Below are positions 1 through 64,000 of a stretch of 64,000 bases of DNA, in pieces. The translations under genes and the position numbers were made by a program. The DNA is taken from NCBI GenBank assembly GCA_016934415.1, contig JAFGSW010000039.1:4224-68223 (forward strand), given 5' to 3'. This DNA is from Spirochaetales bacterium. GTDB lineage: Bacteria; Spirochaetota; Spirochaetia; SZUA-6; RPPD01. Within the stretch, counting starts at the first letter, position 1. Each line of letters starts with the position of its first letter. The notes beneath the pieces are model-generated. The model did no database searches. It saw only the letters and a program-made list of their open reading frames with translations, and was not told where the DNA came from.

Positions 1-1160
1 ACCGTCCATTTGGCCGTGGGGTCGAAGACGATGAGGTCCGCATCCGCATTGTCCTCCAGGCGGCCCTTGCGCGGGGCGAGCCCGAAGATTGCGGCGGGGT
101 TTTCGGCGCACAGGCGCACCAGGTCGAACGGCGTGATGCGGTGGGCGTTGACGCCGAGCTCCCAGAGCACGGGGAGGATGGTCTCGACGCCGGGCGCGCC
201 GTAGGGCGCGGCTTCGAAATCGTCCCCGGCGTGCTTGGCCTTGGGCGCGTGGTCGCTTCCGATCGTGTCGATGGCCGTGTCCTCCACCGCCCCCCAGAGC
301 GCCTCCCGATCGTCTGAGTCCTTGATCGGCGGCCGAAGCTTGCCGAGGGGGCCCTTCGCCTTGAGCTCGTTCCAGCTGAAAGCCAGGTAATGGGGGCAGG
401 TTTCGCTCCGGAATTTGACGCCCTCCTCCCGGCCCAGGCTGAGAGCCTCGAGCGCCTTGCGCGACGAGATGTGGGGCAGGTAGACCGGGCAGCCGGTGAG
501 CTTGGCGAGGCAGAGCGTGCGGAAGACGGCCTCCTTGTCGAGGAGGGCGGGGCTGGTGGCGAGGAAGTTGTCCGCCGTCAGCGGCCGGTGCTTGTCCTCG
601 AGGTAGTCGACGGCCCGTCCGTTTTCGGCGTGCACGCAGGCGATCCCGCCCGCCTCGACGATTTTGTCGAAGGCGCGGATGAGCGCGTGGTCGTCGGTCA
701 TCCAGCCGAGTTTCTCGTAGGCGGTGAACATCTTGAAGGAACGGACGCCGCGCGCGGCCAGCTCCGGGATCGAGCCGAGCTGGTTTTTGGTGTCGAAGAA
801 CGAGGCGTGGAGGCCGAAGTCGACGCGCGAGGTCCGCTCGCCCTCGTCCCTCATGCGGGCGACGACGTCGAGGGGATTTTCCCCCGGTTTGATCGAGGCG
901 TAGTGGAGGAGGGTGGTGACCCCGCCGAAGGCCGCGGATTCCGACACGGCGCCGAGATCGTCCTCGTAGACCGGGTGCAGGTGGGGGTCGATCAAGCCGG
1001 GCATGATATAGCAGCCGGTGGCGTCCATCCGCTCATCGGCCTCGTACGATCCCGTCGGCGGAAGGAGCCGCATCGTTTCGCCCTCGACGCCGATCGTCAG
1101 TTTCTCGGTCTTCTCGGGATAGAGCAGCAGGCCGTTCTCGATCAGGTAGCGGTAGGGCAT
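1..1160 (-). CDS. cyclic amidohydrolase, dihydropyrimidinase/hydantoinase family; C-terminus cut by window edge
   Basis: My reverse-complement translation from the cat at 1158-1160 reads MPYRYLIENGLLLYPEK..GLIDPHLHP..VHAENG, i.e. metal-dependent amidohydrolase motifs. The reading frame continues past position 1, which is why the ORF track does not list it. Confidence 0.6.
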   Translation of the reverse strand, partial: MPYRYLIENGLLLYPEKTEKLTIGVEGETMRLLPPTGSYEADERMDATGCYIMPGLIDPHLHPVYEDDLGAVSESAAFGGVTTLLHYASIKPGENPLDVVARMRDEGERTSRVDFGLHASFFDTKNQLGSIPELAARGVRSFKMFTAYEKLGWMTDDHALIRAFDKIVEAGGIACVHAENGRAVDYLEDKHRPLTADNFLATSPALLDKEAVFRTLCLAKLTGCPVYLPHISSRKALEALSLGREEGVKFRSETCPHYLAFSWNELKAKGPLGKLRPPIKDSDDREALWGAVEDTAIDTIGSDHAPKAKHAGDDFEAAPYGAPGVETILPVLWELGVNAHRITPFDLVRLCAENPAAIFGLAPRKGRLEDNADADLIVFDPTAKWT

Positions 1161-1189
1161 CGGTAATCTCCTTTAGCGGGCGGGGAAAA

Positions 1190-1380
1190 AGTGAACCACG
1201 GATTTACGCGGATAAGACGGATAATCACGGATAAGGTAGGGAGCAGGGAGAAAATACAAGCGCATTTATATTTCGTCATGACATCCTTTTTTTTTCATTC
1301 CCTTGTTCTCTGCATTTATTTCCAATTCTCTTCCCTTTCCTATCCGTGTCATCGGCTGCATCCGTGTCATCCGTGGTTCC
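1190..1380. repeat. intergenic inverted-repeat element, CACGGAT(AA) family
   Basis: Left arm holds three ACGGATAA units, the centre is AT-rich, and the right arm carries ATCCGTG units. The right arm encodes the aminotransferase C-terminus. Confidence 0.6.
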
Positions 1381-2665
1381 CTATCTCCTCCGCCGCGGCG
1401 AAGATCTCCTTGAACATCTCCTCCAGGTCCTCCTCGTCGACCGAGGCGAAGCTCACGCGGAGGAGATCCGGTCCGAGGGCGATGACGCCGACGCCCCGTT
1501 CCTTGAGGAGCCGCTCGCGCAGGGCGGGGGCGTCGACGCCGTCGGTGCGGAAGGCGACGAAATACCCCGAATTGAAGGGCAGGGGACGGAGCCGGGCGGA
1601 CGGGGAGCGTTCGAGAATCGCCTTCACCCTCCGATACCGCCGCTCCAGTTTCCGGAAGGCCTCCCGCTTCTCTTCCTTGTACGCCTGGTTCCCGAGGAGC
1701 CGGACGAGCAGGCTTTGCGCCGGCATCGAGGCGGACGACACCGAGGTGCGGACGGCGGCGAGGCATTTCTGCTCCAGGGCGTCATAGTGTTCCCGCGCCA
1801 GCCCTTTGGACGCCAGGGTGATGAAGCCGATCCTGAACCCCCAGGCGAAATCCTCCTTGGTGGCGCCGTCGACCTTGCAGGCCAGGATGTTCTCATGCAG
1901 GCCGGCCAGGCGCGCGAACAGGGACTGGCGAAAAAGGCCGTCTTCGTAATAAAGCCCGAAATAGGCGTCGTCGACGATGACGAGGAGCCTCCGTCCCCGC
2001 CGGGCGGCGGTCAGGAGCACGTGTATCAGTTGTTCTGTTTCTTCATTATATAAAGAGTATCCCGTCGGGTTGTGGGGAAAATTGAGAATGAGAATCGTCT
2101 TCCCCGGCGCGGCCGCGTCCGAAAGACGCCTCTCGATTTCCGAAACGTTGAATTTCATGTCCGCGCCGAAGAGGCGAAACGTCGACCAGGCGGCGCCTTT
2201 TTTTATTTTAAAGATGAGCTCGTAATTTTCCCAGGCCGGTTCCGCGCAGAGGAGCGTATCGCCTTCGTCCGTGAAGAGGTCGGCGGCCACCGCCAGGCCG
2301 TGGGTGACGCCCGCGGTGACCAGGGGCAGCGTGGAGGCGACGCCCCCGAGGTCGGGATTTTTTTCGATGTGTTCCCGGCGCCAGATACGGCGCAACTCGG
2401 GGATCCCGCCCGTGGGCGCGTAGTCGACGCATTCCGCCGGGCTCAAACCCCGCCACGCGGCACCCAGCGAGGGGAGCAGGAACGGCGCGTTCTTTTCCTT
2501 GGCCACCCCGGCCGTGGCGTTGAAGCGCGGCTTCGCCCGGCCCGCTTCCTGCGCCTGGGCGGTGATTCCCCTGGGGAAATAGAGCATTCGGCCCTGTTTC
2601 GACAGAAGGGACTCGACGATCGTGCCCTGAAAATGGCGGTTGAGGTCCTCGGCGAGGGGATGCAT
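1367..2665 (-). CDS. PLP-dependent aminotransferase class I/II
   Basis: 432-aa ORF with NFPHNPTGY-type motif and length typical of the family. Confidence 0.8.
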   Translation of the reverse strand: MHPLAEDLNRHFQGTIVESLLSKQGRMLYFPRGITAQAQEAGRAKPRFNATAGVAKEKNAPFLLPSLGAAWRGLSPAECVDYAPTGGIPELRRIWRREHIEKNPDLGGVASTLPLVTAGVTHGLAVAADLFTDEGDTLLCAEPAWENYELIFKIKKGAAWSTFRLFGADMKFNVSEIERRLSDAAAPGKTILILNFPHNPTGYSLYNEETEQLIHVLLTAARRGRRLLVIVDDAYFGLYYEDGLFRQSLFARLAGLHENILACKVDGATKEDFAWGFRIGFITLASKGLAREHYDALEQKCLAAVRTSVSSASMPAQSLLVRLLGNQAYKEEKREAFRKLERRYRRVKAILERSPSARLRPLPFNSGYFVAFRTDGVDAPALRERLLKERGVGVIALGPDLLRVSFASVDEEDLEEMFKEIFAAAEEIGNHG

Positions 2666-2868
2666 GGCCTTGAAGGATAGCCGCTCGAATTGAGCTTGTC
2701 AATTGGAGGTATTCGTATTATAGTAATCCGTCGCTTGGGGGGCCGGCGGCATCCTCGAAAACAACGAAGAGTGACGCCCATTGCGAATCTATTGACTTTA
2801 CAAATTATCTGTGTTAAGGTCAGGCCGCATTTTTGGAAGGCAAAAATAGGGAAACTCGGGAGGTGAGC

Positions 2869-3323
2869 ATGGATACGAAGGAGATAATCGACCTCTTTGA
2901 GAAATTCGAAAACAGTTCGTTAAGCGAAATATCGATAAAAAAGGGCGATGTCGAAGTCATGATGAAAAAAGGCGGCGTGGAAAAACCGGTCGCCTACGTC
3001 GAACGTCGCGCCGGGTCCGTGGCGCAACCCGCCGCGGCCGCGCATCCGATTCAGAATACAGACGCTCCGGCCCGGAACTCGAACGGTCACGAGACGATCA
3101 ACTCGCCCATGGTGGGAACGTTCTACAGGGCTCCCGCTCCCGACGCCCCGCCGTTCGTGGACGTCGGCGCCAGGGTGAAAAAAGGCCAGACGCTCTGCAT
3201 TCTGGAAGCGATGAAGCTGATGAACGAGTTCGAGGTCGAATTCGATTGTGAAATCGTGAAAATACTGGTCGAAAACGGCAAAATGGTTGAGTTCGGAACG
3301 CCGCTCTTCGAGGTCAAGAAGAC

Positions 3324-3327
<4 letters not shown>
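2869..3327 (+). CDS. accB: biotin carboxyl carrier protein of acetyl-CoA carboxylase
   Basis: EAMKLMNE biotinylation motif; GGGAGGTG SD 5 nt before the ATG at 2869; first gene of the acc operon. Confidence 0.85.
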
Positions 3328-4645
<1,318 letters not shown>

Positions 4646-4649
<4 letters not shown>

Positions 4650-5536
4650 GCGTCTTAGGCAAGGTCCGGGCCTGGTTTCGCGGCGAATACTCCCGGAAGC
4701 ACAAGCTCATCACCCATTTCATCAAGGACGGCGACGAACGCCTGTTCGTCGAGAAAAAACACGAGTGTCCCGCCTGTCATGAAGACCTGAACCAGCCGGA
4801 GCTCGAGGAGGCCATGTACGTCTGCCCGAACTGCAACCACCACTTCCGCATCACGCCCTGGGAGCGGATCAAGTTCACGGCGGATGGGGGCGTTTTTCAC
4901 GAGTTCGCCTCAGACCTGGAGAGCCAGAACCCGCTCGATTTTCCCGATTACGAAAAGCAGATCGCTTCGGACATGAAAAAGACGGGTTTGAAGGAAGCGG
5001 TCGTGACCGGCATCTGCCGCATCGAGCGGAAGGAAGTGGTGATGGCCATCATGGCCTTTCAGTTCCGGGGCGGCAGCGTGGGCTCGGTGGTCGGGGAAAA
5101 AGTCACCCGCGCCATGCTCCTGGCGGCGGAGAAGGGACTGCCCATCGTCATTTTCACCGCCTCCGGCGGCATGCGCATGCAGGAGGGAATTTTCTCCCTC
5201 ATGCAGATGGCGAAGACCTCGGCGGCGGTCAACTTCCTCGAAGAGCGGAAGATCCCGCTTTTCATCGTCCTCACCGATCCCACCTCGGGCGGCACGACGG
5301 CTTCCTACGGCATGCTCGGAGACGTCATCCTCGCCGAGCCGGGCGCGCTCGTCGGGTTCGCCGGACGGCGCGTGCTCGACGGCACCATCAAGGAAAAACT
5401 CCCCGACAACTTCCAGACCGCCGAGTTCCAGCAGGAAAAGGGATTCGTGGACGCCATCGTCTCCCGGAGCGACATGCGCAAGACCCTGTCGTTCCTCATC
5501 GAGGCGCACGCCGATGCGCAGAGGGCATGGAAATGA
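4646..5536 (+). CDS. accD: acetyl-CoA carboxylase carboxyltransferase beta subunit
   Basis: GTG start overlapping the accC stop; N-terminal zinc finger CPACH..CPNCNHH; GFAGRRV carboxyltransferase motifs. The 688-aa ORF at 3470..5536 is a frame shadow of this gene. Confidence 0.9.
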
Positions 5537-6504
5537 AGGACATAAGGAAGAAGCTGTCGGAGCTCAAGGAGCTCGCCCTGAAGGAACGGCTCAACATCGC
5601 CGAGGAGATCAGGCAGCTCGAATCCAAGCTCCACGGCGGCAACCACAACAACAATTCCGCCTGGTCGAAGGTGAAACTGTCGCGGCTCATCGAGCGGCCG
5701 ACCACGCTCGATTACATCAACATCATTTTCGACGACTTCATTGAGCTGCACGGCGACCGGCTTTTCGCCGACGATCCGGCCATGGTCGGGGGCATCGGGC
5801 TCCTCAACGGCAGGCCGGTGACGATCATCGGGCAGCAGCGCGGCCGGAACTTGAAGGAAAACCTGAAGCGCAACGGGGGCATGGCCCTTCCCGAGGGCTA
5901 CCGCAAGGCCCTGCGCCTCGTCCGGCAGGCGGAGAAATTCGGCCGGCCGGTCGTCTCCCTGGTGGATACCCAGGGCGCATACGGCGGGGTCGAGGCCGAA
6001 GAGCGCGGAATCGCCGAGGCCATCGCGCGCAATCTCAAGGAATTCTTCGCGGTCAAGGTGCCGATCATCGTCGTTATCATCGGCCAGGGCGGATCCGGCG
6101 GCGCGCTCGGCATCGGCATCGGGGACACCGTTTTCATGCTCGAGAACTCCACCTATTCGGTCATATCGCCGGAGGGCTGCGCCTCGATCCTGCTCCGCGA
6201 CGGCAGCAAGGCGCAGTTCGCCGCCTCCATCATGAAACCGACCGCCCGGGACCTCTATTTCTTCAAGGTCATCGACGAGATCATCGAGGAACCCGCCGGC
6301 GGCGCGCATACGAATCCCGAAGTGGCCGCGGCCAACATCAAGAACGCGATCTGGCGGGAGCTCGTCAGGCTCATGCCCTTGCCCAAAGAGCAGCTCCTGA
6401 AGGAGCGTTTCGAGAAGTTCCGGAAAATGGGCGTATTTTTCGAAAAGCAGGATGCCAAGAAGGGGATACTGCGCCGGCTCTTCGGGCGCAAGAACAATCG
6501 CTGA
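5527..6504 (+). CDS. accA: acetyl-CoA carboxylase carboxyltransferase alpha subunit
   Basis: RPTTLDYI..GGAYGGVEAEERGIAEAIA motifs; start overlaps the accD end. Confidence 0.9.
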   Translation: MEMKDIRKKLSELKELALKERLNIAEEIRQLESKLHGGNHNNNSAWSKVKLSRLIERPTTLDYINIIFDDFIELHGDRLFADDPAMVGGIGLLNGRPVTIIGQQRGRNLKENLKRNGGMALPEGYRKALRLVRQAEKFGRPVVSLVDTQGAYGGVEAEERGIAEAIARNLKEFFAVKVPIIVVIIGQGGSGGALGIGIGDTVFMLENSTYSVISPEGCASILLRDGSKAQFAASIMKPTARDLYFFKVIDEIIEEPAGGAHTNPEVAAANIKNAIWRELVRLMPLPKEQLLKERFEKFRKMGVFFEKQDAKKGILRRLFGRKNNR

Positions 6505-6514
6505 CCTTCCCGGC

Positions 6515-7231
6515 TCAATTTTTCAGGAATTGCTCAAAATACGGCCGCACGAGCATGAGCAGAAATACGCCTATGTCGTAGAGCGCGTGCCCCCACGCCA
6601 CGGCGTGCAGATCCTTCCTTAACACGAAGATGACGCCGAACGATGCGCCGATGAGAGCGGTCGCCGCCACACCCAGGAGCCCCTGGTTCCAGTGGGCCAA
6701 ACCGAATACGAGCGAGGTGCCGACGATCGCCCAGACGGGCTTCACGCCGAGCTCCCCCAGGCGGGGAATCAAATAGGACCTGAAAAGCAACTCCTCCCGG
6801 TAGCCGACGAAAATGCAGAAAGCGATCATGAGCGGGATTTCTTCGGGCGAGGTGATGGCGAAGGGGGCCTGTTTGAACAGGCTCTCGCGAACGCCCTCCG
6901 GAAGGAGATAGCTCGCGTACGCTACCGCCGACATTGAGATGAACGCGCCGCCGAGGCCGATCAATGCCCACCCGAGGGAGCTCCAGCGCGGTTTCTTGAT
7001 TCCGTACGCGGGCAGCGGGACTTTCTGCAGGGAGAGGATGTACACGAGGAGGCCCATTTGGGGAACGGCCATGATGATGTACACCACCATTTGGATGGGG
7101 GAGGGGGTCGTCGAGCCGACCGCCCCGGGAATGAAATATATCGGGAAGGGAATGAAAAGCAGAAAGACGAGGGCCATTTCGGTGATGAGACTGCGTATCG
7201 ATTTTTTCTTATCGGGCTCCACCATGCTCAT
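6515..7231 (-). CDS. CPBP family intramembrane metalloprotease (CAAX protease-like)
   Basis: REELLFRSYL (EExxxR), FGLAHW (FxxxH) and HALYD motifs; multi-TM protein. The start is chosen at MSMVEPDKK and is uncertain. Confidence 0.75.
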   Translation of the reverse strand: MSMVEPDKKKSIRSLITEMALVFLLFIPFPIYFIPGAVGSTTPSPIQMVVYIIMAVPQMGLLVYILSLQKVPLPAYGIKKPRWSSLGWALIGLGGAFISMSAVAYASYLLPEGVRESLFKQAPFAITSPEEIPLMIAFCIFVGYREELLFRSYLIPRLGELGVKPVWAIVGTSLVFGLAHWNQGLLGVAATALIGASFGVIFVLRKDLHAVAWGHALYDIGVFLLMLVRPYFEQFLKN

Positions 7232-7448
7232 GACGGCCGGACTCCTCGTGCCGCCGCATCGAACGGAAAAGGACAGGAAACCTTTCCGATAGCGCATCCC
7301 GCGGCGATTGTTTTGATGCATATGTACTCAAGTTGCGTGAAAAAGTCAACGTCCTCCCCTCGATTCAGTATATAAAAGGAAATCCTCCCCGGAAACCGGT
7401 GGCATCATATTGTATAAAGTTCTATAATATCTATTCGATAATAAGATT

Positions 7449-8513
7449 ATGTGGATTCTCATTGGAGCCCTGATCCTCCTCCTCTTCCTGGCCGTCGGCG
7501 CGTTTTTCATCCTGCGGCGTCTCGGGGGGAGGAAATTCCCCTGGGTGCAATTTTACATTCGGGGCAAGGAATCAGGGTTCAGCTTCAAGGAGATCAACCT
7601 CCTCCGGAGGATCGCCGTCGAGGGGCAGATGCAGAATCCGACGTCCCTCTTCTGGTCCGTCAAGCAGCTCGACCGGTCGATCAGGAGCCTCATCCTCAAG
7701 TACCGTTCTCTGGGCCAGGAAAACGAGGAGAAGAGCGTCTCGATGGTGGCCAAGCTCCTCGCTTTCCGCAAGAAGGTGGAGTTGAGCCAGCCCAAGTACA
7801 AGATCGGCATCAAATCCACCCGCCAGATCGTCCAGCACCAGCGCCTGCGCATCATGCTCCCCGGAGCGGGACCGTTCTTTTCAACGGTCGTGGAAAACCT
7901 GCGGCGCTACATGGCGTTTTCCTATCCGCAGGGGCCGAAGGTGCCGCCCGGCTTTTCCTGGAAGGGCCGTAAAATCGGGGTGTATTTTTTCAGGCAGGCG
8001 GACGCCGGCTACTATTTCCAAACCAAGGTCGCCAACGACTTCATCGACAAGAAATATCCCATCCTTCATGTCGCCCACGCCGACAATTTGATCCGGACCC
8101 AGAAGCGCCGCTCGGTGCGCGTCGATTGCAACCTCCCGGCCATGCTCTACCCGCTTCGCACCTTGAACGAGGGCAATGAGTCGCCCGAGGCGGCGGTCGG
8201 CCTGCGCTCCCGCATTATCGACGTGTCGGAGGACGGCGCCGCCATCCTCATCGGCGGGAAGGCCAAAGTGGGCATCATCATCAAGGTTCAATTTCTCTTG
8301 GGCGATTCATCCATCGTGTTGAGCGGCGTGGTGAAGAACATCAATTTCGATCCCAAGAAAAACCGCTCGATTCTTCATCTCCAGGCGCAGCCTTTGAGCC
8401 TGATCATGCAGAACCGCGTCCTCGAGTACGTGTATAATATTTTCGGCGAGCGCGAAACCCCATCCTCCTTCACTCCCGAGAATCCGGACGCGGCGTCACC
8501 GCTGCCGGGCTGA
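7449..8513 (+). CDS. PilZ domain protein with N-terminal TM helix (c-di-GMP receptor, YcgR-like)
   Basis: RRSVR (RxxxR) followed by DVSEDGAAI (DxSxxG); AT-rich promoter upstream at 7380-7448. Confidence 0.6.
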   Translation: MWILIGALILLLFLAVGAFFILRRLGGRKFPWVQFYIRGKESGFSFKEINLLRRIAVEGQMQNPTSLFWSVKQLDRSIRSLILKYRSLGQENEEKSVSMVAKLLAFRKKVELSQPKYKIGIKSTRQIVQHQRLRIMLPGAGPFFSTVVENLRRYMAFSYPQGPKVPPGFSWKGRKIGVYFFRQADAGYYFQTKVANDFIDKKYPILHVAHADNLIRTQKRRSVRVDCNLPAMLYPLRTLNEGNESPEAAVGLRSRIIDVSEDGAAILIGGKAKVGIIIKVQFLLGDSSIVLSGVVKNINFDPKKNRSILHLQAQPLSLIMQNRVLEYVYNIFGERETPSSFTPENPDAASPLPG

Positions 8514-8652
8514 AATAAGTCCCCCCCCACACCGATTCCCTCCCGCCCAGAAAAAAAGTTGAATTCGCACCGCTGGCGGCTTAAGATTGAAGCGAAGACT
8601 GCAATGCGCGGGGAACGCCCGGGCGTTCCCCATTGCGACGGGAGAGGCTGTG

Positions 8653-9840
8653 ATGAAAAGAATAGTCGTGTTTTTATTGGCGGTCCTGGCCGCGCCTGTT
8701 GTATGCGCCCAGGAGAACCAGGCCCTGCTCGATGCCTATGTCAAAAATTTCGACAAGGGAAACGAGGACGCGAAGTTCCGTCTCATTGAGGACGCCTCGG
8801 CGCTTAACAATCCGGCGCTGGCGCCCCTGTTCCGGCGGGCCATCGACTTCGCCGTAAGCACCTCGGAATTCGGCAAGAACAAGTCGCTCATCCGCCAATT
8901 CTCCGTGCTTTCGGTCGAGCAGTGCGAGCGGTACAAGCACGTCGAGGCGCGGACCGTCATCTGGAAGCTCTTTCTCATGGACGACGATTCCAATGTGCGC
9001 TTGAAAACGCTCAAGGCGCTCGGCGCGCTCGCCAAGGGAGACATGACGATCATCGGCAGCCTGAACAACTGGCTGGCCGCGCAGATAAGCTCGTATCGGA
9101 CGACCGGCGGCCGGAAGCCCCATCTGGGGATCATCCTGCGCTGCGTCCTCACCTTGGGCGAGCTGGGGGATGAATCGTCGTTTCCCGTTGTCTTCAATGT
9201 CATGCATACGGGATTTTCCCGGGAAGTGGACGACGCCTGCCGCCAGGTGCTGATCGGGATGAAGGGCGACTTCAAGCCCCTCCTCTCGAACCTCATCGCC
9301 GACGGCACGATCCGTGAAAAACGGGACGCGCTCCAGGTCGCCCTCGATTCCACCCGGATGAGCGACGGCGACAAGGCCGAGATCGCCGTGCTCGGCCTGG
9401 ACAAGGGACTCACCGTGAGCGGCGCCACGGCGCAGGACGCGAAAGACCTGCGCGACATGCGCATGCGCTCCACGAAGGCGCTGGGGATCCGCCGGTGGTC
9501 CAAGGCCACGCCCCTCATCCTCAGGTATTTCGAGGAGACCCTGCCCGAGTACGACAAGGGCGTCGCCAACAAGACCGAGTTGCTTGAGATCATCCGGGCG
9601 CTCGGCAGCATGGGAACGCACGAGGCCGCCCAGCGCCTCGCCCTGTACTTGAACTTCCTCAACATTTACACGGAGAAGAGGAAAGTCTATGACGAGCAGA
9701 TCGTCACCGAGGTCGTCGACGGCCTGGGTCGGCTGGGAGACAAGGTCGCGTTCGACTATCTCATGAACGTGAAATTCCTCAACTATTCCGCGAGGATCAA
9801 GACGAACGCGGACGAGGCGATCAAGAGCCTGAAATGGTGA
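8653..9840 (+). CDS. secreted HEAT/PBS-lyase-like repeat protein, hypothetical
   Basis: Signal peptide MKRIVVFLLAVLAAPVVCAQ; repeated ALGALAKGD / ALGSMG helical repeat units. Confidence 0.5.
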   Translation: MKRIVVFLLAVLAAPVVCAQENQALLDAYVKNFDKGNEDAKFRLIEDASALNNPALAPLFRRAIDFAVSTSEFGKNKSLIRQFSVLSVEQCERYKHVEARTVIWKLFLMDDDSNVRLKTLKALGALAKGDMTIIGSLNNWLAAQISSYRTTGGRKPHLGIILRCVLTLGELGDESSFPVVFNVMHTGFSREVDDACRQVLIGMKGDFKPLLSNLIADGTIREKRDALQVALDSTRMSDGDKAEIAVLGLDKGLTVSGATAQDAKDLRDMRMRSTKALGIRRWSKATPLILRYFEETLPEYDKGVANKTELLEIIRALGSMGTHEAAQRLALYLNFLNIYTEKRKVYDEQIVTEVVDGLGRLGDKVAFDYLMNVKFLNYSARIKTNADEAIKSLKW

Positions 9841-11339
9841 AACTCGCCCGGCCGGCGGGAATCGCGGACTACGCCAAGCGCGGCCCGGCTTTCCTTTTCT
9901 TCCTGGGCCTTGTTGCGGCGGCTCTCCTCGTCATGTATCTCAACCGCCCCGAGCTCTCGATTGCGGCCTGCCTCATCGCGATGGGCGTGGGCGGCTGGGG
10001 AGCGGCTCGATTCTCAGCGAAGGGAAAGAATGATGTGTTCGCCTGGCTCGCGCTCGGCGTGGCTTCGGGGCTCCTTGTGGGAGGCGCGCAGAGCTACGCG
10101 CTCGCCGCGGAACGCGCCGCCTCGCATACGGCCATTCCGCTCGACGCGGCCTTCAGCTTCCGCCTGACGCTCACCGCGGACGGCGTGACCGCTCAAAACG
10201 GCGTGAAGGTGTACGCGGCCTCGCTCGCGGAAGCCGCCAATCGAAGCGGCGACAGGCGGGCTTCGGCTTCGGGCGCGGTCGCGGTGTTCGCGCCGAACGG
10301 CCCGGATCTTTTCTGGGGAGAGACGATCGACGTCGAGGGGACGCTTCGCGAAAATCAGGTTCCGGGCGGCGCGCGTTTCGTCCTCAACGCCCGCGGGCGG
10401 AGCGTCATGCGGCTCGGTTTCAACAGTCCGCTTCTGGCCGCGCGCGCCGCGGCGGTCCGCGCCTTTCTGGCCCGGATCGGGCGTCTCGGCGCCCCGGCCT
10501 CCTCCCTTTTCGCGGCCCTTTTTCTCGGCGTCAAGGACAATCTCGAGTTCGAGCTTCGCGACGCGTTCGCCCGCACCGGCAGCCTGCACCTGCTCGCGCT
10601 CTCCGGGCTGCACGTGGGCATGATCGCGGCCCTGGTCCTGTTTTTTCTCTCTCCCCTGCGCTCCAAAAAACTGAAAGCCGTCCTCGCGGCGCTTTTCGTG
10701 GGCGCTTACTTTTTTCTGGCCGGTCCCTCTCCTTCGCTGTTGCGCGCGGTGCTTATGCTCGGCCTCGGTACGATCGGCCTGCTCCTCGACCGCGAGGTCG
10801 ATCCGCTCCACGTGCTCCTGGCGAGCGCGGTCGTCGTCCTGCTCGTCGACCCGGAGAGCGTCCGTTCCCTGTCGTTCCAGCTCTCCTACCTCGCCCTGGC
10901 CGGCATTCTGACCTTCGGCCGCAGGCTGAACCGCGCCCTGACCCCCTTCCTGCCGGGCTTCGCGCGCGGACTCGTCTCCGCCGTGATCGCCGCCCAGGCG
11001 TTTACGGCGCCGCTTATCTTTCAGACGTTCGGCACCGTCTATCCGGTCGGCCTCGTCGCGTCCCTCCTCCTGGTTCCGCTCACCACGGCGTACGTCTGGT
11101 CGGGAACGGGATTTCTCGTCGTGAGCCTGATTCCGTTTCCGCCGCTGGAAGAGGCGGTCCGTTTTCTCATGGATGCCCAATACCGCCTCATCTTCGGAAT
11201 CAGCGATTTTTTTAAAAACGCGCCCGGCGTCACCGTCGTCTGGAGCGACTGGCTCTGGATCCCGGCGCTCGCGGCATGGCTTGCCCTGGTCGCGGGGATT
11301 CCGGTACAAAGAAGGCATGAATTACGACTCACCGGCTGA
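9834..11339 (+). CDS. comEC: ComEC/Rec2 family competence membrane protein
   Basis: Polytopic membrane protein with SGLHVGM motif. Confidence 0.7.
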   Translation: MVKLARPAGIADYAKRGPAFLFFLGLVAAALLVMYLNRPELSIAACLIAMGVGGWGAARFSAKGKNDVFAWLALGVASGLLVGGAQSYALAAERAASHTAIPLDAAFSFRLTLTADGVTAQNGVKVYAASLAEAANRSGDRRASASGAVAVFAPNGPDLFWGETIDVEGTLRENQVPGGARFVLNARGRSVMRLGFNSPLLAARAAAVRAFLARIGRLGAPASSLFAALFLGVKDNLEFELRDAFARTGSLHLLALSGLHVGMIAALVLFFLSPLRSKKLKAVLAALFVGAYFFLAGPSPSLLRAVLMLGLGTIGLLLDREVDPLHVLLASAVVVLLVDPESVRSLSFQLSYLALAGILTFGRRLNRALTPFLPGFARGLVSAVIAAQAFTAPLIFQTFGTVYPVGLVASLLLVPLTTAYVWSGTGFLVVSLIPFPPLEEAVRFLMDAQYRLIFGISDFFKNAPGVTVVWSDWLWIPALAAWLALVAGIPVQRRHELRLTG

Positions 11340-12210
11340 GATCAGGGCCGTGCTGGAGAAACACGGGCTCGCCCTCAAAAAACGATTCGGGCAGAATTTT
11401 CTCGTCAACCGCCACGCGCGTGAACGGATCGCCGGGCTGCTCGAGGCGGGACGCGACGATCTTGTCTGGGAGATCGGGCCGGGGCTCGGCGCCATGACCG
11501 GGCTCCTCCTCGAGCGCGCGCGACGGGTCCTGGCCTTCGAGATCGACCGCGGCCTGGTGCGCGCGCTCCGAGAGCTTTTTCCAGACCGCCCCTCGCTTGA
11601 GATCATCGAGGGGGACGCGCTCGACACCATGGGACCGGCGGGGGAGAAGCGCGGGGCGCCAAACCGTATCCTGGGCAACCTGCCGTACTCGAGCGCTTCG
11701 CGCATCATCGCCTTTTTCATCGAGCGGGAGATCGGGGCGCAAAAAATCGTCGTCACCGTGCAGAAGGACCTGGCGCTGCGCATGCGCGCCTCGCCCGGCG
11801 AAAAGATCTATTCCTCGTTTTCGGTTCTGACCCAATCGTTCTTCGACGTCCGCCTTGAATTCGACCTCAAGGGCGGGAACTTTTTCCCGCGTCCCGAAGT
11901 GGACTCCTCCGTCGTGTCGCTCGTCCCGGCCTCCCGGCTCCCGCCGGGACCCGGCCGCGCGGTCTTCTTCCGGCTCATCCGGCTCGCCTTCGGCTCCCGG
12001 CGCAAGACGCTCAACAACAATCTGTTCAAGTCCGGCGCCTTCTCCCCCGAAGAGCTTACGGCGATGCGCGCCTTCTGGGAGCGGCGGGAGTTGAGCCCGA
12101 ACGCCCGCGCCGAGGACCTGGCGCCGGAGGTCTATCGCGATTTAGCCCTCACTCTGGCGGGGATTCACTCGGGAGAGGGAACCACGGATGGGCACGGATT
12201 GGACGGATAA
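11317..12210 (+). CDS. rsmA: 16S rRNA (adenine1518/1519-N6)-dimethyltransferase
   Basis: FGQNFL, EIGPGLGAMT and NLPYSSAS motifs. The C-terminal TTDGHGLDG residues are encoded by a CACGGAT repeat arm. Confidence 0.85.
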   Translation: MNYDSPAEIRAVLEKHGLALKKRFGQNFLVNRHARERIAGLLEAGRDDLVWEIGPGLGAMTGLLLERARRVLAFEIDRGLVRALRELFPDRPSLEIIEGDALDTMGPAGEKRGAPNRILGNLPYSSASRIIAFFIEREIGAQKIVVTVQKDLALRMRASPGEKIYSSFSVLTQSFFDVRLEFDLKGGNFFPRPEVDSSVVSLVPASRLPPGPGRAVFFRLIRLAFGSRRKTLNNNLFKSGAFSPEELTAMRAFWERRELSPNARAEDLAPEVYRDLALTLAGIHSGEGTTDGHGLDG

Positions 12211-12368
12211 CACGGATAGGGAATGGGTAAAAAGTTATTCGGTGAAAAAAACTATATTCGGCCTTTTTATATTTTTTTAAAATATAACATGAATTACGAT
12301 GTTCTTTTTTGTTTCCTCTTCTCCACATCCGTGTGATCCGTCCGATCCGTGTTATCCGTGGTTCTCTT
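12181..12368. repeat. intergenic inverted-repeat element, CACGGAT family
   Basis: Arms cacggatgggcacggattggacggataacacggat and atccgtgtgatccgtccgatccgtgttatccgtgg; the left arm encodes the rsmA C-terminus. Confidence 0.6.
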
Positions 12369-12399
12369 TTAGGAAGTTGAGTCTTCATGACAAGCAGAG

Positions 12400-13008
12400 C
12401 TAAACGAACAAGTCGGCCATCCGGACCCCGCCCTCCCGGCGCGCTTTCTCCCGGGCGATCTCCCTCTTCGTGTCCATCTCCATCTGGTAGGCCTTGGCCG
12501 CCACCTGCATGTCGGCGCCCGATGGATCGCCGGGCGCGAAGGCGGCGTTGATGATCGCCTGCGCCCTGCGCAGGGTGGCTTCGGGATCGCCGGGCACGGG
12601 CTGGAGGTTGACCGGGATCGATCCGCCCACCGCGTACATGTTCCCGTCCGGTCCCATCACGTAATCGTACTGCACCGGTCCGGCCGCGTTTCCCCCCATG
12701 GCCGCCAGGTGCGCGGCCTCGTGCGCCTTTACCTCGCCGTCGATCGCCTGCAGGCGGGTGAGCCGCGCCCGCTCGGCCAGATCGACCGGCCGGTCGTCGC
12801 GCGGACGCGCGTTTCGCGCTGCCTGAGTTCGGGATGAACGGAGACGCGAGTATTCGAGGAGCATGCTCAGGGCGCCCTTGCGGGCCGTGGTCGAACTGGA
12901 AGGTGAGGCGTTCAGGTTTCCGCGCGCTTCGATCATCGGCATCGGTCTCCTCGAACGGGCGGGGAACAACTCCCCGCTGCAAGCTTCGTCCCCGGCGTCG
13001 GGAATCAA
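12400..13008 (-). CDS. putative HExxH metalloprotease-like protein; start uncertain
   Basis: HEAAHLAA followed by YDYVMGPDGNMYAVGG; amino-acid composition is natural, unlike the overlapping R/G-rich 12149..13042 frame. Confidence 0.4.
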   Translation of the reverse strand: MIPDAGDEACSGELFPARSRRPMPMIEARGNLNASPSSSTTARKGALSMLLEYSRLRSSRTQAARNARPRDDRPVDLAERARLTRLQAIDGEVKAHEAAHLAAMGGNAAGPVQYDYVMGPDGNMYAVGGSIPVNLQPVPGDPEATLRRAQAIINAAFAPGDPSGADMQVAAKAYQMEMDTKREIAREKARREGGVRMADLFV

Positions 13009-13061
13009 AACTGCTTACATCTATAATAAACGCCTTTTCCAAGGCAGTTTAAAACCACCCG

Positions 13062-13595
13062 CTAAATATCCAGCAGCTTCGCGTCCTCCCCCTCGTCCAT
13101 GAACTCCGGGAAGGTGTACACCACCGTGCCGGATTGCCGTACCCTCATTTCGATGAATCCCTTGGCCGCGAGCTCTTCCAGATTTTTCTTCGCCTCCCTG
13201 ATGGGGATGTTGCCCTCCAGCGCCACTTCTCCCGGCGTCACCAGGCCCTTGTTTTTCTTGGCCGTGCGCAGGATCACCTGCTCGGGCGATTCCTTCTCCC
13301 GCTTGACCCGCGCCTTCATCGCCTTGAGCTCGGGGATGACGCTGTCGTGCGCGAGGACGGCGTGGTATTTCGCTTCCATGTTGGCTTCGCGGATCTGGGG
13401 AGGGAGGGTGAGAAGATCGTAGAAGGCAAGAATGTGCCCCAGGCCGGGAATAAAGCGGAGCCAGGTGCCCACTCCGTATTTCTTCATGTAGAGGCGATGA
13501 AAACCGGGGAAGCCGATATAAAAACCGAGCGCCAGCAGAATATACGCGAAACCGATGTTGAGATCGCCTTCTCCGTGTCTCCGGTAACGGCTCAT
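13062..13595 (-). CDS. TM2 domain membrane protein with C-terminal cytoplasmic domain
   Basis: NIGFAYILLALGFYIGFPGFHRLYM TM2-like N-terminus. Confidence 0.55.
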   Translation of the reverse strand: MSRYRRHGEGDLNIGFAYILLALGFYIGFPGFHRLYMKKYGVGTWLRFIPGLGHILAFYDLLTLPPQIREANMEAKYHAVLAHDSVIPELKAMKARVKREKESPEQVILRTAKKNKGLVTPGEVALEGNIPIREAKKNLEELAAKGFIEMRVRQSGTVVYTFPEFMDEGEDAKLLDI

Positions 13596-13693
13596 CTGAA
13601 GAATCCCGCCTCTCGTTTTTTTTCAATATAGCTTTCCCGAAAAAGAAAAGCAACAGGCACGGCCCGCCGTCAAGGTATGGTGAAGGAGGATCC

Positions 13694-15241
13694 ATGCTGT
13701 CCAATATCGCGAGCCACGCACTGGTGGGCCTCGAGGGCGAGATTATTTCCGTGGAGGTCGATATCAGGCGCGGCATGCCGGGCATCGACATGGTCGGGCT
13801 GCCGGACAACGCGATGCGCGAGGCCAAGGAACGCGTGCGCGTCGCCATCAGGAACTCAGGCTTCGAATTCCCCCACGACCGGATCCTGGTGAGCCTCGCC
13901 CCGGCCGGGATGCGCAAGGGCGGCGCCTCGTTCGACCTGCCCATTGCGCTGGGCATTCTCGCCGCTTCGGGCCAAGTCGACCTGCCCGCGGGTTGTCCAC
14001 CGCTCGTTCTGGGCGAGCTCAACTTGAGCGGACGGGTGCGGCCCATCCACGGTGTCATCGCGGCGGTAGAGCACGGGCTGGGCCGGAAGCTTGAGGATTT
14101 TCTCATCCCGGCCGACAACCTGACCGAAGCGCGCATCCTGGGGCGGGGAAACGTGTGCGGCATCACCGACCTGGCCCAGGCCGCGCTCCTCTTGACGAGC
14201 GGCTTCGCGGAAGGCCGTATGCCCGAACCCGGGGAATCCGCCCCGCCGGAGAGCCCGCCGCAGGAGGCGTACGGGGACCTGGCCGACCTCAAGGGCCACC
14301 TCGTGCTCAAGCGCGCGCTCGAGATCGCAGTGGCCGGACGCCACCATCTCCTCCTCTTCGGACCGCCGGGGAGCGGCAAGACGATGGCCGCCCGGCGCCT
14401 GCCGGGCATTCTGCCGCCGCTCTCCGCCGAGGAGTCGCTCGAGGTGACGCGCATTCACTCGGTGGCGGGTACGCTCGACAACGGCGGTCGCCTCATCACC
14501 CGGCCTCCCTTCCGGGCGCCGCACCATTCCGCCTCCCTGGAAGGCGTGATCGGCGGCGGCAAGTGGTGCCGGCCGGGAGAGGTCTCACTGGCTCACCGCG
14601 GCGTATTGTTTCTCGACGAGGCGCCCGAATTCCGGCGCGGGCTCATGCAGTCCCTGCGCGAGCCGATCGAGCAGCAATCGGTCACGATCGTGCGCGCAGA
14701 CCAGAAGGTGAGCTTCCCCTCGTCTTTCCAGCTCGTGCTCACCGCCAATCCCTGTCCCTGCGGCAACCTCGGTCGGCAGGATAAGGTCTGCCTCTGCAGC
14801 CCGGAGGAGGTCAACCGCTACTGGCGGCGCCTGGGCGGCGCGCTTCTCGACCGGGTGGATATCCGCGTGCCGGTGAAGCCGGTGAGGGCCTACGATCTTA
14901 CCGGGAGCCGGACTGAGTCGAGTGACGAGGTGCGCGAACGGATCGAGCGCGTCGCGGCCGTGCAGGCCGAGCGGTACCGCGGGCTGTCGTTTTCCCGCAA
15001 CGGCCAGCTTCCCGCCGGCCTCATCGAAAAATACTGCCCGCTCGACGGCGAGACGCTCTCGCTGCTTTCCCGGGCCGTGGAAAAACTCTCGCTCTCGTCG
15101 CGCGCCTTCCATTCCATCCTGAAGATCGCGCGCACCATCGCCGACCTCGAGGGGGAGGAGAAGATCGGGAAGGAGGCGCTCCTCGAGGCCGTCCAGCACC
15201 GCCGTTACGGGGAGGAGAACGCGTTCTGGGGGTACGGTTGA
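13694..15241 (+). CDS. yifB: YifB/ComM family Mg-chelatase-like AAA+ ATPase
   Basis: GPPGSGKTM Walker A and N-terminal Lon-like domain. Confidence 0.9.
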   Translation: MLSNIASHALVGLEGEIISVEVDIRRGMPGIDMVGLPDNAMREAKERVRVAIRNSGFEFPHDRILVSLAPAGMRKGGASFDLPIALGILAASGQVDLPAGCPPLVLGELNLSGRVRPIHGVIAAVEHGLGRKLEDFLIPADNLTEARILGRGNVCGITDLAQAALLLTSGFAEGRMPEPGESAPPESPPQEAYGDLADLKGHLVLKRALEIAVAGRHHLLLFGPPGSGKTMAARRLPGILPPLSAEESLEVTRIHSVAGTLDNGGRLITRPPFRAPHHSASLEGVIGGGKWCRPGEVSLAHRGVLFLDEAPEFRRGLMQSLREPIEQQSVTIVRADQKVSFPSSFQLVLTANPCPCGNLGRQDKVCLCSPEEVNRYWRRLGGALLDRVDIRVPVKPVRAYDLTGSRTESSDEVRERIERVAAVQAERYRGLSFSRNGQLPAGLIEKYCPLDGETLSLLSRAVEKLSLSSRAFHSILKIARTIADLEGEEKIGKEALLEAVQHRRYGEENAFWGYG

Positions 15242-15291
15242 AAAATCCGGCAGGTGACGGAAAGGAGGAGAAGCGACTACCGATTTTTTCC

Positions 15292-15345
15292 TTGACAGAG
15301 TGCTTCTTTCCTCGTACTTTAAAAAATGAAAACCATTACCATTTA
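15292..15345 (+). promoter_or_regulatory. ttgaca promoter plus Fur-type box AAAATGAAAACCATT
   Basis: The ttgacagagtg string is shared with the fur promoter; the box matches the consensus. Confidence 0.5.
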
Positions 15346-15366
15346 CTGGAAAGAAAGGATAAAAAT

Positions 15367-15747
15367 ATGACGGAAGGCAGAGTGGCTGTTCCCAGCCTGG
15401 GGAAGGGCGGTTTGGAGTGCCGGCGTTCCGGGCATTTCGGGCATTGCGACGCGTTTACTATCGTTGATATTAAGGAAGGAAAGATCGACGGAGTGTCGGC
15501 GATTCCCAACGCGGAGCATTCCCAGGGAGGCTGCCTGGTACCGGTCGATCTCCTGGCCGCGCAGAAGGTAAACGCCTTGATCGCCGGAGGAATGGGCATG
15601 CGGCCGCTCATGGGCTTCCAGGATGCCGGGATCGACGTGTACTTCGACTCGGCGAATCCGGGCGTGAAGGAAGCCGTGGAAGCCTTATTGGCGGGATCAC
15701 TCGAGAAAATGACCGAAAACCACGTGTGCGGGGGCGGCCACCATTAA
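15367..15747 (+). CDS. NifB/NifX-family (Nitro_FeMo-Co domain) protein
   Basis: HFGHCDAFTIVD motif; candidate Fur box plus ttgaca promoter directly upstream. Confidence 0.7.
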   Translation: MTEGRVAVPSLGKGGLECRRSGHFGHCDAFTIVDIKEGKIDGVSAIPNAEHSQGGCLVPVDLLAAQKVNALIAGGMGMRPLMGFQDAGIDVYFDSANPGVKEAVEALLAGSLEKMTENHVCGGGHH

Positions 15748-15832
15748 CGATACTTGCACAAGGAGCCTCTTCGGGACCGGTACGGCTGCCGCGGGGAGAA
15801 TCCTATAAGTAATAAACTATGAGGAGTTTTCT

Positions 15833-16513
15833 ATGGACGAGCAAGCGAAGACGTACGCCATGCCGCTGATAGGCGATCCGGCCCCGGCCTTCAAGGCCAA
15901 AACGACACAGGGAGAAATCAATTTTCCCGACGATTTCAAAGGCAAATGGGTTATTCTCTTCAGCCATCCGGCCGATTTCACCCCCGTCTGCACCACCGAG
16001 TTCATGACTTTTGCGACCATGCAGGCGGATTTGAGAAAAATAAACACTGAACTTATCGGTCTTTCCATCGACAGTCTCTATGCCCACATCGCGTGGCTCA
16101 GAACCATCAAGGAGAAGATCGAATACAAGGGCATGAAAAACGTCGAAGTGAATTTCCCCTTGATTGAGGATATCAAGATGGAAGTCGCGAAAACGTACGG
16201 TATGCTCCAGCCCGGAGCCTCCACCACCCAGGCGGTACGAGCCGTTTTCATCATCGATCCGGCGGCCAAGGTGCGGGCCATTCTCTACTACCCGCTTTCT
16301 TGCGGTCGGAATATGGACGAAATCAAGCGCCTGATTCTGGCCATGCAGAAGGCGGACAAGGACAACGTGGCCACCCCGGCCAACTGGCAGCCGGGCGACG
16401 ACGTCATCATTCCGCCGCCCGGTTCCTGCGGCACGGCCAAGGAGCGGGTGGAGAAGAAGGAAGAGGGAAAATACTGCCTCGACTGGTTCATGTGTTTTAA
16501 GAAAGACAAGTAG
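15833..16513 (+). CDS. peroxiredoxin (Prx6 / 1-Cys type)
   Basis: FTPVCTTE peroxidatic Cys motif. Confidence 0.9.
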   Translation: MDEQAKTYAMPLIGDPAPAFKAKTTQGEINFPDDFKGKWVILFSHPADFTPVCTTEFMTFATMQADLRKINTELIGLSIDSLYAHIAWLRTIKEKIEYKGMKNVEVNFPLIEDIKMEVAKTYGMLQPGASTTQAVRAVFIIDPAAKVRAILYYPLSCGRNMDEIKRLILAMQKADKDNVATPANWQPGDDVIIPPPGSCGTAKERVEKKEEGKYCLDWFMCFKKDK

Positions 16514-16641
16514 TCGGTTGACGCAATGGCGGCCGCCGCGACCCCCTCGCCGGCACGGCGGCCGACCATTCGTCGGCGTTTCCGGTCCTCGGAGGAATCG
16601 GAGAACAATATGTCATCCGATGTTGTCGCTTCCGCTTAGAA

Positions 16642-17157
16642 TTATGCACCCCTGCGCGTCGCTCTTCCTATGCGATTTTTTAAAAATCGCCAGAGTCCCA
16701 GGGGAAGATTGAAGCCGGGCACTTCTTTCATATACGTTCGGTACTCATCGCCGAATTTTTCGATGCCGTCCCTGTCCGCGCCGACGATGCTTGCGATTCC
16801 CAGGATGAAGGCGGGAACGCCCAGTGCGATGACGATCCAATGCTGGGAAAGGAGGGCCAGCGCCGTCGGGATGAGCGGCATGCAGAGAAACTGCGGGTGG
16901 CGGACGATGCCGAAAATACCGCGTGTCACCAGCCGCGTGGTCTTCATGTAGCTTTCGCCCTTGTGAACGCCGCCGTACAGTTTAAGCGTCACGATGGGAA
17001 GCACTCCCAAAAGACAGCACAATGCCCACAGGCAATGCCCGAGAATCCGCAGCACTGGGATTCCGGGAACCGAAAAAAAGAACAAGAGAACGATTTGCCC
17101 CACCATCAAGAGCCCGGCGATCAAGGAGACGAGGAATGAAGTCTTTCGTCGATCCAT
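16642..17157 (-). CDS. ICMT/PEMT-family membrane methyltransferase (paralog 1)
   Basis: VRHPQFL motif in a multi-TM protein; start chosen at MDRRKTSF. Confidence 0.6.
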   Translation of the reverse strand: MDRRKTSFLVSLIAGLLMVGQIVLLFFFSVPGIPVLRILGHCLWALCCLLGVLPIVTLKLYGGVHKGESYMKTTRLVTRGIFGIVRHPQFLCMPLIPTALALLSQHWIVIALGVPAFILGIASIVGADRDGIEKFGDEYRTYMKEVPGFNLPLGLWRFLKNRIGRATRRGA

Positions 17158-17352
17158 ACGACTTCCCTTTCCGGCCGGTACGGAAACGAACACGGCGTCC
17201 CGTCCATTCGCCCCTTCCCGCAGCCGCGGCCGTCGGCTGCGGGAAGCCCCTGCGTCTCTTTTTCGCCGCCGGAGCAGCGGCGCGTATTTACCGGCGAAGG
17301 TGTGCAAGTGCGATGATCCGGAATACGTCTATATGCGGTTCCTTATCCGGTT

Positions 17353-18423
17353 TCACGGGCGGTCGGCGGCCATGCCGGCGCCTTTCAGTTCTGCATACGC
17401 TTCATTCAATAATTGCTCCGTTTCCTCCCACCCAATACACGCGTCCGTAATCGATTGTCCGTAGGTAAGCGCGGACGGATCGCCCTTCGGTTTTTGCGCC
17501 CCTTCCTTGAGATTGCTTTCGAGCATGAAGCCGACGATCGAGGTCCGGCCTTCCGCCCTCTGGCGGATGACGGAGGAAAGAACGCGCCTCTGGCGCGCCG
17601 GCTGTTTCCCCGAATTGCCGTGGCTGCAGTCGATGATGACCGCCGGGTCGACGCCGAGGTCGAAGATCGATTTCTCCGCCAGTTCGACCGTCTCTTCATG
17701 ATAGTTGGGGCCGGCCGTTCCGCCCCGCAAAATCAGGTGCGCCAGCTCATTGCCCGCCGTGGCCAGGATCGTCGTGCGGCCCTCCTCGTCTATCCCCAGG
17801 AAATGCTGCGGATGACGGGCCGATTCCATGGCGTTCAAGGCCGGCTTCAGGTCGCCGGACGTCGCGTTCTTGAATCCGACCGGCATGGAGAGACCGCTCG
17901 CCATCTCGCGGTGCTTCTGGCTCTCGGTGGTGCGCGCGCCCACGGACGCCCAGCTGATGAGGTCGGCGATGTACTGCGGAATGATCGGGTCGAGCATTTC
18001 CGTGCCGCAGGGCAGGCCGAGGGCGGTGACGTCAAGGAGGAGTTTTCTCGCCAGCCGAAGGCCGGTTTCAATGTCGAAACTTCCGTCGAGCCGGGGATCG
18101 GTGATGAGCCCCTTCCAGCCCATTACCGTGCGCGGCTTTTCGAAATACGTCCGCATGACGACGACCATCCGGTCGCGGACGCGTTCGCCCAGTGGCGCGA
18201 GCCTGAGCGCGTAATCGAGCGCCGCCTTCGGGTCGTGGATCGAGCAGGGACCGACCACGGCGAGGAGGCGGGGGTCCTCGCGGCGGAGGATGCGCGCGAT
18301 CATATCACGGCTTTCCGTCACGGTCCGGTTGCTTTTCTCGGTCATGGGCAATTCGCGTTTGAGGAGCGCGGGGGAGAGGAGCGTCCGGCTGCCGGTGATA
18401 CGGAGATCGCTGGTCGGCTTCAT
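17353..18423 (-). CDS. aroG: 3-deoxy-7-phosphoheptulonate synthase (DAHP synthase class I)
   Basis: GPCSIHDP motif and full-length family architecture. Confidence 0.9.
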   Translation of the reverse strand: MKPTSDLRITGSRTLLSPALLKRELPMTEKSNRTVTESRDMIARILRREDPRLLAVVGPCSIHDPKAALDYALRLAPLGERVRDRMVVVMRTYFEKPRTVMGWKGLITDPRLDGSFDIETGLRLARKLLLDVTALGLPCGTEMLDPIIPQYIADLISWASVGARTTESQKHREMASGLSMPVGFKNATSGDLKPALNAMESARHPQHFLGIDEEGRTTILATAGNELAHLILRGGTAGPNYHEETVELAEKSIFDLGVDPAVIIDCSHGNSGKQPARQRRVLSSVIRQRAEGRTSIVGFMLESNLKEGAQKPKGDPSALTYGQSITDACIGWEETEQLLNEAYAELKGAGMAADRP

Positions 18424-19244
18424 GAGGCGCCTCCCGGAAAGGCGGTGATCTTTTCGACGATGTCGTTCATGATTTTTCCGGCCTCCGCGTCCTTCAAGCC
18501 GTGAATGAAAGGGGTGCCCGCGTCCCCGTGCGCGGCCAGCTTCGCCTCGAGGGGTATCCGGCCCAGGAAAGGCACTCCGAAATCTGCCGCCGCCCGCTCC
18601 CCGCCGCCGGTCCCGAAGAGGTTGGTGACGTTGCCGCAGTGCGGGCAGACGAAGCCGCTCATGTTTTCGATGACGCCGATGACGGGCACCTTGAGCTGCC
18701 TGGCGAAGGAGACGGTCTTGCGCGCGTCGAGCACGGCCACGTCCTGCGGGGTGGTGACGACGATCGCTCCGGTGACGTTGGGGATGAGTTGGCAGGCGCT
18801 CAGGGGCTCGTCGCCCGTGCCGGGGGGGGAATCGATGACGAGGTAGTCGAGCTCGCCCCAGTTGACGTCGCTCAAGAATTGCTTGATGACGCCCATTTTC
18901 ATCGGTCCGCGCCAGATGATGGGGCTGTCGCGGTCTTCCATGAGCAGGGCGATGCTCATCGCCTTGAGGTTGGGGAGAACGGGGAACGGCTCCAGCCCCT
19001 CCGCCCCGCCGGGGATCGTCTCCCCTTCCACGCCGAGCATCTTGGCGATGTTGGGGCCGTGGAGGTCGATGTCCATGATCCCGACGGAAAGCCCCTTCAG
19101 GGCGAGACCGACCGCCAGGTTGATGGAGACGGTCGTTTTTCCCACGCCGCCCTTGCCGCTCAGGACGATGATCGTATGCTTGATGCGCTTCAGGGTTTTC
19201 TCAAGGCGCATGTCCTGCTCGCGTTGTTCCGTTGTTTTCTCCAT
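18420..19244 (-). CDS. apbC: Mrp/ApbC Fe-S cluster carrier ATPase
   Basis: SGKGGVGKTT Walker A and CPHC motif; start taken at MEKTTEQ. Confidence 0.85.
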   Translation of the reverse strand: MEKTTEQREQDMRLEKTLKRIKHTIIVLSGKGGVGKTTVSINLAVGLALKGLSVGIMDIDLHGPNIAKMLGVEGETIPGGAEGLEPFPVLPNLKAMSIALLMEDRDSPIIWRGPMKMGVIKQFLSDVNWGELDYLVIDSPPGTGDEPLSACQLIPNVTGAIVVTTPQDVAVLDARKTVSFARQLKVPVIGVIENMSGFVCPHCGNVTNLFGTGGGERAAADFGVPFLGRIPLEAKLAAHGDAGTPFIHGLKDAEAGKIMNDIVEKITAFPGGAS

Positions 19245-19255
19245 CCTATTCCCTT

Positions 19256-19624
19256 TCAATACCGGAGCAAGTAATCGGCGATCGCCTTGTGCAGGGCGCT
19301 CGCCGCCAGAATTGCGCAATGCCGGTGGTCCTCGGGCAGCCCGGCCAGCCCGTCGATGATCGCCTTCGGCGAGAGGCCGAGCGCCTCGGTTACGGTCCTG
19401 CCCTTGGCGAACTCCGTGGCGAACGAGCCGCAGGCGAACGTGGCCCCGCAGCCATCCGTTTGGAAGAGCGCGTCCGTGATGACGCCGTCCTCGACGACAA
19501 GATACATCTCCACCGTGTCCCCGCATAGTCCCTTGATCCAGGCGGCCCCGGTCGGGTCGTTCATCCGGCCCAGATTAACGGGCGCACGCGAATAACGTTC
19601 GTACGGGCTCGTTGTCGTTTCCAT
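19256..19624 (-). CDS. NifU/IscU-like Fe-S cluster scaffold protein
   Basis: GDTVEM..DGCGATFACGS motifs; candidate Fur box in its divergent upstream region. Confidence 0.75.
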   Translation of the reverse strand: METTTSPYERYSRAPVNLGRMNDPTGAAWIKGLCGDTVEMYLVVEDGVITDALFQTDGCGATFACGSFATEFAKGRTVTEALGLSPKAIIDGLAGLPEDHRHCAILAASALHKAIADYLLRY

Positions 19625-19685
19625 AAACCGGGATCTCCCTTCGCCTTTGGTGTTGACTCTATTCGGCGATCGTTCTAATTTAATA

Positions 19686-19706
19686 AAAATGAAAACCATT
19701 TTCAAT
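19686..19706. promoter_or_regulatory. Fur-type box AAAATGAAAACCATTTTCAAT in the divergent nifU-like / DUF1007-NicO region
   Basis: 20 of 21 positions match the reverse complement of the fur-promoter box. Confidence 0.6.
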
Positions 19707-19789
19707 ATACAGTCAGACCCCGCTTCACCGAGACGGGTCGACGATGCTTTTCGGGACGCGCGTGGCTGTCGGCGCGGGGAAGAAAAAAA

Positions 19790-20395
19790 ATGAGAACGCC
19801 GAGGCTCATCCTGGCGTGCGTCGGCTTTCTCTGCGCGTTCGCGGAGGACGCCCCGGCTCATCCGCACGTCTTTATCGAAAATTCGTTCACGTTCATGTTC
19901 GGCGGCGGACGCCTCAAGGGGATCGCGGTCACGTGGATCTTCGACGAAATGTTCAGCGCGTCGATCATCGTGGACAATGACCGTAATCGCAACGGAAAAT
20001 TCGAGGCGCGGGAAAGCAAGGCGATCGAGGAAGGCGCCTTTTCGAACCTGAAAAACTTCAATTATTTTCTTTTCATAGATGCCGGACGCGGCCGTCTGAA
20101 GATTCAGGCGGTCAGAGACTTTCATCCTGAAATACTGGGGAAGAGGCTCGTGTATCGTTTTTTCGTGCCGTTCGACGTCGACGCGGGCGCGGCGGGGAAA
20201 ACGCTTGCGGCGGGTTGCTTCGACAGCACGTATTTCTGCGACGTGACGTACGCCGCAATCGACCCGGTGACGGTCGAGGCGGACGAATTGACGAGCGTTT
20301 CCTGGGATCTCGTGAAAGACAAGAAGAACGCCTACTGGGGCGGGACGATCGTCCCGCGGGTGGTGCGACTGAAATTCAGGTTGAAGAATGAGTAG
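19790..20395 (+). CDS. DUF1007 periplasmic protein (partner of NicO transporters)
   Basis: Signal peptide with HPHVF motif; its end overlaps the NicO gene. Confidence 0.65.
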   Translation: MRTPRLILACVGFLCAFAEDAPAHPHVFIENSFTFMFGGGRLKGIAVTWIFDEMFSASIIVDNDRNRNGKFEARESKAIEEGAFSNLKNFNYFLFIDAGRGRLKIQAVRDFHPEILGKRLVYRFFVPFDVDAGAAGKTLAAGCFDSTYFCDVTYAAIDPVTVEADELTSVSWDLVKDKKNAYWGGTIVPRVVRLKFRLKNE

Positions 20396-21305
20396 AAGAA
20401 GCGCGATGGCGGCGGTATTCTTCCTCCTCGCGATTTTCGCCGCCGCCCAGGACAACCCGTTTTTCTCGGGAAGCGAACCGACCGCGAAACCGCCCGTTTC
20501 GTCCGCGTCCGGACTTTTCCAAGATATAGTCAACGGCGTTGTCGGACTGCAGCGCGACCTGAACGCCCGCTTGTCCGAGCTTTCGCGATCGGTCACGGAA
20601 GAGGGGAACGCAGGGGTCTTTTTTATCCTCCTCGCGGCGGCCTTCGGCTATGGGTTGGTACACGCGCTGGGACCGGGACACGGAAAGGTCGTGATGGCGT
20701 CGTACGCGCTGGCCAATCCCCTCAAAGCGAAGCAGGGAGTGTTGCTCGGCGCGGGGGTCGCCGTCGTTCACACGCTGTCGGCCGTGGTGTTGGTCACGGC
20801 GCTTTACCTGATTCTGAACAGTTCGTATCAGGCCTACGGCGGGATGCCGAAAAAAATCATTACGCTCGTAGGCTACGGACTTATCGCGGGAATGGGAGCG
20901 CTGTTGCTGGTGAGGGCCGTTTTTCGTCTGCGTCGTCCGGGCAGGGGAGATGCGATATCACCGCAAACGGAGGCCCCGGCGGCGGCCGGAAAAACGCGGG
21001 AGTTGGTCCTTCCCGCCCTGCTCATGGGGATGGTCCCCTGCGAGGGAGCCGTCCTCATCCTCGTTTTTTCACTTTCCATTGACGCGTTCTGGTTGGGAAT
21101 CTGTCTGTCGGCCGTCATGTCCGCCGGGATGGCGGTCACCATTTCGGTCGTGGGCTTGCTTGCCTTGGGCGCGAAAAAAGGCACGGCGGCGTTCCTGTCA
21201 AAAAGGAAAAATGCATTGCGGATATTGACGTCGCTGGTCCAGCTGTCGGGGGCCGCGGTCATCATGATGTTCGGCGCCGCGTTGTTCGCCGGCGGCCTGT
21301 GGTAA
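20388..21305 (+). CDS. nickel/cobalt transporter, NicO family
   Basis: HALGPGHGK motif in a multi-TM protein. Confidence 0.75.
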   Translation: MSRRSAMAAVFFLLAIFAAAQDNPFFSGSEPTAKPPVSSASGLFQDIVNGVVGLQRDLNARLSELSRSVTEEGNAGVFFILLAAAFGYGLVHALGPGHGKVVMASYALANPLKAKQGVLLGAGVAVVHTLSAVVLVTALYLILNSSYQAYGGMPKKIITLVGYGLIAGMGALLLVRAVFRLRRPGRGDAISPQTEAPAAAGKTRELVLPALLMGMVPCEGAVLILVFSLSIDAFWLGICLSAVMSAGMAVTISVVGLLALGAKKGTAAFLSKRKNALRILTSLVQLSGAAVIMMFGAALFAGGLW

Positions 21306-21348
21306 TATATTTTTTCGACTGCTTCAGCGAGCAGGAGGGGGGAAGGTC

Positions 21349-21690
21349 ATGCTCAACACAAATTTAAAGCATCTTATGACTGAAGAGGACGTGGCGCGGG
21401 CGATCAAAGAGCATGCGTCCGTCATGATCTGCTGCGGCCGGATGGGACCGATGTGCATCCCCGTGTACCGGGCGATGGAGAAGCTGGAAAACCGCTATCC
21501 GCGGGTGGCGTTTCGGGACATTGATTTCGATTCTCCGGCGGCGGATGGCATCAAGGCCTTGGATGAATGCGCCGCATTTATGAGCCTGCCCTTTACGGTT
21601 TACTACAAAGAGGGGAGGGTGGCGGCGGCCACGTCCGGCATTCAGTCGGAAAAGGAAATCACGGAAAGAATCGAACGCTCTTTCCAATAA
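21349..21690 (+). CDS. thioredoxin-fold protein
   Basis: Size and CGRMGPMC pattern; call is weak. Confidence 0.45.
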   Translation: MLNTNLKHLMTEEDVARAIKEHASVMICCGRMGPMCIPVYRAMEKLENRYPRVAFRDIDFDSPAADGIKALDECAAFMSLPFTVYYKEGRVAAATSGIQSEKEITERIERSFQ

Positions 21691-21823
21691 TCCGAGGAAA
21701 TCCTCAGACAAAATTCCGCGCTTCTTCGTCGTTATGTACAAAACGGGTCGGCATTGTCGCCGACGGCCGTTGCCGCCAAAGTGAATCCCGAATGAGCGCG
21801 GATGCCTGACAGCGAGGGAGAGC

Positions 21824-22699
21824 GTGATGGAAAACCGTATCAATGAAGCGACGTCGATGACCGCGGCCATGACCTGCTCGATCAGGGCGGCGTCTTTTTA
21901 TGAAAAAGATTCGTGTCTGAAATCCGATGATTTCGTCGCGCCGCTTCTTCTCCCCCGGATCATGCAGCCGATGGTAAGGTCGGGCCTCATCCGCCGGACG
22001 TTCATGCGGTTTCTGGCGCCGAAAGGAATCTATGAATACGTAATAGCCCGGACGAAATACATCGACGGAGCGCTTCAGGCCTCCTTGAACGACGGGGTCC
22101 GTCAGGTTGTCTTCTTCGGCGCCGGTTACGACACCAGGGCGATTCGGTTCCACGAATCCGGGCGTGGAACGATCTTCTATGAACTGGACTCGCCGCTTAC
22201 CCAGGAGGCTAAAATCGGGCAATTCCGGAAACGAGGGATCGTCGCGCCGCCCACGTGCCGCTTCATTCCGATCGACTTCAACCGTGAATCTCCCCAAGAA
22301 AAATTACGGGCGGCCGGATTCCATCCGGAGGAAAAATCGCTTTTCATCCTGGAGGGGGTGCTCATGTACCTGGGCGTCGAAGCCGTCGAGGAAACGCTGC
22401 GCATAATGCGGGAGCTTATGAGCCCCGGAAGCCGCGCCGTATGCGATTTCATTTATCGGTCCGTATTGCGCCGGGAAAATTTGTACTACGGCGAGGAGGG
22501 CATTTACAAGCGAGTTAATAAATACGGTGAGGCCTGGAAATTCGGGATCGAAAAATGCGATATGACTTCTTTTTTCCCCGCAAGGGGATTCCGCGTCGTC
22601 GAGATCGCCGATGCCGCTTTGCTGGAAGACAGGTTCCTGAAAGGCGAAAAACGGCATAGAATGAACGGTACCCATTGCATAGCGATGCTGGAAGGATAA
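21824..22699 (+). CDS. SAM-dependent O-methyltransferase, LCM/Ppm1-like
   Basis: VVFFGAGYDTRA motif. Confidence 0.65.
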   Translation: MMENRINEATSMTAAMTCSIRAASFYEKDSCLKSDDFVAPLLLPRIMQPMVRSGLIRRTFMRFLAPKGIYEYVIARTKYIDGALQASLNDGVRQVVFFGAGYDTRAIRFHESGRGTIFYELDSPLTQEAKIGQFRKRGIVAPPTCRFIPIDFNRESPQEKLRAAGFHPEEKSLFILEGVLMYLGVEAVEETLRIMRELMSPGSRAVCDFIYRSVLRRENLYYGEEGIYKRVNKYGEAWKFGIEKCDMTSFFPARGFRVVEIADAALLEDRFLKGEKRHRMNGTHCIAMLEG

Positions 22700-22701
22700 C
22701 C

Positions 22702-23388
22702 ATGAAAAAAACAACCGGTGGTATAGTCAAGGCGATTCGCATTGTCTTTTCCATCGCCGTCGCCGTGGCGGTGATCTTCATCCCTGCCGGCACCCTGGCC
22801 TGGCCTGAAGCCTGGATTTTGCTCGGCGCTTATTTCGTATTCGTGCTCGCCCTCGTCCTAAGAATTAAAAAACGCGATCCGGAATTGTATCAAGAACGGA
22901 CCGCCAGGCAGAAGGAAGGAAAACGCTGGGATAAAATCCTCCTCTCCGTGTATACCGTTTTTCTGCTTCTGATGCTCGTCGCCTCGGGCTTGGACGCCGT
23001 ACGCTTCAGGTTGAGCCATATACCCTTGGAAGTCAAAATCGGGGCGTTTCTTTCCTTTCTTCCCGTCGGTCTTCTCTTTTTTCTCGTGTACCGTGAAAAC
23101 ACCTTCGCCTCCAAGGTGGTGCGCGTTCAAAAGGACAGGGGACAGCGGGTGATCGATTCGGGACCGTACAAAGTCGTGCGCCATCCTATGTATGCGGCCA
23201 TCATCCTCATGATTCCGGCCGTGCCTTTGGCTTTGGGCTCGTGGTGGGCGTTGATCTTCGCGGGGCTGGTCGACATCCTTTTCGTCGTTCGCACCGCGCT
23301 TGAAGACAAAACGCTGAAAGATGAGTTGCCGGGATACATCGACTATGCGAAAAAGACAAGGTTCCGGCTTATTCCGGGCATCTGGTGA
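22702..23388 (+). CDS. isoprenylcysteine carboxyl methyltransferase family protein (paralog 2)
   Basis: VIDSGPYKVVRHPMY motif; sits 2 nt after the LCM methyltransferase stop. Confidence 0.7.
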   Translation: MKKTTGGIVKAIRIVFSIAVAVAVIFIPAGTLAWPEAWILLGAYFVFVLALVLRIKKRDPELYQERTARQKEGKRWDKILLSVYTVFLLLMLVASGLDAVRFRLSHIPLEVKIGAFLSFLPVGLLFFLVYRENTFASKVVRVQKDRGQRVIDSGPYKVVRHPMYAAIILMIPAVPLALGSWWALIFAGLVDILFVVRTALEDKTLKDELPGYIDYAKKTRFRLIPGIW

Positions 23389-23537
23389 CGGGTGAGTCTC
23401 AGGTATTCCCGACCCGGAAGACCGTTCCCCTACGCGCGTCTCAGCGTAAGGTGGACCGCGTATTGCAGTCGCAACCGATCCGAAAGGGCGCTGCCGAATT
23501 TTACGACTGATCCTCCGTTTCTACCGCCGGAACAGCT

Positions 23538-24068
23538 TCAGAGTCCCGCGGCTTGGGCTTTGGAAAAAAGCCGGCGCAGGTTCGGCAGCCATTTCCCCGT
23601 CGCGCGTTTGTAATCGAGGTAGCGCCGTCCGAAGGCTTTTTCGAGCAGCTTTTCTTCCGCGCCCGCGACGTAATTCAGGAAAACGCAGATTACGGTGATA
23701 ATCGCCAGCGCGAGCAGGGAACAGGTCAAGAAAAACAGCCCCAGATAGAGCAGGATCTCCGAAAGGTAGAGCGGATGGCGGATGTATTTGAAAAACGACT
23801 TGGTGATGACGACGGGCGGGTCGCGTCGTTCGACGAAAATGATGCGGTGGCTGATCCATGCCATGACGCCGGCCGCCACGATGAGGGCGGCGGCGATCGG
23901 AATGCGAACGGCGGCCGGAATGACGCTCGAGAGAAAAACCGAGTACTTTAAAAAAAACGAATCGATGATCCAGACGGCCAGGAATACGACGATCCCGATG
24001 AGCTGTCCGATATCGGTGAGGGCGTGCTCGCCCGCCAGATCTTTTCTGTGTTCATGCTTCTTTGCCAT
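23538..24068 (-). CDS. isoprenylcysteine carboxyl methyltransferase family protein (paralog 3)
   Basis: FFKYIRHPLYLSE motif. Confidence 0.7.
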   Translation of the reverse strand: MAKKHEHRKDLAGEHALTDIGQLIGIVVFLAVWIIDSFFLKYSVFLSSVIPAAVRIPIAAALIVAAGVMAWISHRIIFVERRDPPVVITKSFFKYIRHPLYLSEILLYLGLFFLTCSLLALAIITVICVFLNYVAGAEEKLLEKAFGRRYLDYKRATGKWLPNLRRLFSKAQAAGL

Positions 24069-24102
24069 TGCGCGCTCCTTCTGTTACAATAATATAAATA
24101 TA

Positions 24103-24123
24103 GCGAAAATGGTTGTCATTAAC
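24103..24123. promoter_or_regulatory. Fur-type box GAAAATGGTTGTCATT upstream of ABC-2 exporter, divergent from ICMT-3
   Basis: Matches the motif; lies in an AT-rich promoter region. Confidence 0.5.
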
Positions 24124-24195
24124 TTTATAGACGTTCGAAGGGGAATAAACGTCTTTTTTTTTTCTGCGGTGAGTATTTGCTGAGGCGGGACATAA

Positions 24196-25167
24196 ATGGA
24201 AAACATTGTCGAAGTGAAGAACCTCGTAAAAAGTTACGGCGATATCCGGGCGCTTGAGGGCATCGATTTTTATGTTCGCCGGGGCGAAATTTTCGGTCTG
24301 CTCGGCCCCAACGGAGCCGGCAAAACCACCACCATCAGCATTCTCACCGGGCTGTCCCGGCCGGGAGGGGGCAGCGTCACGTGCTGCGGGATGGATGCGG
24401 CGGGGCGCATGAAAAAAATCCAGGCGCGGGTCGGTATTGTTCCCGACGAGAGCAATCTGTACGACGAGCTCACCGGGTTCGAAAACCTCTGCTTCTGCGG
24501 CGCCTTGTACGGAGTAAGAAAAAAGGCGCGTGAACGGAAGGCCCGCGAGCTCATAGAGTATCTCGGGATGGGAGAATTCGCCCGCCGCCGTTATAAGTCG
24601 TATTCCAAGGGCATAAAACGCAAGCTTACCGTTGCCGCGGCGCTCGTGCACGAGCCGGAGCTCCTTTTCCTGGACGAGCCCACCACCGGTATCGACGTGG
24701 CAAGCGCGCGCACGATCAGGGAGATGATCAAGGAGTTGAACGCGCGGGGGACGACTGTGTTCCTCACGACGCACTACATCGAGGAGGCGGAACGGCTGTG
24801 CGGGCGGATCGCGTTCATCACGCGGGGCCGCATCGTCCGCGCCGCGACGATCGGCGAATTGCTCGCGGGAGCGGGAAACGAGAGCATCATCGAAATCGCC
24901 CTTGGCGCGCCGCCGGCCGACAGGGAGGCGCTGGCGGATGATATAAAAAAAATCCTGCCCGAAGCCGTCGTTTCCTTTCCCGAAAAGCTTACGGTCCGAC
25001 TCCAGGCGGGAAGAGACGTCGACCTGGGCCGACCCATCGCCTTGTTCGCCGCCCGGGGAGTGCGGGTGCGGGAGGCGAGACTCGTAAAAAAAAGCCTGGA
25101 GGACGTTTTCGTGAAAGTCACCGGCGTCGAGGCGGACGCCATGAAGGGGGAGAAGGAAAAAAAGTGA
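24196..25167 (+). CDS. ABC transporter ATP-binding protein (ABC-2 exporter type)
   Basis: GPNGAGKTT Walker A and LSGGQ-like signature; candidate Fur box upstream. Confidence 0.9.
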   Translation: MENIVEVKNLVKSYGDIRALEGIDFYVRRGEIFGLLGPNGAGKTTTISILTGLSRPGGGSVTCCGMDAAGRMKKIQARVGIVPDESNLYDELTGFENLCFCGALYGVRKKARERKARELIEYLGMGEFARRRYKSYSKGIKRKLTVAAALVHEPELLFLDEPTTGIDVASARTIREMIKELNARGTTVFLTTHYIEEAERLCGRIAFITRGRIVRAATIGELLAGAGNESIIEIALGAPPADREALADDIKKILPEAVVSFPEKLTVRLQAGRDVDLGRPIALFAARGVRVREARLVKKSLEDVFVKVTGVEADAMKGEKEKK

Positions 25168-25898
25168 AAACGGCGATCGCATTTCTGGCCATTCTGAAAA
25201 AAGACATGCGCAACTATTACCTGAAGCCGCCCAATATCAGCTGGGGAATCATTTTCCCGTTCGCCTGGATGCTCATGCTCCTTATCCGGAGCAGAGGCGG
25301 CATGGACGCGGCCGGCGTGTTTCCGGGGATCGTCGCCCTGGCCGTGATCTTCGGCACCACGTCCATGCTCTCCGTCACCATCACCTTCGAGCGGAAGGCC
25401 CGTTCCTTTGACCGCTTGCTCGCCGCGCCATTGAGCATGACCGCGCTCGTGCTGGGGAAAATCTCCGGGGCGGCGCTGTTCGGCGTCTTCAACAGCCTCG
25501 TTCCCGTCCTGGTCTGTACGCTCCTGTTCGGCTCGCCGGTGATCTCTCCCGCAGCCCTCGCCGGGGGCGTGCTCTTGCTGTCCGCGATCTCCACCCTTAT
25601 CGGTCTCTTCGTCGCCGTGTCCGTGAGCGAGGTGTTCGAGGCCCAGACGTTTTCCAATTTCTTCAGGTTCCCCATGATTTTCCTGTGCGGGCTTTTCATC
25701 CCGCTTACCGATCTGCCGATCTGGCTTCGACCGCTTTCCTACGCCCTCCCCGTCACCTACGGCGTGGATTTGCTCAGGCACGGCACCGCCGGCGCGGGGG
25801 AGTTGCCCGTCCTCCTCGACGTCTCCGTGTCGTGCGCTGCGACGGCGCTGCTCTTCGCCGGCAGCGTGCTTATGATCAGGAAGAAGTGGTTTCCGTGA
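25164..25898 (+). CDS. ABC-2 type transporter permease
   Basis: Six TM helices; start overlaps the ATPase gene. Confidence 0.75.
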   Translation: MKTAIAFLAILKKDMRNYYLKPPNISWGIIFPFAWMLMLLIRSRGGMDAAGVFPGIVALAVIFGTTSMLSVTITFERKARSFDRLLAAPLSMTALVLGKISGAALFGVFNSLVPVLVCTLLFGSPVISPAALAGGVLLLSAISTLIGLFVAVSVSEVFEAQTFSNFFRFPMIFLCGLFIPLTDLPIWLRPLSYALPVTYGVDLLRHGTAGAGELPVLLDVSVSCAATALLFAGSVLMIRKKWFP

Positions 25899-25974
25899 CG
25901 GTCCCGGACCAGGGAAATACCGATTTCCTCAATCGGTGTGACAAGCCACGTCGCACCATGATCCCGCCGGTCAA

Positions 25975-26298
25975 TCAGCGTGCGGTCGACTTTCCGGCTA
26001 ATTTTTCTTCCACCGATTGCATCTTTCCCCGCATCGACAACTTTTTATCCCGGCGTTCGTCTATCTTTATCGAAGTCACGACCCTTTTTATTTTTCCGCT
26101 CAATACCGTCTTGTGCATTTTCTCGGCCACCGCCAGCAGCTTTTTCACCGATGGGGCCTCTATCACCGTTCCCATGGGACATACCTCATAGGTGAGACCC
26201 TTTTCCCGCTGCAGCACGCGCACGGCGGCCGCCACATAACTGCTCACGGAAGCGCTTTTTGTCCCGAGGGGGACGACGCTGATTTCCATCACCGGCAT
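25975..26298 (-). CDS. MTH1187/YkoF family protein
   Basis: ISVVPLGT..YEVCPMGT motifs. Confidence 0.7.
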   Translation of the reverse strand: MPVMEISVVPLGTKSASVSSYVAAAVRVLQREKGLTYEVCPMGTVIEAPSVKKLLAVAEKMHKTVLSGKIKRVVTSIKIDERRDKKLSMRGKMQSVEEKLAGKSTAR

Positions 26299-26329
26299 AC
26301 CGCTCTCTCCTTTTTTGTTCGCTTGCTTA

Positions 26330-26548
26330 TTATGACAAATGTCTGTCTATTGTCCCGTCCGGCAACATCTCGTCCGGATGATACTCTCCCCGTTCCTCCT
26401 TTTGATAACGGACGCAACGCCGCCAGTTGCCATGGCAGTAGGCGTCGATCCATTTTCGGTTCAATTTCCCCGCGTCATAGAAATGTTTCATGGGGCAGAC
26501 TGCATACCATTTGCATTCGGGGCCCATGACGATGTGATTCATATACAT
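26330..26548 (-). CDS. small cysteine-rich protein (4 Cys; zf-like small domain)
   Basis: GPECKWYAVCPMK..CHGNWRRC pattern; partial Fur-like half-site upstream. Confidence 0.45.
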   Translation of the reverse strand: MYMNHIVMGPECKWYAVCPMKHFYDAGKLNRKWIDAYCHGNWRRCVRYQKEERGEYHPDEMLPDGTIDRHLS

Positions 26549-26805
26549 CTATCGTATTTGAAAATGTTATTGGAGACAAGGTTGGGACTGATTTTTACAG
26601 AGTTATGCAACGGTAAATTTGACAGCCTACGGCGAGCCCAAACGACAAAAATAGAGTCGTCCTCCGTTGTATAGCCCGCCGTGGTTTTTGCGGTTTCGCC
26701 TCTGGAACATCAGAAAAGAGAAAGAATGGGGAGGGAGGCAACGGCCTTGTCAGGGGATGGAATCCGGCATACAATAAATGAATCAATACAGAAAGGGAAA
26801 ACATC

Positions 26806-27114
26806 ATGCCTGAATTTAGTTACCCCTTTGCCGGAATGAGGAAAGACCGGAAGCTCACCGACTCGGAATTGATCCGCGCCGTCCGCTTCATGATTGCGGC
26901 GGAATATGAAGCCGTCCAGCTGTACATGCAGCTTGCCGAATCCACGGACAACAAACTCGCCGCCGAAGTGCTCAAGGACATCGCCGACGAGGAGCGGGTC
27001 CATGCGGGGGAATTCCTGCGCCTTCTGAAGGAGCTCGCCCCGGATGAGGAGAAATTCTACGCCGAGGGGGCGAAAGAGGTGGAAGAAGAGATTATGAAGA
27101 TGAAAAAAGGTTGA
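26806..27114 (+). CDS. ferritin-like (rubrerythrin/EncFtn-like) small protein
   Basis: AEYEAVQLY..ADEERVHAGEF, i.e. the ExxH pair of a half-ferritin. Confidence 0.6.
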   Translation: MPEFSYPFAGMRKDRKLTDSELIRAVRFMIAAEYEAVQLYMQLAESTDNKLAAEVLKDIADEERVHAGEFLRLLKELAPDEEKFYAEGAKEVEEEIMKMKKG

Positions 27115-27326
27115 AGCGGCGCCCGTGCAGATCCGGCGGAAAACGCCGCTGTCTTTCAAAAACGATTTCGTTTCCATGACCTGCTCCCCGCATCCGGCAC
27201 ACTGGCGGTCGGGACCGTGGGAGCGCGGGGAGGCGGCGACGCGCCCATGACCGTGCGGGGAAAGCAGAAGCCTGTAAAACCGTCGTTAGCCTTCGAGTAG
27301 TTTTATCCTTGCATCTGAATACATTG

Positions 27327-27941
27327 TTACGGTTTTTTTGCGTTTTTTTCTTCATTTCCCCCCGTACCGCGCCCTGCATGCGGATGGATTTCCTTCATCC
27401 CGGACTTTTTCAGAATGATATTGGCGATAGGGAGGGAGAATGCGTAGGCGAGTCTCCGGCCTTTTTTTTCTTCCGGCGTCAACAGCCCTTCCTGAAAGGA
27501 AACGACGGTATTGCAGCAGAGATTCCCGAACAGAACCGACTGGGTAAACGCCCTGATTTGCAGCGCCTTAAATGCACCATAACATCTTTCAAGTGTTTTG
27601 CAAGAAACCGCAGACGGGTTGCCTCTCGTTTCGGCCATATGCTGGGCGAATAAAACGCCTGCCGATTCGGACCGGTCGACGCGCCGTCCGACGTTTTCCA
27701 CAATGGCGGCAATCTCCTCTTGCGCTATCCCCTCCTCCAGGCCGCGGCGGGCGTGAAGATAGGAACAATAGGCGCATTGGTTCACCTGGGAAACGGCCAG
27801 CATGAGCATTGTCCTGAAGCGGGGGGAAATTGTCTCCCCCCGGGGGATTTTTCTCAACGTCGTCATTCGGCCGAAGGTTGTGAAAAAGAGAAAGAGGAAT
27901 TCCCCAAACGAAGCGAAGATGCGCAGCCGGCCCTGCTTCAT
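27327..27941 (-). CDS. carboxymuconolactone decarboxylase / AhpD-like protein
   Basis: NQCAYCSYLH motif; start is uncertain. Confidence 0.55.
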   Translation of the reverse strand: MKQGRLRIFASFGEFLFLFFTTFGRMTTLRKIPRGETISPRFRTMLMLAVSQVNQCAYCSYLHARRGLEEGIAQEEIAAIVENVGRRVDRSESAGVLFAQHMAETRGNPSAVSCKTLERCYGAFKALQIRAFTQSVLFGNLCCNTVVSFQEGLLTPEEKKGRRLAYAFSLPIANIILKKSGMKEIHPHAGRGTGGNEEKNAKKP

Positions 27942-28088
27942 GACCGCAGTGTACCACACATTTTCCGGACGGTACATCGGACGGCGCGCCGCGCCGGGCG
28001 CCAAAGTCTGGGCCGGAAACGGCAATAATTCCTCGTTTCAATTCAAACGACGGCGCGATCGGATCCGATCGAAACCGGCTTTTTTCTA

Positions 28089-28138
28089 TTGACAGAGTGT
28101 GTAAAGTGAGGTATATTGAAAATGGTTATCATTTTCAA
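28089..28138 (+). promoter_or_regulatory. fur promoter (ttgaca-N17-tatatt) overlapped by palindromic box TTGAAAATGGTTATCATTTTCAA
   Basis: 9-5-9 perfect inverted repeat overlapping the -10 element. Confidence 0.7.
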
Positions 28139-28150
28139 TAAGGAGTTCGT

Positions 28151-28612
28151 ATGCCGCATGGGCACGGACACAGGTGGGGACAGAAATTATCGGGCTGCGG
28201 GTTCAGGTTGACCGTCGGCCGCGAGGCCATTATAGACGTCCTTTCGCGCTCGGACAAGCACCTGAGCGCCGAGGATATCTTCCTTGAGCTGCACGCCGAC
28301 CACCCGGGCATTGGTTTGACGACCATCTACCGGACCCTCGAGCTCCTGGTGCAGACGGGAATCGTGGCCAAGTTCGAATTCGGCCACGGCCGGGCCAAAT
28401 ACGAGCTCACCGAGGAATACGGCAAGAAAAAGCACCACCATCACTTGTTTTGCAAAAGCTGCCAGACGATCATCGATTATTCGGATTTCATGGAAGATGA
28501 AATCACCTATATAAAGAAAACGGAAAAAGGGCTGGCGAAAAAATACGATTTTCAGATTGACGGTCACATCATAAATTTTTACGGGCTGTGCCGCGCCTGT
28601 CGGGCGAAATGA
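28151..28612 (+). CDS. fur: Fur family transcriptional regulator
   Basis: HHHHLFCKSC and GLCRAC motifs; its own promoter carries a 23-bp palindromic box. Confidence 0.85.
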   Translation: MPHGHGHRWGQKLSGCGFRLTVGREAIIDVLSRSDKHLSAEDIFLELHADHPGIGLTTIYRTLELLVQTGIVAKFEFGHGRAKYELTEEYGKKKHHHHLFCKSCQTIIDYSDFMEDEITYIKKTEKGLAKKYDFQIDGHIINFYGLCRACRAK

Positions 28613-28638
28613 AAGGGGATTTTTTTTAAGCAGAAAAT

Positions 28639-28654
28639 GAAAATGGTTATCAAT
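28639..28654 (+). promoter_or_regulatory. Fur-type box GAAAATGGTTATCAAT upstream of the DUF5320 cluster
   Basis: Matches the motif. Confidence 0.55.
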
Positions 28655-28708
28655 AGCAAAAAAAGAGCGCCCGTGAGCGGGTGAAGTTTTTTATAGAGGA
28701 GGCATGAT

Positions 28709-29110
28709 ATGCCGAGAGGAGACAGAACAGGTCCCGCCGGTTTGGGCCCGATGACGGGAAGAGCGGCGGGTTATTGCGCCGGTTATTCGGTACCGGGTTA
28801 TATGAATCCGGTACGGGGAAGAGGTTTCTTCGGAAGAGGAAGAGGCGTCGGCTTCGGCCAAGGCGGTGGTTTCGGCCGTGGCCGCGGATACAGGAACATG
28901 TACTGGGCCACCGGTTTACCGGGTTGGTCGCGTTTCGGCGGTTTTTGGCCGGCGGACGCGTGCGTGTATCCGTATGGGGCCGCGGAGCCTTCGCCCAAGC
29001 AGGAAGCCGAGGCCTTGAAAAATCAGGTCAAATACATGCAGGATTCAATGGACGCCCTGAACGAACGCATCAGGGAGCTTGAGAATTCCCAAGCGGAAAC
29101 CGAAGAATAA
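28709..29110 (+). CDS. DUF5320-like protein (Gly/Arg-rich middle, coiled-coil C-terminus)
   Basis: MPRGDRTGPAGLGPMTGRAAGYCAG N-terminus; AGAGGAGG SD upstream. Confidence 0.6.
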   Translation: MPRGDRTGPAGLGPMTGRAAGYCAGYSVPGYMNPVRGRGFFGRGRGVGFGQGGGFGRGRGYRNMYWATGLPGWSRFGGFWPADACVYPYGAAEPSPKQEAEALKNQVKYMQDSMDALNERIRELENSQAETEE

Positions 29111-29188
29111 CGCCTCTCATGAATCGGGTCTGAGCGCCGGGATGGGAAGCCGTCCGACGTTCTGGCGGGGGGGTAAAAAGGAGGAACC

Positions 29189-29591
29189 ATTGAGAGCGGC
29201 CATTTCAACCGACGGAGCGTACGTATCCGCGCATTTCGGGCGGTGCCCGAGTTTCACCCTGGTGGAAATCGAAGGCGGGCGGACGGTAAAGAAGGAAGTT
29301 ATTGCCAATCCCGGACACCATCCCGGCTACCTGCCGCAATTTTTGAGCGAGCGGGGTGTAACCTGCATTGTCGCGGGCGGCATGGGCGGCCGGGCGCAGA
29401 TGCTCTTCGACGAGCAGGGGATACGCACCGTGATGGGGGTTTCGGGCACAGTGGATGAGGCGATTACCGGGCTCTGCGCCGGAACGCTCGCCGGCGGCGA
29501 ATCCCTCTGTCGGCCGGGTGCGGGCAAGGGGTACGGGGTGGAGAAGACGGATTGCGACCACGCCGGAGACGACAGCCATCAGCATGAGTGA
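29189..29591 (+). CDS. NifB/NifX-family (Nitro_FeMo-Co) protein with Cys/His-rich tail
   Basis: TTG start after a GGAGG SD; HFGRCPSF motif. Confidence 0.6.
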
Positions 29592-29661
29592 CATCGAAAG
29601 GAAAACGGCGGGGGAGCCTGCGGGATTCGCCGGGAACGGCGCTTTCGGGAGGGGAGTCGCG

Positions 29662-30501
29662 ATGAAAAGGCGCGCGGTGGCGCTCATCGCGGGATACTGT
29701 TTTCTCCACTGTCCGCCTGCCGCGTTCGCTCAGCCGCGCGTCGCGGCGCAGCTGATGGACGACCTGACGGTCTATGAGCTGCAGAAAGACGTCCTCCTGG
29801 TAACGCACAGCTATCCCTGGCCCGGGAACTCCCTGCTGGTTCGGCTGAACAGGACGAATTGGGTATGGGCCGATACGCCCTGCACGCCCGAAGCGACCAG
29901 GCTGGTGGTCAAGTGGCTGTATATGAAATACGGCGAACGCATCAGGATCACTGAAATCAACACCGGCTTTCACATCGACAATCTGGGCGGCAATCGGGAA
30001 TTGCTGAAATGGAAGATACCGACCTACGGGTCGAGTCTGACCTGCGAGCTTTTGCGAACGAAAAGTAAAAAGACGATGGCGAAAATGATCGACCTGCTGC
30101 GCGGCCCTGAAAATGAAAAATATCGCGACGCGTATCGGTCATTCGTCTTTTCACCGCCGACGAACCGTTTCGACATTACAAAGATCCAAACTCTGCGCCT
30201 CGGTGGGAACACCGTTGAAATCTATTTTCCCGGCCCGACGCACACCTTTGACAATGTGGTCGTCTATTTCCCGGACAAGCGGGTGCTGTTCGGCACCTGC
30301 ATGGTGCTGGCGGCGGACGCGAAAAGCGCCGGCTATACGGGCGACGCCGACCTCGCGCGCTGGCCCGAGTCCCTGCGGAAGGTGGCGAAACGCTTTCCCC
30401 GCGCGGCGCTCGTCGTGCCCGGCCACGGGGAGCCCGGCGGGCCTGAATTGATCGAGCATTCGATCCGCGTCGTGGAACGGAGCCGGGAGTGTCAAGAATA
30501 A
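29662..30501 (+). CDS. secreted MBL-fold protein (degenerate metal motif)
   Basis: Signal peptide MKRRAVALIAGYC..AFAQ; FHIDNLGGN and VVPGHGEPG motifs. Confidence 0.55.
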   Translation: MKRRAVALIAGYCFLHCPPAAFAQPRVAAQLMDDLTVYELQKDVLLVTHSYPWPGNSLLVRLNRTNWVWADTPCTPEATRLVVKWLYMKYGERIRITEINTGFHIDNLGGNRELLKWKIPTYGSSLTCELLRTKSKKTMAKMIDLLRGPENEKYRDAYRSFVFSPPTNRFDITKIQTLRLGGNTVEIYFPGPTHTFDNVVVYFPDKRVLFGTCMVLAADAKSAGYTGDADLARWPESLRKVAKRFPRAALVVPGHGEPGGPELIEHSIRVVERSRECQE

Positions 30502-30562
30502 ACGCCGATCGGCGGAACGACGGGGGCGGGCCCCCGTTCAATTTATCGACAAGGAGCTCAGC

Positions 30563-30937
30563 ATGAAAATTTGCGTCACGTCCCAAGGCGATTCGATCGA
30601 CTCGCCGGTCGATCCACGGTTCGGCCGGTGCGCGTTCTTCGTGATCGTGGACACCGACACGATGAAAGAAGAGGCGTTTCGAAACGACGCGGCCGCCGAA
30701 GGCGGGGGCGCCGGGATTCAGGCCGGCCAGTTCGTCGCTGAAAAAGGCGCGCGCGTCGTGCTCACGGGCAACGTGGGGCCGAACGCCTTCAGAACGCTTT
30801 CGGCGGCCGGCATCGAAATTTGCCCGGCGGCGACCGGCACCGTCAAGCAGGCCGTGCTGAAATACAAGTTCGGCGAGCTCAAGCCGGCGACCGGCCCCAG
30901 CGTGGATTCGCACGCCGGGATGGGCGGAGGTGCGTGA
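30563..30937 (+). CDS. NifB/NifX-family (Nitro_FeMo-Co) protein
   Basis: DPRFGRCAFFVIVD motif. Confidence 0.7.
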   Translation: MKICVTSQGDSIDSPVDPRFGRCAFFVIVDTDTMKEEAFRNDAAAEGGGAGIQAGQFVAEKGARVVLTGNVGPNAFRTLSAAGIEICPAATGTVKQAVLKYKFGELKPATGPSVDSHAGMGGGA

Positions 30938-30938
30938 A

Positions 30939-31121
30939 ATGCCGGGAAGAAACGGAACGGGACCGGCCGGGACGGGACGGGGAGGCTCCGGAGGCGGTGC
31001 GGGCGCCGGCGGCTATTGCCTCTGTCCGAAATGCGGGGCGAAAACGCCGCATGGCCGCGGAACGCCGTGCTCGGGCATGACGTGTCCCGCCTGCGGGGCG
31101 CGCATGACGAGGGGCGGCTGA
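30939..31121 (+). CDS. Gly-rich zinc-ribbon mini-protein (DUF5320-like N-terminus)
   Basis: MPGRNGTGPAGTGRGG followed by CLCPKCG..CPACG. Confidence 0.4.
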   Translation: MPGRNGTGPAGTGRGGSGGGAGAGGYCLCPKCGAKTPHGRGTPCSGMTCPACGARMTRGG

Positions 31122-31124
31122 GCG

Positions 31125-31889
31125 ATGCGAAGGGAATTCCCAATGCGGATGCAGATCGTCGCGCAGGGTTCGACGAAACGGGATCGCGAGCGCCGGGAAT
31201 GGGGGCTCTCCGTCCTTATCGACGACGACGTCCTCTTCGACACCTACGCCAATCCGGAAGCGCTGGAATCGTATTTCCGGCTCCATCACATCGACGTCGG
31301 GAAGATACGGCACATCGTCATTTCGCACGACCACTGGGACCACACGGGCGGGTTGTGGCGGATCCTGGAGCGGAATCGCGATTGCGCGGTGTACGTCTGC
31401 CGCAAAACGGGCGGTGAATTAAAGGAACGGATCAGGTCCTGCGGCGCCCGGCTCGTGGAGGTTGGGGAATCCGTCGCGATCCGGGACGGCGTCGTTTCGA
31501 CGGGCGAGATCGACGGGACGTACGCGGGCGCGCCCATCGTCGAGCAATCGCTTCTCCTCAAAAACGGAGGGACGCTTGCGGTGGTCACCGGCTGTTCGCA
31601 TCCCGGCATTCTCGCCATTCTTTCGCGCGCGGGCCGACTCTTCCGGGAGCGGATCGATTTCGTCATGGGCGGTTTTCACCTGGCGGACGCGGACGCCGCC
31701 GAGCTGGACGGAATCGCCGTCATGCTGAAAGAGGTGTACCGCGCGCGGACGCTCGCCCCGTTCCATTGCACGGGCGACGCGGCGATTTCGTTTTTCCGGA
31801 AGCGGCTCCCCGAGGCGACGATCGGCGCGGGGGCGGGGGACGAGTTCCGCTTCAATAACGCTGCGGACTCCTGGGAGCCGGTAAAGTGA
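31125..31889 (+). CDS. MBL-fold metallo-hydrolase
   Basis: VISHDHWDHTGG motif. Confidence 0.7.
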   Translation: MRREFPMRMQIVAQGSTKRDRERREWGLSVLIDDDVLFDTYANPEALESYFRLHHIDVGKIRHIVISHDHWDHTGGLWRILERNRDCAVYVCRKTGGELKERIRSCGARLVEVGESVAIRDGVVSTGEIDGTYAGAPIVEQSLLLKNGGTLAVVTGCSHPGILAILSRAGRLFRERIDFVMGGFHLADADAAELDGIAVMLKEVYRARTLAPFHCTGDAAISFFRKRLPEATIGAGAGDEFRFNNAADSWEPVK

Positions 31890-31899
31890 TGGATCGCCC

Positions 31900-32577
31900 G
31901 TGAGCAATTTCACGGCCAAGAGCGGCCCCTTTGACGAACACGCGATACGGTACGACGAGTGGTTCGATCGACACCCATGCGTTTATGACGCCGAGTTGCG
32001 GGCGGTCAGGAAAGCGCTGCCCGCGAGGGGCCGGGGGGTGGAGATCGGCGTGGGGAGCGGCCGGTTCGCGCTTCCGCTCGGCATCTCCGCCGGGGTGGAA
32101 CCTTCGGAGAAAATGAGGGCGCTCGCCCGCGCGCGCGGGATCGACGCGCTGAGCGGCGTCGCGGAGCGGCTCCCCTTCGCGGACGCGATGTTCGATTTCG
32201 TCCTGTTCGTCACCACCATCTGCTTTCTCGACGACGTCGGCGCCGCTTTCCGGGAGGCGCATCGCGTGTTGAAGAAGGGGGGCGCGGTCGTCGTCGGTTT
32301 CGTGGAGAAGCACGGCAGACTCGGCCGGGAATACGAGGAAAAGAAGGCGCAAAGCATTTTTTACCGGGAGGCGGAATTCCGCTCCGCGGAGGAGCTCGTT
32401 TCACTTCTGAAAAAAGCCGGATTCAAGCGTTGTGTTTTTTACCAGACCCTCTTCGGGACGCCGGAACGCGTGACGGCGGACGAACCGGTCCGGCGCGGCC
32501 GCGGCGAGGGTTCTTTTCTGGTCGTCAAGGCGCGGAAAGGAGGGGGTACTTGTGGGAAAATACGAGGAACTCGCTGA
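31900..32577 (+). CDS. class I SAM-dependent methyltransferase
   Basis: VEIGVGSGRF glycine-rich motif I. Confidence 0.7.
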   Translation: MSNFTAKSGPFDEHAIRYDEWFDRHPCVYDAELRAVRKALPARGRGVEIGVGSGRFALPLGISAGVEPSEKMRALARARGIDALSGVAERLPFADAMFDFVLFVTTICFLDDVGAAFREAHRVLKKGGAVVVGFVEKHGRLGREYEEKKAQSIFYREAEFRSAEELVSLLKKAGFKRCVFYQTLFGTPERVTADEPVRRGRGEGSFLVVKARKGGGTCGKIRGTR

Positions 32578-32866
32578 AGCGCGGGCCCTGTTCGGGATTG
32601 AGGAAGAGGAGACGATGGCGGTCGTCAAGCGGAAAATCAACGCGCTTCTTAAAAAATGGCACCCGGACACGGGAAGCGGGAAGGAAGGCGATGGCGCACG
32701 CAACGCGAAAACCGCGGCGCTTGTGGGAGCGAAGAAAATCATCATGAAGTACTGCGAGGGGTATAGGATTTCCTTCGGCCGGGAGGACGTGGAAAGGTAT
32801 CTGTCGCCGGAAGAGCGCTGGAAGAGGAATTTCGGCGGCGATCACGTCTGGGGCGGAAACGGATGA
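32552..32866 (+). CDS. J-domain protein
   Basis: KKWHPD motif; GTG start. Confidence 0.55.
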   Translation: MGKYEELAEARALFGIEEEETMAVVKRKINALLKKWHPDTGSGKEGDGARNAKTAALVGAKKIIMKYCEGYRISFGREDVERYLSPEERWKRNFGGDHVWGGNG

Positions 32867-32897
32867 ACGGGACGAAGAGAGGGGGGAAGGAACAGGA

Positions 32898-34814
32898 ATG
32901 AGGATTCGAATCGCCGTTTCAAGCGGCAAAGGGGGGACGGGCAAGACTTTCATCGCCACCAACCTCGCCCGCGTGCTTGAAAAGGCGGGCGAAAAAGCGG
33001 CCTATCTCGATTGCGACGTGGAAGCGCCGAACGGCCACCTCTTTGTAAAGCCCGTGATCGGGCGCGAGGAGGAAGCGACCCTCCTCGCGCCCGCGGGAAT
33101 CGACGAGGAGCGCTGCACCGCCTGCGGGAAGTGCGCGGAGGTGTGCCGGTACCACGCCATCGCCCGGGTCGGGACGTCGATGTTGTTTTTCAGAAATCTG
33201 TGCCATGTCTGCGGCGCCTGTACGCTCGTCTGCCCGCATAAGGCGATCATCGAGCGGCCGAGAAAAATCGGAACGCTCAGGGAAGGCGCGCGCGGCGGCA
33301 TCGAGTTCCGCGACGGGCTGCTCGAAACAGGCGAGGGCGGCATGACGCCCCGGCTCATCCGCCGCGTGAAGGAGTGGGCGGGCGGGGGAGTCGTCATCCT
33401 CGATTCCCCGCCCGGCACCTCGTGCCCGGTGGTGGAGACGGTCAAGGACGCCGATCTGTGCGTGCTGGTGACCGACCCCACGCCGTTCGGCCTCAACGAC
33501 CTGAAGCTGGCCGTCGCCATGTGCCGGGAGCTCGACAAGGAGCCCGTCGTCGTCGTGAACCGGGCCGGCTACGCGGACGCGAAGTTGAAGGAATATTGCT
33601 CCGGCGAGGGCCTCGCGATCGTCGCGGAAATCCCCGATGATCGCGCCGTCGCCGAATGTTATTCCGTGGGGGATCTGGCGGTCGACCGGTTTCCGGAATA
33701 CGACGAACTGTTTCGCGCGCTCGCCCTGGAGCTTTGTGAACGCGCTTTGAAAACGGGAACCGCGCGCAAGACGAAACGGCCGGCGGCTCGTCCGTCTGGT
33801 GTCCGATCGACCGCCGCGCGGACGGCCGGCGCGGATCGAACCGAAGAGCGATCCCCCGCGGAATCAGGGACCGCCGCCGGCGCTCCCGCAGGCGCGGGAA
33901 GGAACGGCCGGGCCGTGGAGGTGACGGTGATTTCCGGAAAGGGCGGCACGGGAAAGACCTCGCTGGTCGCCTGTTTCGCCGCCCTGGGGAAGGAGATCGC
34001 CGTCGCCGATTGCGACGTGGACGCCGCCGACCTTCACCTCGTCCTCAAGCCGCGGATCGCGGAGCGCGGAGTCTTTTCCGGAGGGGTAAAGGCGTCGATC
34101 GATCTGGAAAAATGCCTGGGGTGCGGGGCGTGCGCCCGCGTCTGCCGTTTCGGGGCCGTCAGCCGCGTTCCTTCGGGCGGAAGCGTCGTTTTCGGGATCG
34201 ACGAACGCGGCTGCGAAGGCTGCGGCGCCTGTTCCCTCGTCTGCCCGGCGGACGCGGTGGCCTTTCATCCCGCGGCGAACGGCGAATGGTACGTCTCGGA
34301 AACGGAATACGGTCCGATGACCCATGCCCGCCTGTACGCCGCGGAGGAGAACTCCGGCAAGCTCGTCTCGCTCGTGCGCGAACGCCGGAACACGCTGGCC
34401 GCGGAACGCGGCTTGGAGTGGTCGCTTTCGGACGGGTCGCCCGGCACCGGCTGTCCGGTCATCGCCTCCCTCACCGGGACCGACTACGCGATCGTCGTAA
34501 CCGAGCCGACCGTCTCGGGCGTTCACGACGTGCGGCGGGTTCTCGACCTGATCCGCTTTTTCAAGCTGCGCTCGGGCGTGGCGGTAAACAAGCACGACCT
34601 CAACCCAGCGAAAACGGCCGAGATACGCGCGTTGGCGGCGGAGTACGGCGCCGATTTTCTGGGAACCGTTCCCTACGATACGGCGGTGACCGAGGCTCAG
34701 ATCCGGGGAAAATCAATCGTGGAACACGATCCTGCTTCGCCTTCCGCCCTGGCGATCGCGGAAGTGTGGCGCCGGGTGAAGGACGAATTGGAGGTAAAAA
34801 ACGATGATGACTGA
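32898..34814 (+). CDS. fused tandem MinD/ParA-type P-loop ATPase with 4Fe-4S ferredoxin domains
   Basis: Two copies of SGKGGTGKT plus CxxCxxCxxxC; low-complexity linker between the halves. Confidence 0.8.
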   Translation: MRIRIAVSSGKGGTGKTFIATNLARVLEKAGEKAAYLDCDVEAPNGHLFVKPVIGREEEATLLAPAGIDEERCTACGKCAEVCRYHAIARVGTSMLFFRNLCHVCGACTLVCPHKAIIERPRKIGTLREGARGGIEFRDGLLETGEGGMTPRLIRRVKEWAGGGVVILDSPPGTSCPVVETVKDADLCVLVTDPTPFGLNDLKLAVAMCRELDKEPVVVVNRAGYADAKLKEYCSGEGLAIVAEIPDDRAVAECYSVGDLAVDRFPEYDELFRALALELCERALKTGTARKTKRPAARPSGVRSTAARTAGADRTEERSPAESGTAAGAPAGAGRNGRAVEVTVISGKGGTGKTSLVACFAALGKEIAVADCDVDAADLHLVLKPRIAERGVFSGGVKASIDLEKCLGCGACARVCRFGAVSRVPSGGSVVFGIDERGCEGCGACSLVCPADAVAFHPAANGEWYVSETEYGPMTHARLYAAEENSGKLVSLVRERRNTLAAERGLEWSLSDGSPGTGCPVIASLTGTDYAIVVTEPTVSGVHDVRRVLDLIRFFKLRSGVAVNKHDLNPAKTAEIRALAAEYGADFLGTVPYDTAVTEAQIRGKSIVEHDPASPSALAIAEVWRRVKDELEVKNDDD

Positions 34815-35763
34815 ATACCGCCATATTTTCGGCCCGGTGCCTTCCCGCAGGCTCGGGTATTCATTGGGCGTCGATCTCGTCCCCTTCAAGACGTGCTCCT
34901 ACGACTGCGTCTATTGCCAATTGGGGCGGACCACGGAGAAGACCGCCGCCAGGCGGGAATACGTCCCGACGGCCGAGGCGATCAGGGAACTGGAACAAAA
35001 ACTGCGGGAGCCGGGGAAGGTTGATTTCGTGACTTTTTCCGGTTCGGGGGAGCCGACGCTTCACTCGGGCTTGGGGGAGTTAATCCGCGCGGCCAAGCGC
35101 CTGACCGACGTTCCGGTGGCCGTTCTCACCAACGGTTCGCTTTTATGCGATGCAGACGTACGGGAAGCGCTCGCCCCGGCGGACCTGATCATTCCGTCGC
35201 TCGACGCGGGAAGCGAAGAGCTGTTTCGTTATATCAATCGCCCTTGCGCCGGGCTTGACTTTCACCGCGTCATTGAAGGCACCGTCGAGTTTTGCAGAAG
35301 ACATCGGAAGAAGGTATGGCTGGAGGTCATGCTCCTGGCCGGCGTCAATGTCACGACCAAGGAAATTCGCGCGCTGAATTCCATAATAAAAAAAGCGAAT
35401 CCGGCCAAAGTGCAACTCAACACGGTGACCCGACCGCCAGCCGAACCGTTCGCGGAGAGAGTGCCGCCGGAGGGCATGCGCGAACTGGCGGACCGATTCG
35501 ACGGGAACGTCCAAATCATATCGGATTTCGACCGCCCGCCGCGCCTCGGGGAAGCGCTGGCCATGGAAAACGAAGTGCTTGCGTTGGTAAGGCGCCGTCC
35601 CTGCTCGGTCAATGACGTCGCGGGAGGCCTCAACCTGCGCCCGAACGAGGCGGACAAGCACCTGGAGACACTCGAAAAGAACGGCTTCATCGTTTCCCTG
35701 CGCAGGGACGGAGTCGTCTACTACGCGGCGCGGCAGGCCCCTGCGCCTCAGAAGCAAGGCTGA
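34804..35763 (+). CDS. radical SAM protein with C-terminal wHTH-like domain
   Basis: GPVPSRRLG..CSYDCVYC motifs. Confidence 0.8.
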   Translation: MMTEYRHIFGPVPSRRLGYSLGVDLVPFKTCSYDCVYCQLGRTTEKTAARREYVPTAEAIRELEQKLREPGKVDFVTFSGSGEPTLHSGLGELIRAAKRLTDVPVAVLTNGSLLCDADVREALAPADLIIPSLDAGSEELFRYINRPCAGLDFHRVIEGTVEFCRRHRKKVWLEVMLLAGVNVTTKEIRALNSIIKKANPAKVQLNTVTRPPAEPFAERVPPEGMRELADRFDGNVQIISDFDRPPRLGEALAMENEVLALVRRRPCSVNDVAGGLNLRPNEADKHLETLEKNGFIVSLRRDGVVYYAARQAPAPQKQG

Positions 35764-35782
35764 CATCGTGTTTTTATCCACC

Positions 35783-36202
35783 ATGCGGAAACTGGAGCGG
35801 GAATACCATCCCCGCTGCTTGTTTTACGGAAAAATGAACGGCGTCCGCGTTTCATTCGATGAGAACGGCGGGATGACGGCGATCGTCGGCTGCGATGTGA
35901 GATGCGGCGGGTATGAAGGAAGAATGCACGGCGGCGTGATCTCGGCCCTGTTTGATTGGGCGATGACGCATTGCCTGTTCGGCCGCGGCATCAAGGCGTA
36001 TACCGCCCGCTTGAACGTGAAATATTCACGGCCGGTGGCGACGGGAACGGAAGCGACGATCAGCGTGATGGTGGAGGGGAAACACAATGAGCGCGTGTGG
36101 CGCGTCCGGTCCTCCCTCGCTCAGAAGCGGAAGGTGTGCGCCTCGGCCACCGCGCTTTTTTGGGAGGAATCGAACGGCAACGGAACGGGCGGTTCGGCGT
36201 GA
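35783..36202 (+). CDS. PaaI-family hotdog thioesterase
   Basis: Size and the HGGVISALFD motif. Confidence 0.55.
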   Translation: MRKLEREYHPRCLFYGKMNGVRVSFDENGGMTAIVGCDVRCGGYEGRMHGGVISALFDWAMTHCLFGRGIKAYTARLNVKYSRPVATGTEATISVMVEGKHNERVWRVRSSLAQKRKVCASATALFWEESNGNGTGGSA

Positions 36203-37077
36203 AGACGTACCGTGAATGCGTTCCCTGTTTCGTCTTGCAGGCGCGCGAGGCGTGCCGTCTTTTGGGATTGAACGATGAGAAGACGAGGGAGATCGACGAG
36301 GCCGCACGGATGCTCTTGGGCGGCATCGACCGATCAACCCCGCCGCCCATGACGAGCCGGCGGCTCTGCGCGCTGGTGGCGGGAAAAAGCGGCAGGCGCG
36401 ATCCCTACCGGGAGCTGAAACGGGAAAGCAACGAAGCGGCGCTGGCCGCGTATCCCCGTGTGAAGGAGATGGTGGCCGGAGCGGCGCATCCCCTGCGCGC
36501 GGCCGTGATCGCCGCCGGCGCGGGCAACATCATCGACTTCGGCGCCCTCAGGCGGCTGAACCTCGCGGACGGAATCGACGCGGTATTCCGGCGGGTGGAG
36601 GCGGCGAGCGAGGCGCGCGACGGCATATCGTTCGAGTTCGACTCGTTCGAGAAAGCGATCGGGAGCGCCCGGCGCCTGCTCTACCTGCTCGATAACGCGG
36701 GCGAGGCCGTGTTCGACCGGGTATTAATAGAAGAGTTGAAAACGTCATATCCCGGGCTGGAGATGACCTTCGCCGTCAGGGGCGCGCCGGTCATCAACGA
36801 TTGCCTTGAAGAGGACGCGGTCGCCTGCGGTCTCGGCGCGCTGGGAACGATCGTCTCCAATGGCTCGGACGCGCCGGGGACGGTGCTGCCCCTGTGCTCG
36901 GCCGATTTCCGCGGGGTGTGGGAGAAAAGCGATCTGGTGATCGGCAAGGGCCAGGGGAATTACGAAAGTCTCTCCGGGGTGCCGAAAAACGTCTTTTTTT
37001 TATTGATCGTCAAGTGCCGGGTGGTGGCGCGCCATATCGGCGCGCGCGTCCGGGACATTGTATTGAAGAGAGAGTGA
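36200..37077 (+). CDS. DUF89 (ARMT1-like damage-control phosphatase) family protein
   Basis: GTG start; CVPC N-terminus and LDNAGE motif. Confidence 0.6.
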
Positions 37078-37323
37078 TCGTTCGTCGTTCGCTCGGCCCA
37101 TCGGGCAGCGATTGAGGAATACGCGCCGGTGATCCCTTTTCGCCCGGGGCGCGATTGCGACACCACGTACTGCGTTCCAGGTGAGGCCGAAAAACGGCAG
37201 GTAGTATAAAACGATCCGGGAAAGCCGGGGCTTCCGCCTCACCGGCTGCCGGGAAGAAAATAGATTTGCGAAGAGCAGCCGTCTGAGCGCGGTCATGAAA
37301 GCGACGAAGAAGGAGTTTTTTTT

Positions 37324-39018
37324 ATGGCGAAGAAAATCATCATCATCGGCGGGTCGGCCGCCGGACCCAAGGCTGCGGCCCGGGCGAGGCGGCTGGACCA
37401 GAGGGCCGATATCACTCTTATCCAGCGGGGACCGGACCTGTCCATGGCCTCGTGCGGGTACCCGTATTACGTGGGGGGCGTGTTTGACGACCGCCGCATG
37501 CTTCTCTCCACGCCCACGGGCGTGGTCCGCGATCCCAAATTTTTCATGAACGCCAAGGGGATCACGGCGCTGACCGGAACCGAGGCGGCGGCGATCGACC
37601 GGAAGCGGCGCGTCGTGTCGTGCACTAATCTTGCGGACGGGAGCGCGAACGAGCTGTCGTACGACAAACTCATCCTCGCCACCGGTGCGACGCCGAAAAT
37701 GCCGCCCGTGCCCGGGCGGGACCTGGAAGGCATCACGACCCTGCAGTCCATGAATGACGCCGATTACCTCAGGAAGATCCGCGACGAACGCGTCATCAAG
37801 AAAGCCGTTATCATCGGCGGCGGGCTCATCGGGATCGAGACCTGCGAGGCGCTCGAGTTGGCCGGAATCGAGATCACGGTCATTGAGGCGCTGCCCCAGC
37901 TTTTAACCTTCCTGGATCCGCAGCTCGCCAAGATCGTGGAGAACCACATACGCGGCAGGAGGGCCAACGTCATCACCGGCAATGCGCTGGCTGAATTCCT
38001 GGGCCGGGACGGAAAACTTACGGGCGTGAAGCTGGTCAACGGCACGGAGCTCCCCTGCGAGCTGGCGGTGGTGGCGGTGGGCGTCAAACCCGACGCCGCC
38101 CTGGCGGCGGCGGCCGGCCTCACTGTCGGCGAGACCGGCGGGATCGCCGTGGACGAGTTCCTCAAGACCTCAGATCCCGATATCTACGCCGCGGGCGACT
38201 GCATCGAGACCGTCAACCGCATCACCGGCAAGAAGGCGCACGCCCCCTACGGCGACCTGGCCAATCTCCAGGGGCGGGTCGCAGGCGAGAACGCGGCCTG
38301 CGGGGACAGCGTTCGTTTCCCGGGCACCATCCAGACCGGCATCTGCAAGGTCTTCGATTTCAGCGCCGGCATCACGGGGCTTTCCGAGACCGCGGCGCGC
38401 GCGGCCGGTTTCACCGACATTGAAACCGTCGTCATCGCGGGACCGGACAAACCCGGCTTCATGAACGGCAAGCTCCTCATCACCAAGATGACGGTCAACC
38501 GCGCGGACGGCCGGCTCCTCGGCCTGCAGTGCGTGGGGGCCGGGGACGTGGGAAGACAGATCGCCTCCGGCGCCCTGGCCGTCATGGGCAAGCTCGCCGT
38601 GACCGACCTGGTGAACGCCGATCTTCCGTACGCGCCGCCTTTCTCGCTCGCCATCGACAACTTCATCGCCGCCGCCCATGCCATGGAGAACAAGCTCAAG
38701 GGCCGCATGAAGGGCATCGGCGCCGCCGAGGTGAAATCGCTCGCGGAAAAAATGAACGGCGTCTTCCTGTTGGACGTGCGCGGGCCGGACGAGTACGAGG
38801 CCGTGCGCCTCGGCATCGGCGAGGTGCTCATCCCCCTGGGCGCGCTCAGGAAGCGCGTCGGCGAGCTGCCCGCGGACAAGGGCGCGACCATAATCTGCTT
38901 CTGCACAATCTCGCTGCGCGGGTGGGAGGCGGCGGCCTTTCTGGCAAGCCAGGGCTACACCGATGTGCGCGTCATGGAAGGCGGGATTGCGGCCTGGCCG
39001 TATCCGAGGGAAAAGTGA
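37324..39018 (+). CDS. CoA-disulfide reductase-like FAD oxidoreductase with C-terminal rhodanese domain
   Basis: IIGGSAAG, SCGYPYY active-site Cys, and rhodanese CFCTISLRG. Confidence 0.8.
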   Translation: MAKKIIIIGGSAAGPKAAARARRLDQRADITLIQRGPDLSMASCGYPYYVGGVFDDRRMLLSTPTGVVRDPKFFMNAKGITALTGTEAAAIDRKRRVVSCTNLADGSANELSYDKLILATGATPKMPPVPGRDLEGITTLQSMNDADYLRKIRDERVIKKAVIIGGGLIGIETCEALELAGIEITVIEALPQLLTFLDPQLAKIVENHIRGRRANVITGNALAEFLGRDGKLTGVKLVNGTELPCELAVVAVGVKPDAALAAAAGLTVGETGGIAVDEFLKTSDPDIYAAGDCIETVNRITGKKAHAPYGDLANLQGRVAGENAACGDSVRFPGTIQTGICKVFDFSAGITGLSETAARAAGFTDIETVVIAGPDKPGFMNGKLLITKMTVNRADGRLLGLQCVGAGDVGRQIASGALAVMGKLAVTDLVNADLPYAPPFSLAIDNFIAAAHAMENKLKGRMKGIGAAEVKSLAEKMNGVFLLDVRGPDEYEAVRLGIGEVLIPLGALRKRVGELPADKGATIICFCTISLRGWEAAAFLASQGYTDVRVMEGGIAAWPYPREK

Positions 39019-39089
39019 CGCCGGCCGCCGCACCGGGAACGGCGATAGAATGAACGACTCATGAAAAATGCACGCGCGTTTTGGGACGG

Positions 39090-39128
39090 GTTCTCGAAAA
39101 AAACCGACGAGGAGAAAACCGAGTGGGA
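39090..39128. terminator. candidate bidirectional terminator hairpin between convergent CoADR and feoB
   Basis: gacgggttc..gaacccgtc stem flanking an A-rich loop. Confidence 0.4.
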
Positions 39129-39133
39129 ACCCG

Positions 39134-41422
39134 TCACGCTCCCAGCCCCGCCAAACTTCCGATCTGGAAAACGAGGAAGGCGATGAGCCACGAGGCGGCC
39201 GTCATGTAGAGGACGGTGAAGCCGAGCCACTTCCAGCCCAACTCCGCGCGGATGGCCGCCATCGCCGCCGCGCACGGGGCGAGGATGAGGATGAAGAGCA
39301 TGAGGGCGTAGGCGGAAAGGGGACTGAAGACCGGATCGTCGACGAGCGCCTGCCTGAGCGTCTCGTCCTCCCCGGAGGCGTCCCGGCCGGTCCCGTAGAG
39401 TATGCCGAGCGTGGATACGACCAGCTCCTTGGCCGCGAAGCCGGTGAGCGACGCCACGCCGATCTTCCAGTTGAAGCCGAGCGGCTTGAACGCCGGTTCG
39501 ATGAACCGGCCGAACCGGCCCGCCAGGCTGTTCTCCAGCGCCTCGCTTCGCTTCAAGCCCTCGATGTAGCCTTCTTTCGCGGCTGCGACGCGGGCGTTCA
39601 CGGCGTCCTCCAGCGTGGCGGCGCCGGAGGCGATGTCCGTTCTCATTCTGACGAGCAGGCTCCTCGTCCCGGCGTTCGGAACGGAGGATTCGTCCAGGCT
39701 TCCGGCCAGGAGCGCCGCCGTCCGGTCGCGGATCCTCATCCTGTCCAGGCCGGCGGCGAACGCGTCCGCCTTGGCCGCCAGGGCCGCCTCGTCATAGACG
39801 GGCCGCGGGAAGGTGGTGACCGCCCAGACGAGCGCCGAGGCCGCCAGGATGATGGTGCCGGCCTTCTTCACGTAGGCCCAGGTTTTGTCCCAGACGTGCC
39901 ACAGTACTCCCCGCAGGGTGGGCAGGCGGTAGGGCGGAAGCTCCATGACGAACGGCGCCGCCTTTCCGCGCAGCACGGTTTTTTTTAAGACCGCCGCGGA
40001 CACGAGGGCGAGAAAAACGCCGATCGCGTAAACGGAAAGGACCATCGCACCGGCGTATCGGCTGAAGAAAGCGCCCGCCAGGAGCACGTACACCGGAAGC
40101 TTGGCGCCGCAGCTCATGAAGGGCGTCACCAGTATCGTGGCGATCCGGTCCTTGGGGTTTTTAAGCGTTCGCGCGGCCAGGATGGCGGGGACGGAGCAGC
40201 CGAACCCGATCATGAGCGGCATGAAGGACTGTCCGTGCAGGCCGAACAAATGCAGAAACTTGTCCATGACGAACGCGGCTCGGGACATGTAGCCGGTGTC
40301 CTCCAGAAACGAGATGAGCAAAAACAGAATGATAATGAGGGGCACGAAGGAGAGGACGCCGCCCACGCCGTGGATGAGCCCGTCCACGACGAACGACCTC
40401 ACGAGGCCGGCCGGCAGAGCCGCGGTCGCGAGCTCGGTCAGCCGGCCGAAGAAGGCCTCGAGCCAGGAGAGGGGATACTCGCCGAGGGCGAAGGTGAGTT
40501 GGAACATCCCCCAGAGCACGAAGAGGAAGATCGGCAGGCCCAGAAAGCGGTTGATGAGCACCTTGTCGATCGCCTCCGTCAGGTTGCGGCGGGCGACTTT
40601 CTTGCGCTTCACCGCCTCGCTCACCGCGCCGTGGATGTAGCCGTAGCGCTGTTCGGAGACGGCGATCTCCGCGTCCAGGCCGAAGTGCTTTTCGATCCAG
40701 GCGATGCTTTTCGCCGCCAGCGCCTCCGCCTCGGCCGCGACCGCGCTCCGGCCGACGATTTTCCGGGCCTCGCCGTCCTTTTCTATAAGCTTCACGGCCA
40801 GCCAATGGATGGGATAGCGCGCGGCGAGCGACTCATCCCGCGAAAGGACGGCGACGAGCTTCCGCGCCTCGCGCTCGATCTCCTCGCCGTAGCCGGGGGT
40901 GAGGTCGGCATCTATCGGGCGTTCCGCTTCCGTGATCACCAGATCGAGCAGTTCCGCCACGCCCTTACCCGAGGAGCCGATTGTCTTCACGAAGGGAATG
41001 CGCAGCACCTCGGACAGGCGCTTTTCATCGATGAGCACCCCGGCCGCCTTCGACTCGTCGCTCATGTTGAGCGCGCCGACCACCGGAATCCCCAGCTCCT
41101 GGAACTGCAGGCAGAGGAAGAGGTTGCGCTCGAGGTTGGTGGAATCGACGACGTCGAGCACGACGTCGGGTTTTTCATTGATGAGGAAATCGCGGGCCAC
41201 GATCTCGTCGAGCGAGTAAGCGGTGAGGCTGTAGGTGCCGGGCAGGTCGATGAAGCGCAGGTCGTATCCCCGATGTCCGCGCCTGCCTTCCTTTTTTTCC
41301 ACGGTCACTCCCGGGTAGTTGCCGGTTTTCTGGTGCGCTCCGGTGAGGACGTTGAAAAGCGTTGTTTTTCCCGAATTCGGGTTGCCGGCGATGGCCACCG
41401 TCAGGGTTTTATTCGATTCCAT
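39134..41422 (-). CDS. feoB: ferrous iron transporter B
   Basis: GNPNSGKTTLFN G-domain followed by a large permease domain. Confidence 0.95.
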   Translation of the reverse strand: MESNKTLTVAIAGNPNSGKTTLFNVLTGAHQKTGNYPGVTVEKKEGRRGHRGYDLRFIDLPGTYSLTAYSLDEIVARDFLINEKPDVVLDVVDSTNLERNLFLCLQFQELGIPVVGALNMSDESKAAGVLIDEKRLSEVLRIPFVKTIGSSGKGVAELLDLVITEAERPIDADLTPGYGEEIEREARKLVAVLSRDESLAARYPIHWLAVKLIEKDGEARKIVGRSAVAAEAEALAAKSIAWIEKHFGLDAEIAVSEQRYGYIHGAVSEAVKRKKVARRNLTEAIDKVLINRFLGLPIFLFVLWGMFQLTFALGEYPLSWLEAFFGRLTELATAALPAGLVRSFVVDGLIHGVGGVLSFVPLIIILFLLISFLEDTGYMSRAAFVMDKFLHLFGLHGQSFMPLMIGFGCSVPAILAARTLKNPKDRIATILVTPFMSCGAKLPVYVLLAGAFFSRYAGAMVLSVYAIGVFLALVSAAVLKKTVLRGKAAPFVMELPPYRLPTLRGVLWHVWDKTWAYVKKAGTIILAASALVWAVTTFPRPVYDEAALAAKADAFAAGLDRMRIRDRTAALLAGSLDESSVPNAGTRSLLVRMRTDIASGAATLEDAVNARVAAAKEGYIEGLKRSEALENSLAGRFGRFIEPAFKPLGFNWKIGVASLTGFAAKELVVSTLGILYGTGRDASGEDETLRQALVDDPVFSPLSAYALMLFILILAPCAAAMAAIRAELGWKWLGFTVLYMTAASWLIAFLVFQIGSLAGLGA

Positions 41423-41771
41423 TATCTCTCCGATTGCGGCCGAACCCGAACCCGCGGCCGCGGCCGAATCCGCGTCCCCTTCCGCCGCGTCCCATTCCTC
41501 TCATGCCGCCGCCTCGTCCGCGCCGGTGCCGTAGGCCGTTTCCCCGTTCCAGAAGCTCGATCCGGACACCTGCGGCCTCGGCCAGGCGTAGGGAGAGGTT
41601 GTAGCCCAGGATCCGTATCTGGACGGGGTCGCCCAGCATGGCGCAGCGCACGAGCACGCCTTCCACTCCCCGGTTGAGTCCCATGTCCACCAGCCGTTTC
41701 CCGATGGCGTCGCCGATCGTCACCTTCACGATGCGGAACCTGTCTCCCACGCACAAATCGCTCAAAAACAT
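41409..41771 (-). CDS. feoA: FeoA with Gly/Arg/Phe-rich C-terminal tail
   Basis: FeoA SH3-like core followed by the RGRGGGMRGMGRGGRGRGFGRGRGFGFGRNRR tail; its end overlaps the feoB start. Confidence 0.8.
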   Translation of the reverse strand: MFLSDLCVGDRFRIVKVTIGDAIGKRLVDMGLNRGVEGVLVRCAMLGDPVQIRILGYNLSLRLAEAAGVRIELLERGNGLRHRRGRGGGMRGMGRGGRGRGFGRGRGFGFGRNRRDNGIE

Positions 41772-41786
41772 CCGGGCCCTTCTTTT

Positions 41787-41802
41787 TATAGGTATACCTA
41801 TA
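41787..41802. promoter_or_regulatory. 16-bp perfect palindrome TATAGGTATACCTATA between feoA and the DtxR/MntR gene (candidate operator)
   Basis: The sequence is its own reverse complement; it lies in an AT-rich divergent promoter region. Confidence 0.5.
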
Positions 41803-41873
41803 TTATATAGTCTCCTCTATAATTAATCAATCTCTTCATTGCCTTATCGTCCGTTTTTCTTTATAGTCGAACG

Positions 41874-42320
41874 ATGGGACTGAAGGACGCGGCTGATAAC
41901 CTCACCGAGAGTATGGAGGACTACCTGGAAGCCATCTTGTTGCTGGCGCACGATCATACGGTCGTCCGGGTCAAGGACCTGATGCATTTCCTCAATTATA
42001 GAGTCTCCTCGGTCAACAGCGCCGTCAAGAACCTGGCCGAGCGTGGACTGGTCGCCCATGAGAAATACGGGCATGTGGAGTTGACCCCGGCCGGCCGCAC
42101 CGTGGCGGAGAAGGTCTATTCCCGCCACGAGAACATATTCCGGTTTTTCCAACAGGTGCTCGGGGTGGAGAAGGATACGGCGCGCAACGACGCCTGCCGG
42201 ATCGAGCATTCCTTGAGCTCGGAAACCTACGCGCGTTTTCTCGGATTTATAAAATATATAGAAGGCACGCTCTCGGCGGAAGAGATCGCCAGAGGCATCA
42301 GCAAGTACCGGAAAAAATGA
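41874..42320 (+). CDS. DtxR/MntR family metal-dependent repressor
   Basis: MEDYLEAI N-terminus; divergent from feoAB. Confidence 0.8.
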   Translation: MGLKDAADNLTESMEDYLEAILLLAHDHTVVRVKDLMHFLNYRVSSVNSAVKNLAERGLVAHEKYGHVELTPAGRTVAEKVYSRHENIFRFFQQVLGVEKDTARNDACRIEHSLSSETYARFLGFIKYIEGTLSAEEIARGISKYRKK

Positions 42321-42734
42321 CGAATAAAGCCCGGAAGAGGCGGCGGCGGATTCCTCCGGGAAAAAACCGGAGGCTGACGCCGCTCGCGCCGGGGGAATAA
42401 GGCATTTCATCTTCAGCTCGGTCGGCGCCGCCGATATCTTTCTCGCCTTCCAATGATTTGGAGAAGCCTCGGCTTTTATTTTCACCGGACTTTCTAAAAC
42501 CATTTATCATCGTGAACCGAAACCAATAAGATCTTCCCGCAGCCGCGTCTCGGCTTCGCTCGACGAACGCCTTTTCTTCTTTTCAGCGCGGGCGAGACGC
42601 CCGCCCTACCTAGCCGTGGTTCCCTCTCCCCCGGGAAGGGCACCCGCGCTTTACACTCCTCCCGCGAGATGCTACCATCCGCTAAACCGGTCACGGAACG
42701 GCGGGTTCCACTTCGATCGAATAAGGTTCGGATA

Positions 42735-44000
42735 ATGGCGCAAAACAACGGAAACCTCGTGCGGCGGAATATCTTTTTCCAATCCCTCGATTCGGGCATC
42801 TTCATGTCAGGGATCGTGTTTTTCAACCAGATGACCATCATGATCGTGTTCATCCAGCAGCTCTACGATTCCGCGCTCATCGTAAGTCTCGTGCCGGCGC
42901 TTTTCATGATCGGCTATAACATCCCGGGCCTGTTCACGACCGGATTCGCGGAGCGGTCGGCCTTCCGCAAGAAATTCATCGCCCTGGGCGGCTTCATCCA
43001 GCGGCTGTTCGTGCTCTGCATGGTCCTGTCGGTCTTCCTCCTCCCGTTCGTCGGGCCCCGCGCCACCGCCCTCATCGTCCTGTTCTTCTACCTCGGCTTC
43101 TCCTTCATGGGCGGCGTGTACAATCCCGCCTGGATCGACTTCTGCGCCAAGACCATTCCCGTCAATTACCGGGCGCGGACCAATGCCGCCCGCTCTCTGA
43201 TCGGCGGGCTGGGGGGCATTGCGGCGCCATTGCTCATCGATTACCTTCTCAATAATTTTTCCTTTCCCGGCAATTACCAGCTCACGATATTTTGCGGTTT
43301 CCTCCTTCTCTTTCTCTCCTTCTCGGCCTTTCTCATGATCAGGGAAACGGAGCCCTCGCCGCCGGTGGCCCATAAGAGTTTCGGCAAATTCCTGCGGTCG
43401 TTGGGAGAGGTCCTGAAAAAGGACCGCAACTTCGTGCGTTTTCTCCTTACGCAGATTCTCTTGAGCGTCTCCGAGTGCGGGGCGGCGTTTTACGCCTTTT
43501 TCGCGACGAAATACCTGTTCGTGCGCACCGCTTGGGTCGTGTGGTACACGCTTTGGTACAATGTCGGTTTCGGGCTCTCCGGGATCGCGCTCGGATTCAT
43601 CGGGGACAAGCTGGGGAACCTGAACGTCCTGCGGATCGGGGCGTTCGGCTGCTTCCTGGGCCTCCTGCTCGTGATCCTGTTCCCGAATCCGGCTACCATC
43701 AGCATCGTTTTTATCATTGTCGGGATCAATTACAATGCCCGTCTCAACAGCTTCCAGGTGTTCATCACCGAATTCGGGGACGACCAAAGCAGAATCCGCT
43801 ATTCGGCGCTCGCCACCTCCATCGGCGCTTCCGCCTTCGGCCTCATGCCCCTTGTGGGGGGCATCCTGCTCGACGTTTTCCACGTCGATTTTGTGGCGCT
43901 GTTTGTCGTCGGAGCGGTCTGCGCCCTGCTCGCGTTCGTCTCCTACCTGTTCTTCGTGAAGGATCCGCGGTCGTACAAGGCGCCGGTGCACAACGCCTGA
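42735..44000 (+). CDS. MFS transporter
   Basis: 12 TM helices. Confidence 0.7.
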   Translation: MAQNNGNLVRRNIFFQSLDSGIFMSGIVFFNQMTIMIVFIQQLYDSALIVSLVPALFMIGYNIPGLFTTGFAERSAFRKKFIALGGFIQRLFVLCMVLSVFLLPFVGPRATALIVLFFYLGFSFMGGVYNPAWIDFCAKTIPVNYRARTNAARSLIGGLGGIAAPLLIDYLLNNFSFPGNYQLTIFCGFLLLFLSFSAFLMIRETEPSPPVAHKSFGKFLRSLGEVLKKDRNFVRFLLTQILLSVSECGAAFYAFFATKYLFVRTAWVVWYTLWYNVGFGLSGIALGFIGDKLGNLNVLRIGAFGCFLGLLLVILFPNPATISIVFIIVGINYNARLNSFQVFITEFGDDQSRIRYSALATSIGASAFGLMPLVGGILLDVFHVDFVALFVVGAVCALLAFVSYLFFVKDPRSYKAPVHNA

Positions 44001-44383
44001 GGAAGAGAACCACCCTTCGGCTCGCGGAGAAAACGACTCCAACATAGACGCGGTTCGGTCCGCCGCCGGAAACTGCGTTGCGAGGTGCGCTCAGGGCAGG
44101 CTCCTGACACGGCTGGGTAGTGCGGGCGTCCCGCCCGCACTGAAGAGTGAAAAACCACGGATCAAACGCGGATGTACGCGGGTAATGAAGGAAGAGGAAA
44201 AGACAAAGACTTGCGAACACCATTTCGATTACAATGATGTCGATGGAATAACGTACTGCCGATAGATCATCTCCGCAACTTTTTGTATATTCTCAACTAC
44301 ATACTTTCGTTACTCAGACGCCGGCGGGACATTGCCGGTGAACGGCTCTATGAAATACTTGTAGAGACGACGGATGTGAGGAT

Positions 44384-45784
44384 ATGGGAAAGACATTGTT
44401 GACCAAGGTGTGGGACATGCATAAAGTGGCGACCCTGCCCACGGGCGAGGACCAGCTCTTCATCGGACTGCACCTCGTGCACGAGGTGACCTCGCCGCAG
44501 GCCTTCCAGATGGCGCGGGCCAGGGGGCTGCCGGTGCTCTTCCCGGAGCGCTCCTTCGCCACGGTCGACCACATCGTGCCGACCCTCGTCCAGGAGCGGC
44601 CTTTCGGCGATCCCCAGGCCGAGGCGATGATCGCCGAGCTTGAAAAGAACGTCCGGGCCAACGGCATCCGCTACTTCGGCCCGGCGAGCGGCCGCCAGGG
44701 GATCGTCCACGTCATCGGGCCGGAGCTCGGTCTCACCCAGCCGGGGATGACGATCGCCTGCGGCGATTCGCACACCTCCACCCACGGCGCGCTCGGCGCG
44801 CTGGCGCTGGGAATCGGCACCTCGCAGATCCGCGACCTGTTGGCGACCCAGACCCTGGCCCTCCGCAAGCCCAAGCTCCGGCTCATCAAGGTCGAGGGCG
44901 ACCTGCCGCGGGGCGTGTTCGCCAAGGACGTCATCCTGCGGGTCATCGCCGACCTGGGCGCCCGGGGCGGCATCGGGTACGCCTACGAGTACGGCGGCGG
45001 CACGGTTGCCGGGCTCTCCATGGAGGAGCGGCTCACCATCTGCAATATGAGCATCGAGGGCGGCGCCCGCCTGGGCTACTGCAACCCGGACACGACCACC
45101 TTCGATTATATCGCGGGCCGCGAGCTCGCCCCCGCGGGCGGGGAGTTCGAGCGGGCGGTGCGCTTCTGGGAAGGCGTCGCCTCCGATCCGGACGCGACCT
45201 ACGACGACGTGTACCCGCTCGACGCCGCGACGCTCGAGCCGATGGTGACCTGGGGCATCAACCCCGGGCAGGGCGTCGGCGTCTCCGGGCGCATTCCGCG
45301 GCGCTCCGATCTTCCGCCCGAGCGGCGGGACGCGGCCGCGCAGGCGCTCATCCACATGAAGTTCGCCGAAGGAGAACCGGTCAAGGGACGGAAGATCGAC
45401 GTCGCCTTCCTGGGCTCCTGCACCAACGGCCGTTTGAGCGACCTCAAGGCGGCGGCGGCCGTGCTCAAGGGAAAAAAGATCGCGCCGCATGTCCGGGCCC
45501 TGGCCGTGCCGGGATCGCAGGCCGTCCGCCGCCAGGCCGAGGAGCTCGGCCTGGACGCCGTGTTCCGGGACGCGGGGTTCGAGTGGCGTCACGCGGGCTG
45601 CTCGATGTGCCTGGCGATGAATCCCGACCGCCTGGTGGGAGACCAGATCTGCGCGAGCTCGTCCAACCGGAACTTCATCGGCCGGCAGGGATCGGCCAAG
45701 GGCCGGACCATTCTCATGAGCCCGGCCATGGTGGCGGCCGCCGCCCTGGCCGGTGAGGTCATCGACGTCCGGGATGTCATGTAG
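44384..45784 (+). CDS. leuC: 3-isopropylmalate dehydratase large subunit
   Basis: Aconitase-family enzyme with CGDSHT and GSCTNGR motifs. Confidence 0.95.
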
Positions 45785-45807
45785 CTACGAAGAAGAATAA
45801 GTCGATA

Positions 45808-45945
45808 AGGAAACCAGGAAACCAGGAAAAAAGGCAAGCAGGAAGGGAGAAAGGGAGAGAGAGGAAGAAAAAAATGAAAATAAAAATGCCTTTTTCTGTT
45901 TTTCTTTGTCTTTTTTCTTTTCCTGGTTTCCTGGCTTCCTTATTG
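45808..45945. repeat. intergenic inverted-repeat element, GGAAACCAGG family (leuC-leuD spacer)
   Basis: ggaaaccaggaaaccagg .. AT-rich centre .. cctggtttcctggcttcc. Confidence 0.6.
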
Positions 45946-45980
45946 TTTTTTCTTCTATAAAGTGAAGCGGAGGAATAACG

Positions 45981-46595
45981 ATGGCGAAAGGGAAAACAAT
46001 CGTAAAGGCAATCAAGGGCCGGGCCATTCCCCTGCCGGGAGACGAGATCGACACGGACCGGATCATCCCCGCGCGCTTTTTAAAGGCGATCACGTTCGAG
46101 GGGATCGGACGGTACGCGTTCTTCGACGAGCGGTTCGACGAGGGGGGAGGCGAGAAGCCGCACCCGCTCAATGACGCGCGCTACCGGGGCGGAAGCATCC
46201 TCTTTGTAAACAAGAACTTCGGCTGCGGCTCTTCGCGCGAGCACGCCCCGCAGGCGCTCCTTGATTGGGGCGTTCGCGCGCTCGCCGGCGAATCCTTCGC
46301 CGAGATCTTCGCGGGCAACTGCACGGCGCTGGGGATGCCGGCGGTGCGTCTTTCGCGCGAGGCGATCGCGACGCTCATGGAAGCGGCCGGGGCGCGTCCG
46401 GAGACCGAGTTCGCGATCGACCTCGAGACGATGACAATCCGCTTCCCGAACGGCGAGCTTCCGTTCGAGCTCCCCGAGTCGAGCCGGCAGGCCTTTCTCC
46501 TGGGGACCTGGGACTCGACCGAGGGACTCCTCTCCCACGTGGAAGAGATCCGGGCCAGGGCCCGCGCGCTGCCGTACCTGAATGGCTTCCGGTGA
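45981..46595 (+). CDS. leuD: 3-isopropylmalate dehydratase small subunit
   Basis: Aconitase swivel domain. Confidence 0.9.
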   Translation: MAKGKTIVKAIKGRAIPLPGDEIDTDRIIPARFLKAITFEGIGRYAFFDERFDEGGGEKPHPLNDARYRGGSILFVNKNFGCGSSREHAPQALLDWGVRALAGESFAEIFAGNCTALGMPAVRLSREAIATLMEAAGARPETEFAIDLETMTIRFPNGELPFELPESSRQAFLLGTWDSTEGLLSHVEEIRARARALPYLNGFR

Positions 46596-46596
46596 A

Positions 46597-46736
46597 GGGG
46601 AGGAGAACCACGGATTGGCGCGGATAAGACGGATGGCACGGATGGGAGAAGAGGCGGAATAAATAGAATGGGTTATTTTTTCCGGAAAGATCTTCATTTC
46701 CTTCCTGTGCTTCGTTCCTCTTCGTGTCCTCTTCCT
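46597..46736. repeat. inverted-repeat element (leuD-ilvD spacer); left arm GGGGAGGAGAACCACGGAT
   Basis: Purine arm, AT-rich centre and pyrimidine arm. Confidence 0.55.
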
Positions 46737-46804
46737 AAACGGTTTGGGAAAATACCGTGTTGGCTTAAGTATGTTTGAAAAAAAACGAGAAACGGGAGGC
46801 AATC

Positions 46805-48481
46805 ATGGCGGAACAGCTGAACCGGCGCAGCCGGGAAATGACGGAAGGCTTGTCCAGGACCGCAAACCGCGCCATGCTCCGCGCGGTCGGGTTCAAAGAC
46901 AAGGATTTCACCAAGCCGATCATCGGCCTGGCCAGCGCGGGGAGCGAAGTCTCGCCCTGCAATTACCATCTCAACGAGCTGGCCGAGTGGGCCAAGGAGC
47001 CGCTTCGCAAGCGGGGCGGCGTGCCGCTCCAGTTCAACACCTTCGTGGTGACGGACGGTGAGGCGATGGGCCACGAGGGGATGAAGTGCTCGCTTCCGAG
47101 CCGCGACACGATCGCGGACGTGATCGAGCTGGTGGCGCGCGGCCACAAAATGGACGCCCTCTTCGGCCTGGGCGGCTGCGATAAGACCATCCCCGGCACG
47201 GTGATGGCCATGGCCCGCCTCAACCTGCCCTCGATTTTCCTCTACGGCGGCACGATCCTGCCCGGGAAATACCGGGGCCGGGACGTGGACATCGTCAGCG
47301 CCTTCGAGGCCGTCGGCGCCGCCGGACGCGGGATCATGAGCGAGGAGGAGCGGCACGGCATCGAGTGCGCCGCCTGCCCGGGCCCCGGCGCCTGCGGCGG
47401 GATGTACACCGCCAACACCATGGCTTCCGCGATGGTCGCCATCGGCATGGCGCCGCCGGGAAACGCCTCCCTCCCCGCGGTGGACAGGGCAAAGCGCGCC
47501 GAAATGGGGCGGGCCGCCGGTTTTCTCACCGGGCTCATCATAAAGAACATCAGTCCGCGGGACATCATGACCCGCCGGGCCTTCGAGAACGCGATCCGGA
47601 CGGTGATGGCGCTCGGCGGCTCCACCAATGCCGTCCTCCACCTCCTCGCCCTGGCCAGGGAGGCGGAGGCGCCGCTCACGGTGGACGATTTCAATCCCTT
47701 CGCCGAAACCACGCCCATCCTCTGCGACATGAAACCGGCCGGGCGCTACGTCATGAACGACCTGCACCGGGTCGGCGGGGTGGAGGCGGTGATGAAGATG
47801 CTCCTCGACCGGGGACTCCTCCACGGCGACTGCCTGACGGTCACGGGCCGGACGCTCGCGGAGAACCTGGCCGGCGTGCGCGTGTCCCTGGAGGGGCAGG
47901 ACGTCATCCATCCGTTCGAGCGTCCGGTGAGGGCGGCGGGACCCATCTTCATCCTCAGGGGCAACCTGGCGGAGGAGGGCGCCGTCTTGAAGACCTGCGG
48001 CATTGAGAAAGCGGAGCATTCAGGCCCGGCCCGGGTGTTCGAGCGGGAGGAGGAGGCGCTGGCGGCGATCCTGGACGGGAAGATCCGCAAGGGCGACACC
48101 ATCGTTATCCGCTACGAGGGGCCCAAGGGCGGGCCGGGGATGCGCGAGATGCTCGCCCCCACCGCGGCGATAGCGGGCGCGGGGCTCCTCAATGACGTCG
48201 CCCTGATCACCGACGGCCGCTTCTCCGGAGGAAGCCACGGCATTCTCGTGGGGCACATCGCGCCCGAGGCGCAGGTCGGAGGGCTCATCGCCTTCCTCAA
48301 GGACGGCGATATGATCACCATCAGCGCCTCCCGCAAGCTCCTCCAGGCCGACGTGAGCGACGAGGAAATCGCCCGGCGCAAGGCCGGCTGGAAGCCCCGG
48401 GAGATCGCCTACACCCACGGCGCGCTCTACAAGTACGCGAAATTGGTGTCCTCGGCGAGCCGCGGCGCGGTCACCAGTTGA
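46805..48481 (+). CDS. ilvD: dihydroxy-acid dehydratase
   Basis: CDKTIPG and SGGSHG motifs. Confidence 0.95.
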
Positions 48482-48487
48482 ACGCGG

Positions 48488-48506
48488 GATCCGTGGTTCT
48501 CCTCCC
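48488..48506. repeat. lone arm ATCCGTGGTTCTCCTCCCC, exact reverse complement of 46597-46615
   Basis: 19 of 19 positions match in inverted orientation, with ilvD lying between the two arms. Confidence 0.6.
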
Positions 48507-48585
48507 CTCTTTTTCACGCAGACCCCGGAAAACCCATGGCACATATCCCCGACTTTATGTATATTGACTGACAGAGGGTAGGATT

Positions 48586-49821
48586 ATGAAAATCTACAGC
48601 CTGAAACACCTGTTGGTCGCGGCCGGCGGGACCTTGGCGGCATTTATTCTCATAGGGGCGCTCCTGGGGTTCGTCACCTGGCCGTTCGACGGCGCGGTCC
48701 GGGCGGCGCCGGCTGTGCCGGCGGAAAACGTCGCGGCCGGCCCGGACCGGACGGTGGACGATTCGCCGTCGCCCTATTTCGAGCAGAACCTCGCGCCCGC
48801 GCCGTCTCAAGCCATGTCGCAGGACGAGAAGGAAAACGTCGACATCTACCGCCGGCTCAACGAGGCGGTCGTCAACATCACCTCGACAAGCTACGGGTAC
48901 AACTGGTTCATGGAACCGGTGCCGCAGCAGGGCACCGGCTCCGGCTCGATCATCAACCGGGAGGGCCACATCCTCACCAACTTCCACGTGGTGGCCAACG
49001 CCGAAAAGCTTACCGTCACGCTTTTCGACGGCAGCGAGCGGGAAGGCACGATGGTGGGCGTGGACCCGGAGAACGACCTGGCCGTCATCAAGATCGATCC
49101 CAAGGGCGCACAGCTCGTTACCGTTCCCTTCGGCTCCTCGAGCGAGCTCCTCGTCGGAAACAAGGTGCTCGCCATCGGCAACCCCTTCGGGCTGGAGCGC
49201 ACCCTCACCACCGGCATCGTCTCCGGCCTGGGCCGGCCCCTCCGCATCAACCAGAACTACGTCATCCGCGAGATGATCCAGACCGACGCCGCCATCAACC
49301 CCGGCAACTCGGGCGGGCCGCTCCTTAACACGCGCGGCGAGCTCGTCGGCATCAACACCATGATCTACTCGCCGTCGGGGGGGTCCGTCGGGATCGGGTT
49401 CGCGGTGCCCATCGACATCGCCAAGCGGGTCGTACCGGAGCTCATACGAGCGGGCATGGTGGATCGCGGGTGGATCGACGTGACGCCGGTGCAGCTCTTC
49501 CCGGCCCTCGTCGAATACGCCAAGCTGCAGGTCACCCAGGGGCTCCTCGTGTCGGAGACGGCGCCGGGCGGACTGGCCGAACGGGCGGGGATCAAGGGCG
49601 GCGCCCGGTCGCGGGGGGTCCGCTACCGCGGGAACATGATCTACCTCGGGGGGGACGTCATCACCGAGGTCGACGGCGTGGCCATCTCGGGCATCCAGGA
49701 CCTCTACGCGGCCCTGGAAAACTCGAAGCCCGGCAAGGTCGTGCCCGTCAAGGTGAACCGCAACGGCCGGATCGTGGAGCTCAAGGTCCAGCTGGCCCGT
49801 CGCCCCCATGCGAACAACTGA
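48586..49821 (+). CDS. htrA: HtrA/DegP family serine protease (trypsin domain + PDZ)
   Basis: TNFHVV, GNSGGPL and PDZ domain. Confidence 0.9.
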   Translation: MKIYSLKHLLVAAGGTLAAFILIGALLGFVTWPFDGAVRAAPAVPAENVAAGPDRTVDDSPSPYFEQNLAPAPSQAMSQDEKENVDIYRRLNEAVVNITSTSYGYNWFMEPVPQQGTGSGSIINREGHILTNFHVVANAEKLTVTLFDGSEREGTMVGVDPENDLAVIKIDPKGAQLVTVPFGSSSELLVGNKVLAIGNPFGLERTLTTGIVSGLGRPLRINQNYVIREMIQTDAAINPGNSGGPLLNTRGELVGINTMIYSPSGGSVGIGFAVPIDIAKRVVPELIRAGMVDRGWIDVTPVQLFPALVEYAKLQVTQGLLVSETAPGGLAERAGIKGGARSRGVRYRGNMIYLGGDVITEVDGVAISGIQDLYAALENSKPGKVVPVKVNRNGRIVELKVQLARRPHANN

Positions 49822-49837
49822 TCCGCGCCGAGAGCTG

Positions 49838-50036
49838 AGGAAGAGAAAATAACTACGGATGGGACGCGGATAGGACGCGGATAAAGAGAATAGAGAAAGA
49901 GCAAAGAGCAAAGAGAATAAATTGTTCTATATTTCTTTTTCTTTCTTGCCTTTATTCTTCATCCGCGTCCTCACGCTGGAAGCTGCGCTGCGCGATCCCG
50001 CGTTCATCCGTAGTTCCATATCTTCCTCATCCGCGC
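49838..50036. repeat. intergenic inverted-repeat element, ACGGAT family (htrA-uvrB spacer)
   Basis: ctacggatgggacgcggataggacgcggat .. atcccgcgttcatccgtag. Confidence 0.6.
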
Positions 50037-50049
50037 GAAGGAGGACGAC

Positions 50050-52047
50050 ATCGACTTCAAAGTAACGGCCGATTTCGACGTTGCCGGAGACCAGGGCCAG
50101 GCGATCGACAAGCTCGCGGCGGGCGTCGCGTCCGGGGAACGCTTCCAGACCCTGAAGGGCGTGACGGGTTCGGGCAAGACGTTCACCATGGCCAAGATCA
50201 TCGAACGGCTGAACCGGCCCACGCTCGTCATCTCCCACAACAAGACGCTTGCCGCCCAGCTCTATCGGGAATTCCGGGATTTTTTCCCGAACAACGCTGT
50301 CGAGTACTTCGTCTCGTACTACGACTATTACCAGCCCGAGGCCTACGTGGCCAAGCACGACCTCTACATTGAAAAGGACGCCTCCATCAACCAGGAGATC
50401 GACCGTCTCCGCCTCTCCGCGGCCGCCTCGCTCATGGAGCGCAGCGACGTCATCGTGGTGGCCACGGTCTCCTGCATCTACGGCCTGGGCAATCCCGAGG
50501 ACTACAAGGGCATGCGGATCGAGCTTAAAAAGGGCGGGGATGACGGCCCGCGTCGGCTTGCCTCCCGGCTGGTCGCCCTCCAGTACGAGCGGAACGACGC
50601 GGTCCTGGAGCGCGGCCGCTTCCGGGTGCGCGGCGACGTGGTGGAGATCGGCCTGGCCTCGGTCAAGGCGGCCCTGCGCATCGAGTTCTTCGGCGACGAG
50701 ATCGAGCGCATCCGGCTCGTCGATCCCCTCACCCTGGAGACCCTCGAGGAGCGCGAGCGGACTTTCGTCTACCCGGCCAAGTACTTCGTCATGCCGCACG
50801 AGCGGGTGGAGCGGGCGATCGAGAAGATCCGATCCGAGCTCGACGCGCGCTACCGCGAGCTCCTGGACGCCAAGAAGCTCGTCGAGGCCGAGCGGCTGAA
50901 GACGCGCACCGAGTACGACCTCGAGATGCTCTCGGAGATGGGCTACTGTCCCGGCATCGAGAACTACTCGCGCCACCTCTCGGGGCGCGAGGCGGGCGAG
51001 CGGCCGTGGGTACTCATCGACTTCTTCCCCGACCCCTTTCTCACCTTCATCGACGAGTCGCACGTCACCCTGCCGCAGATCGGGGGCATGTACGAGGGCG
51101 ACCGCTCGCGCAAGACCTCGCTTGTCGAATACGGCTTCCGCCTGCCCTCGGCGCTCGACAACCGGCCGCTCGTATTCAAGGAGTTCGAGGGCCTGCTCGA
51201 TTCCGTCGTCTACGTGAGCGCCACGCCGCAGGCCTTCGAGCTCGGGAAATCATCGCGCGTGGTCGAGCAGCTCATCCGGCCCACCGGCCTCCTCGATCCC
51301 GCGGTCGAGGTGCGTCCGACCGCGGGCCAGATCGACGACATCTACAAGGAGATTACGCTCCGGGTGGAGCGGGGCGAACGGAGCCTGGTCACCACGCTCA
51401 CCAAGAAGATGGCCGAGGAGCTCACCGACTACCTGGCCGACCTGGGGCTCAAGGTCCGCTACCTCCACTCGGAGATCGAGACGATCGAGCGGGTGGAGAT
51501 CCTGAAAGCCTTGAGGGCCGGCGAGTGCGACGTGGTGGTCGGCATCAATCTCCTCCGCGAGGGACTCGACCTGCCCGAGGTGTCGTTCATCGCCATCCTG
51601 GACGCGGACAAGATCGGCTTCCTGCGCTCCACCACCTCGCTCGTCCAGATCATCGGGCGGGCGGCGCGCAACGTGAACGGCACGGTCGTCATGTACGCCG
51701 ACCGCGCGAGCGACGCCATGAAGGAGGCCATCGCGGAGACCGAGCGGCGCCGCGCCGTGCAGGCGGCCTACAACGAGGAGCACCACATCACCCCGGTCAC
51801 CATCACCAAGGCCGTGCACGACATCCTCGAGCGCAGGATCAAGGAGAAAGAGGAGAGCGAGCGGGTGGAGATCGAGGTGCTCAAGAAGAGCTACAACCTG
51901 CTTGTGCCGCGCGAGCGCAAGGCCTACCTCCGCAAGCTCGAGGAGGAGATGCTCGAGATGGCGAAGAACCTGGAATTCGAGCGCGCCGCGGCGTTGCGCG
52001 ACGAGATCAAGGCGGTCAACGAGATGTTTCAGCCTGACTCCGGGTAG
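50050..52047 (+). CDS. uvrB: excinuclease ABC subunit B; apparent AUC start codon
   Basis: FKVTADFDVAGDQ..GVTGSGKTFT motifs. There is no in-frame ATG/GTG/TTG between the TAG at 50011-13 and the conserved N-terminus. An AAGGAGG SD lies 5 nt before the ATC at 50050. Confidence 0.85.
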   Translation: MDFKVTADFDVAGDQGQAIDKLAAGVASGERFQTLKGVTGSGKTFTMAKIIERLNRPTLVISHNKTLAAQLYREFRDFFPNNAVEYFVSYYDYYQPEAYVAKHDLYIEKDASINQEIDRLRLSAAASLMERSDVIVVATVSCIYGLGNPEDYKGMRIELKKGGDDGPRRLASRLVALQYERNDAVLERGRFRVRGDVVEIGLASVKAALRIEFFGDEIERIRLVDPLTLETLEERERTFVYPAKYFVMPHERVERAIEKIRSELDARYRELLDAKKLVEAERLKTRTEYDLEMLSEMGYCPGIENYSRHLSGREAGERPWVLIDFFPDPFLTFIDESHVTLPQIGGMYEGDRSRKTSLVEYGFRLPSALDNRPLVFKEFEGLLDSVVYVSATPQAFELGKSSRVVEQLIRPTGLLDPAVEVRPTAGQIDDIYKEITLRVERGERSLVTTLTKKMAEELTDYLADLGLKVRYLHSEIETIERVEILKALRAGECDVVVGINLLREGLDLPEVSFIAILDADKIGFLRSTTSLVQIIGRAARNVNGTVVMYADRASDAMKEAIAETERRRAVQAAYNEEHHITPVTITKAVHDILERRIKEKEESERVEIEVLKKSYNLLVPRERKAYLRKLEEEMLEMAKNLEFERAAALRDEIKAVNEMFQPDSG

Positions 52048-52085
52048 GATCAACTCCCCGGGGAATTTATCAGGAGACTATGAAG

Positions 52086-52197
52086 GACAGGAAACCAGGA
52101 AAAGAGGGGGAAAAAAAGAAAGAGAGAGAAGGGGAAACAGATTTTCTTTTACTTTTTATCTCTTTCTCTTTTCCGGTTTCCTTTCCTCCTGGCTTCC
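52086..52197. repeat. intergenic inverted-repeat element, GGAAACCAGG family (downstream of uvrB)
   Basis: ggaaaccaggaaaagag .. ctcttttccggtttcc. Confidence 0.55.
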
Positions 52198-52240
52198 TCA
52201 TAAAATCTTTCCAATTGAGTGGAATGGACGAAGATTATAG

Positions 52241-52660
52241 ATGAGAGGATTTATGACTACAAAGAAAAGCCGTATGTCTATAGGGTGCCTTGCCGCTTTG
52301 GCGATCGCCGTATTCCTGGCTTCAAGCTGCGGGGGGAACGGGAAGGACACGACCATCGAGCTTCCGGGCGAGCGGGTCATGCGGCTCGGGTACGGGTGGG
52401 GGGTGGTGCTCCTCAATTACGTCCGCATCCGGGCCACGCCGGCCGCGGACGGGATCGAGGTCACGGCCCTGGCCAGGTACGCCGTGGTGCGGGTGATCGA
52501 CAAGGGCCGGCGCGAAACGACCAAGACCGGCGCCGATTTCTGGTACCAGGTGGAAGCGGGCTCGAACCGGGGCTGGCTCTTCGGCTCGTACCTGAAGGTG
52601 TTCCACGACCGGGACGAGGCGGTGCAGGCGGCCGCCGAGCTCAAGGCTGAGAAGCGGTGA
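52241..52660 (+). CDS. lipoprotein with bacterial SH3-like domain
   Basis: Lipobox LASSC; YAVVRV and FWYQV motifs. Confidence 0.5.
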   Translation: MRGFMTTKKSRMSIGCLAALAIAVFLASSCGGNGKDTTIELPGERVMRLGYGWGVVLLNYVRIRATPAADGIEVTALARYAVVRVIDKGRRETTKTGADFWYQVEAGSNRGWLFGSYLKVFHDRDEAVQAAAELKAEKR

Positions 52661-54222
52661 CCGGCCAACTTTCCGTCCTTTTCAGCTGGCTGGCTCCGCC
52701 CGTCCTCGGCGCGGTCATCGGTTTCGTCACCAACGACATCGCCGTCCGCATGCTCTTCCGGCCCTTCCGGGAGAAGCGCATCTTCGGCATCCGCGTCCCG
52801 TTCACGCCCGGCATCATTCCCAAGCAGCGGCGGAAGCTGGCTTCGAGCATCGGGCGCATGGTCTCCGACGAGCTTCTCACCGAGGACGCGGTGCGCGCCC
52901 AGATCGGCACCCCGAAGGTCTGGGAGGCGATCCGGGAGAACGTGGCGGGGATCACGAGCTCGATCCTCGACACGCGCCTCGACACGCTCCGCGAACAGCG
53001 CCTGCCGCTCTTCCAGGCCACCCTCCCGGAGATTGTCAACGGCTTCTTAAAGTCGTTTCTCCAGAGCCCGCTCTTCCTCACGGCCCTGAAGAGCGTCCTG
53101 GAGACTTTCCTCGATTCGGTGGCGGGCCGGCCCGTGCGGGAGCTCATCGAGGAGCTCAAGCTCCGTCCCTTCCTGGAGGAGAAGCTCCGGTCGATCGTCG
53201 AGGACGACCGGCTCAAGGAGAAACTCAAGACAAGCGTCGCCGCCTGGGCGCGCCGCAAGGCGGGCGGGAAGGAATCGCTTTCCGGAATCCTGCCCGAGGG
53301 CCTCACGGGCACGCTCACCGGGCTCTTCCGCTCGCTCTATCCTTTCCTCCTGTCGAGCCTCAGGGCCTGGCTCGCCGCGCCCGAGGTGCGGCATAACCTG
53401 GAGACGCGGGGCAAGCTTCTGCTGGACGACATCCTCTCCAAGCTCAACATCTTCCAGCGCTTCTTCCTGTCGGTCGGGCAGTACGACCGCACCTTGAGCG
53501 ACCGGATGCCCGGCATCGTGGACGATTTCATCAACCGGGTGAGCGGGGCGATCGAGTCCGAAAAGGACCGCGAGGAGATCGTGCAGGCCTTCGCGCGCGC
53601 CCTGGACGACTGGGCCGCCAAGGGGCTGGGGGACATCGTCGGGAAGGACGAGAAGGACCTTGATGGGAAAATCTCCGGCCTCGTGGACGGCCTGTTTTCC
53701 TTTCTGCGCCGGGAGGAGCTCGGCACAAAGCTGGCGGACGCCGCCGGCGCCTACCTCGCCTCGCGCGAGGAGGAGAGCCTCGAGTCCCTGGCCGGCTCGC
53801 TCCTCGGCCTGAAGACGTCCCAGGTGGCCGAGTACATTGTCGGCCGCTTCACCGACGAGCGGTTCGCCGCCGGAGCCGCGGAGCGCGTCACCGCCTTCGC
53901 CGTCGACTTCTTCAAGACCCGGGGCGCGCTCACCGTGGGAGAGCTCCTGGGCGCGGACCCTGTGAACAAGGCCGAGTTCGACAAGCGCGCCGCCGCCGCC
54001 CTGAACGGCGTCCTCGGCCAAAAGCTCCCCGAGGCCCTCAAGAGCCTCGACCTCCGAGGCCTCGTGGAGAACAAGATCAACGGTCTCGACATCGAGGAGG
54101 TCGAGGGCCTCCTCCTCATGGTCATCGCCCGCCAGCTCAAGTGGATCAACGTCTTCGGCGCGATCCTGGGCGGGCTCATCGGCCTCCTCCAGGTCCTCCT
54201 CCGCGCGCTGGGCGTGTGGTAG
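52657..54222 (+). CDS. DUF445 family membrane protein
   Basis: VTNDIAVRMLFRP..PFTPGIIPK motifs. Confidence 0.6.
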   Translation: MTGQLSVLFSWLAPPVLGAVIGFVTNDIAVRMLFRPFREKRIFGIRVPFTPGIIPKQRRKLASSIGRMVSDELLTEDAVRAQIGTPKVWEAIRENVAGITSSILDTRLDTLREQRLPLFQATLPEIVNGFLKSFLQSPLFLTALKSVLETFLDSVAGRPVRELIEELKLRPFLEEKLRSIVEDDRLKEKLKTSVAAWARRKAGGKESLSGILPEGLTGTLTGLFRSLYPFLLSSLRAWLAAPEVRHNLETRGKLLLDDILSKLNIFQRFFLSVGQYDRTLSDRMPGIVDDFINRVSGAIESEKDREEIVQAFARALDDWAAKGLGDIVGKDEKDLDGKISGLVDGLFSFLRREELGTKLADAAGAYLASREEESLESLAGSLLGLKTSQVAEYIVGRFTDERFAAGAAERVTAFAVDFFKTRGALTVGELLGADPVNKAEFDKRAAAALNGVLGQKLPEALKSLDLRGLVENKINGLDIEEVEGLLLMVIARQLKWINVFGAILGGLIGLLQVLLRALGVW

Positions 54223-54270
54223 GAGATGGGGGAAGATGAGGGAGATGGGGAGGGGAAGAAGACATGAATG
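54222..54270. repeat. GGGGAAGATGAGG-family purine-rich arm, left flank of the AT-rich DUF4332 island
   Basis: Its reverse-complement partner lies at 55014-55106. Confidence 0.5.
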
Positions 54271-54277
54271 ACGTGAA

Positions 54278-54964
54278 TTAAACATTTCCAATGATTCTGG
54301 GATAGATTTTAGCCCAATATATGTCGGATGTTATTTCTTTCTCAGTTGGTATCGCTCTCTTCAATGTCCGTTGTTCTATAATGCGTTCCATTTCCTTTCT
54401 CAATTTATCAGGGTCCCTTTTACCCAATTCAAATAAAGACATAATGCCGACGTGCATGAATAGATCGGCCTTTATTTCCTTAATTCCGGGTTTTCTGAAT
54501 AAATCAGCCAAAGCGAGAATTTTATGAAAGGTGTTCTTCGGAATTTCAGTTCTCCGTTGCAGCGAAAGCGATTTTTCTTTTGTTGAACAAGAGAGCAAGA
54601 GCTCTCCGTTTGTTTTAATGCCGTTTACTTTCAGTTTCTCGATATGCTTTTTATCAACACCGATAATTATTTTCAATTGATACGGTTTATATTTGTGAAA
54701 TTGCAATAATTGAAATAATAGCCTTACATAAGTCATATCAACCTTCGTTTTTTTTATAAGGTGATGTAAGTCATTATCATTCTGCATTACCAAGAATAAA
54801 TCATTTGAGTCTTTGATACTATTCAATGGAAGTACCGTACAAATATTCTTCAAATTTTCAATTGAATTCCAATATGATCGGGTTAATGTTTTCTCTCCCA
54901 ATACGCTGAAAAGATCGTTTATCTTTATATTGTTTAGTTCTTTATTGTTCACATCGGTCTCCAC
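54278..54964 (-). CDS. DUF4332-like (HhH) protein on an AT-rich island
   Basis: ~32% GC versus the ~64% flanks; GTG start; C-terminal LADLFRKPGIKEIKADL..DPDKLRKEM pattern. Confidence 0.5.
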   Translation of the reverse strand: METDVNNKELNNIKINDLFSVLGEKTLTRSYWNSIENLKNICTVLPLNSIKDSNDLFLVMQNDNDLHHLIKKTKVDMTYVRLLFQLLQFHKYKPYQLKIIIGVDKKHIEKLKVNGIKTNGELLLSCSTKEKSLSLQRRTEIPKNTFHKILALADLFRKPGIKEIKADLFMHVGIMSLFELGKRDPDKLRKEMERIIEQRTLKRAIPTEKEITSDIYWAKIYPRIIGNV

Positions 54965-55013
54965 TTATGGGAATTGCTTTCACCGCTTATACAAATATCC
55001 TGACCTCTCTGAT

Positions 55014-55106
55014 TTTTTCCCTCCTCTCCATCTTCCCCATCTTCTTAATCTTCCCCATCCGTAGTTCCCTCACCTCCTCATTTTCTTCATCCGCAGTTTC
55101 TCTCAC
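55014..55106. repeat. pyrimidine-rich arm (ccatcttccccatcttcttaatcttccccatccgtagtt), right flank of the DUF4332 island
   Basis: Inverted relative to 54222-54270; a similar string occurs at 59921-59950. Confidence 0.5.
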
Positions 55107-55115
55107 CCGGGCCCG

Positions 55116-56057
55116 CTATTTCTTCATGCCGCCGAGGAGCTCCATGAGCTCGCCGCGGGTGCGGATCTCCATTTTTTGGAAAATGTGGTGGACGTGGCTC
55201 TTCACGGTCGGGATGGAGATGAAGAGCCGGGAGCCGATTTCGCGGTAGCTCCGGCGCCCGATGAGATACTCCGCCACCTCGATTTCGCGTTCGGTGAGGC
55301 CGCGTTGCCGGAAGAGGGTCCGGTCGACCGGCGCCTCCGCGACGGGATGCGCCTGGATGAGCACGAGGAGCAGAAAGCGGAATGTGAGCACGCTCGTGAC
55401 GCACAGCAGATAATAGATGACGGGCCAATTGACGCCGAAGAGTGCGGACAGGATATTCATCCCCCAGACGCCTTCCTCGATCGCGATGAGCGGGGCGAAG
55501 GCGAAAAAAACGACGACGGTGACGATGAGGGTGCTTTTGAGATTGCGGTTGACGATTCTTTTCAGGTAGCGGACCGTGATATAGGCCAGGACCACCAGCT
55601 GCACGCCCTTGAGAAGGCCGAGCCCCAGCTCGAGCCGCCGCCACTCTTCCCCGTCGACGGCGACGGCGAAGAGGAAGAAGAAAAGGATCGAGAACGAGAT
55701 AAAGAAATGAGCGATCCTTTTTTTCATGGTGAAGCGGACCTGCATGAGCCCGTAGAAGGACCGCTGCAGAAGGAAGAGCACGCAGGATTTCACGGCGTAG
55801 AGCGCGATGAGCCAGACGATTTCCGGCGTCGGACCCAGGGTGACGCCGGCGATCGTCATATAGACGACCACGGCGTAGAGCAGGACCATGAGGAAATTGC
55901 CGAGACTGACCAGGGCGAGGTGGCGATAGGTTGAGTCCCCGGTCCGGCGGAACAGGATGAACGCCATGAGCACCGAGCTCAGGCTCAACACGAAACTGGC
56001 GATGCTCACGAAATACGTGACGTGGATCACGGTCCCTCCGGTCGAGGGCGGCGGCAC
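55116..56057 (-). CDS. LuxR-family regulator with N-terminal multi-TM sensor domain
   Basis: C-terminal LTEREIEVAEYL..PTVKSHVHHIF helix-turn-helix; start uncertain. Confidence 0.65.
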   Translation of the reverse strand: MPPPSTGGTVIHVTYFVSIASFVLSLSSVLMAFILFRRTGDSTYRHLALVSLGNFLMVLLYAVVVYMTIAGVTLGPTPEIVWLIALYAVKSCVLFLLQRSFYGLMQVRFTMKKRIAHFFISFSILFFFLFAVAVDGEEWRRLELGLGLLKGVQLVVLAYITVRYLKRIVNRNLKSTLIVTVVVFFAFAPLIAIEEGVWGMNILSALFGVNWPVIYYLLCVTSVLTFRFLLLVLIQAHPVAEAPVDRTLFRQRGLTEREIEVAEYLIGRRSYREIGSRLFISIPTVKSHVHHIFQKMEIRTRGELMELLGGMKK

Positions 56058-56261
56058 GCCGCGAAGCTGCGGAAAATCGAGGAGAAAGCGGAGTGGGACG
56101 CTTCATGGCCTCAAGACCCGGTACGCCTCATTTTATCCCGAACGGGGGAGCGTGTCCAGATTTCCGGATGGGGGAAGATGAGGAATTCCGGGAGGAAAAG
56201 AGTGTTTCTCTTCCGATAACCGAAACTCATGCTTTCAGCGCAATTTATCCGACCCGATCCG

Positions 56262-56342
56262 CTGATTTCCCCTTTCCGCTTCCATCTATAATGCATGACC
56301 GTGTATACAAATGCACTCTATGGCGGGCGGGACGCCCGCCAT
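56262..56342. repeat. ~80-bp conserved intergenic repeat ending in GC hairpin ATGGCGGGCGGGACGCCCGCCAT (copy A)
   Basis: Roughly 85% identical to 59836-59916. Confidence 0.6.
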
Positions 56343-56375
56343 GCCGTAGTTTCCCGCAGCCCGGCCGAACGGCGG

Positions 56376-57506
56376 TTATTTTTCGATCCCCTCTTCCTCT
56401 TTTTGAATCTGATGGGCCGTCCAGTAATAGCCGTATTCCTGCCACACTTTCACTCTGTTGCGGTGTTCTCCCTTTTCCTGAAATTCAACGACCCAGTATC
56501 CCCCCGGGCCTTTCCGGAGAACGCCCGGCCCTTTCAGGAAAGGAGACCAGCAGGGAAACTTACTTTCTTCCTTGACCTTGTTCACTTCCCAGGCCGCGAT
56601 CAATTGGTTGTCCGCCTTGCCGTCCGGGAGTGTGAAATCGCCCTGCACCTCAAGATGGATTTTCGCCCCCTCGTAATCGTTGAGTTTCTGCTTCTCGACC
56701 CGCCCCCGGATTTTAATGTGGCGCAGCTCCGGTCCGTTTTTGAGATGCGGGGCGTCGTACTGCAGGCCGCTCGTCATTTTGCGTTTGGTGAAATAATCGA
56801 TCGGTCCGCTCGCCATTTTCGCGCTGGGGACGCCGGGGACGAACGCGCTGATCATTCCCCGGATCTCGGAGACCAGCTCGTCGAGGCCTTCGGTATTCCG
56901 GTCCAGGTCGTATTCAATGGTGCCTTCGCCCTCGATCTCGTCCTTTTCATTTATGTAGAGGAAAAATTTGGTCGCGTGCTTGACCGTCAGGGTGAGGTTT
57001 CGATTGCGAAATCGGACTTCCTCGCCGGCTCCCCCTCCGATCCAATTGCCCCTGAGGGAAGCGGCGGATTCGGACGGGCCGCCTTTTTTATCGCCCTGCC
57101 GATCGTCCGGCGGATTTTCACCCTGCCGGTTCCCCTGCGCGGGGGGGCTTTGGATGGAGAAATACCCGTCTGAAAAATCCGAGGCGGAGCCCCGTACGAT
57201 TTTTATGCGGTAATCGTCTCCGGCCGGCAGATCCGACGACACCTTCCAGAGAAAAACGCCGGAGGAGGCGTCCACGGTCCCGATTTTTTTCTTCAGGGCG
57301 GAACCCTTGAACAGCTCTATCCCGACCTGCCCTGAAAGGCTTCCCCCCCAGGCGACGGTTTGCAGCGATCCTTTATACCAGATCTCTCCGCCGTTCGGCT
57401 GCAGGATTTCCGGCGAGGCCCCTTCGGACTGGCCGTACATCGTCCCGCCCGACGCGAAGAGCGCCGCCGCCAATAAGACGGCGTGGGTAATTTTCACTCT
57501 CATCAC
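56376..57506 (-). CDS. secreted protein with Kre9/GPI-anchored-like N-terminal domain
   Basis: Signal peptide; GEIWYKG..VAW pattern. Confidence 0.4.
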   Translation of the reverse strand: MMRVKITHAVLLAAALFASGGTMYGQSEGASPEILQPNGGEIWYKGSLQTVAWGGSLSGQVGIELFKGSALKKKIGTVDASSGVFLWKVSSDLPAGDDYRIKIVRGSASDFSDGYFSIQSPPAQGNRQGENPPDDRQGDKKGGPSESAASLRGNWIGGGAGEEVRFRNRNLTLTVKHATKFFLYINEKDEIEGEGTIEYDLDRNTEGLDELVSEIRGMISAFVPGVPSAKMASGPIDYFTKRKMTSGLQYDAPHLKNGPELRHIKIRGRVEKQKLNDYEGAKIHLEVQGDFTLPDGKADNQLIAAWEVNKVKEESKFPCWSPFLKGPGVLRKGPGGYWVVEFQEKGEHRNRVKVWQEYGYYWTAHQIQKEEEGIEK

Positions 57507-57577
57507 ATCCCCCTTTTTTCAATATGAGCGGGCGCTCCGCGTTCGCGGCTCCGCTCCGGTTGCTTTGTATTCGCGCC

Positions 57578-58102
57578 CTACTTGTTGGCTTCTTCCACGG
57601 CTTTTATGAGTTTGTCTTGATTGGCCAGGATAAGCTGTTTCTCCCCTTCGCTGACTCCCGCGTCCTTAAAGAGCTCTTCATACTGGTCCGCGATCATCTT
57701 TTTCATGTGCGCCGATTGCCCTTTCATGTTTTGCGAAGCGACCAACCACGGAACGAGGGTCCATATTTTGGCGTGTACGTCCATGAACAATTCCGGATCG
57801 TCCCAGCCGTGCGCCTGCAGCAGAGCGACCAACTCGCCGCCCCCCAGCTGGGCCGCGCCGATCGTGTTGACGTTGTCCCCGATGTCCTTCGCCTTGTGCG
57901 CGAAGGGGGGCAGGGTCTCCAGGTATCTGTCCAGGAGCTCCTGGGTGAGGGTGACGGCGCCGGCCTGGGACTGATCGGCGGAATTTTCTTCGCCGTTCAT
58001 TGTGTCGTGCGTCCGGGTTTCATCGGCGTCGCTTCGTTTGGCGCAGGCGCTGTAGGCGAATACGAGGAGAATAACGGCAATCCGGAAAAAATGCTTTTTC
58101 AT
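57578..58102 (-). CDS. lipoprotein, hypothetical
   Basis: Lipobox VFAYSAC. Confidence 0.45.
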   Translation of the reverse strand: MKKHFFRIAVILLVFAYSACAKRSDADETRTHDTMNGEENSADQSQAGAVTLTQELLDRYLETLPPFAHKAKDIGDNVNTIGAAQLGGGELVALLQAHGWDDPELFMDVHAKIWTLVPWLVASQNMKGQSAHMKKMIADQYEELFKDAGVSEGEKQLILANQDKLIKAVEEANK

Positions 58103-58366
58103 GAGACCTCCCTTCGGCAAAAAAGAAATAAAAGAAAGAAGCACCGGCCGCCCGACATCAGGCGCGTTCCCGGGAGGAAGCATATCCCGCGCCGACGGTC
58201 TCATGGCCCCATCTTTTTTCGCGTAAAAGTATAACACCGGCGCGGATGTTCAACAAGCGGGCGCCCGGGGGGGGTAGATGAGGGAAGATCAGGCGGTTTT
58301 GCCGAGCTTGCTCGGCAAAACTACCGGATAGGGAAGATGAGGAGGATGGGGGGTGCCGGGAAGACA

Positions 58367-59809
58367 TCAAAGCCTTTCGAGCGTCCTCTTGATATTGATC
58401 GAGCCGATACCTTCTTGGTCGCAGATCCGAAACCATTCTTCCTCGGTTATATGCTTGTGCGTCATGGAATGCACCAGATCGAATATTTCCAATTTGCGGC
58501 CCTCGCGCGTCAGCCGGGGGAACCGCTCCGGAACTACGTGCAGGTCCCATCCGCTTCGCGACAGCACCGCCGCGACGACCGTACCGAGGATTTCCGTGAC
58601 GTCCTCGTCGCACAACTCGGCTCCCACGGGGCATTCTTCCATCAGCGTCCAAACATAAGCATGGAGCTCCCGGCAGGTAATGTCCAGTCTCGTCAGGCCG
58701 CCGGTGAAATGTTTCGCCCTCTTTTCGAAAATGAACCGATAGGCTTTTTCCCCCGCTTCCTCCCATTTCAAGGGGATGATATTTTGAACCGAGCGGTGTT
58801 TGAATACCGCCGCGCAATCGTCTTCCAGCGCCGTCGTCATTTTTTCCAGGGGAACGGACGCCTCCCGCGCCGCGCCGCTTCCCGCCTCACCCTTCGCTTC
58901 CATCCTTGCTATTCTTTTCCCGAGCTCCGGATGAGACGAATACCGGCTTCCCTTGGGCTCCGGCATTCTTTCCGCAAGGCCGCACTCGCGGCCGTTTTGC
59001 AGGAAGCGACAGAAGCCTTCCAGGAACGGTGGAACGTATCCCCTCGCGAGCGCCGGAGAATAATACTTGTTCCAGTACGCCGCAAAGCGCTTCTGCACGC
59101 CGACGACGCTCCGCAAGGCGTCCGCCGCGCGCCGGCTTCCCGCATAACGGCAGGCGATCTCGTCGGCCACCGTTTCCTGCCGCCGCGAAACGGCGCTCGT
59201 CACAAGGCGGAACAATTTCGCGAAAAGGATGAAAATACCGTCGATGAGCTTCGTATTCCGCGTCAGCTGTTCTATAATATTTGAAAGCGAATTGTGAAGG
59301 GTGTAGATCGTCGGGCCCAGGGAGGTGTCCTTCCTCGAAAAGTGGCCGAGCTCGTGCGCGATGACCGCTCCCAGCTCCGGTCCCGGAAGCATAAGGATAA
59401 GCGGGACGCCGATTCCGAGAATGGTCTTTCCCCCGAAACCGGACATCGTGTCCCGTTTGCCGATCCACGCGTCCGGCTCCGGGAGGAGATAGATTTCCCG
59501 GGGCGCCTGCTGGCCGAGGTCTTCCGCGATGGCGGCCACCGCGGCCGATATCTCCCGATACCGATCTCCCCGGATCAGAATCCCGGGCGGGATGAACTTT
59601 TCTTTGCGGGGAAACATGGCGACAAGGATGGAGAACGCTCCGATGTAGCATATCCCGATGACGTAGAAATTAATGCGACCCAGTTCCAGCACCATGTAGA
59701 CAGGCAGCGCCATGAGTGCGACGACGACAAACAGCGTGAACGCGTAGAAAAAAACAAAAAGAAAGATCACCAGAAGCGCCCTGAGGGCGAATCCGAGCTT
59801 GTGCTTCAC
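58367..59809 (-). CDS. M48 family zinc metallopeptidase, membrane-anchored
   Basis: AHELGHF HExxH motif; GTG start. Confidence 0.75.
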   Translation of the reverse strand: MKHKLGFALRALLVIFLFVFFYAFTLFVVVALMALPVYMVLELGRINFYVIGICYIGAFSILVAMFPRKEKFIPPGILIRGDRYREISAAVAAIAEDLGQQAPREIYLLPEPDAWIGKRDTMSGFGGKTILGIGVPLILMLPGPELGAVIAHELGHFSRKDTSLGPTIYTLHNSLSNIIEQLTRNTKLIDGIFILFAKLFRLVTSAVSRRQETVADEIACRYAGSRRAADALRSVVGVQKRFAAYWNKYYSPALARGYVPPFLEGFCRFLQNGRECGLAERMPEPKGSRYSSHPELGKRIARMEAKGEAGSGAAREASVPLEKMTTALEDDCAAVFKHRSVQNIIPLKWEEAGEKAYRFIFEKRAKHFTGGLTRLDITCRELHAYVWTLMEECPVGAELCDEDVTEILGTVVAAVLSRSGWDLHVVPERFPRLTREGRKLEIFDLVHSMTHKHITEEEWFRICDQEGIGSINIKRTLERL

Positions 59810-59835
59810 TTAAATTTCCGCCTTTCCCCGACCTG

Positions 59836-59916
59836 CTGATTTTCTCTTTCCGCTTCTATCCATAATGCTTCATCTTGTATACGAATGCACTCTATGGCGG
59901 GCGGGATGCCCGCCAT
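59836..59916. repeat. ~80-bp conserved intergenic repeat ending in GC hairpin (copy B)
   Basis: Same orientation and a similar position upstream of a minus-strand gene. Confidence 0.6.
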
Positions 59917-59971
59917 TTCTCTATCTTCTTAATCTTCCCTATCCGTAGTTTTCAAAGCCCTCCCCGGAACG

Positions 59972-61192
59972 TCAGCGGTACGGTTTCTTCCGGAAGGACT
60001 CGTCACGGCGGCAGGCTTTCTCGTAGTACTCCCCGGCCGCGGCCTTGTCCCCCAGCTTGAATTTGGCCATACCAAGGTAATAGTCGCTCTCCGCGTCGTC
60101 GAAGCCCAGGCCGCGGGCCTTCATAACGTCCTGCAGGCCAGGGGCGGCGTCGCCCGCCTCTATCCTGGCCGCGCCGCGGTTATGGATCGCCAACAGCTCG
60201 TTCGGGTTCAACGCCAGGGCCGCGTCGCAGTCGGCGACGGCGCCCGAGTAGTCGCCGCTGAGCGTCTTGATATCGGCCCGGTTGACGAGATAGCCCGTCT
60301 CTTTCGGATCGAGCCTCACCGCGGCGTCCAGATCCGCCAGGGCGCCCGGGTAGTCGCCCCGGCTTCTCTTCAGGAGCGCGAGCGCTCCGTAGGGCGGCGC
60401 CGAGTGAGGATCGAGCTCGATCGATCGCCTGTAATCCATCTCCGCCCCCGCCGGGTCGTTGCAGCCTTCCTTCGCGACGCCCCGGTGAAAAAACCACTCC
60501 GCCCGTTTGCCGTCGAGGCGGATCGCCCGATTGAAATCCTCCAGCGCCGCCTCGTACCGTTCCTGCCGGTTCCGGCAGAGCCCGCGCAGGAAGTAAGCCA
60601 TCGGCTGGAAGGGATCGATTTCAAGCGACGTCGAATAGTCCTCAATGGCCTTGTCGTCCATCCGCAGGAGCCACTCGGCGATGCCGCGGTTGAAATGCCA
60701 TTCGGCGTCCCCCGGTTTGAGCGCGATGGCTTGGTTGAAATCCGCGAGGGCGGCCTCGTTGTCACCCAGCATTCCGGAACAGATCCCCCGACGGAAATAG
60801 ACCTTGGGGTCCTGCTTCGGGTTGAGCGAGATGCTTTTGGAGTAGTCGGCGATCGCGCCCTTGAGGTCGCCGAGCCCTTCCCTGGCGGCACCGCGGTTGT
60901 AATAATAGAAGTAAAAGTCCGGATCGAGCTCTATCGCCTTGTTGAAGTCTTCGAGGGCCGCTTTATCGTCGCCCGCCCATCCCTCCATGAGCCCCCGCCA
61001 GGAATAGGCGCGGGCGTCGCCCGGGTCGAGCTCGATGGCCCGGTTGAGATCGGCCAGGGCGCCTTCCCTGTCCGTGTCCATTTTCTCAATGGCCCGATCG
61101 ACGAAATCCTTGGCCGTCGTTTGGGCGGAAAGGAATCCGCCGGCCGCGAAAAAGAGCGCGGCTGCGCACAGGACCGGGAAAAATCTTTTCAT
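59972..61192 (-). CDS. secreted TPR repeat protein
   Basis: Signal peptide followed by more than 8 TPR units. Confidence 0.8.
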   Translation of the reverse strand: MKRFFPVLCAAALFFAAGGFLSAQTTAKDFVDRAIEKMDTDREGALADLNRAIELDPGDARAYSWRGLMEGWAGDDKAALEDFNKAIELDPDFYFYYYNRGAAREGLGDLKGAIADYSKSISLNPKQDPKVYFRRGICSGMLGDNEAALADFNQAIALKPGDAEWHFNRGIAEWLLRMDDKAIEDYSTSLEIDPFQPMAYFLRGLCRNRQERYEAALEDFNRAIRLDGKRAEWFFHRGVAKEGCNDPAGAEMDYRRSIELDPHSAPPYGALALLKRSRGDYPGALADLDAAVRLDPKETGYLVNRADIKTLSGDYSGAVADCDAALALNPNELLAIHNRGAARIEAGDAAPGLQDVMKARGLGFDDAESDYYLGMAKFKLGDKAAAGEYYEKACRRDESFRKKPYR

Positions 61193-61427
61193 GGGAACGC
61201 TCCTTCACGGCGCGGCGTGCCCGACCCGCGGTCGTCGTATCAAACAGCATAGCGCCGGGGAGCGCGGATTTCAAGATAAGGATGGCACGGATGGGGGAGG
61301 GGGAGGTGGAAAAATCAAGGTATGCGATGTATTACATCCAGACTTGATCGTGTTTCATCACAGCGCTCAGTTTTTCACCGAAATAAAAAATGTAATCGTA
61401 CGGCGGCGGCATCCGTCTCGAATCTAT

Positions 61428-62153
61428 TCATTTAAAAAGCGAGAATGATGCATGGTATTCGTCAAGCTCCCAATTGTGGGAGTTATAGTGGACATATTCC
61501 CTGATTTTATCCAATTCCCGGTCGTTCCGGATTATTCGGTCGTAGAATCGGGGTTGCCAAATCGGTGATCCGATGCGCACCGTGACGGCGGATTTGAAGC
61601 CGGCTACAAACGACGAAAAGGATTTCGGGGAACGATTCGCGATAGGGCACGATTTTTTGGAATCCGATTGTAGAGACGCACGGCCGTGCGTCTCTACGTT
61701 TTCCGGCTTATAAACGTGATCCCGGTTCACGCGAACATTCCGCGGGTCTTCGCGGCCATGTGTCCGTACAATTGTATCCCTGATAATCACGATCCCGTGC
61801 ACGTGATTGGGCATGACGCAATACGCGTCACAATCCAATTCCGCGCGGATCCCGAACGATTTCAACCATTCCGACTCGACGATTTCACCCGCCGGCGACA
61901 ATTGCATTCGCCCCCGGACGACGCCGCCCAGGAGACATTCCATGTTCCGGGTGCACAGGGTGATGAAATAATACCCGGGAGCGGAATAATCCCGGTTTTT
62001 CAACCGCGTCGAATCGATTCTGTATTTCGTTACATTCAAATTCCGGCTCACGGCATTCCCGCCTTTCCACGCATAAGGAAACCGCGGTTTCAGCCCGGTG
62101 AATTCAAATACACGTTCGCATCGGGGACAGGGTTTTGGGGAGTTAATTGGCAA
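61428..62153 (-). CDS. REP-associated tyrosine transposase (RAYT, IS200-like HuH); a REP palindrome lies inside the ORF
   Basis: YYFITLCT, MPNHVHGIVI (HuH), and FKSAVT..WQPRFYDRIIRN..YVHYNSHNWELD motifs. Confidence 0.7.
   Translation of the reverse strand: MPINSPKPCPRCERVFEFTGLKPRFPYAWKGGNAVSRNLNVTKYRIDSTRLKNRDYSAPGYYFITLCTRNMECLLGGVVRGRMQLSPAGEIVESEWLKSFGIRAELDCDAYCVMPNHVHGIVIIRDTIVRTHGREDPRNVRVNRDHVYKPENVETHGRASLQSDSKKSCPIANRSPKSFSSFVAGFKSAVTVRIGSPIWQPRFYDRIIRNDRELDKIREYVHYNSHNWELDEYHASFSLFK
61670..61697. repeat. REP palindrome GTAGAGACGCACGGCCGTGCGTCTCTAC (inside the RAYT ORF)
   Basis: 28-bp perfect palindrome. Confidence 0.7.
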
Positions 62154-62183
62154 CGGAAACCGGTTTTATTTGGGAATTGAATC

Positions 62184-62211
62184 GTAGAGACGCACGGCCG
62201 TGCGTCTCTAC
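62184..62211. repeat. REP palindrome GTAGAGACGCACGGCCGTGCGTCTCTAC
   Basis: Identical 28-mer with a conserved ggaatYSRaTYgtagag 5' flank. Confidence 0.7.
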
Positions 62212-62263
62212 GATACCGTCCAATACATTACTCCGGATTCGCACGTATATTTCGCAAAAAACC

Positions 62264-62282
62264 ACGGCCGTGCGTCTCTACG
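62264..62282. repeat. REP half-copy CACGGCCGTGCGTCTCTAC inside a ~78-bp tandem repeat unit
   Basis: Unit (REP ..ccgtccaata..tccgRa..atttcgcRaaaa) repeated 2.2 times across 62181-62340. Confidence 0.55.
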
Positions 62283-62350
62283 TTTCCCGTCCAATAAATA
62301 GAATCCGAACCGACACGAACATTTCGCGAAAATCCACGGGCGCCTGCGGC

Positions 62351-64000
62351 TTATTTCAAGAGCTCCGCTTTCAGGAACAGGCCCGACGGGGTGAGATCGT
62401 CGTCCGTCCACGGGCCTGAGAGGGAGGCCGACGGCTTCAGGGCGGAGGTGGTTTCGTCGCAGGTGCTGAACGACCAGTTCATCCAGCTCAAATCGTTGGC
62501 GTCCATCCAATCGATCCACTCACGGGCGGAAACGAGGTCCATCGGCCCGGAGCTCAAGTGGAAGGCCGTGCCCCATTCGGTGACGAACAGGGGCAGGCCG
62601 CCGTCCAGGGCCGCCTGCGCGTATCGCCTCACGTCCGCTTTATGGGACGCGGCGTAAAAATGCTCGGTGTACATGATGTTGTCGTACTCCGTGATGGGAT
62701 CCTCCAGCACCAGGTCGGCCCGCTGGCTCCAGAACGGGGTGCCCACGATCACGACGTTGTCGTGATCGTCCGGATCGGAGCGGCGGATGACGTCGATGAC
62801 GCCGTCGCCCGCGTCGTCCGGGTCCCCCACCGCGTAGCGGCGGATTCTTTCCCAGGGGATGTTTCCCTCCGGCTCGTTCGTGATTTCGAAGATGACGTTG
62901 GGATACTTCCCCCATTTCGAGGACATCATCATGAAAAAGGTCTTCGCCTCGCTCAGGTATTCCAGGGGATCCGAATGGACGTGCCAGGAAATGATCACGT
63001 AGATGCCGTTGTTGATCGCGTCCCTGATGAACATGTTCGCCTGGTCGAGCATGTATTCCGGCTGGGAAACGAAGCCGTTCCAATAGCGGCCGTCCTTGAA
63101 CGCTTCAACGTAGAGCGCCATGCGCACCGCGTTGATCCTGAAATATTCCACGCAATGCGGAATCGTCTTCCCCGCCGAGAAGGGAAACCATTGCGGGCCG
63201 TGGGAGCTCACGCCCCGCAGGCGGACGGGGGCCCCGTTTTCCGCGCACAGTCTCCCGCCTTTCACCTGCAGGTGGCCGTTCTCGGCCACCACGCCGGTCC
63301 CCGGGGGATCGAGCGGGCCTTCCCCGCGGTAGAAAAAACCGTAGAGCATGTAGGATGAATTGACCGCGAACGCCGTCGCCACGAGCAGGGCGATGACGGG
63401 AATGAGCTTGAGCGGGTTCACCGCGCGCCGGGGTTTGACCGCGATGTTCGATGCCGCCGTCCGGACGAGCTTCGGTTCCTCCTCGGTTTTTACGATGAGA
63501 CAGCGTCCGCCGCGGTAGGAAATGTTGCCGATCACTTCTCCCCGCGTCAGCCGCCCGCGGCCGGACGGCAGCCGGAGCCGAAGACGGGCGCCCTCCGCGA
63601 TGTTCCGGGGGAAACGGACGATGAGTCTTTTTTCGCCGGCGACGCAGGCGGACGTCACCATATCCCTCCCGCAATCGAGAAGGAGCGGGAAAAAGGCGAC
63701 GTGATGCAGATGCCTGACGCGCATGCGCTGCCGCCGCAGCCCCTCCTGAAAGGCGATACCGATGACGCGGAGCTTTTCGCTTTCGCCGGAACGGGGGAAA
63801 TCGAGCTCGTACCGGTAGGCGGTTCGCTTCCCGGCGACGGGAAAGGCGGTCTTCGCCCGGATGCGCGCCTCAATCCCGCCCGTCGCGGTTTGGCCGTCGC
63901 CGACGTTCAGCGTCAGGACGGTGTCGCGGGGATAGTCATGTGCGCTCATGATGACGGCCGACGATTCGTTCCAGCATTCCACCGGGCACGTCTCGTCGCG
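62351..64000 (-). CDS. GH5 family glycoside hydrolase (cellulase-like) with N-terminal cytoplasmic domain and TM anchor; N-terminus may run past the window
   Basis: NGIYVIISWHVH, FEITNEPEG and VTEWGT motifs; TM segment LKLIPVIALLVATAF; no in-frame stop before 64000. Confidence 0.7.
   Translation of the reverse strand, partial: RDETCPVECWNESSAVIMSAHDYPRDTVLTLNVGDGQTATGGIEARIRAKTAFPVAGKRTAYRYELDFPRSGESEKLRVIGIAFQEGLRRQRMRVRHLHHVAFFPLLLDCGRDMVTSACVAGEKRLIVRFPRNIAEGARLRLRLPSGRGRLTRGEVIGNISYRGGRCLIVKTEEEPKLVRTAASNIAVKPRRAVNPLKLIPVIALLVATAFAVNSSYMLYGFFYRGEGPLDPPGTGVVAENGHLQVKGGRLCAENGAPVRLRGVSSHGPQWFPFSAGKTIPHCVEYFRINAVRMALYVEAFKDGRYWNGFVSQPEYMLDQANMFIRDAINNGIYVIISWHVHSDPLEYLSEAKTFFMMMSSKWGKYPNVIFEITNEPEGNIPWERIRRYAVGDPDDAGDGVIDVIRRSDPDDHDNVVIVGTPFWSQRADLVLEDPITEYDNIMYTEHFYAASHKADVRRYAQAALDGGLPLFVTEWGTAFHLSSGPMDLVSAREWIDWMDANDLSWMNWSFSTCDETTSALKPSASLSGPWTDDDLTPSGLFLKAELLK

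Follow-up and report, generated by a model that had tools for sequence, protein, structure and literature searches.

An AT-rich DUF4332 gene between host-type repeat arms in a high-GC Spirochaetales genome: a probable arrival from the integron cassette pool

The 64-kb stretch of DNA analysed in this study (hereafter the window) contains a strongly AT-rich gene enclosed by a purine-rich arm and an inverted pyrimidine-rich arm. This arrangement raises the question of whether the gene was inserted into a pre-existing element or is the passenger of an element of its own, which, as proposed in a first-pass annotation of the locus, could reveal how the whole repeat class is mobilised. The gene (54278–54952, minus strand) encodes a protein with a DUF4332 domain, a family of the helix-hairpin-helix (HhH) clan. 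The low-GC segment was initially drawn up to position 54964, but the likely start codon is the GTG at 54950–54952, which gives a protein of 224 aa and is preceded, 6 nt upstream, by the Shine-Dalgarno sequence GGAG (54959–54962); an alternative in-frame GTG (54962–54964) would extend the product to 228 aa. An identical 224-aa protein is annotated in a "Spirochaetales bacterium" MAG at NCBI. The left neighbour is a host gene for a DUF445 membrane protein (52657–54222, plus strand; Pfam assignment), convergent with the DUF4332 gene and separated from it by a stop-to-stop gap of 55 nt. Directly upstream of the DUF4332 gene lies a host gene for a membrane LuxR/GerE-type regulator (55116–56057, Pfam GerE), which is also on the minus strand, so that the orientation opposite to both neighbours, as originally described, holds only for the DUF445 gene.

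The GC content of the segment 54278–54964 is 33.6%, compared with 66.8% in the DUF445 and 60.1% in the LuxR-type gene, and the DUF4332 gene as such (approximately 33%) stands against 61% for the 64-kb window. When GC content was computed for 687-bp intervals (mean 0.608, sd 0.053), the minimum (0.333) fell exactly at this gene, and the next-lowest value elsewhere was 0.488. The third codon positions follow the same trend (GC3 of 0.36 vs 0.72–0.93, about 0.85, in 18 host genes). Given its own amino acids and the codon choice of the host, the gene is expected to have 51.8% GC; the actual value is 33.2%, i.e. 18.6 points lower, which corresponds to a deficit of about 9 sd, as the same codon-corrected deviation has an sd of 2.0 points among host genes. 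The composition of the gene is thus foreign, also after correction for its amino acids. The foreign DNA amounts to approximately 725 bp and comprises one ORF, a leader of about 45 nt with a ribosome-binding site and a trailer of about 6–15 nt. The leader, as read from the sequence, occupies 54953–54997 (minus strand, including the GGAG), and host-type repeat resumes at about 54998. No consensus sigma-70 promoter was found in the leader, and a promoter-like motif, CCGNNTATACAAAT, common to the regions upstream of the DUF4332 and LuxR-type genes, was rejected because its count is at chance level.

The assignment of the protein to the DUF4332 family was confirmed (PF14229, E 3.5e-20, 72.8 bits against a cut-off of 23.2, residues 104–216). 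The ORF encodes a two-domain helical protein, the C-terminal half of which is the DUF4332 domain; the AF2 model has a pLDDT of 76 overall and of 84–95 in this half. Comparison of the model with the PDB using Foldseek gave local matches to HhH modules only (domain 5 of PolQ/Hel308, NusA AR, the N-terminus of RadA, and Dpo4), all with E >0.1. The DUF4332 domain is presumably a nucleic-acid binder. A profile search retrieved 1522 representatives at E ≤0.001, of which about 22 are full-length two-domain relatives. The gene has kept 224 sense codons in stop-rich, AT-rich DNA and has retained the family-invariant residues; it is intact and probably functional. In the literature searched, DUF4332 receives only a passing mention.

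The surroundings of the gene are conserved in related genomes. Orthologues of the DUF445 protein share 58–70% identity, the uvrB-SH3-DUF445 synteny is maintained, and one relative (L016) carries a full-length LuxR-type orthologue (40% identical) at the same relative position. As judged from these sequences, the DUF4332 gene is missing from three relative lineages with conserved synteny, and syntenic relatives have other content at that spot; the comparison is one of distant relatives, the best usable ones having DUF445 proteins 67–70% identical, as genome and metagenome scans for closer relatives yielded only distant loci or incomplete contigs. Together with the GC and codon-usage tests, this absence strongly supports the designation of the gene as foreign. 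In two of the relatives lacking the gene (L015 and L016) the stop codon of the DUF445 orthologue is followed by a 19/20-identical motif, AA(C/T)TACGGATGAAGAAGATG, which fits an insertion into a pre-existing element. We also considered an intact empty hairpin at this site in L016, and rejected it: the complementarity between its arm and the pyrimidine tract downstream is at chance level (182 of 1000 shuffles reach the score), and for this reason we claim only the conserved arm after DUF445.

The arms at the locus itself are real. The purine-rich arm (54223–54262, plus strand; repeat family D17) begins directly after the DUF445 stop codon (54220–54222) and is a member of the host's GGGGAAGATGAGG / ACGGATGAAGAAGATG family of arms. 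The pyrimidine-rich arm (55003–55106, plus strand; repeat family D14), when read on the minus strand, is the purine-rich tail following the stop codon of the LuxR-type gene (55116–55118). It contains two tandem units of about 32 nt (55033–55066 and 55065–55098), each of which ends in the terminal motif ATCCG(T/C)AGTT (55057–55066 and 55089–55098), and its 55003–55030 part aligns with a host 90-nt module at 56253 and 59827. The best inverted repeat between the arms (54229–54251 on the left, 55034–55056 on the right) has a length of 23 nt and 87% complementarity, with its copies 782 nt apart. The score of the arm-arm local alignment (32) was reached by 19 of 2000 composition-preserving shuffles (20.9 ± 3.6; p ~0.01). 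The arms do not match each other best: the right one has a better match in 59917–59950 (score 56), and for the left one the matches to 56167 (35) and 58271 (32) are as good as that to the right arm (32). In both the minimum-energy and the centroid fold predicted for the 906-nt minus-strand transcript (fold z-score −2.05, 20 shuffles), the inverted-repeat copies are paired with each other. A consensus scan for intrinsic terminators found none at the arms of this locus.

Arms of this kind are found in most of the host's intergenic regions. A search for GGGGAAGATGAGG that allowed up to 2 mismatches gave 10 occurrences where 2.5 were expected, and the other copies of its subfamily (56167, 58271–58360, 59917–59950) lie in consecutive gaps between host genes. 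Many host genes have the arm motif AACYACGGAT... behind their stop codons, and in at least 8 host genes the terminal motif is located 2–30 nt past the stop. The family as a whole is built of short reiterated motifs (CACGGAT, GGAAACCAGG, GAAGATG). Arms of the same type had been described as enclosing only about 80 bp elsewhere, which is true of the class but not as a general rule, since the loops vary: the hairpins at 1185–1392 and 12165–12375 have AT-rich loops of about 70–100 nt, and those at 45785–45965, 49868–49975 and 52065–52205 are almost loopless. The compact members fold into long hairpins with z-scores of −4.8 to −7.9, and a T-run follows the elements ending at 1194, 12363 and 48498. 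Relatives carry homologous hairpins at the orthologous intergenic sites; in L016, the site orthologous to 52065–52205 has a plain short hairpin with a T-run. Thus, the first-pass description holds for the composition, the protein family and the arms, and needed correction in the details of strand, start codon and arm spacing.

The DUF4332 gene is not the only one enclosed in this way, as the ilvD and M48 peptidase genes, both of host composition, lie between arms of the same kind. The notion that, of all genes, the AT-rich one alone is bracketed by arms was dropped, as it holds for 120-nt ungapped flanks and fails for 170-nt gapped flanks (scores: MFS gene 57, M48 gene 40, DUF4332 gene 32, LuxR-type gene 25). 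Since the motif follows host stop codons, is present after DUF445 in relatives lacking the gene, and surrounds genes of host composition, the sequence comparisons show the arms to be host features that pre-date the gene, and not the ends of a gene-carrying element.

Evidence on the source of the gene comes from its homologues. The closest ones (45–50% identity) are integron-type gene cassettes in low-GC genomes. An attC site was recognised as an imperfect palindrome of about 57–141 nt, with R'' RYYYAAC ... R' GTTRRRY, located directly 3' of the ORF. In L028, the homologue (P0126) lies between two canonical, directly repeated attC sites of 139–141 nt (R'' GTCTAAC, R' GTTAGAC), whose fold comprises an R box, an unpaired spacer, a bulged L box and a variable tip. 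The attC sites around the homologues in L004, L006 and L022 are decayed. The flanks in L004 are homologous to the L028 cassette ends (score reached by 0 of 2000 shuffles; positive control), and a covariance model built from the L028 sites gave a match of 15.7 bits just 3' of the L006 homologue, with a weak E value of 0.04. In L004 the gene is, again, more AT-rich than its host. The part of the L028 cassette outside attC (419–1143) has 725 nt, the same as the approximate length of the foreign segment in the window. Sequence comparison identifies the homologues as cassettes, and since the closest relatives circulate as integron-type cassettes in low-GC genomes, the DUF4332 gene most likely came from the integron cassette pool.

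At the locus itself no such sites were detected: a pattern-plus-pairing scan found no attC in the 64-kb window, the covariance model found none near the DUF4332 gene, and the segment boundaries showed no significant match to the cassette ends (TTRRRY leader, pre-R'' sequence) in the L028, L004 and L006 flanks (p 0.08–0.5). Resemblances noted by eye (GTGAAAGCAATTCCC to GTTAGAAGCCATGCCC, and CATGTCTTCT to CACGGCTTCT), which would have meant that the window keeps degenerate cassette ends, were dropped on the strength of these shuffle tests. As the flanks are without significant similarity to cassette ends, the cassette origin is deduced from the homologues. No integron-type tyrosine recombinase or integrase was present among the 36 ORFs of the window scanned against Pfam. 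The suggestion of phage- or plasmid-borne homologues gained little: there was no tblastn match to phages and none to viral contigs, so a phage origin was rejected, and a plasmid origin likewise, with two weak tblastn matches (30% identity over half of the protein).

We consider it rather probable that a gene of the cassette pool came to lie between two convergent host genes, within a hairpin element that the host already possessed. The recipient is a metagenome-assembled, high-GC Spirochaetales genome, and in this lineage most genes have, right after the stop codon, an arm that is purine-rich on the coding strand and begins AAC-YAC-GGAT. A pyrimidine-rich partner usually pairs with this arm, and the result is a long hairpin resembling a terminator or a REP element. 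Since the DUF445 (plus strand) and LuxR-type (minus strand) genes are convergent, their tails are inverted copies by geometry and would make up one shared hairpin element, the AT-rich interior of which the DUF4332 gene may have entered. Its transcription could depend on read-through from the LuxR-type gene or on a weak promoter in the leader. The arms would have taken no enzymatic part in moving the gene, the hairpin interior being at most a permissive or fragile place, and the DNA could have been joined by an integrase acting at a secondary site, the attC being lost afterwards, or by illegitimate recombination. Several observations count against this explanation: the complementarity of the arms is modest, and other family members match them equally well; the arm pairing in L016 is at chance level; and the window copy has no attC, no flanks significantly similar to cassette ends and no integrase among the 36 ORFs tested.

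A more specific version, in which an integron integrase encoded elsewhere in the genome inserted a DUF4332 cassette, in circular form, into a secondary site of the hairpin and the attC was later deleted or eroded, agrees with the bona fide or decayed cassettes among the closest homologues and with the equal lengths of the foreign segment and the non-attC part of the L028 cassette. Secondary-site integration and integrase-less attC clusters are documented, and integrons have also been reported in Spirochaetes (PMC4889954). We nevertheless regard it as unlikely, as the window contains neither an attC remnant nor an integrase among its tested ORFs, its flanks do not resemble cassette ends, and an extra event, the exact loss of attC with the ORF left intact, has to be assumed.

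The alternative that had been put forward at the outset, an element carrying a passenger gene, fares worse and is very unlikely. In this case the arms would be the terminal inverted repeats of a non-autonomous transposon of the MITE or mobile insertion cassette type, moved in trans, possibly by the product of a gene resembling those of REP-associated tyrosine transposases (RAYT-like gene, 61428–62153; NF047646, E 1.5e-12, below the cut-off) located 6.4 kb from the DUF4332 gene. The 23-nt, 87% inverted repeat bracketing the gene is indeed of the kind found at the ends of such elements, arms of this family recur in the window, and inverted repeats also bracket the homologues in two other genomes. 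The latter, however, are explained by attC cassette ends and have a different sequence. The RAYT-like gene is flanked by its own GTAG palindromes, which differ in sequence from the arms (true GTAG palindromes of the window are at 42589–42612, 44118–44140, 61670–61697 and 62184–62211), and, apart from this below-cut-off match, the 36 window ORFs tested include no transposase. The segment boundaries lack any target-site duplication of at least 6 nt. Searches of the window, the relatives and the loops of other hairpins revealed neither another copy of the gene nor a fragment of it, and the idea of decayed copies inside such loops was rejected. A MITE should be absent as a whole unit from the empty orthologous site, but the arm motif is present there in L015 and L016; arms follow host stop codons in general, and they also enclose ilvD and the M48 peptidase gene. 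The arms are likewise too long and not self-complementary, unlike the 20–40-nt self-complementary GTAG units of REP/BIME elements. Nor does the locus reveal the mobilisation of the whole repeat class: arms stand at orthologous sites in relatives with 67–70% identical proteins, and nothing ties their spread to the DUF4332 gene. The case is one of ordinary gene acquisition and gives no clue to how the repeats move.

It is very improbable that the gene is an old resident made AT-rich by protein or mRNA constraint, e.g. by a long-range arm stem enclosing the ORF: in several genomes, members of the family exceed their hosts in AT content (codon-corrected GC of −7.8 points in L004 and −5.1 in L025) and the arms pair in the predicted transcript fold, but the deficit observed here, at synonymous sites, is far beyond that in other hosts, the homologues in Oceanotoga and L026 are native-looking in composition, the gene is absent from the three syntenic lineages, and the fold has a z-score of only −2.05.

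The locus was compared with several known systems. It resembles integron cassettes, including those integrated at secondary sites, and attC clusters without an integrase (CALINs) in being a compact single ORF of foreign composition, whose leader is short and which shows no obvious promoter, as well as in the canonical (L028) or decayed (L004, L006, L022) attC sites of its homologues. It differs in that attC is missing from the window copy, neither an integrase (36 ORFs) nor adjacent cassettes were detected, and the gene lies between housekeeping-type host genes. The sharp drop in GC content and codon usage confined to the ORF, its absence from relatives and the lack of any disrupted gene are reminiscent of a single-gene genomic islet, but no link to a tRNA (there are none in the window), integrase, phage or plasmid was found at the locus, and the segment boundaries fall inside a host repeat element. 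Rfam models gave no match in the window at gathering thresholds, and none at 53900–55400 at E ≤1. Like REP/BIME elements and MITEs, the arms are abundant, intergenic, mostly just downstream of genes and able to fold into large stem-loops, and their outer ends, as in REP/BIME elements, carry CTAC/GTAG or CCAC/GTGG. In GTAG-tagged REPs, dimer spacers of 20–100 bp and DNA inserted between dimer partners have been reported (PMC3733652). In contrast to REP units (20–40 nt), the single arms are purine or pyrimidine tracts of 40–100 nt without self-complementarity; unlike REPs and MITEs, they consist of short reiterated motifs and are conserved at orthologous sites, with no target-site duplications seen. 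The host hairpins start right after stop codons and several continue into a T-run, as do intrinsic bidirectional terminators, but their stems are far longer (40–60 bp), their loops reach 100 nt, and the arms at the DUF4332 locus lack a T-run and are 780 nt apart.

The DUF4332 gene alone represents a routine horizontal acquisition of uncharacterised function. The uncharacterised two-domain DUF4332 subfamily is now tied to the integron cassette pool, with one cassette-type gene surviving intact, and without attC, in a high-GC spirochaete chromosome. The host hairpin family is of greater interest, and the locus helps to define it as an unusual one whose arms begin at stop codons, are retained at orthologous sites in relatives and tolerate gene-sized contents. 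Three genes (DUF4332, ilvD and M48 peptidase) lie between a purine-rich and a pyrimidine-rich end, and for ilvD the same two ends are about 190 nt apart in L016, with no gene between them. On these grounds one might suppose, as a decidedly unlikely reading, that the interiors of AAC...GTT-ended intergenic hairpins are recurrent, structure-targeted landing sites for gene-sized DNA. If this were true, through hairpin or cruciform extrusion or attC-like recognition by a recombinase, it would amount to a chromosome-wide, integron-like form of gene capture built on terminator hairpins.

Windowed analysis singled out 54278-54964 as the compositional outlier among the 64 kb of the window. Its GC content is 33.6%, compared with a whole-window mean of 60.9%; in 687-bp windows across the 64 kb (mean GC 0.608, sd 0.053) the minimum (0.333) fell exactly at this segment, and the lowest value outside it was 0.488. 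The segment contains one ORF, on the minus strand, with a GC3 of 0.36 versus 0.72-0.93 in 18 host genes. Since a protein rich in Lys, Asn and Ile might explain part of the low GC, we computed the GC content expected with host synonymous codon choice: 51.8% was expected and 33.2% seen, a deficit of 18.6 points, where the sd of the same statistic among host genes is 2.0 points. The composition is therefore truly foreign, and the first-pass annotation, which described an AT-rich foreign gene at this position, called it correctly.

The NCBI annotation gives the product as a 224-aa form with a GTG start (54950-54952), preceded 6 nt upstream by GGAG. Its proposed DUF4332-like nature was confirmed by a Pfam DUF4332 match at residues 104-216 (E = 3.5e-20); the N-terminal half matched no Pfam family. 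The AF2 model (pLDDT 76) predicts an all-helical, two-domain protein, with only local, non-significant structural matches to the HhH modules of PolQ/Hel308, NusA, RadA and Dpo4. Nucleic-acid binding would be a reasonable guess.

The gene lies between the genes, identified by Pfam, of a DUF445 membrane protein (52657-54222, plus strand) and of a membrane LuxR/GerE-type regulator (55116-56057, minus strand). It is convergent with the former and co-directional with the latter, 160 nt downstream of it; the proposed opposite orientation to its neighbours thus holds for DUF445 and not for the LuxR-type gene. A purine-rich tract (54223-54262) begins 1 nt past the DUF445 stop, and a pyrimidine-rich tract (55003-55106), holding two tandem ~32-nt units (family D14), ends 10 nt short of the LuxR-type stop. 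That these form inverted arms, as suggested earlier, was borne out: the best inverted repeat (54229-54251 / 55034-55056) spans 23 nt at 87% identity, and the arm-to-arm local alignment score is 32 versus 20.9 +/- 3.6 in shuffled sequences (19 of 2000 shuffles, arm composition kept, reach 32). This match is genuine, though modest. Each arm fits other family members at least as well as its partner (right arm versus 59917-59950, score 56; left arm versus 56167-56201, score 35). The predicted transcript fold pairs both arms across the ORF, with a weak z-score (-2.05).

Structures of this type abound in the window. Compact hairpins were found at 1185-1392, 12165-12375, 45785-45965, 49845-50035 and 52065-52205; they are very long when folded (z -4.8 to -7.9), and their loops range from near zero to ~100 AT-rich nucleotides. 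These elements share AAC-(C/T)AC-GGAT at one outer end and ATCC-GT(G/A)-GTT at the opposite one. The end motif lies 2-30 nt past the stop codons of at least 8 host genes, on the coding strand each time, and a T-run terminates several elements. Relatives with 67-70% identical DUF445 proteins have hairpins of the same kinds in orthologous intergenic positions. At the related locus L015, the htrA-uvrB spacer (4220-4342) carries the arm ACTACGGATG...GCGGATAAAGAG, the same as at window 49851, and the uvrB-SH3 spacer a hairpin with 56-nt arms; the latter spacer has only a short terminator-like hairpin and T-run in L016, another relative. In both loci AA(C/T)TACGGATGAAGAAGATG follows the DUF445 stop (19/20 identical between the two), close to the window arm units AACTACGGATGGGGAAGAT and AACTGCGGATGAAGAAAAT. 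Because the hairpins and the post-DUF445 motif occur at orthologous sites in relatives, the arms must be long-standing features of the ends of host genes, and where two genes converge, tails of this kind are mutual inverted repeats simply by geometry.

The frame of a KsgA-like rRNA adenine dimethylase (11131-12210) extends ~30 nt into the purine-rich arm of hairpin 12165-12375, which appears to supply its final codons and stop (window 12180-12210). A 90-nt module upstream of the LuxR-type gene (56253-56342) and of an M48 peptidase gene (59827-59916; 87% identity) carries a TATAAT-like box and the palindrome ATGGCGGGC-N5-GCCCGCCAT. At its pyrimidine end the module resembles 55003-55030 beside the DUF4332 gene, and neither copy matched an Rfam family.

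The foreign gene is not alone in being bracketed by arms. When flanks of 170 nt were aligned with gaps allowed, the scores were 57 for an MFS gene (42669-44000), 40 for the M48 peptidase gene (58367-59809), 32 for the DUF4332 gene and 25 for the LuxR-type gene. The gene ilvD (46775-48481; GC3 0.90, host composition) is also enclosed, by a purine end (46606) 10 nt past the stop of the aconitase small-subunit gene and a pyrimidine end (48489) 7 nt past its own stop, before the htrA promoter region. In the aconitase-htrA spacer of L016 (2937-3237; window counterparts 46596-46775 and 48482-48568) such ends are separated by ~190-220 nt and enclose no gene, a difference that amounts to the gain or loss of gene-sized contents by a hairpin element. 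Since ilvD and the MFS and M48 genes are similarly enclosed, gene-sized contents of such elements are not confined to foreign DNA. The MFS and M48 brackets lie at 42572-42618 / 44108-44153 and 58317-58347 / 59923-59952, around genes of host composition; the MFS arms include GTAG/CTAC-tagged GC palindromes of classic REP form (GCGGGCG-N3-CGCCCGC).

A word-indexed search identified only four relatives of the protein, at 45-50% identity, and an exhaustive profile search revealed a family of modest size, made up of full-length two-domain proteins (~220 aa); the named members, recovered when the word-indexed collection was searched again with a profile, belong to Oceanotoga (Thermotogota). The check for plasmid- or phage-borne homologues found no phage, plasmid or viral-contig link. 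At two loci from other genomes, L004 and L006, the tightest inverted-repeat bracket of the locus is the one around the homologue (scores of 14 and 13, versus 5-12 for 62 other genes in the control's non-window loci), and the L004 homologue is AT-rich relative to its host (-7.8 points, 4 sd). At L028, direct-repeat elements of 141 and 139 nt (L028:284-424 and L028:1144-1282) flank the gene of homologue P0126 (closest clade). Both elements finish in GTTAGAC (GTTRRRY); the downstream one starts with GTCTAAC (RYYYAAC) and the upstream one with AACTAAC. The predicted fold of the downstream element contains an R box and an L box, the latter with bulged bases, as well as an unpaired spacer and a variable tip; in that of the upstream element the L box and tip are paired and the R box is not. 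The two elements share the architecture of integron attC sites (definitions in PMC4889954).

The bracketing inverted repeat of L028 (GTTAGACGCCATGCCCCC / GGGGGCACGGCGTCTAAC) is the cassette 5' end pairing with sequence running into R'', and cassette ends provide an explanation for the bracketing of the homologues. The L004 ends (5882-5979 and 6679-6698) are clearly homologous to the L028 cassette ends (0/2000 shuffles reach the score) and are the only stretches above 55% GC in 12.6 kb. A further homologue locus, L022, keeps the cassette 3' end (681-710), and a covariance model from the two L028 sites matches just 3' of the L006 gene (L006:2561-2730; 15.7 bits, E = 0.04). The ends in L004, L006 and L022 are homologous but degenerate, and L028 has two canonical attC sites of ~140 nt. 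The evidence at these four loci therefore indicates that the DUF4332 subfamily circulates as integron-type cassettes. Such circulation explains why its members are compact, richer in AT than their hosts and scattered over unrelated genomes. We found no literature linking DUF4332 to cassettes.

The empty-site comparison covered distant relatives only. Loci L016-L018 retain the order uvrB-SH3-DUF445 followed by a convergent LuxR-type gene (40% identical), and the interval between the last two holds a different, non-DUF4332 121-aa ORF of moderately low GC and with no Pfam match (in L016 at 8855-9220, minus strand; L016:8600-9400 is 43-48% GC versus ~62% around). In L015 the interval holds a 592-aa ORF. 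Foreign genes seem to accumulate at this position in more than one lineage. No DUF4332 remnant was detected by tblastn in any relative or elsewhere in the window. L016 was rejected as an intact "empty" hairpin, its arm-to-arm complementarity being at chance level in a shuffle test; the conserved arm after DUF445 is the sole arm claim for this site.

The window copy is no longer a cassette. No attC-like site was detected in the window by pattern or by model, the flanks have no significant similarity to cassette ends, and only 55 nt separate the DUF4332 and DUF445 stops. There was no integrase or transposase among the 36 ORFs scanned in the window, and no target-site duplication at the locus. 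Host-type repeat sequence resumes at ~54262 and ~54998; thus the foreign piece is ~725 bp, the ORF plus minimal flanks. The gene is foreign and its closest homologues are cassettes. Of the two origins proposed at first pass, an element carrying a passenger gene is less favoured, the arms being host features, and insertion into a pre-existing element is the better option. With such an insertion, foreign DNA would have entered the interior of a hairpin common to two convergent host genes, where it would disrupt nothing and which may be breakage-prone. The joining reaction could have been illegitimate recombination; alternatively, an integrase could have acted at a secondary site, with the attC lost afterwards. 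Because the leader contains no consensus promoter, expression of the gene would probably depend on transcripts reading through from the LuxR-type gene. Contrary to what had been hoped, the mobilisation mechanism of the repeat class is not revealed here.

Elsewhere in the window, a 241-aa ORF (61428-62153, minus strand) resembles REP-associated tyrosine transposases (RAYTs). It matches NCBIfam NF047646 (E = 1.5e-12; 47.6 bits, below the cut-off of 80, in two stretches) and, weakly, Pfam Y1_Tnp at the HUH motif PNHVHGIV. The ORF contains, in frame, the perfect 28-nt palindrome GTAGAGACGCACGGCCGTGCGTCTCTAC (61670-61697), which recurs just upstream (62184-62211) and has a partial copy at 62263-62290; this palindrome differs from the arm family, and together with the ORF forms a REPtron-like unit. 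An AT-rich palindromic box, AATGAAAACCATTTTCAAT, occurs in seven copies in 15318-28655 (e.g. 19680-19710 and 28111-28141), a stretch lower in GC (52-58%); these boxes resemble operators for a Fur-type (metal-responsive) or comparable repressor.

The initial observation was mostly right. The locus is a horizontally acquired, most likely cassette-derived single gene, of a known kind. More interesting leads are the hairpin family of the host and, nearby, the RAYT-like gene, which has GTAG palindromes of its own.

Follow-up and report, generated by a model that had tools for sequence, protein, structure and literature searches.

Results

The window analysed in the present study is a stretch of 64 kb, and two of its intergenic gaps contain a copy of the same non-coding repeat. 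Copy 1 (56253-56342, minus strand) is found in the gap that separates a Kre9-like gene (stop at 56376) from a GerE/LuxR gene (start at 56030), 33 nt past the stop and 222 nt ahead of the start. For copy 2 (59827-59916, minus strand), the neighbours are a TPR gene (stop at 59972) and an M48 peptidase gene (GTG start at 59809), and the corresponding distances are 55 and 17 nt. All four flanking genes are encoded on the minus strand, in agreement with an earlier note on this DNA, which had placed both copies between the 3' end of one minus-strand gene and the start of the next, the LuxR regulator and the M48 peptidase, respectively.

The two copies are 87% identical over 90 nt without any gap and no third copy is present in the 64-kb window. 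The repeat is slightly longer than was first described (81 nt and about 85% identity), its left end being found 9 nt further out. When the intergenic regions of the window were compared by BLAST, this pair gave the strongest match (82 nt, 87.8%, E=1.3e-19), and the 40-mer GTATACRAATGCACTCTATGGCGGGCGGGAYGCCCGCCAT occurs twice in the window against 0.00 expected. Both ends of the repeat are sharp, local alignment of the flanks being no better than that of shuffled sequence. For the same reason, we rejected a segmental duplication extending into the M48 coding start, which had seemed plausible by eye. The copies differ at 12 positions, 11 of them in the first 57 nt and one in the hairpin loop. 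A small coding ORF was also rejected, since these differences show no codon-position bias (4/4/4) and the two copies have different reading frames.

Each copy is composed of a 67-nt tail (56253-56319 and 59827-59893) and a 23-nt hairpin (56320-56342 and 59894-59916). Both terminate in ATGGCGGGCGGGA(C/T)GCCCGCCAT, and the perfect hairpin that had been reported at this end was confirmed by DNA folding. In copy 1 it reads ATGGCGGGCG-TCC-CGCCCGCCAT, with a 10-bp stem (-13.2 kcal/mol as single-stranded DNA, z = -5.7), and in copy 2 it reads ATGGCGGGC-ATCCC-GCCCGCCAT, with a 9-bp stem (-11.7 kcal/mol, z = -4.7), the two differing in the loop only. Neither hairpin has a GTAG or GGAG head, and ACGGC-AT precedes it instead. 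The tail is arranged as two conserved blocks around a variable 9-nt stretch, with AATGC repeated 20 nt apart and a GTATAC palindrome. On the other side, the copy 1 hairpin is preceded at a distance of 1 nt by a AACTACGG motif (56344-56351, minus strand). At copy 2, a 34-nt block ending in AACTACGGAT (59917-59950, minus strand), which is 91-96% identical to 55033-55066, is situated between a AACTACGG-type motif and the hairpin. No target-site duplication was found, the flanks sharing no duplicated bases, and the 90-nt unit has no terminal inverted repeats, its ends being unrelated to each other; a MITE was rejected on these grounds. A REPIN with a decayed second REP in the tail was likewise rejected, since REP-like similarity in either orientation was not above the shuffled background.

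The perfect hairpin GCGGGC-N5-GCCCGC occurs four times in the window (42588, 44122, 56323 and 59897) against 0.11 expected, and none of 100 shuffles reached four. The perfect cores at 42588 and 44122, besides those of the repeat, bear out the earlier remark that related hairpins occur elsewhere. They belong to a second subfamily, consisting of a minus-strand copy at 42582-42618 between a DtxR-like and an MFS gene (CCACGGCTAGGTAGG-GCGGGCGTCTCGCCCGC) and a plus-strand copy at 44108-44144 between the MFS and an aconitase-family gene (CACGGCTGGGTAGT-GCGGGCGTCCCGCCCGC-ACT). These two are 89% identical in inverted orientation, and both have a GTAG head (GGTAGG-hairpin on the minus strand at 42605-42613 and GGTAGT-hairpin at 44116). 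The window hairpins have perfect stems of 7-10 bp and loops of 3-5 nt, with DNA folding energies of -9.5 to -13.2 kcal/mol (z = -3.3 to -6.5). All four are situated between genes running the same way, three in the sense orientation and one (42588) antisense to both neighbouring genes. The window has no close inverted REP pair (REPIN), its sole inverted pair (42582 and 44144) being 1.5 kb apart. A search of the window with mismatches for sub-blocks of the repeat returned only the other two hairpins. A Logan contig that adds 3.3 kb to the window (L127) contained no further hairpin copies, and none of these hairpins was found in the relative L002 or in the syntenic relatives L004-L006. The sole RAYT-like ORF in the window (61431-62165) belongs to another RAYT clade and is flanked by a different palindrome.

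Outside the window, a REP class distributed over many phyla, which has a GGAGC or GTAGC head in other genomes, most often takes the form of the 17-nt core GCGGGCG-TCC/TCT-CGCCCGC. When 185,579 species genomes were scanned with a pattern combining the hairpin and CCGTRG, at least 120 loci were obtained, among them loci of Actinomycetes, Chloroflexi, Planctomycetota, Verrucomicrobia, Kiritimatiellae, Acidobacteriota, Proteobacteria, Armatimonadetes and others. The loci listed hold 54 extra hairpin copies that were not selected by the pattern, and these mostly keep the GCTCC flank, which corresponds to the GGAGC head. In five of the 120 8-kb loci listed, with five different taxon labels, a Y1_Tnp/RAYT ORF has a hairpin at most 400 nt away, and in locus L008 the hairpins form an inverted pair on both sides of the RAYT ORF. 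Pairwise identity among the five RAYTs is 43-53%, against only 25-32% with the RAYT-like ORF of the window. Their profile matched 7,658 proteins at E<=1e-20, with source names such as 'REP-associated tyrosine transposase' or 'RayT'; no Spirochaete was present among the 120 listed. In the reverse test, three RAYTs of the clade were chosen without regard to the hairpin, and all three are flanked by hairpins with a stem that starts with GCGG(G/A)C. The GGAGC head is present in two of them (Poribacteria and Blastocatellia), and the Rhodocyclaceae RAYT has the exact 17-mer downstream with no clear head. Overall, head and stem (GGAGC + GCGG(G/A)C...) are nearly constant in many sampled genomes of at least eight phyla. 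In lower-GC genomes, the REP stem was seen to alter in a compensating way. True inverted doublets of this REP class occur in the fetched Chloroflexi and Poribacteria loci, and REPs are also found inside longer repeat units, namely 130-nt and 52-nt repeats in L100, a tandem of about 200 nt in L120 and a unit of about 92 nt in L107. No paper was found when the literature was searched with the letters of the hairpin.

For the tail, an exact-pattern scan with the hairpin plus 7 nt of tail gave no match in the genome, metagenome and viral collections, from which the window itself is absent, and a search of metagenomes with the two conserved blocks of the tail was likewise negative. Only two copies are known, the tail being unmatched elsewhere in the collections scanned, so that the word 'dispersed' describes these two copies and no others.

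Discussion

Since its 17-nt core is identical to that of the many-phyla REP class, which flanks RAYT genes in other genomes, the hairpin is regarded here as a REP (repetitive extragenic palindrome). The explanation that we favour, with a probability of roughly 0.6, is that the 23-nt GC hairpin is a REP of the class moved by one RAYT (Y1/HUH) clade, and that the 90-nt repeat is a composite of this REP and a one-sided 67-nt extension, copied into two unrelated co-directional gaps. Such a unit would be akin to one mosaic unit of a BIME, or to half a REPIN with the partner REP missing. Single-strand transposition of the RAYT type may have produced the copies, or else recombination at REPs, and in either case one breakpoint would coincide with the hairpin foot. 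The earlier suggestion of a REP-like family distinct from the RAYT-associated REP was right in that the element is a REP and differs from the palindrome of the window RAYT, but the family is itself of the RAYT type and not RAYT-independent. The 67-nt tail makes up most of the repeat, and its function remains unexplained.

The main effect on the host would probably come from a stable stem-loop 33-55 nt past the stop codon of the upstream gene, which could shield the 3' end of the upstream mRNA or partly insulate that mRNA from the next gene. Judged from sequence, a REP hairpin at this position might incidentally terminate transcription without a U tract. It is improbable, in our opinion, that this effect is what preserves the hairpin, with or without its tail, the host keeping it to end or stabilise upstream transcripts (as a terminator lacking a U tract or as a barrier to 3' exonucleases) and spread by transposition being secondary. 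The predicted minimum free energy of about -27 to -28 kcal/mol for the RNA of the whole repeat, the -12 to -13 kcal/mol of the hairpin alone as DNA, and its sense orientation shortly after the stop codon are in keeping with such a role, and REPs have been reported to act so (PMC3733652). However, an intrinsic terminator was not recognised, as the GC stem is present and the U tract is not, the sense strand running on as AGAGTGCATT. A T-rich run follows the stem only on the antisense strand of copy 2, and this was the sole terminator-like call. In addition, the hairpin at 42588 is antisense to the genes on either side, no compensatory changes were seen, and in a predicted second hairpin the only difference within the stem region disrupts a base pair.

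A small RNA gene or a cis-regulatory leader RNA would also give a conserved non-coding stretch with a stable hairpin at its end (plus strand) or beginning (minus strand), and a perfect plus-strand TATAAT is present in copy 1 (56287-56292). We consider this reading most improbable, because the TATAAT has no -35 partner and is CATAAT in copy 2, the folding z of the whole repeat is weak (-0.95 to -2.3), and no Rfam family was found. The window gave no Rfam hit at the gathering score, and around the two copies E<=10 returned only a 13-bit chance match outside the repeat. Two sequences are too few for covariation.

According to another explanation, the tail combines a regulator site with a promoter that an alternative sigma factor might recognise, so that the membrane-bound LuxR-type regulator and the M48 peptidase are controlled jointly, and the hairpin is the terminator of the upstream gene. 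Both copies stand upstream of a gene in the same orientation, the 162-nt gap before the M48 gene leaves no room for a promoter outside the repeat, and the tail has its conserved blocks, AATGC repeat and GTATAC palindrome. We nevertheless judge it unlikely. The sigma-70 scan (-35/-10 hexamers 16-18 nt apart) found no site in either copy on either strand, whereas a better promoter-like site, TGGACA-17-TAAAAT (56130-56158, minus strand, 10/12 positions), lies between copy 1 and the LuxR start. The distances to the start codons are unequal (17 nt and 222 nt), and an operator would not call for 87% identity along 90 nt and a boundary that coincides precisely with the REP foot. Furthermore, nothing similar was found upstream of the LuxR homologues (about 40% identical; L003-L006) or the M48 homologue (L002). 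The latter, the nearest M48 relative (53% identical), overlaps its upstream gene and has no such motifs. In L004-L006, which are syntenic (DUF445, SH3, UvrB, trypsin/PDZ and aconitase), neither the repeat nor the hairpin accompanies the LuxR homologues. The M48 and LuxR genes are not adjacent in the homologue loci of L002-L006, and the conserved tail blocks were unmatched in the metagenome scan. Consensus motifs for sigma-54, ECF and IHF, looked for by eye only, did not fit. The shared promoter or operator that had been put forward earlier was consequently not upheld, given the missing sigma-70-like hexamer pair, the unequal start distances and the silence of the homologues.

A combined form, in which REP and tail make up a portable cassette, the REP as insulator or terminator followed by a promoter/operator of a non-sigma-70 kind, and place the membrane-anchored LuxR-type regulator and the M48 membrane protease in one regulon, appears very unlikely. 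If it were true, it would hint at a signalling pair for regulated proteolysis that was assembled by a mobile repeat. A promoter in the tail, if there were one, would make the repeat a case of two genes rewired by a REP-linked cassette, a reading that has no support here. Our preference stays with the composite repeat carrying a REP, and we do not think that the hairpin acts by putting LuxR and M48 transcription under common control. For annotation, such hairpins should be labelled as REP elements and not as terminators or operators, and the 90-nt repeat as a composite repeat carrying a REP. The exact 17-mer REP core is recorded here in an uncultured and otherwise poorly sampled Spirochaetales genome. 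A by-product of the present study is one RAYT clade (more than 7,600 proteins, E<=1e-20) with a near-constant REP head and stem across at least eight phyla in many sampled genomes.

Among the known systems, MITEs and the Correia/ERIC-type elements resemble the repeat as non-coding intergenic copies of about 100 nt near gene starts, but they differ from it by the terminal inverted repeats and target-site duplication that it lacks. E. coli BIMEs and the pneumococcal BOX are similar in being intergenic modules that are variously recombined, as are the hairpin, the AACYACGG motif, the 34-nt block and the 67-nt tail here. There is no sequence relationship with them, however, and by our own reading the string closest to an IHF site, AATCAGCGGATCG, departs from it at two core positions. 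With REPINs the repeat shares a REP and a following conserved, spacer-like sequence copied as one unit, although the second inverted REP or its remnant is missing. A further comparison is with the GTAG-tagged REPs and their RAYTs (Nunvar 2010, PMC2817692; Di Nocera 2013, PMC3733652; Bertels and Rainey 2011, PMC3116915). Published surveys report such REPs from groups that include the PVC bacteria and Chloroflexi, placed for the most part after coding regions and between co-directional or converging genes (PMC3733652). REPs of this superfamily are characterised as palindromes of 20-40 bp that fold into a stable stem-loop, run to tens or hundreds of copies per genome and have GTAG, or a degenerate version of it, at one hairpin foot. 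In contrast to these, the two copies of the repeat are headless and have a conserved one-sided 67-nt extension, and the window has no RAYT matching this hairpin and no close inverted doublets. In common with them, the window hairpins are short, GC-rich, perfect palindromes, extragenic, multi-copy and placed between co-directional genes. Two of the four window copies carry the GTAG head, and in other phyla RAYT genes have this 17-nt core beside them. The layout of head and stem also resembles that of the Pseudomonas and Xanthomonas REPs (GTGGGAGC-GGGC.. and GTAGGAGC-GC..), which have been listed as GT(A/G)GGAGC plus a GC stem (PMC2817692).

Results

The two stretches that the earlier note had found to be similar proved to be a real repeat. 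The repeat finder reported them as a two-copy family of 90 nt with 87% identity (56253-56342 and 59827-59916), reaching 9 nt further left than first described, and the pair was the top match when the 41 intergenic regions of the window were compared with each other by BLAST (82 nt, 87.8%, E=1.3e-19). In pairwise alignment of wider regions, the identity begins at CCCGA and ends with the last base of the hairpin. Since neither the left nor the right flanks showed similarity above shuffled background in local alignment, the unit is about 90 nt long with sharp ends. It consists of a 23-nt GC hairpin and a 67-nt tail. Comparison of the copies gave 12 differences, of which 9 are transitions; 11 differences fall within the first 57 nt, and the remaining one is in the loop of the hairpin. 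Their 4/4/4 split over codon phases indicates that the module is not coding. No third copy or partial tail copy was found within the window. The window, which comes from an NCBI MAG titled 'Spirochaetales bacterium' (locus tags JXD23_), is also present in a Logan assembly of SRR13394437, and it was absent from the genome, metagenome and viral collections searched.

All genes around the module copies are on the minus strand. They encode a TPR protein (59972-61192), an M48 peptidase (58367-59809), an ORF of 219 aa with no assigned identity, a Kre9-like Ig-domain protein (56376-57506), a GerE/LuxR protein of 304 aa with a C-terminal GerE/LuxR helix-turn-helix (55116-56030) and a DUF4332 protein. 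The N-terminal part of the LuxR-type protein is long and hydrophobic, and its translation suggested several membrane helices by eye. The M48 metalloprotease (480 aa) is encoded 2.3 kb from this gene. A pair of protease and membrane-tethered regulator is conceivable; the two genes are unlinked in relatives, not being neighbours in the homologue loci compared.

The perfect hairpin GCGGGC-N5-GCCCGC occurs four times in the window (42588, 44122, 56323 and 59897) against 0.11 expected, and the copies folded as single-stranded DNA at -9.5 to -13.2 kcal/mol (z -3.3 to -6.5). The first two lie outside the modules, in the DtxR-like/MFS gap and the MFS/aconitase-family gap, where all the genes are on the plus strand. 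The classic GTAG head of a repetitive extragenic palindrome (REP) is carried by two copies (GGTAGT- at 44116; GGTAGG- at 42605-42613, minus strand). The two headed segments, 42582-42618(+) and 44108-44144(-), are 37 nt long, 89% identical and inverted on either side of a single MFS transporter gene (42669-44000). Both module hairpins are without the head and thus may be immobile derivatives. CCGTRG stands near the hairpin in three of the four copies.

The hairpin with a nearby CCGTRG was used as a pattern to scan a collection of 185,579 species genomes, and at least 120 loci matched. The taxa among the matches listed include Actinomycetes, Chloroflexi, Planctomycetota, Verrucomicrobia, Kiritimatiellae, Lentisphaerae, Acidobacteriota, Armatimonadetes and several proteobacterial classes. 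The 26-mer GCGGGCG(G/A)GACGCCCGCGCTCCGTGG was found repeatedly with unrelated flanks. GCTCC was mostly kept beside the stem in 54 extra hairpins of the fetched loci, which had not been selected by the pattern, giving G(G/T)AGC-GCGGGCG-TC(C/T)-CGCCCGC as the forward element. Copy numbers are high in some genomes (16 within 4 kb of locus L120, 8 in the Kiritimatiellae locus L125), and inverted pairs with a spacing of about 93 nt are numerous in one Chloroflexi MAG. REPs inside longer repeat units were common among the fetched loci (L100, L107, L120). REP hairpins also lie in frame within long ORFs of L125 (3927-7861) and of the deltaproteobacterial locus L038 (3443-7036), with peptides such as GGRDARPP, GETPALP and SAGVSPV, like published cases of REPs within genes; by its motifs, one of these ORFs resembles a DNA methylase.

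When all ORFs of the fetched loci were searched by jackhmmer, a REP-associated Y1/HUH transposase (RAYT) gene with hairpins at most 400 nt away was found in five loci with five different taxon labels; as a rough estimate of ours, 884 kb should contain about 0.2 RAYT genes at one per genome. In L125, an ORF with the HUH motif MPNHIHVL (Pfam Y1_Tnp, E=1.6e-9) is bracketed by hairpins, and in L008 the RAYT gene lies between two hairpins in inverted orientation. The five proteins are 43-53% identical among themselves; with the window's RAYT-like ORF they share only 25-32% identity. Their profile matched at least 7,658 proteins at E<=1e-20 among 8,000 candidates scored, with source names such as 'REP-associated tyrosine transposase' or 'REP element-mobilizing transposase RayT'. 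For the reverse test, three RAYTs of this clade were picked solely for their long contigs. The Poribacteria RAYT has GGGAGC-GCGGACA-TCT-TGTCCGC doublets on both sides, the Rhodocyclaceae RAYT has an exact GCGGGCGTCCCGCCCGC downstream, and the Blastocatellia RAYT is flanked by GGAGC-GCGGGCTGCCAGCCCGC. The Poribacteria REPs (L128, 1926-1990 and 2591-2650) keep the GGGAGC head and TCT loop, and their stem GCGGACA/TGTCCGC is a compensating change relative to GCGGGCG/CGCCCGC in a genome lower in GC (51%). From these associations in other genomes, the hairpin is probably a REP belonging to a widespread RAYT clade.

The RAYT-like ORF of the window (61431-62165, minus strand; Y1_Tnp E=0.008; motifs MPNHVH and WQPRFYD) contains a copy of its own palindrome, GTAGAGACGCACGGCCGTGCGTCTCTAC, within the frame (61670-61697), with further copies just upstream (62181-62214 and 62263-62282). 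This palindrome is a second REP class, of a different RAYT clade. The suggestion of a REP-like family distinct from the RAYT-associated REP therefore holds in part: the hairpin is a REP and differs from GTAGAGACGCACGGCCGTGCGTCTCTAC, but its class flanks RAYTs of another clade in other genomes.

The tail is an unexplained lineage-specific extension. It had no match in any fetched locus or in the metagenome collection, and Rfam gave no match for the module. Whole-module folding was weakly better than that of shuffled sequence (z -0.95 to -2.3), and one copy difference disrupts a base pair in the second stem of the predicted fold. Neither terminal inverted repeats nor a target-site duplication was seen for the tail. 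No trace of a second, inverted REP was seen in it, and the module was thus rejected as an inverted REP doublet (REPIN). No module, hairpin or similar upstream sequence was present at the LuxR homologues (about 40% identity; three syntenic JGI contigs and one Logan contig) or at the M48 homologue (53% identity).

The earlier note had also proposed a shared promoter/operator module. The M48 gap does leave no space for a promoter outside the module, but the balance of evidence is against this reading. On the minus strand the hairpin opens each module 33 or 55 nt past the upstream stop codon, and the distances from module end to the next start are unequal (222 nt for LuxR, 17 nt for M48). Consensus elements are missing: the promoter scan found no sigma-70-like hexamer pair in the tail on either strand. 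The same scan gave LuxR a separate promoter-like site, TGGACA-17-TAAAAT at 56158-56130, between copy 1 and its start, and the boundary of the repeat is set by the REP.

Other repeats were observed in the window. Arrays of the form (purine-rich)-AACCACGGAT-N3-6-CGGAT-N4-5-CGGAT lie at 1193-1234(+), 1342-1382(-), 12179-12220(+), 12327-12367(-), 44153-44185(+), 46605-46646(+), 49851-49885(+) and 50008(-), often as inverted pairs 150-190 nt apart with an AT-rich spacer. For AACYRCGG, 26 occurrences were counted where 11.2 were expected. Three of the four hairpins also have the CACGG motif of the arrays ahead of the REP head; the form of this motif in the REP of other phyla is CCACGGAGC. A perfect 20-nt inverted pair (GGGGAGGAGAACCACGGAT..; 46596-46615(+) and 48489-48508(-)) brackets ilvD (46775-48481), which looks inserted or relocated, as Aconitase_C and the trypsin/PDZ gene have no gene between them in the syntenic relative L004 (9196-11353). 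A 34-nt pyrimidine-rich block (TTCYCYATCTTCTTAATCTTCCCYATCCGTAGTT) at 55033-55066 and 59917-59950 is 91-96% identical, the latter copy directly adjoining the hairpin of module copy 2, with related blocks, purine-rich, at 54225, 56167 and 58326. The 27-nt family D2 of Fur-box-like AT-rich palindromes (TATTGAAAATGGTTATCATTTTCAATA; 15318, 19681, 24095, 24188, 28114, 28629 and 54652), with complementarity between sites of up to 90%, probably represents operators of a metal regulon. The short tandem motif GGAAACCAGGAAACCAGG (45791-45834, 45918-45943(-) and 52072-52107) is present in both orientations between the genes of the aconitase subunits and recurs upstream of the SH3/DUF445 genes.

Discussion

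Overall, the finding is an ordinary one: the repeat is real, and its conspicuous hairpin is a known kind of element (REP/RAYT). On one side, the 90-nt unit is bounded precisely by the REP foot. For an IS200/IS605-type HUH transposase, the foot of the REP would be the expected cut site. In the proposed mechanism, a REP with a one-sided extension would have been copied as one piece to two intergenic sites, either through RAYT-type single-strand transposition or through recombination at REPs. As with other REPs, its likely effect would be a stable stem-loop shortly past the upstream gene's stop codon; this could protect the 3' end there or lower read-through into M48 and LuxR.

GTAG-tagged REPs are known from Proteobacteria, Cyanobacteria, Chloroflexi and the PVC group, and some families are common to distant organisms (PMC3733652). 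Most are located downstream of coding regions, in gaps whose neighbouring genes have the same direction or converge, and RAYT genes have them on their flanks (PMC3733652). In Pseudomonas and Xanthomonas, REPs of the form GT(A/G)GGAGC followed by a GC stem have been tabulated (PMC2817692). Reading the hairpin as a REP agrees with these published descriptions (PMC3733652, PMC2817692).

Follow-up and report, generated by a model that had tools for sequence, protein, structure and literature searches.

The window, by which we mean the whole 64-kb stretch of DNA that was analyzed, contains a locus that is probably a TnpAY1 subclass 2.4 REPtron, in which a fragment of an array of the cognate REP has been inserted into the element's own RAYT gene. 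Both the arrangement and the exact palindrome involved were already published in 2018 (Quentin, Siguier, Chandler and Fichant, BMC Genomics 19:475; PMC6006769), and the window locus, which comes from an uncultured bacterium, is one more example of what has been catalogued for this subclass. According to that study, in-frame REPs between the HuH and Tyr motifs are typical of subclass 2.4, and the REPs of the subclass are either of a canonical long type or of a "double-foot" type with GT[AG]G at the 5' foot and C[TC]AC at the 3' foot. Other marks of the subclass in that study are an 8-aa insertion at the end of alpha-B and its clustering in the authors' MCL analysis and tree. Table S1 of the same study lists the identical 28-mer as a double-foot REP for the subclass 2.4 protein ACL24330.1. 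A full-text literature search for "VETHGRASL", the peptide encoded by the intragenic copy, found no paper, and we found no later literature that goes beyond PMC6006769 on intragenic REPs.

The repeat is the perfect 28-nt palindrome GTAGAGACGCACGGCCGTGCGTCTCTAC. The 64-kb window contains two copies and no more, and none arose in 100 dinucleotide shuffles. As originally predicted, one copy (61670-61697) lies within the open reading frame and the other (62184-62211) lies upstream of it; palindromes, their remnants, and the spacers between them are given here without strand. The intragenic copy is a double-foot palindrome of the form GTAG...CTAC that codes in frame for VETHGRASL (codons 61671-61697, residues 153-161 in the 241-residue numbering used throughout), between H119 and Y220, again as had been proposed. 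The 5'-flanking copy has the same sequence, and its palindrome extends further, to 62181-62214. It lies 133 nt upstream of the probable RAYT start, and it thus provides a GT[AG]G-footed REP within 1 kb of the gene. Folded as DNA, the intragenic copy forms a hairpin of -13.3 kcal/mol (z -5.3) and the 5'-flanking copy one of -17.2 kcal/mol (z -7.05); these two full copies are the only strong DNA hairpins at the locus.

Two partial copies accompany the full ones. Upstream, a right-half REP, CACGGCCGTGCGTCTCTAC, comprises 19 nt corresponding to positions 10-28 of the 28-mer and lies 70 nt past the full upstream copy. The half-copy noted earlier is present, with coordinates of 62263-62281 rather than 62264-62282, and it does not form a hairpin (z 0.05). 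Within the gene, a decayed second REP at 61742-61769 (coding strand GTACGGACACATGGCCGCGAAGACCCGC) encodes the degenerate VRTHGRE peptide that had also been noticed (codons 61749-61769). Its conserved right half begins 72 nt from the right half of the intact copy, and its hairpin folding has been lost (z -1.15).

The gene itself encodes a RAYT, that is, a TnpAREP-type Y1 HuH endonuclease, on the minus strand. The longest open reading frame (61428-62153, minus strand) has a TTG start and 241 codons; however, the true start is probably the GTG at 62051, which gives a gene at 61428-62051 (minus strand) and a protein of 207 aa, since residues 1-41 of the longer product are missing from homologs and are modeled with pLDDT <50. 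Homologs start 6-8 residues ahead of the KYRI motif. The HuH motif is found within MPNHVHGIVI as residues 117-119 (H117-V-H119, codons 61797-61805, minus strand), and both histidines are invariant in a 52-sequence alignment. The sequence WQPRFYDRIIRN forms residues 199-210, and the downstream YVHYNSHNW holds the catalytic Tyr220 (codon 61494-61496, minus strand; motif YVHYNS), which is invariant in the homolog alignment. Between these motifs, WQPRFYDRIIR (codons 61527-61559, minus strand) pairs with IWQPRFWEHAIR of the E. coli TnpAREP structure 4ER8 (aligned region, 4ER8 residues 91-122) and is the counterpart of the GTAG-binding residues W94, Q95, E100, H101, and R104 of the E. coli enzyme. 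By alignment, counterparts of W94, Q95, and R104, the residues that read the GTAG foot, are present in the window protein; the role of the GTAG-binding residues and their conservation in subclass 2.4 are described in PMC6006769. The protein ends 21 residues past Tyr220 and has no C-terminal extension.

Single-sequence scores for the protein were weak, so membership of the RAYT family was settled with a family profile and a fold search. The Pfam model Y1_Tnp scored 16.7 bits (cut-off 23), the NCBIfam model REP_Tyr_transpos scored 47.6 bits (cut-off 80), and a single-sequence search of the PDB was sub-threshold or marginal. Many homologs likewise have no precomputed Pfam match. We found 575 database relatives, the nearest about 50% identical (maximum 51%). 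When a profile of 52 homologs was compared with the PDB, the sole match was 4ER8 (E 1.9e-6). An AlphaFold (AF2) model built on the homolog alignment reached pLDDT >90 at residues 60-124 and 179-230, and Foldseek placed 4ER8, which is bound to a REP hairpin, at the top of the PDB matches (E 5.9e-8), followed by the TnpA proteins of ISDra2 and IS608. These results support the gene as a distant, divergent TnpAREP/RAYT, in agreement with the original prediction of a RAYT reading frame with HuH and Tyr motifs, to which the WQ..R motif can now be added. Two features of the protein count against the REPtron reading, namely the curated-model scores below their cut-offs and a Y motif of Y---NS in place of Y---NP. 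The latter is the class 2 TnpAY1 signature (PMC6006769), and the homolog consensus is YIxNNP.

In the AlphaFold model, residues 125-178 form a coil (pLDDT 47-66) between the HuH strand and the helix at 179-194, and the REP-encoded residues lie inside this coil. The linker had been thought about 14 residues longer than usual, but its 54 aa fall within the 19-128 aa found among homologs measurable the same way.

We next compared the DNA between the intragenic copies with that of the upstream array. The intragenic spacer (61698-61744) is homologous to a spacer in the upstream array (62282-62328), with 31 of 47 positions identical, while no other 47-mer in the window reached more than 25 of 47; the intragenic spacer therefore came into the gene together with the REP. 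Both in the gene and upstream, the conserved right halves are spaced 70-73 nt apart. The complete inserted piece spans 61670-61769 (100 nt) and consists of the intact REP, a spacer of about 45 nt, and the decayed REP. The common spacer and the common 70-72-nt period suggest that the gene took in either a REP doublet or part of the neighboring array. Tandem units of about 78 bp had been described upstream of the gene; we instead found a period of about 70-73 nt and roughly 2.5 units of weak similarity. Tandem Repeats Finder made no call between 61400 and 62450; the units are too diverged for that program, and they were characterized by alignment and an ungapped identity scan.

A mismatch-tolerant search of the 64-kb window revealed no additional REP copy above chance; the 12-mer arm with two mismatches had three matches against 3.0 expected. 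No REP was seen 3' of the RAYT gene in the window, and a promoter and terminator scan returned nothing above chance that bears on the REPs. The lack of a REP elsewhere in the window and 3' of the gene counts against the REPtron reading, although the density of such palindromes away from homologous genes (0.02 per kb) predicts only about one more copy in 64 kb, so that their confinement to the RAYT locus is uninformative. With all copies at one locus, the window alone does not establish a REP family in its own genome.

The same anatomy bears on whether the locus could be an autonomous IS200/IS605-type insertion sequence, with the palindromes as subterminal end hairpins. The fold also matches the ISDra2 and IS608 TnpA proteins, and the GC content falls to 0.46-0.54 over 61200-62350 against 0.60-0.67 in the flanks, a dip that suggests acquired DNA. 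Nevertheless, the best structural match is TnpAREP and not an IS200 TnpA, and with one hairpin inside the gene and none on its 3' side, no complete element is bracketed. The RAYT gene is single copy in the window and has no tnpB neighbor, and the GTAG-footed hairpin occurs alone in many contigs that lack a transposase. The locus thus has neither the bracketing hairpins, nor the several copies, nor the tnpB that characterize IS200/IS605 elements, and we consider this interpretation very unlikely.

To place the insertion in a family context, we examined 78 related genome loci by a frame-free analysis with HMMs for the N-terminal and C-terminal cores, counting perfect palindromes of the GT[AG]G...C[TC]AC type. 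At least one such palindrome was present in the linker of 42 of the 78 genes, which span many phyla and carry it in the same loop; the other 36 had no perfect copy. The linkers held 45 palindromes in total, 37 in frame 0 and eight in frame 1, with none in the frame that reads TAG, and the catalytic cores of the 78 loci held none. Palindrome density was 5.5 per kb in the linkers and 0.02 per kb at more than 1 kb from the gene, an enrichment of about 250-fold, with 29 additional copies no more than 300 nt from the genes. The data thus support in-frame insertion of a REP into the coding sequence of its presumed mobilizing enzyme, as a property of the family and not a peculiarity of one gene. A native, variable linker had been expected to speak against such an insertion; the linker does prove variable, but most homologs carry a REP there, and the insertion reading stands.

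Within this pattern, the insertions differed considerably from gene to gene. Intragenic copy number varied among homologs, and decayed copies were common. Some homologs (P0073, P0097, and P0101) have a short linker that lacks a REP altogether, and in P0073, P0030, and L032 the N-terminal beta-hairpin is a second insertion site. One locus (L057) repeats the 70-72-nt spacing, with copies at 10256 and 10328, and another (L051) contains in-frame stops. We do not claim a trend for the 3'-most intragenic copy to be the best preserved, as the counts were weak (last copy better in 10 genes, first in six, tied in three). The homologs come from Cyanobacteria, Bacteroidota, Chloroflexota, and scattered other phyla, a range that fits the distribution reported for subclass 2.4 (PMC6006769).

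The conservation of the insert is at the level of DNA. Eleven genes carry the exact 28-mer; their cores share a mean amino-acid identity of 56% and a third-codon-position identity of 43% (31-62%), whereas the 28-mer is 100% identical among them and its immediate flanks are unrelated. Genes with the perfectly conserved 28-mer are only 46-82% identical to one another. We also considered the reverse relationship, in which VETHGRASL would be a native linker motif conserved as protein and the upstream palindromes would have been copied out of the gene. VETHGRASL is indeed the linker consensus in the homolog alignment, among relatives from many phyla. However, identity extends to every synonymous site, and P0008, L008, and others translate the identical DNA as RDARPCVST, using the second open frame. 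At the corresponding position, more distant relatives have different palindromes of the GTAG...CTAC design, encoding VGAHGRAPL, VGANGRSPL, VETQNVASL, or RDVARNVST. The region is a low-confidence coil, the motif is missing from some members of the family, and many copies of the 28-mer lie far from any RAYT. The native-motif explanation is contradicted by the synonymous-site identity together with the dispersal of the 28-mer in metagenomes, and its probability is close to nil.

This dispersal was evident when we sampled metagenome contigs, in which the exact 28-mer is a real dispersed repeat: 132 copies were found in 120 contigs. Twenty of the 132 (~15%) lay within RAYT ORFs and six within 1 kb of a RAYT. 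The locus contained no RAYT for 102 copies, 67 of which were outside long ORFs and 18 in long ORFs. The identity of the 28-mer far above that of the coding sequence, the use of both open frames but never the stop frame, and the dispersal of the 28-mer outside RAYT genes support the conclusion that the intragenic palindrome is an in-frame REP insertion, a DNA element rather than a native peptide motif.

We propose the following account of the locus. A single-copy RAYT gene, next to whose 5' end lies a short array of the matching double-foot REP (GTAG...CTAC), has received a piece of such an array comprising an intact REP, a spacer of about 45 nt, and a REP that has since decayed. If it acts as E. 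coli TnpAREP does, the enzyme would bind the REP hairpin on single-stranded DNA, with the WQ..R motif reading the GTAG foot and Tyr220 cutting and rejoining the DNA. REP copies would build up preferentially beside and within the enzyme's own gene, and intragenic copies would survive only if they lie in a frame free of stops and in the disordered surface loop that joins the HuH strand to helix alpha-C. The encoded peptide would then be a passenger, with old copies decaying, as the VRTHGRE copy has done, while new ones arise. Either transposition or an exchange with the neighboring array (recombination or slippage) may have brought the piece in; we favor neither route.

We infer that the insert is neutral, in line with Quentin et al., who deemed the intragenic insertions peripheral and probably harmless (PMC6006769). 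Against neutrality, perfect conservation across genes that are only 46-82% identical would take selection, unless re-insertion or gene conversion is frequent. The frame bias of 37:8 also exceeds what a pure stop-codon filter would give, though shared ancestry may inflate it. The neutral published account thus leaves unexplained both the 100% identity of the palindrome at 43% third-position identity and the roughly 5-fold preference for frame 0. One answer would be that the intragenic REP is actively maintained, either by selection for self-recognition or autoregulation or by cis-biased, continuous re-insertion or gene conversion at the enzyme's gene. We regard such maintenance as unlikely; if it is true, the linker would serve as a "landing pad" in which the substrate currently used by the enzyme is recorded and renewed.

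A narrower proposal is that the intragenic REP is retained for a function, for example as a 12-14-bp GC-rich hairpin, in mRNA or in the single-stranded DNA of the gene, that is bound or cut by the RAYT. Such a function would give autoregulation or couple the enzyme gene to its own REP family. The invariance of the 28-mer against the low third-position identity, the perfect palindromes in the same loop of 42 of 78 diverse genes, the ~15% of sampled copies that lie within RAYT ORFs, and the preference for frame 0 all agree with this proposal, as does the folding of the mRNA segment that contains the intragenic REP, which is better than that of shuffles (z -3.0). Yet the 36 genes without a perfect intragenic palindrome, the relatives with short REP-free linkers, and the frequent decayed copies, including that in the window gene, speak against a conserved function, and position, copy number, and frame are all variable. 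Copies within 300 nt in the flanks are equally enriched, and a simple local-insertion bias would have the same effect. In the published structural model, moreover, the region lies apart from the sites of DNA binding and catalysis (PMC6006769). Taken together, these observations make retention for function distinctly unlikely, and we keep to the reading of a neutral passenger. The enrichment of about 250-fold in linkers, the absence of the stop frame, and the identity at the DNA level sharpen the question of what makes the RAYT gene the favored location for the hairpin that is the substrate of its product.

Compared with published subclass 2.4 REPtrons, the window locus shares a region of highly variable insertions that separates beta-3 (HuH) from alpha-C, REPs no farther than 1 kb from the gene, the lack of a C-terminal extension, and the identical 28-mer. 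It differs in that no database relative exceeds 51% identity to its protein, which has the Y---NS motif, in that its REPs are found only 5' of and inside the gene and not on both sides, and in that the insert is an array fragment (REP, spacer, and decayed REP) and not a lone REP. With the E. coli TnpAREP/RAYT (4ER8; Messing et al., 2012, PMC3479197) it has in common the HuH/Tyr fold, the WQPRF..(E/D)..IR segment, and GTAG-footed hairpins, but identity is only about 20% and no REP lies within the E. coli gene. The E. coli REPs are imperfect, single-foot, and present in high copy, whereas the palindrome here is perfect and symmetric, with a density of about 0.02 per kb around the homologs.

Two other repeat systems offer parallels. 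GTAG/CGTC REPs (Di Nocera, De Gregorio and Rocco, 2013, BMC Genomics 14:522, PMC3733652) also insert in frame and encode short peptides presumed to be tolerated in flexible loops. In that study, however, the host genes (such as uvrA, uvrB, dnaE2, and recB) are unrelated, while here the host is the presumed mobilizing enzyme and insertion is recurrent in the family; the supplements of the 2013 study contain no entry for "transposase", GTAGAGAC, or VETHGRA. REPINs (Bertels and Rainey, 2011, PMC3116915) likewise consist of REP pairs with a short spacer, comparable with the 70-72-nt spacing seen here. In contrast to REPINs, the window REP is symmetric, so that an inverted orientation is undefinable, and each pair in the window includes a copy that is decayed or reduced to a half.

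Lastly, we asked whether the intragenic junction could be an artifact of assembly. An independent Logan contig (run SRR13394437) matches the window at all 120 bases that were compared at the contig end, and it breaks off within the intragenic copy of the palindrome, at 61690 in the window. The position of this break would fit a chimera in which two contigs had been joined at the common palindrome to give the in-frame junction. Exact-product look-ups for the other side of the junction, with the RAYT (both starts) and the neighboring ORF at 62351-63982, returned no match. De Bruijn assemblies, however, routinely break at perfect palindromes, with no need for chimerism; moreover, the N- and C-terminal cores on either side of the palindrome belong to one family with the frame kept, and the same architecture is repeated in 42 of the 78 genome loci and about 20 metagenome loci. 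Because the architecture recurs in these unrelated assemblies, a chimera is unlikely, even with the window's assembly as the sole support for this particular junction, and a false join of two contigs is scarcely credible. For annotation, predicted proteins that contain VETHGRASL or RDARPCVST peptides carry translated REPs and not motifs, and assemblies break at these REP palindromes.

We examined the sequence in and around the intragenic REPs of the REP-associated tyrosine transposase (RAYT) genes. In a Chloroflexota MAG (L009:4024-4557), the intragenic 28-mer is bordered by aacgtcgcc and ggcgacgtt, so that the perfect palindrome reaches 46 nt within the coding sequence. The intragenic and flanking REPs of one RAYT locus often differed (loci L012, L038, L039, L048, and L071), and the differences were paired changes in both arms that kept the palindrome perfect; for example, L038 carries GCAACGCGTTGC inside the gene versus GTAACGCGTTAC outside it. 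We also observed that short tandem peptide repeats often fill the linkers around the intragenic REP (homologous proteins P0111, P0005, P0022, and P0067; loci L023, L031, and L032). These repeats were of the types QSNQSTAP... (in a linker of up to 128 aa), HDSHDS, NDQPNDQP, and ASLPF in five copies, the last being a repetition of the REP 3′ end. The tandem peptides point to DNA adjoining the REP hairpin that would be prone to slippage.

The first base of the Logan contig SRR13394437_341497 (L201), from an independent assembly, falls exactly within the intragenic palindrome of the window RAYT; positions 1-120 of this contig correspond to window positions 61690-61571 on the minus strand. The Logan assembly of SRR13394437 thus breaks at this repeat or palindrome.

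The linker is not the only place for an in-frame REP. The N-terminal β-hairpin of RAYT is a second such site, independent of the linker site, in proteins P0073 (...NDVETHGRASLRRSS...) and P0030 and at L032:1432-2226 (...IVKTHGRASDIAQ...). In a Methylomonas MAG (L057), the RAYT gene contains two intragenic REPs at 10256-10355, encoding VETQNIASLQ and VETQNFASLQ, and the distance between them, exactly 72 nt, matches that in the window; a third REP is located just beyond the stop codon, at 10591-10618. The mobile unit may be a REP doublet of about 100 nt. A RAYT homologue in a Chloroflexia MAG (L051:9950-10650) has in-frame stop codons and a linker without a REP, and it is likely a pseudogene. 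Among contigs L081-L200, 102 exact copies of the 28-mer were in contigs without RAYT, and 18 of these lay within long ORFs, in which the reading frame stayed open for 80 codons or more to either side of the copy. These 18 copies may therefore represent REPs inserted in frame into genes other than RAYT.

Across the RAYT gene and REP array of the window (61150-62350), GC content dropped to 0.46-0.54, compared with 0.60-0.67 in the flanking genes, which suggests that the REPtron (the RAYT gene and its REPs) was acquired horizontally. The longest RAYT ORF in the window opens with a TTG at 62153, and its 34 N-terminal residues (62052-62153) have no counterpart in homologues and a pLDDT below 50 in the predicted model. 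Translation probably begins at the GTG at 62051, which follows a purine-rich stretch (GGAAAGG).
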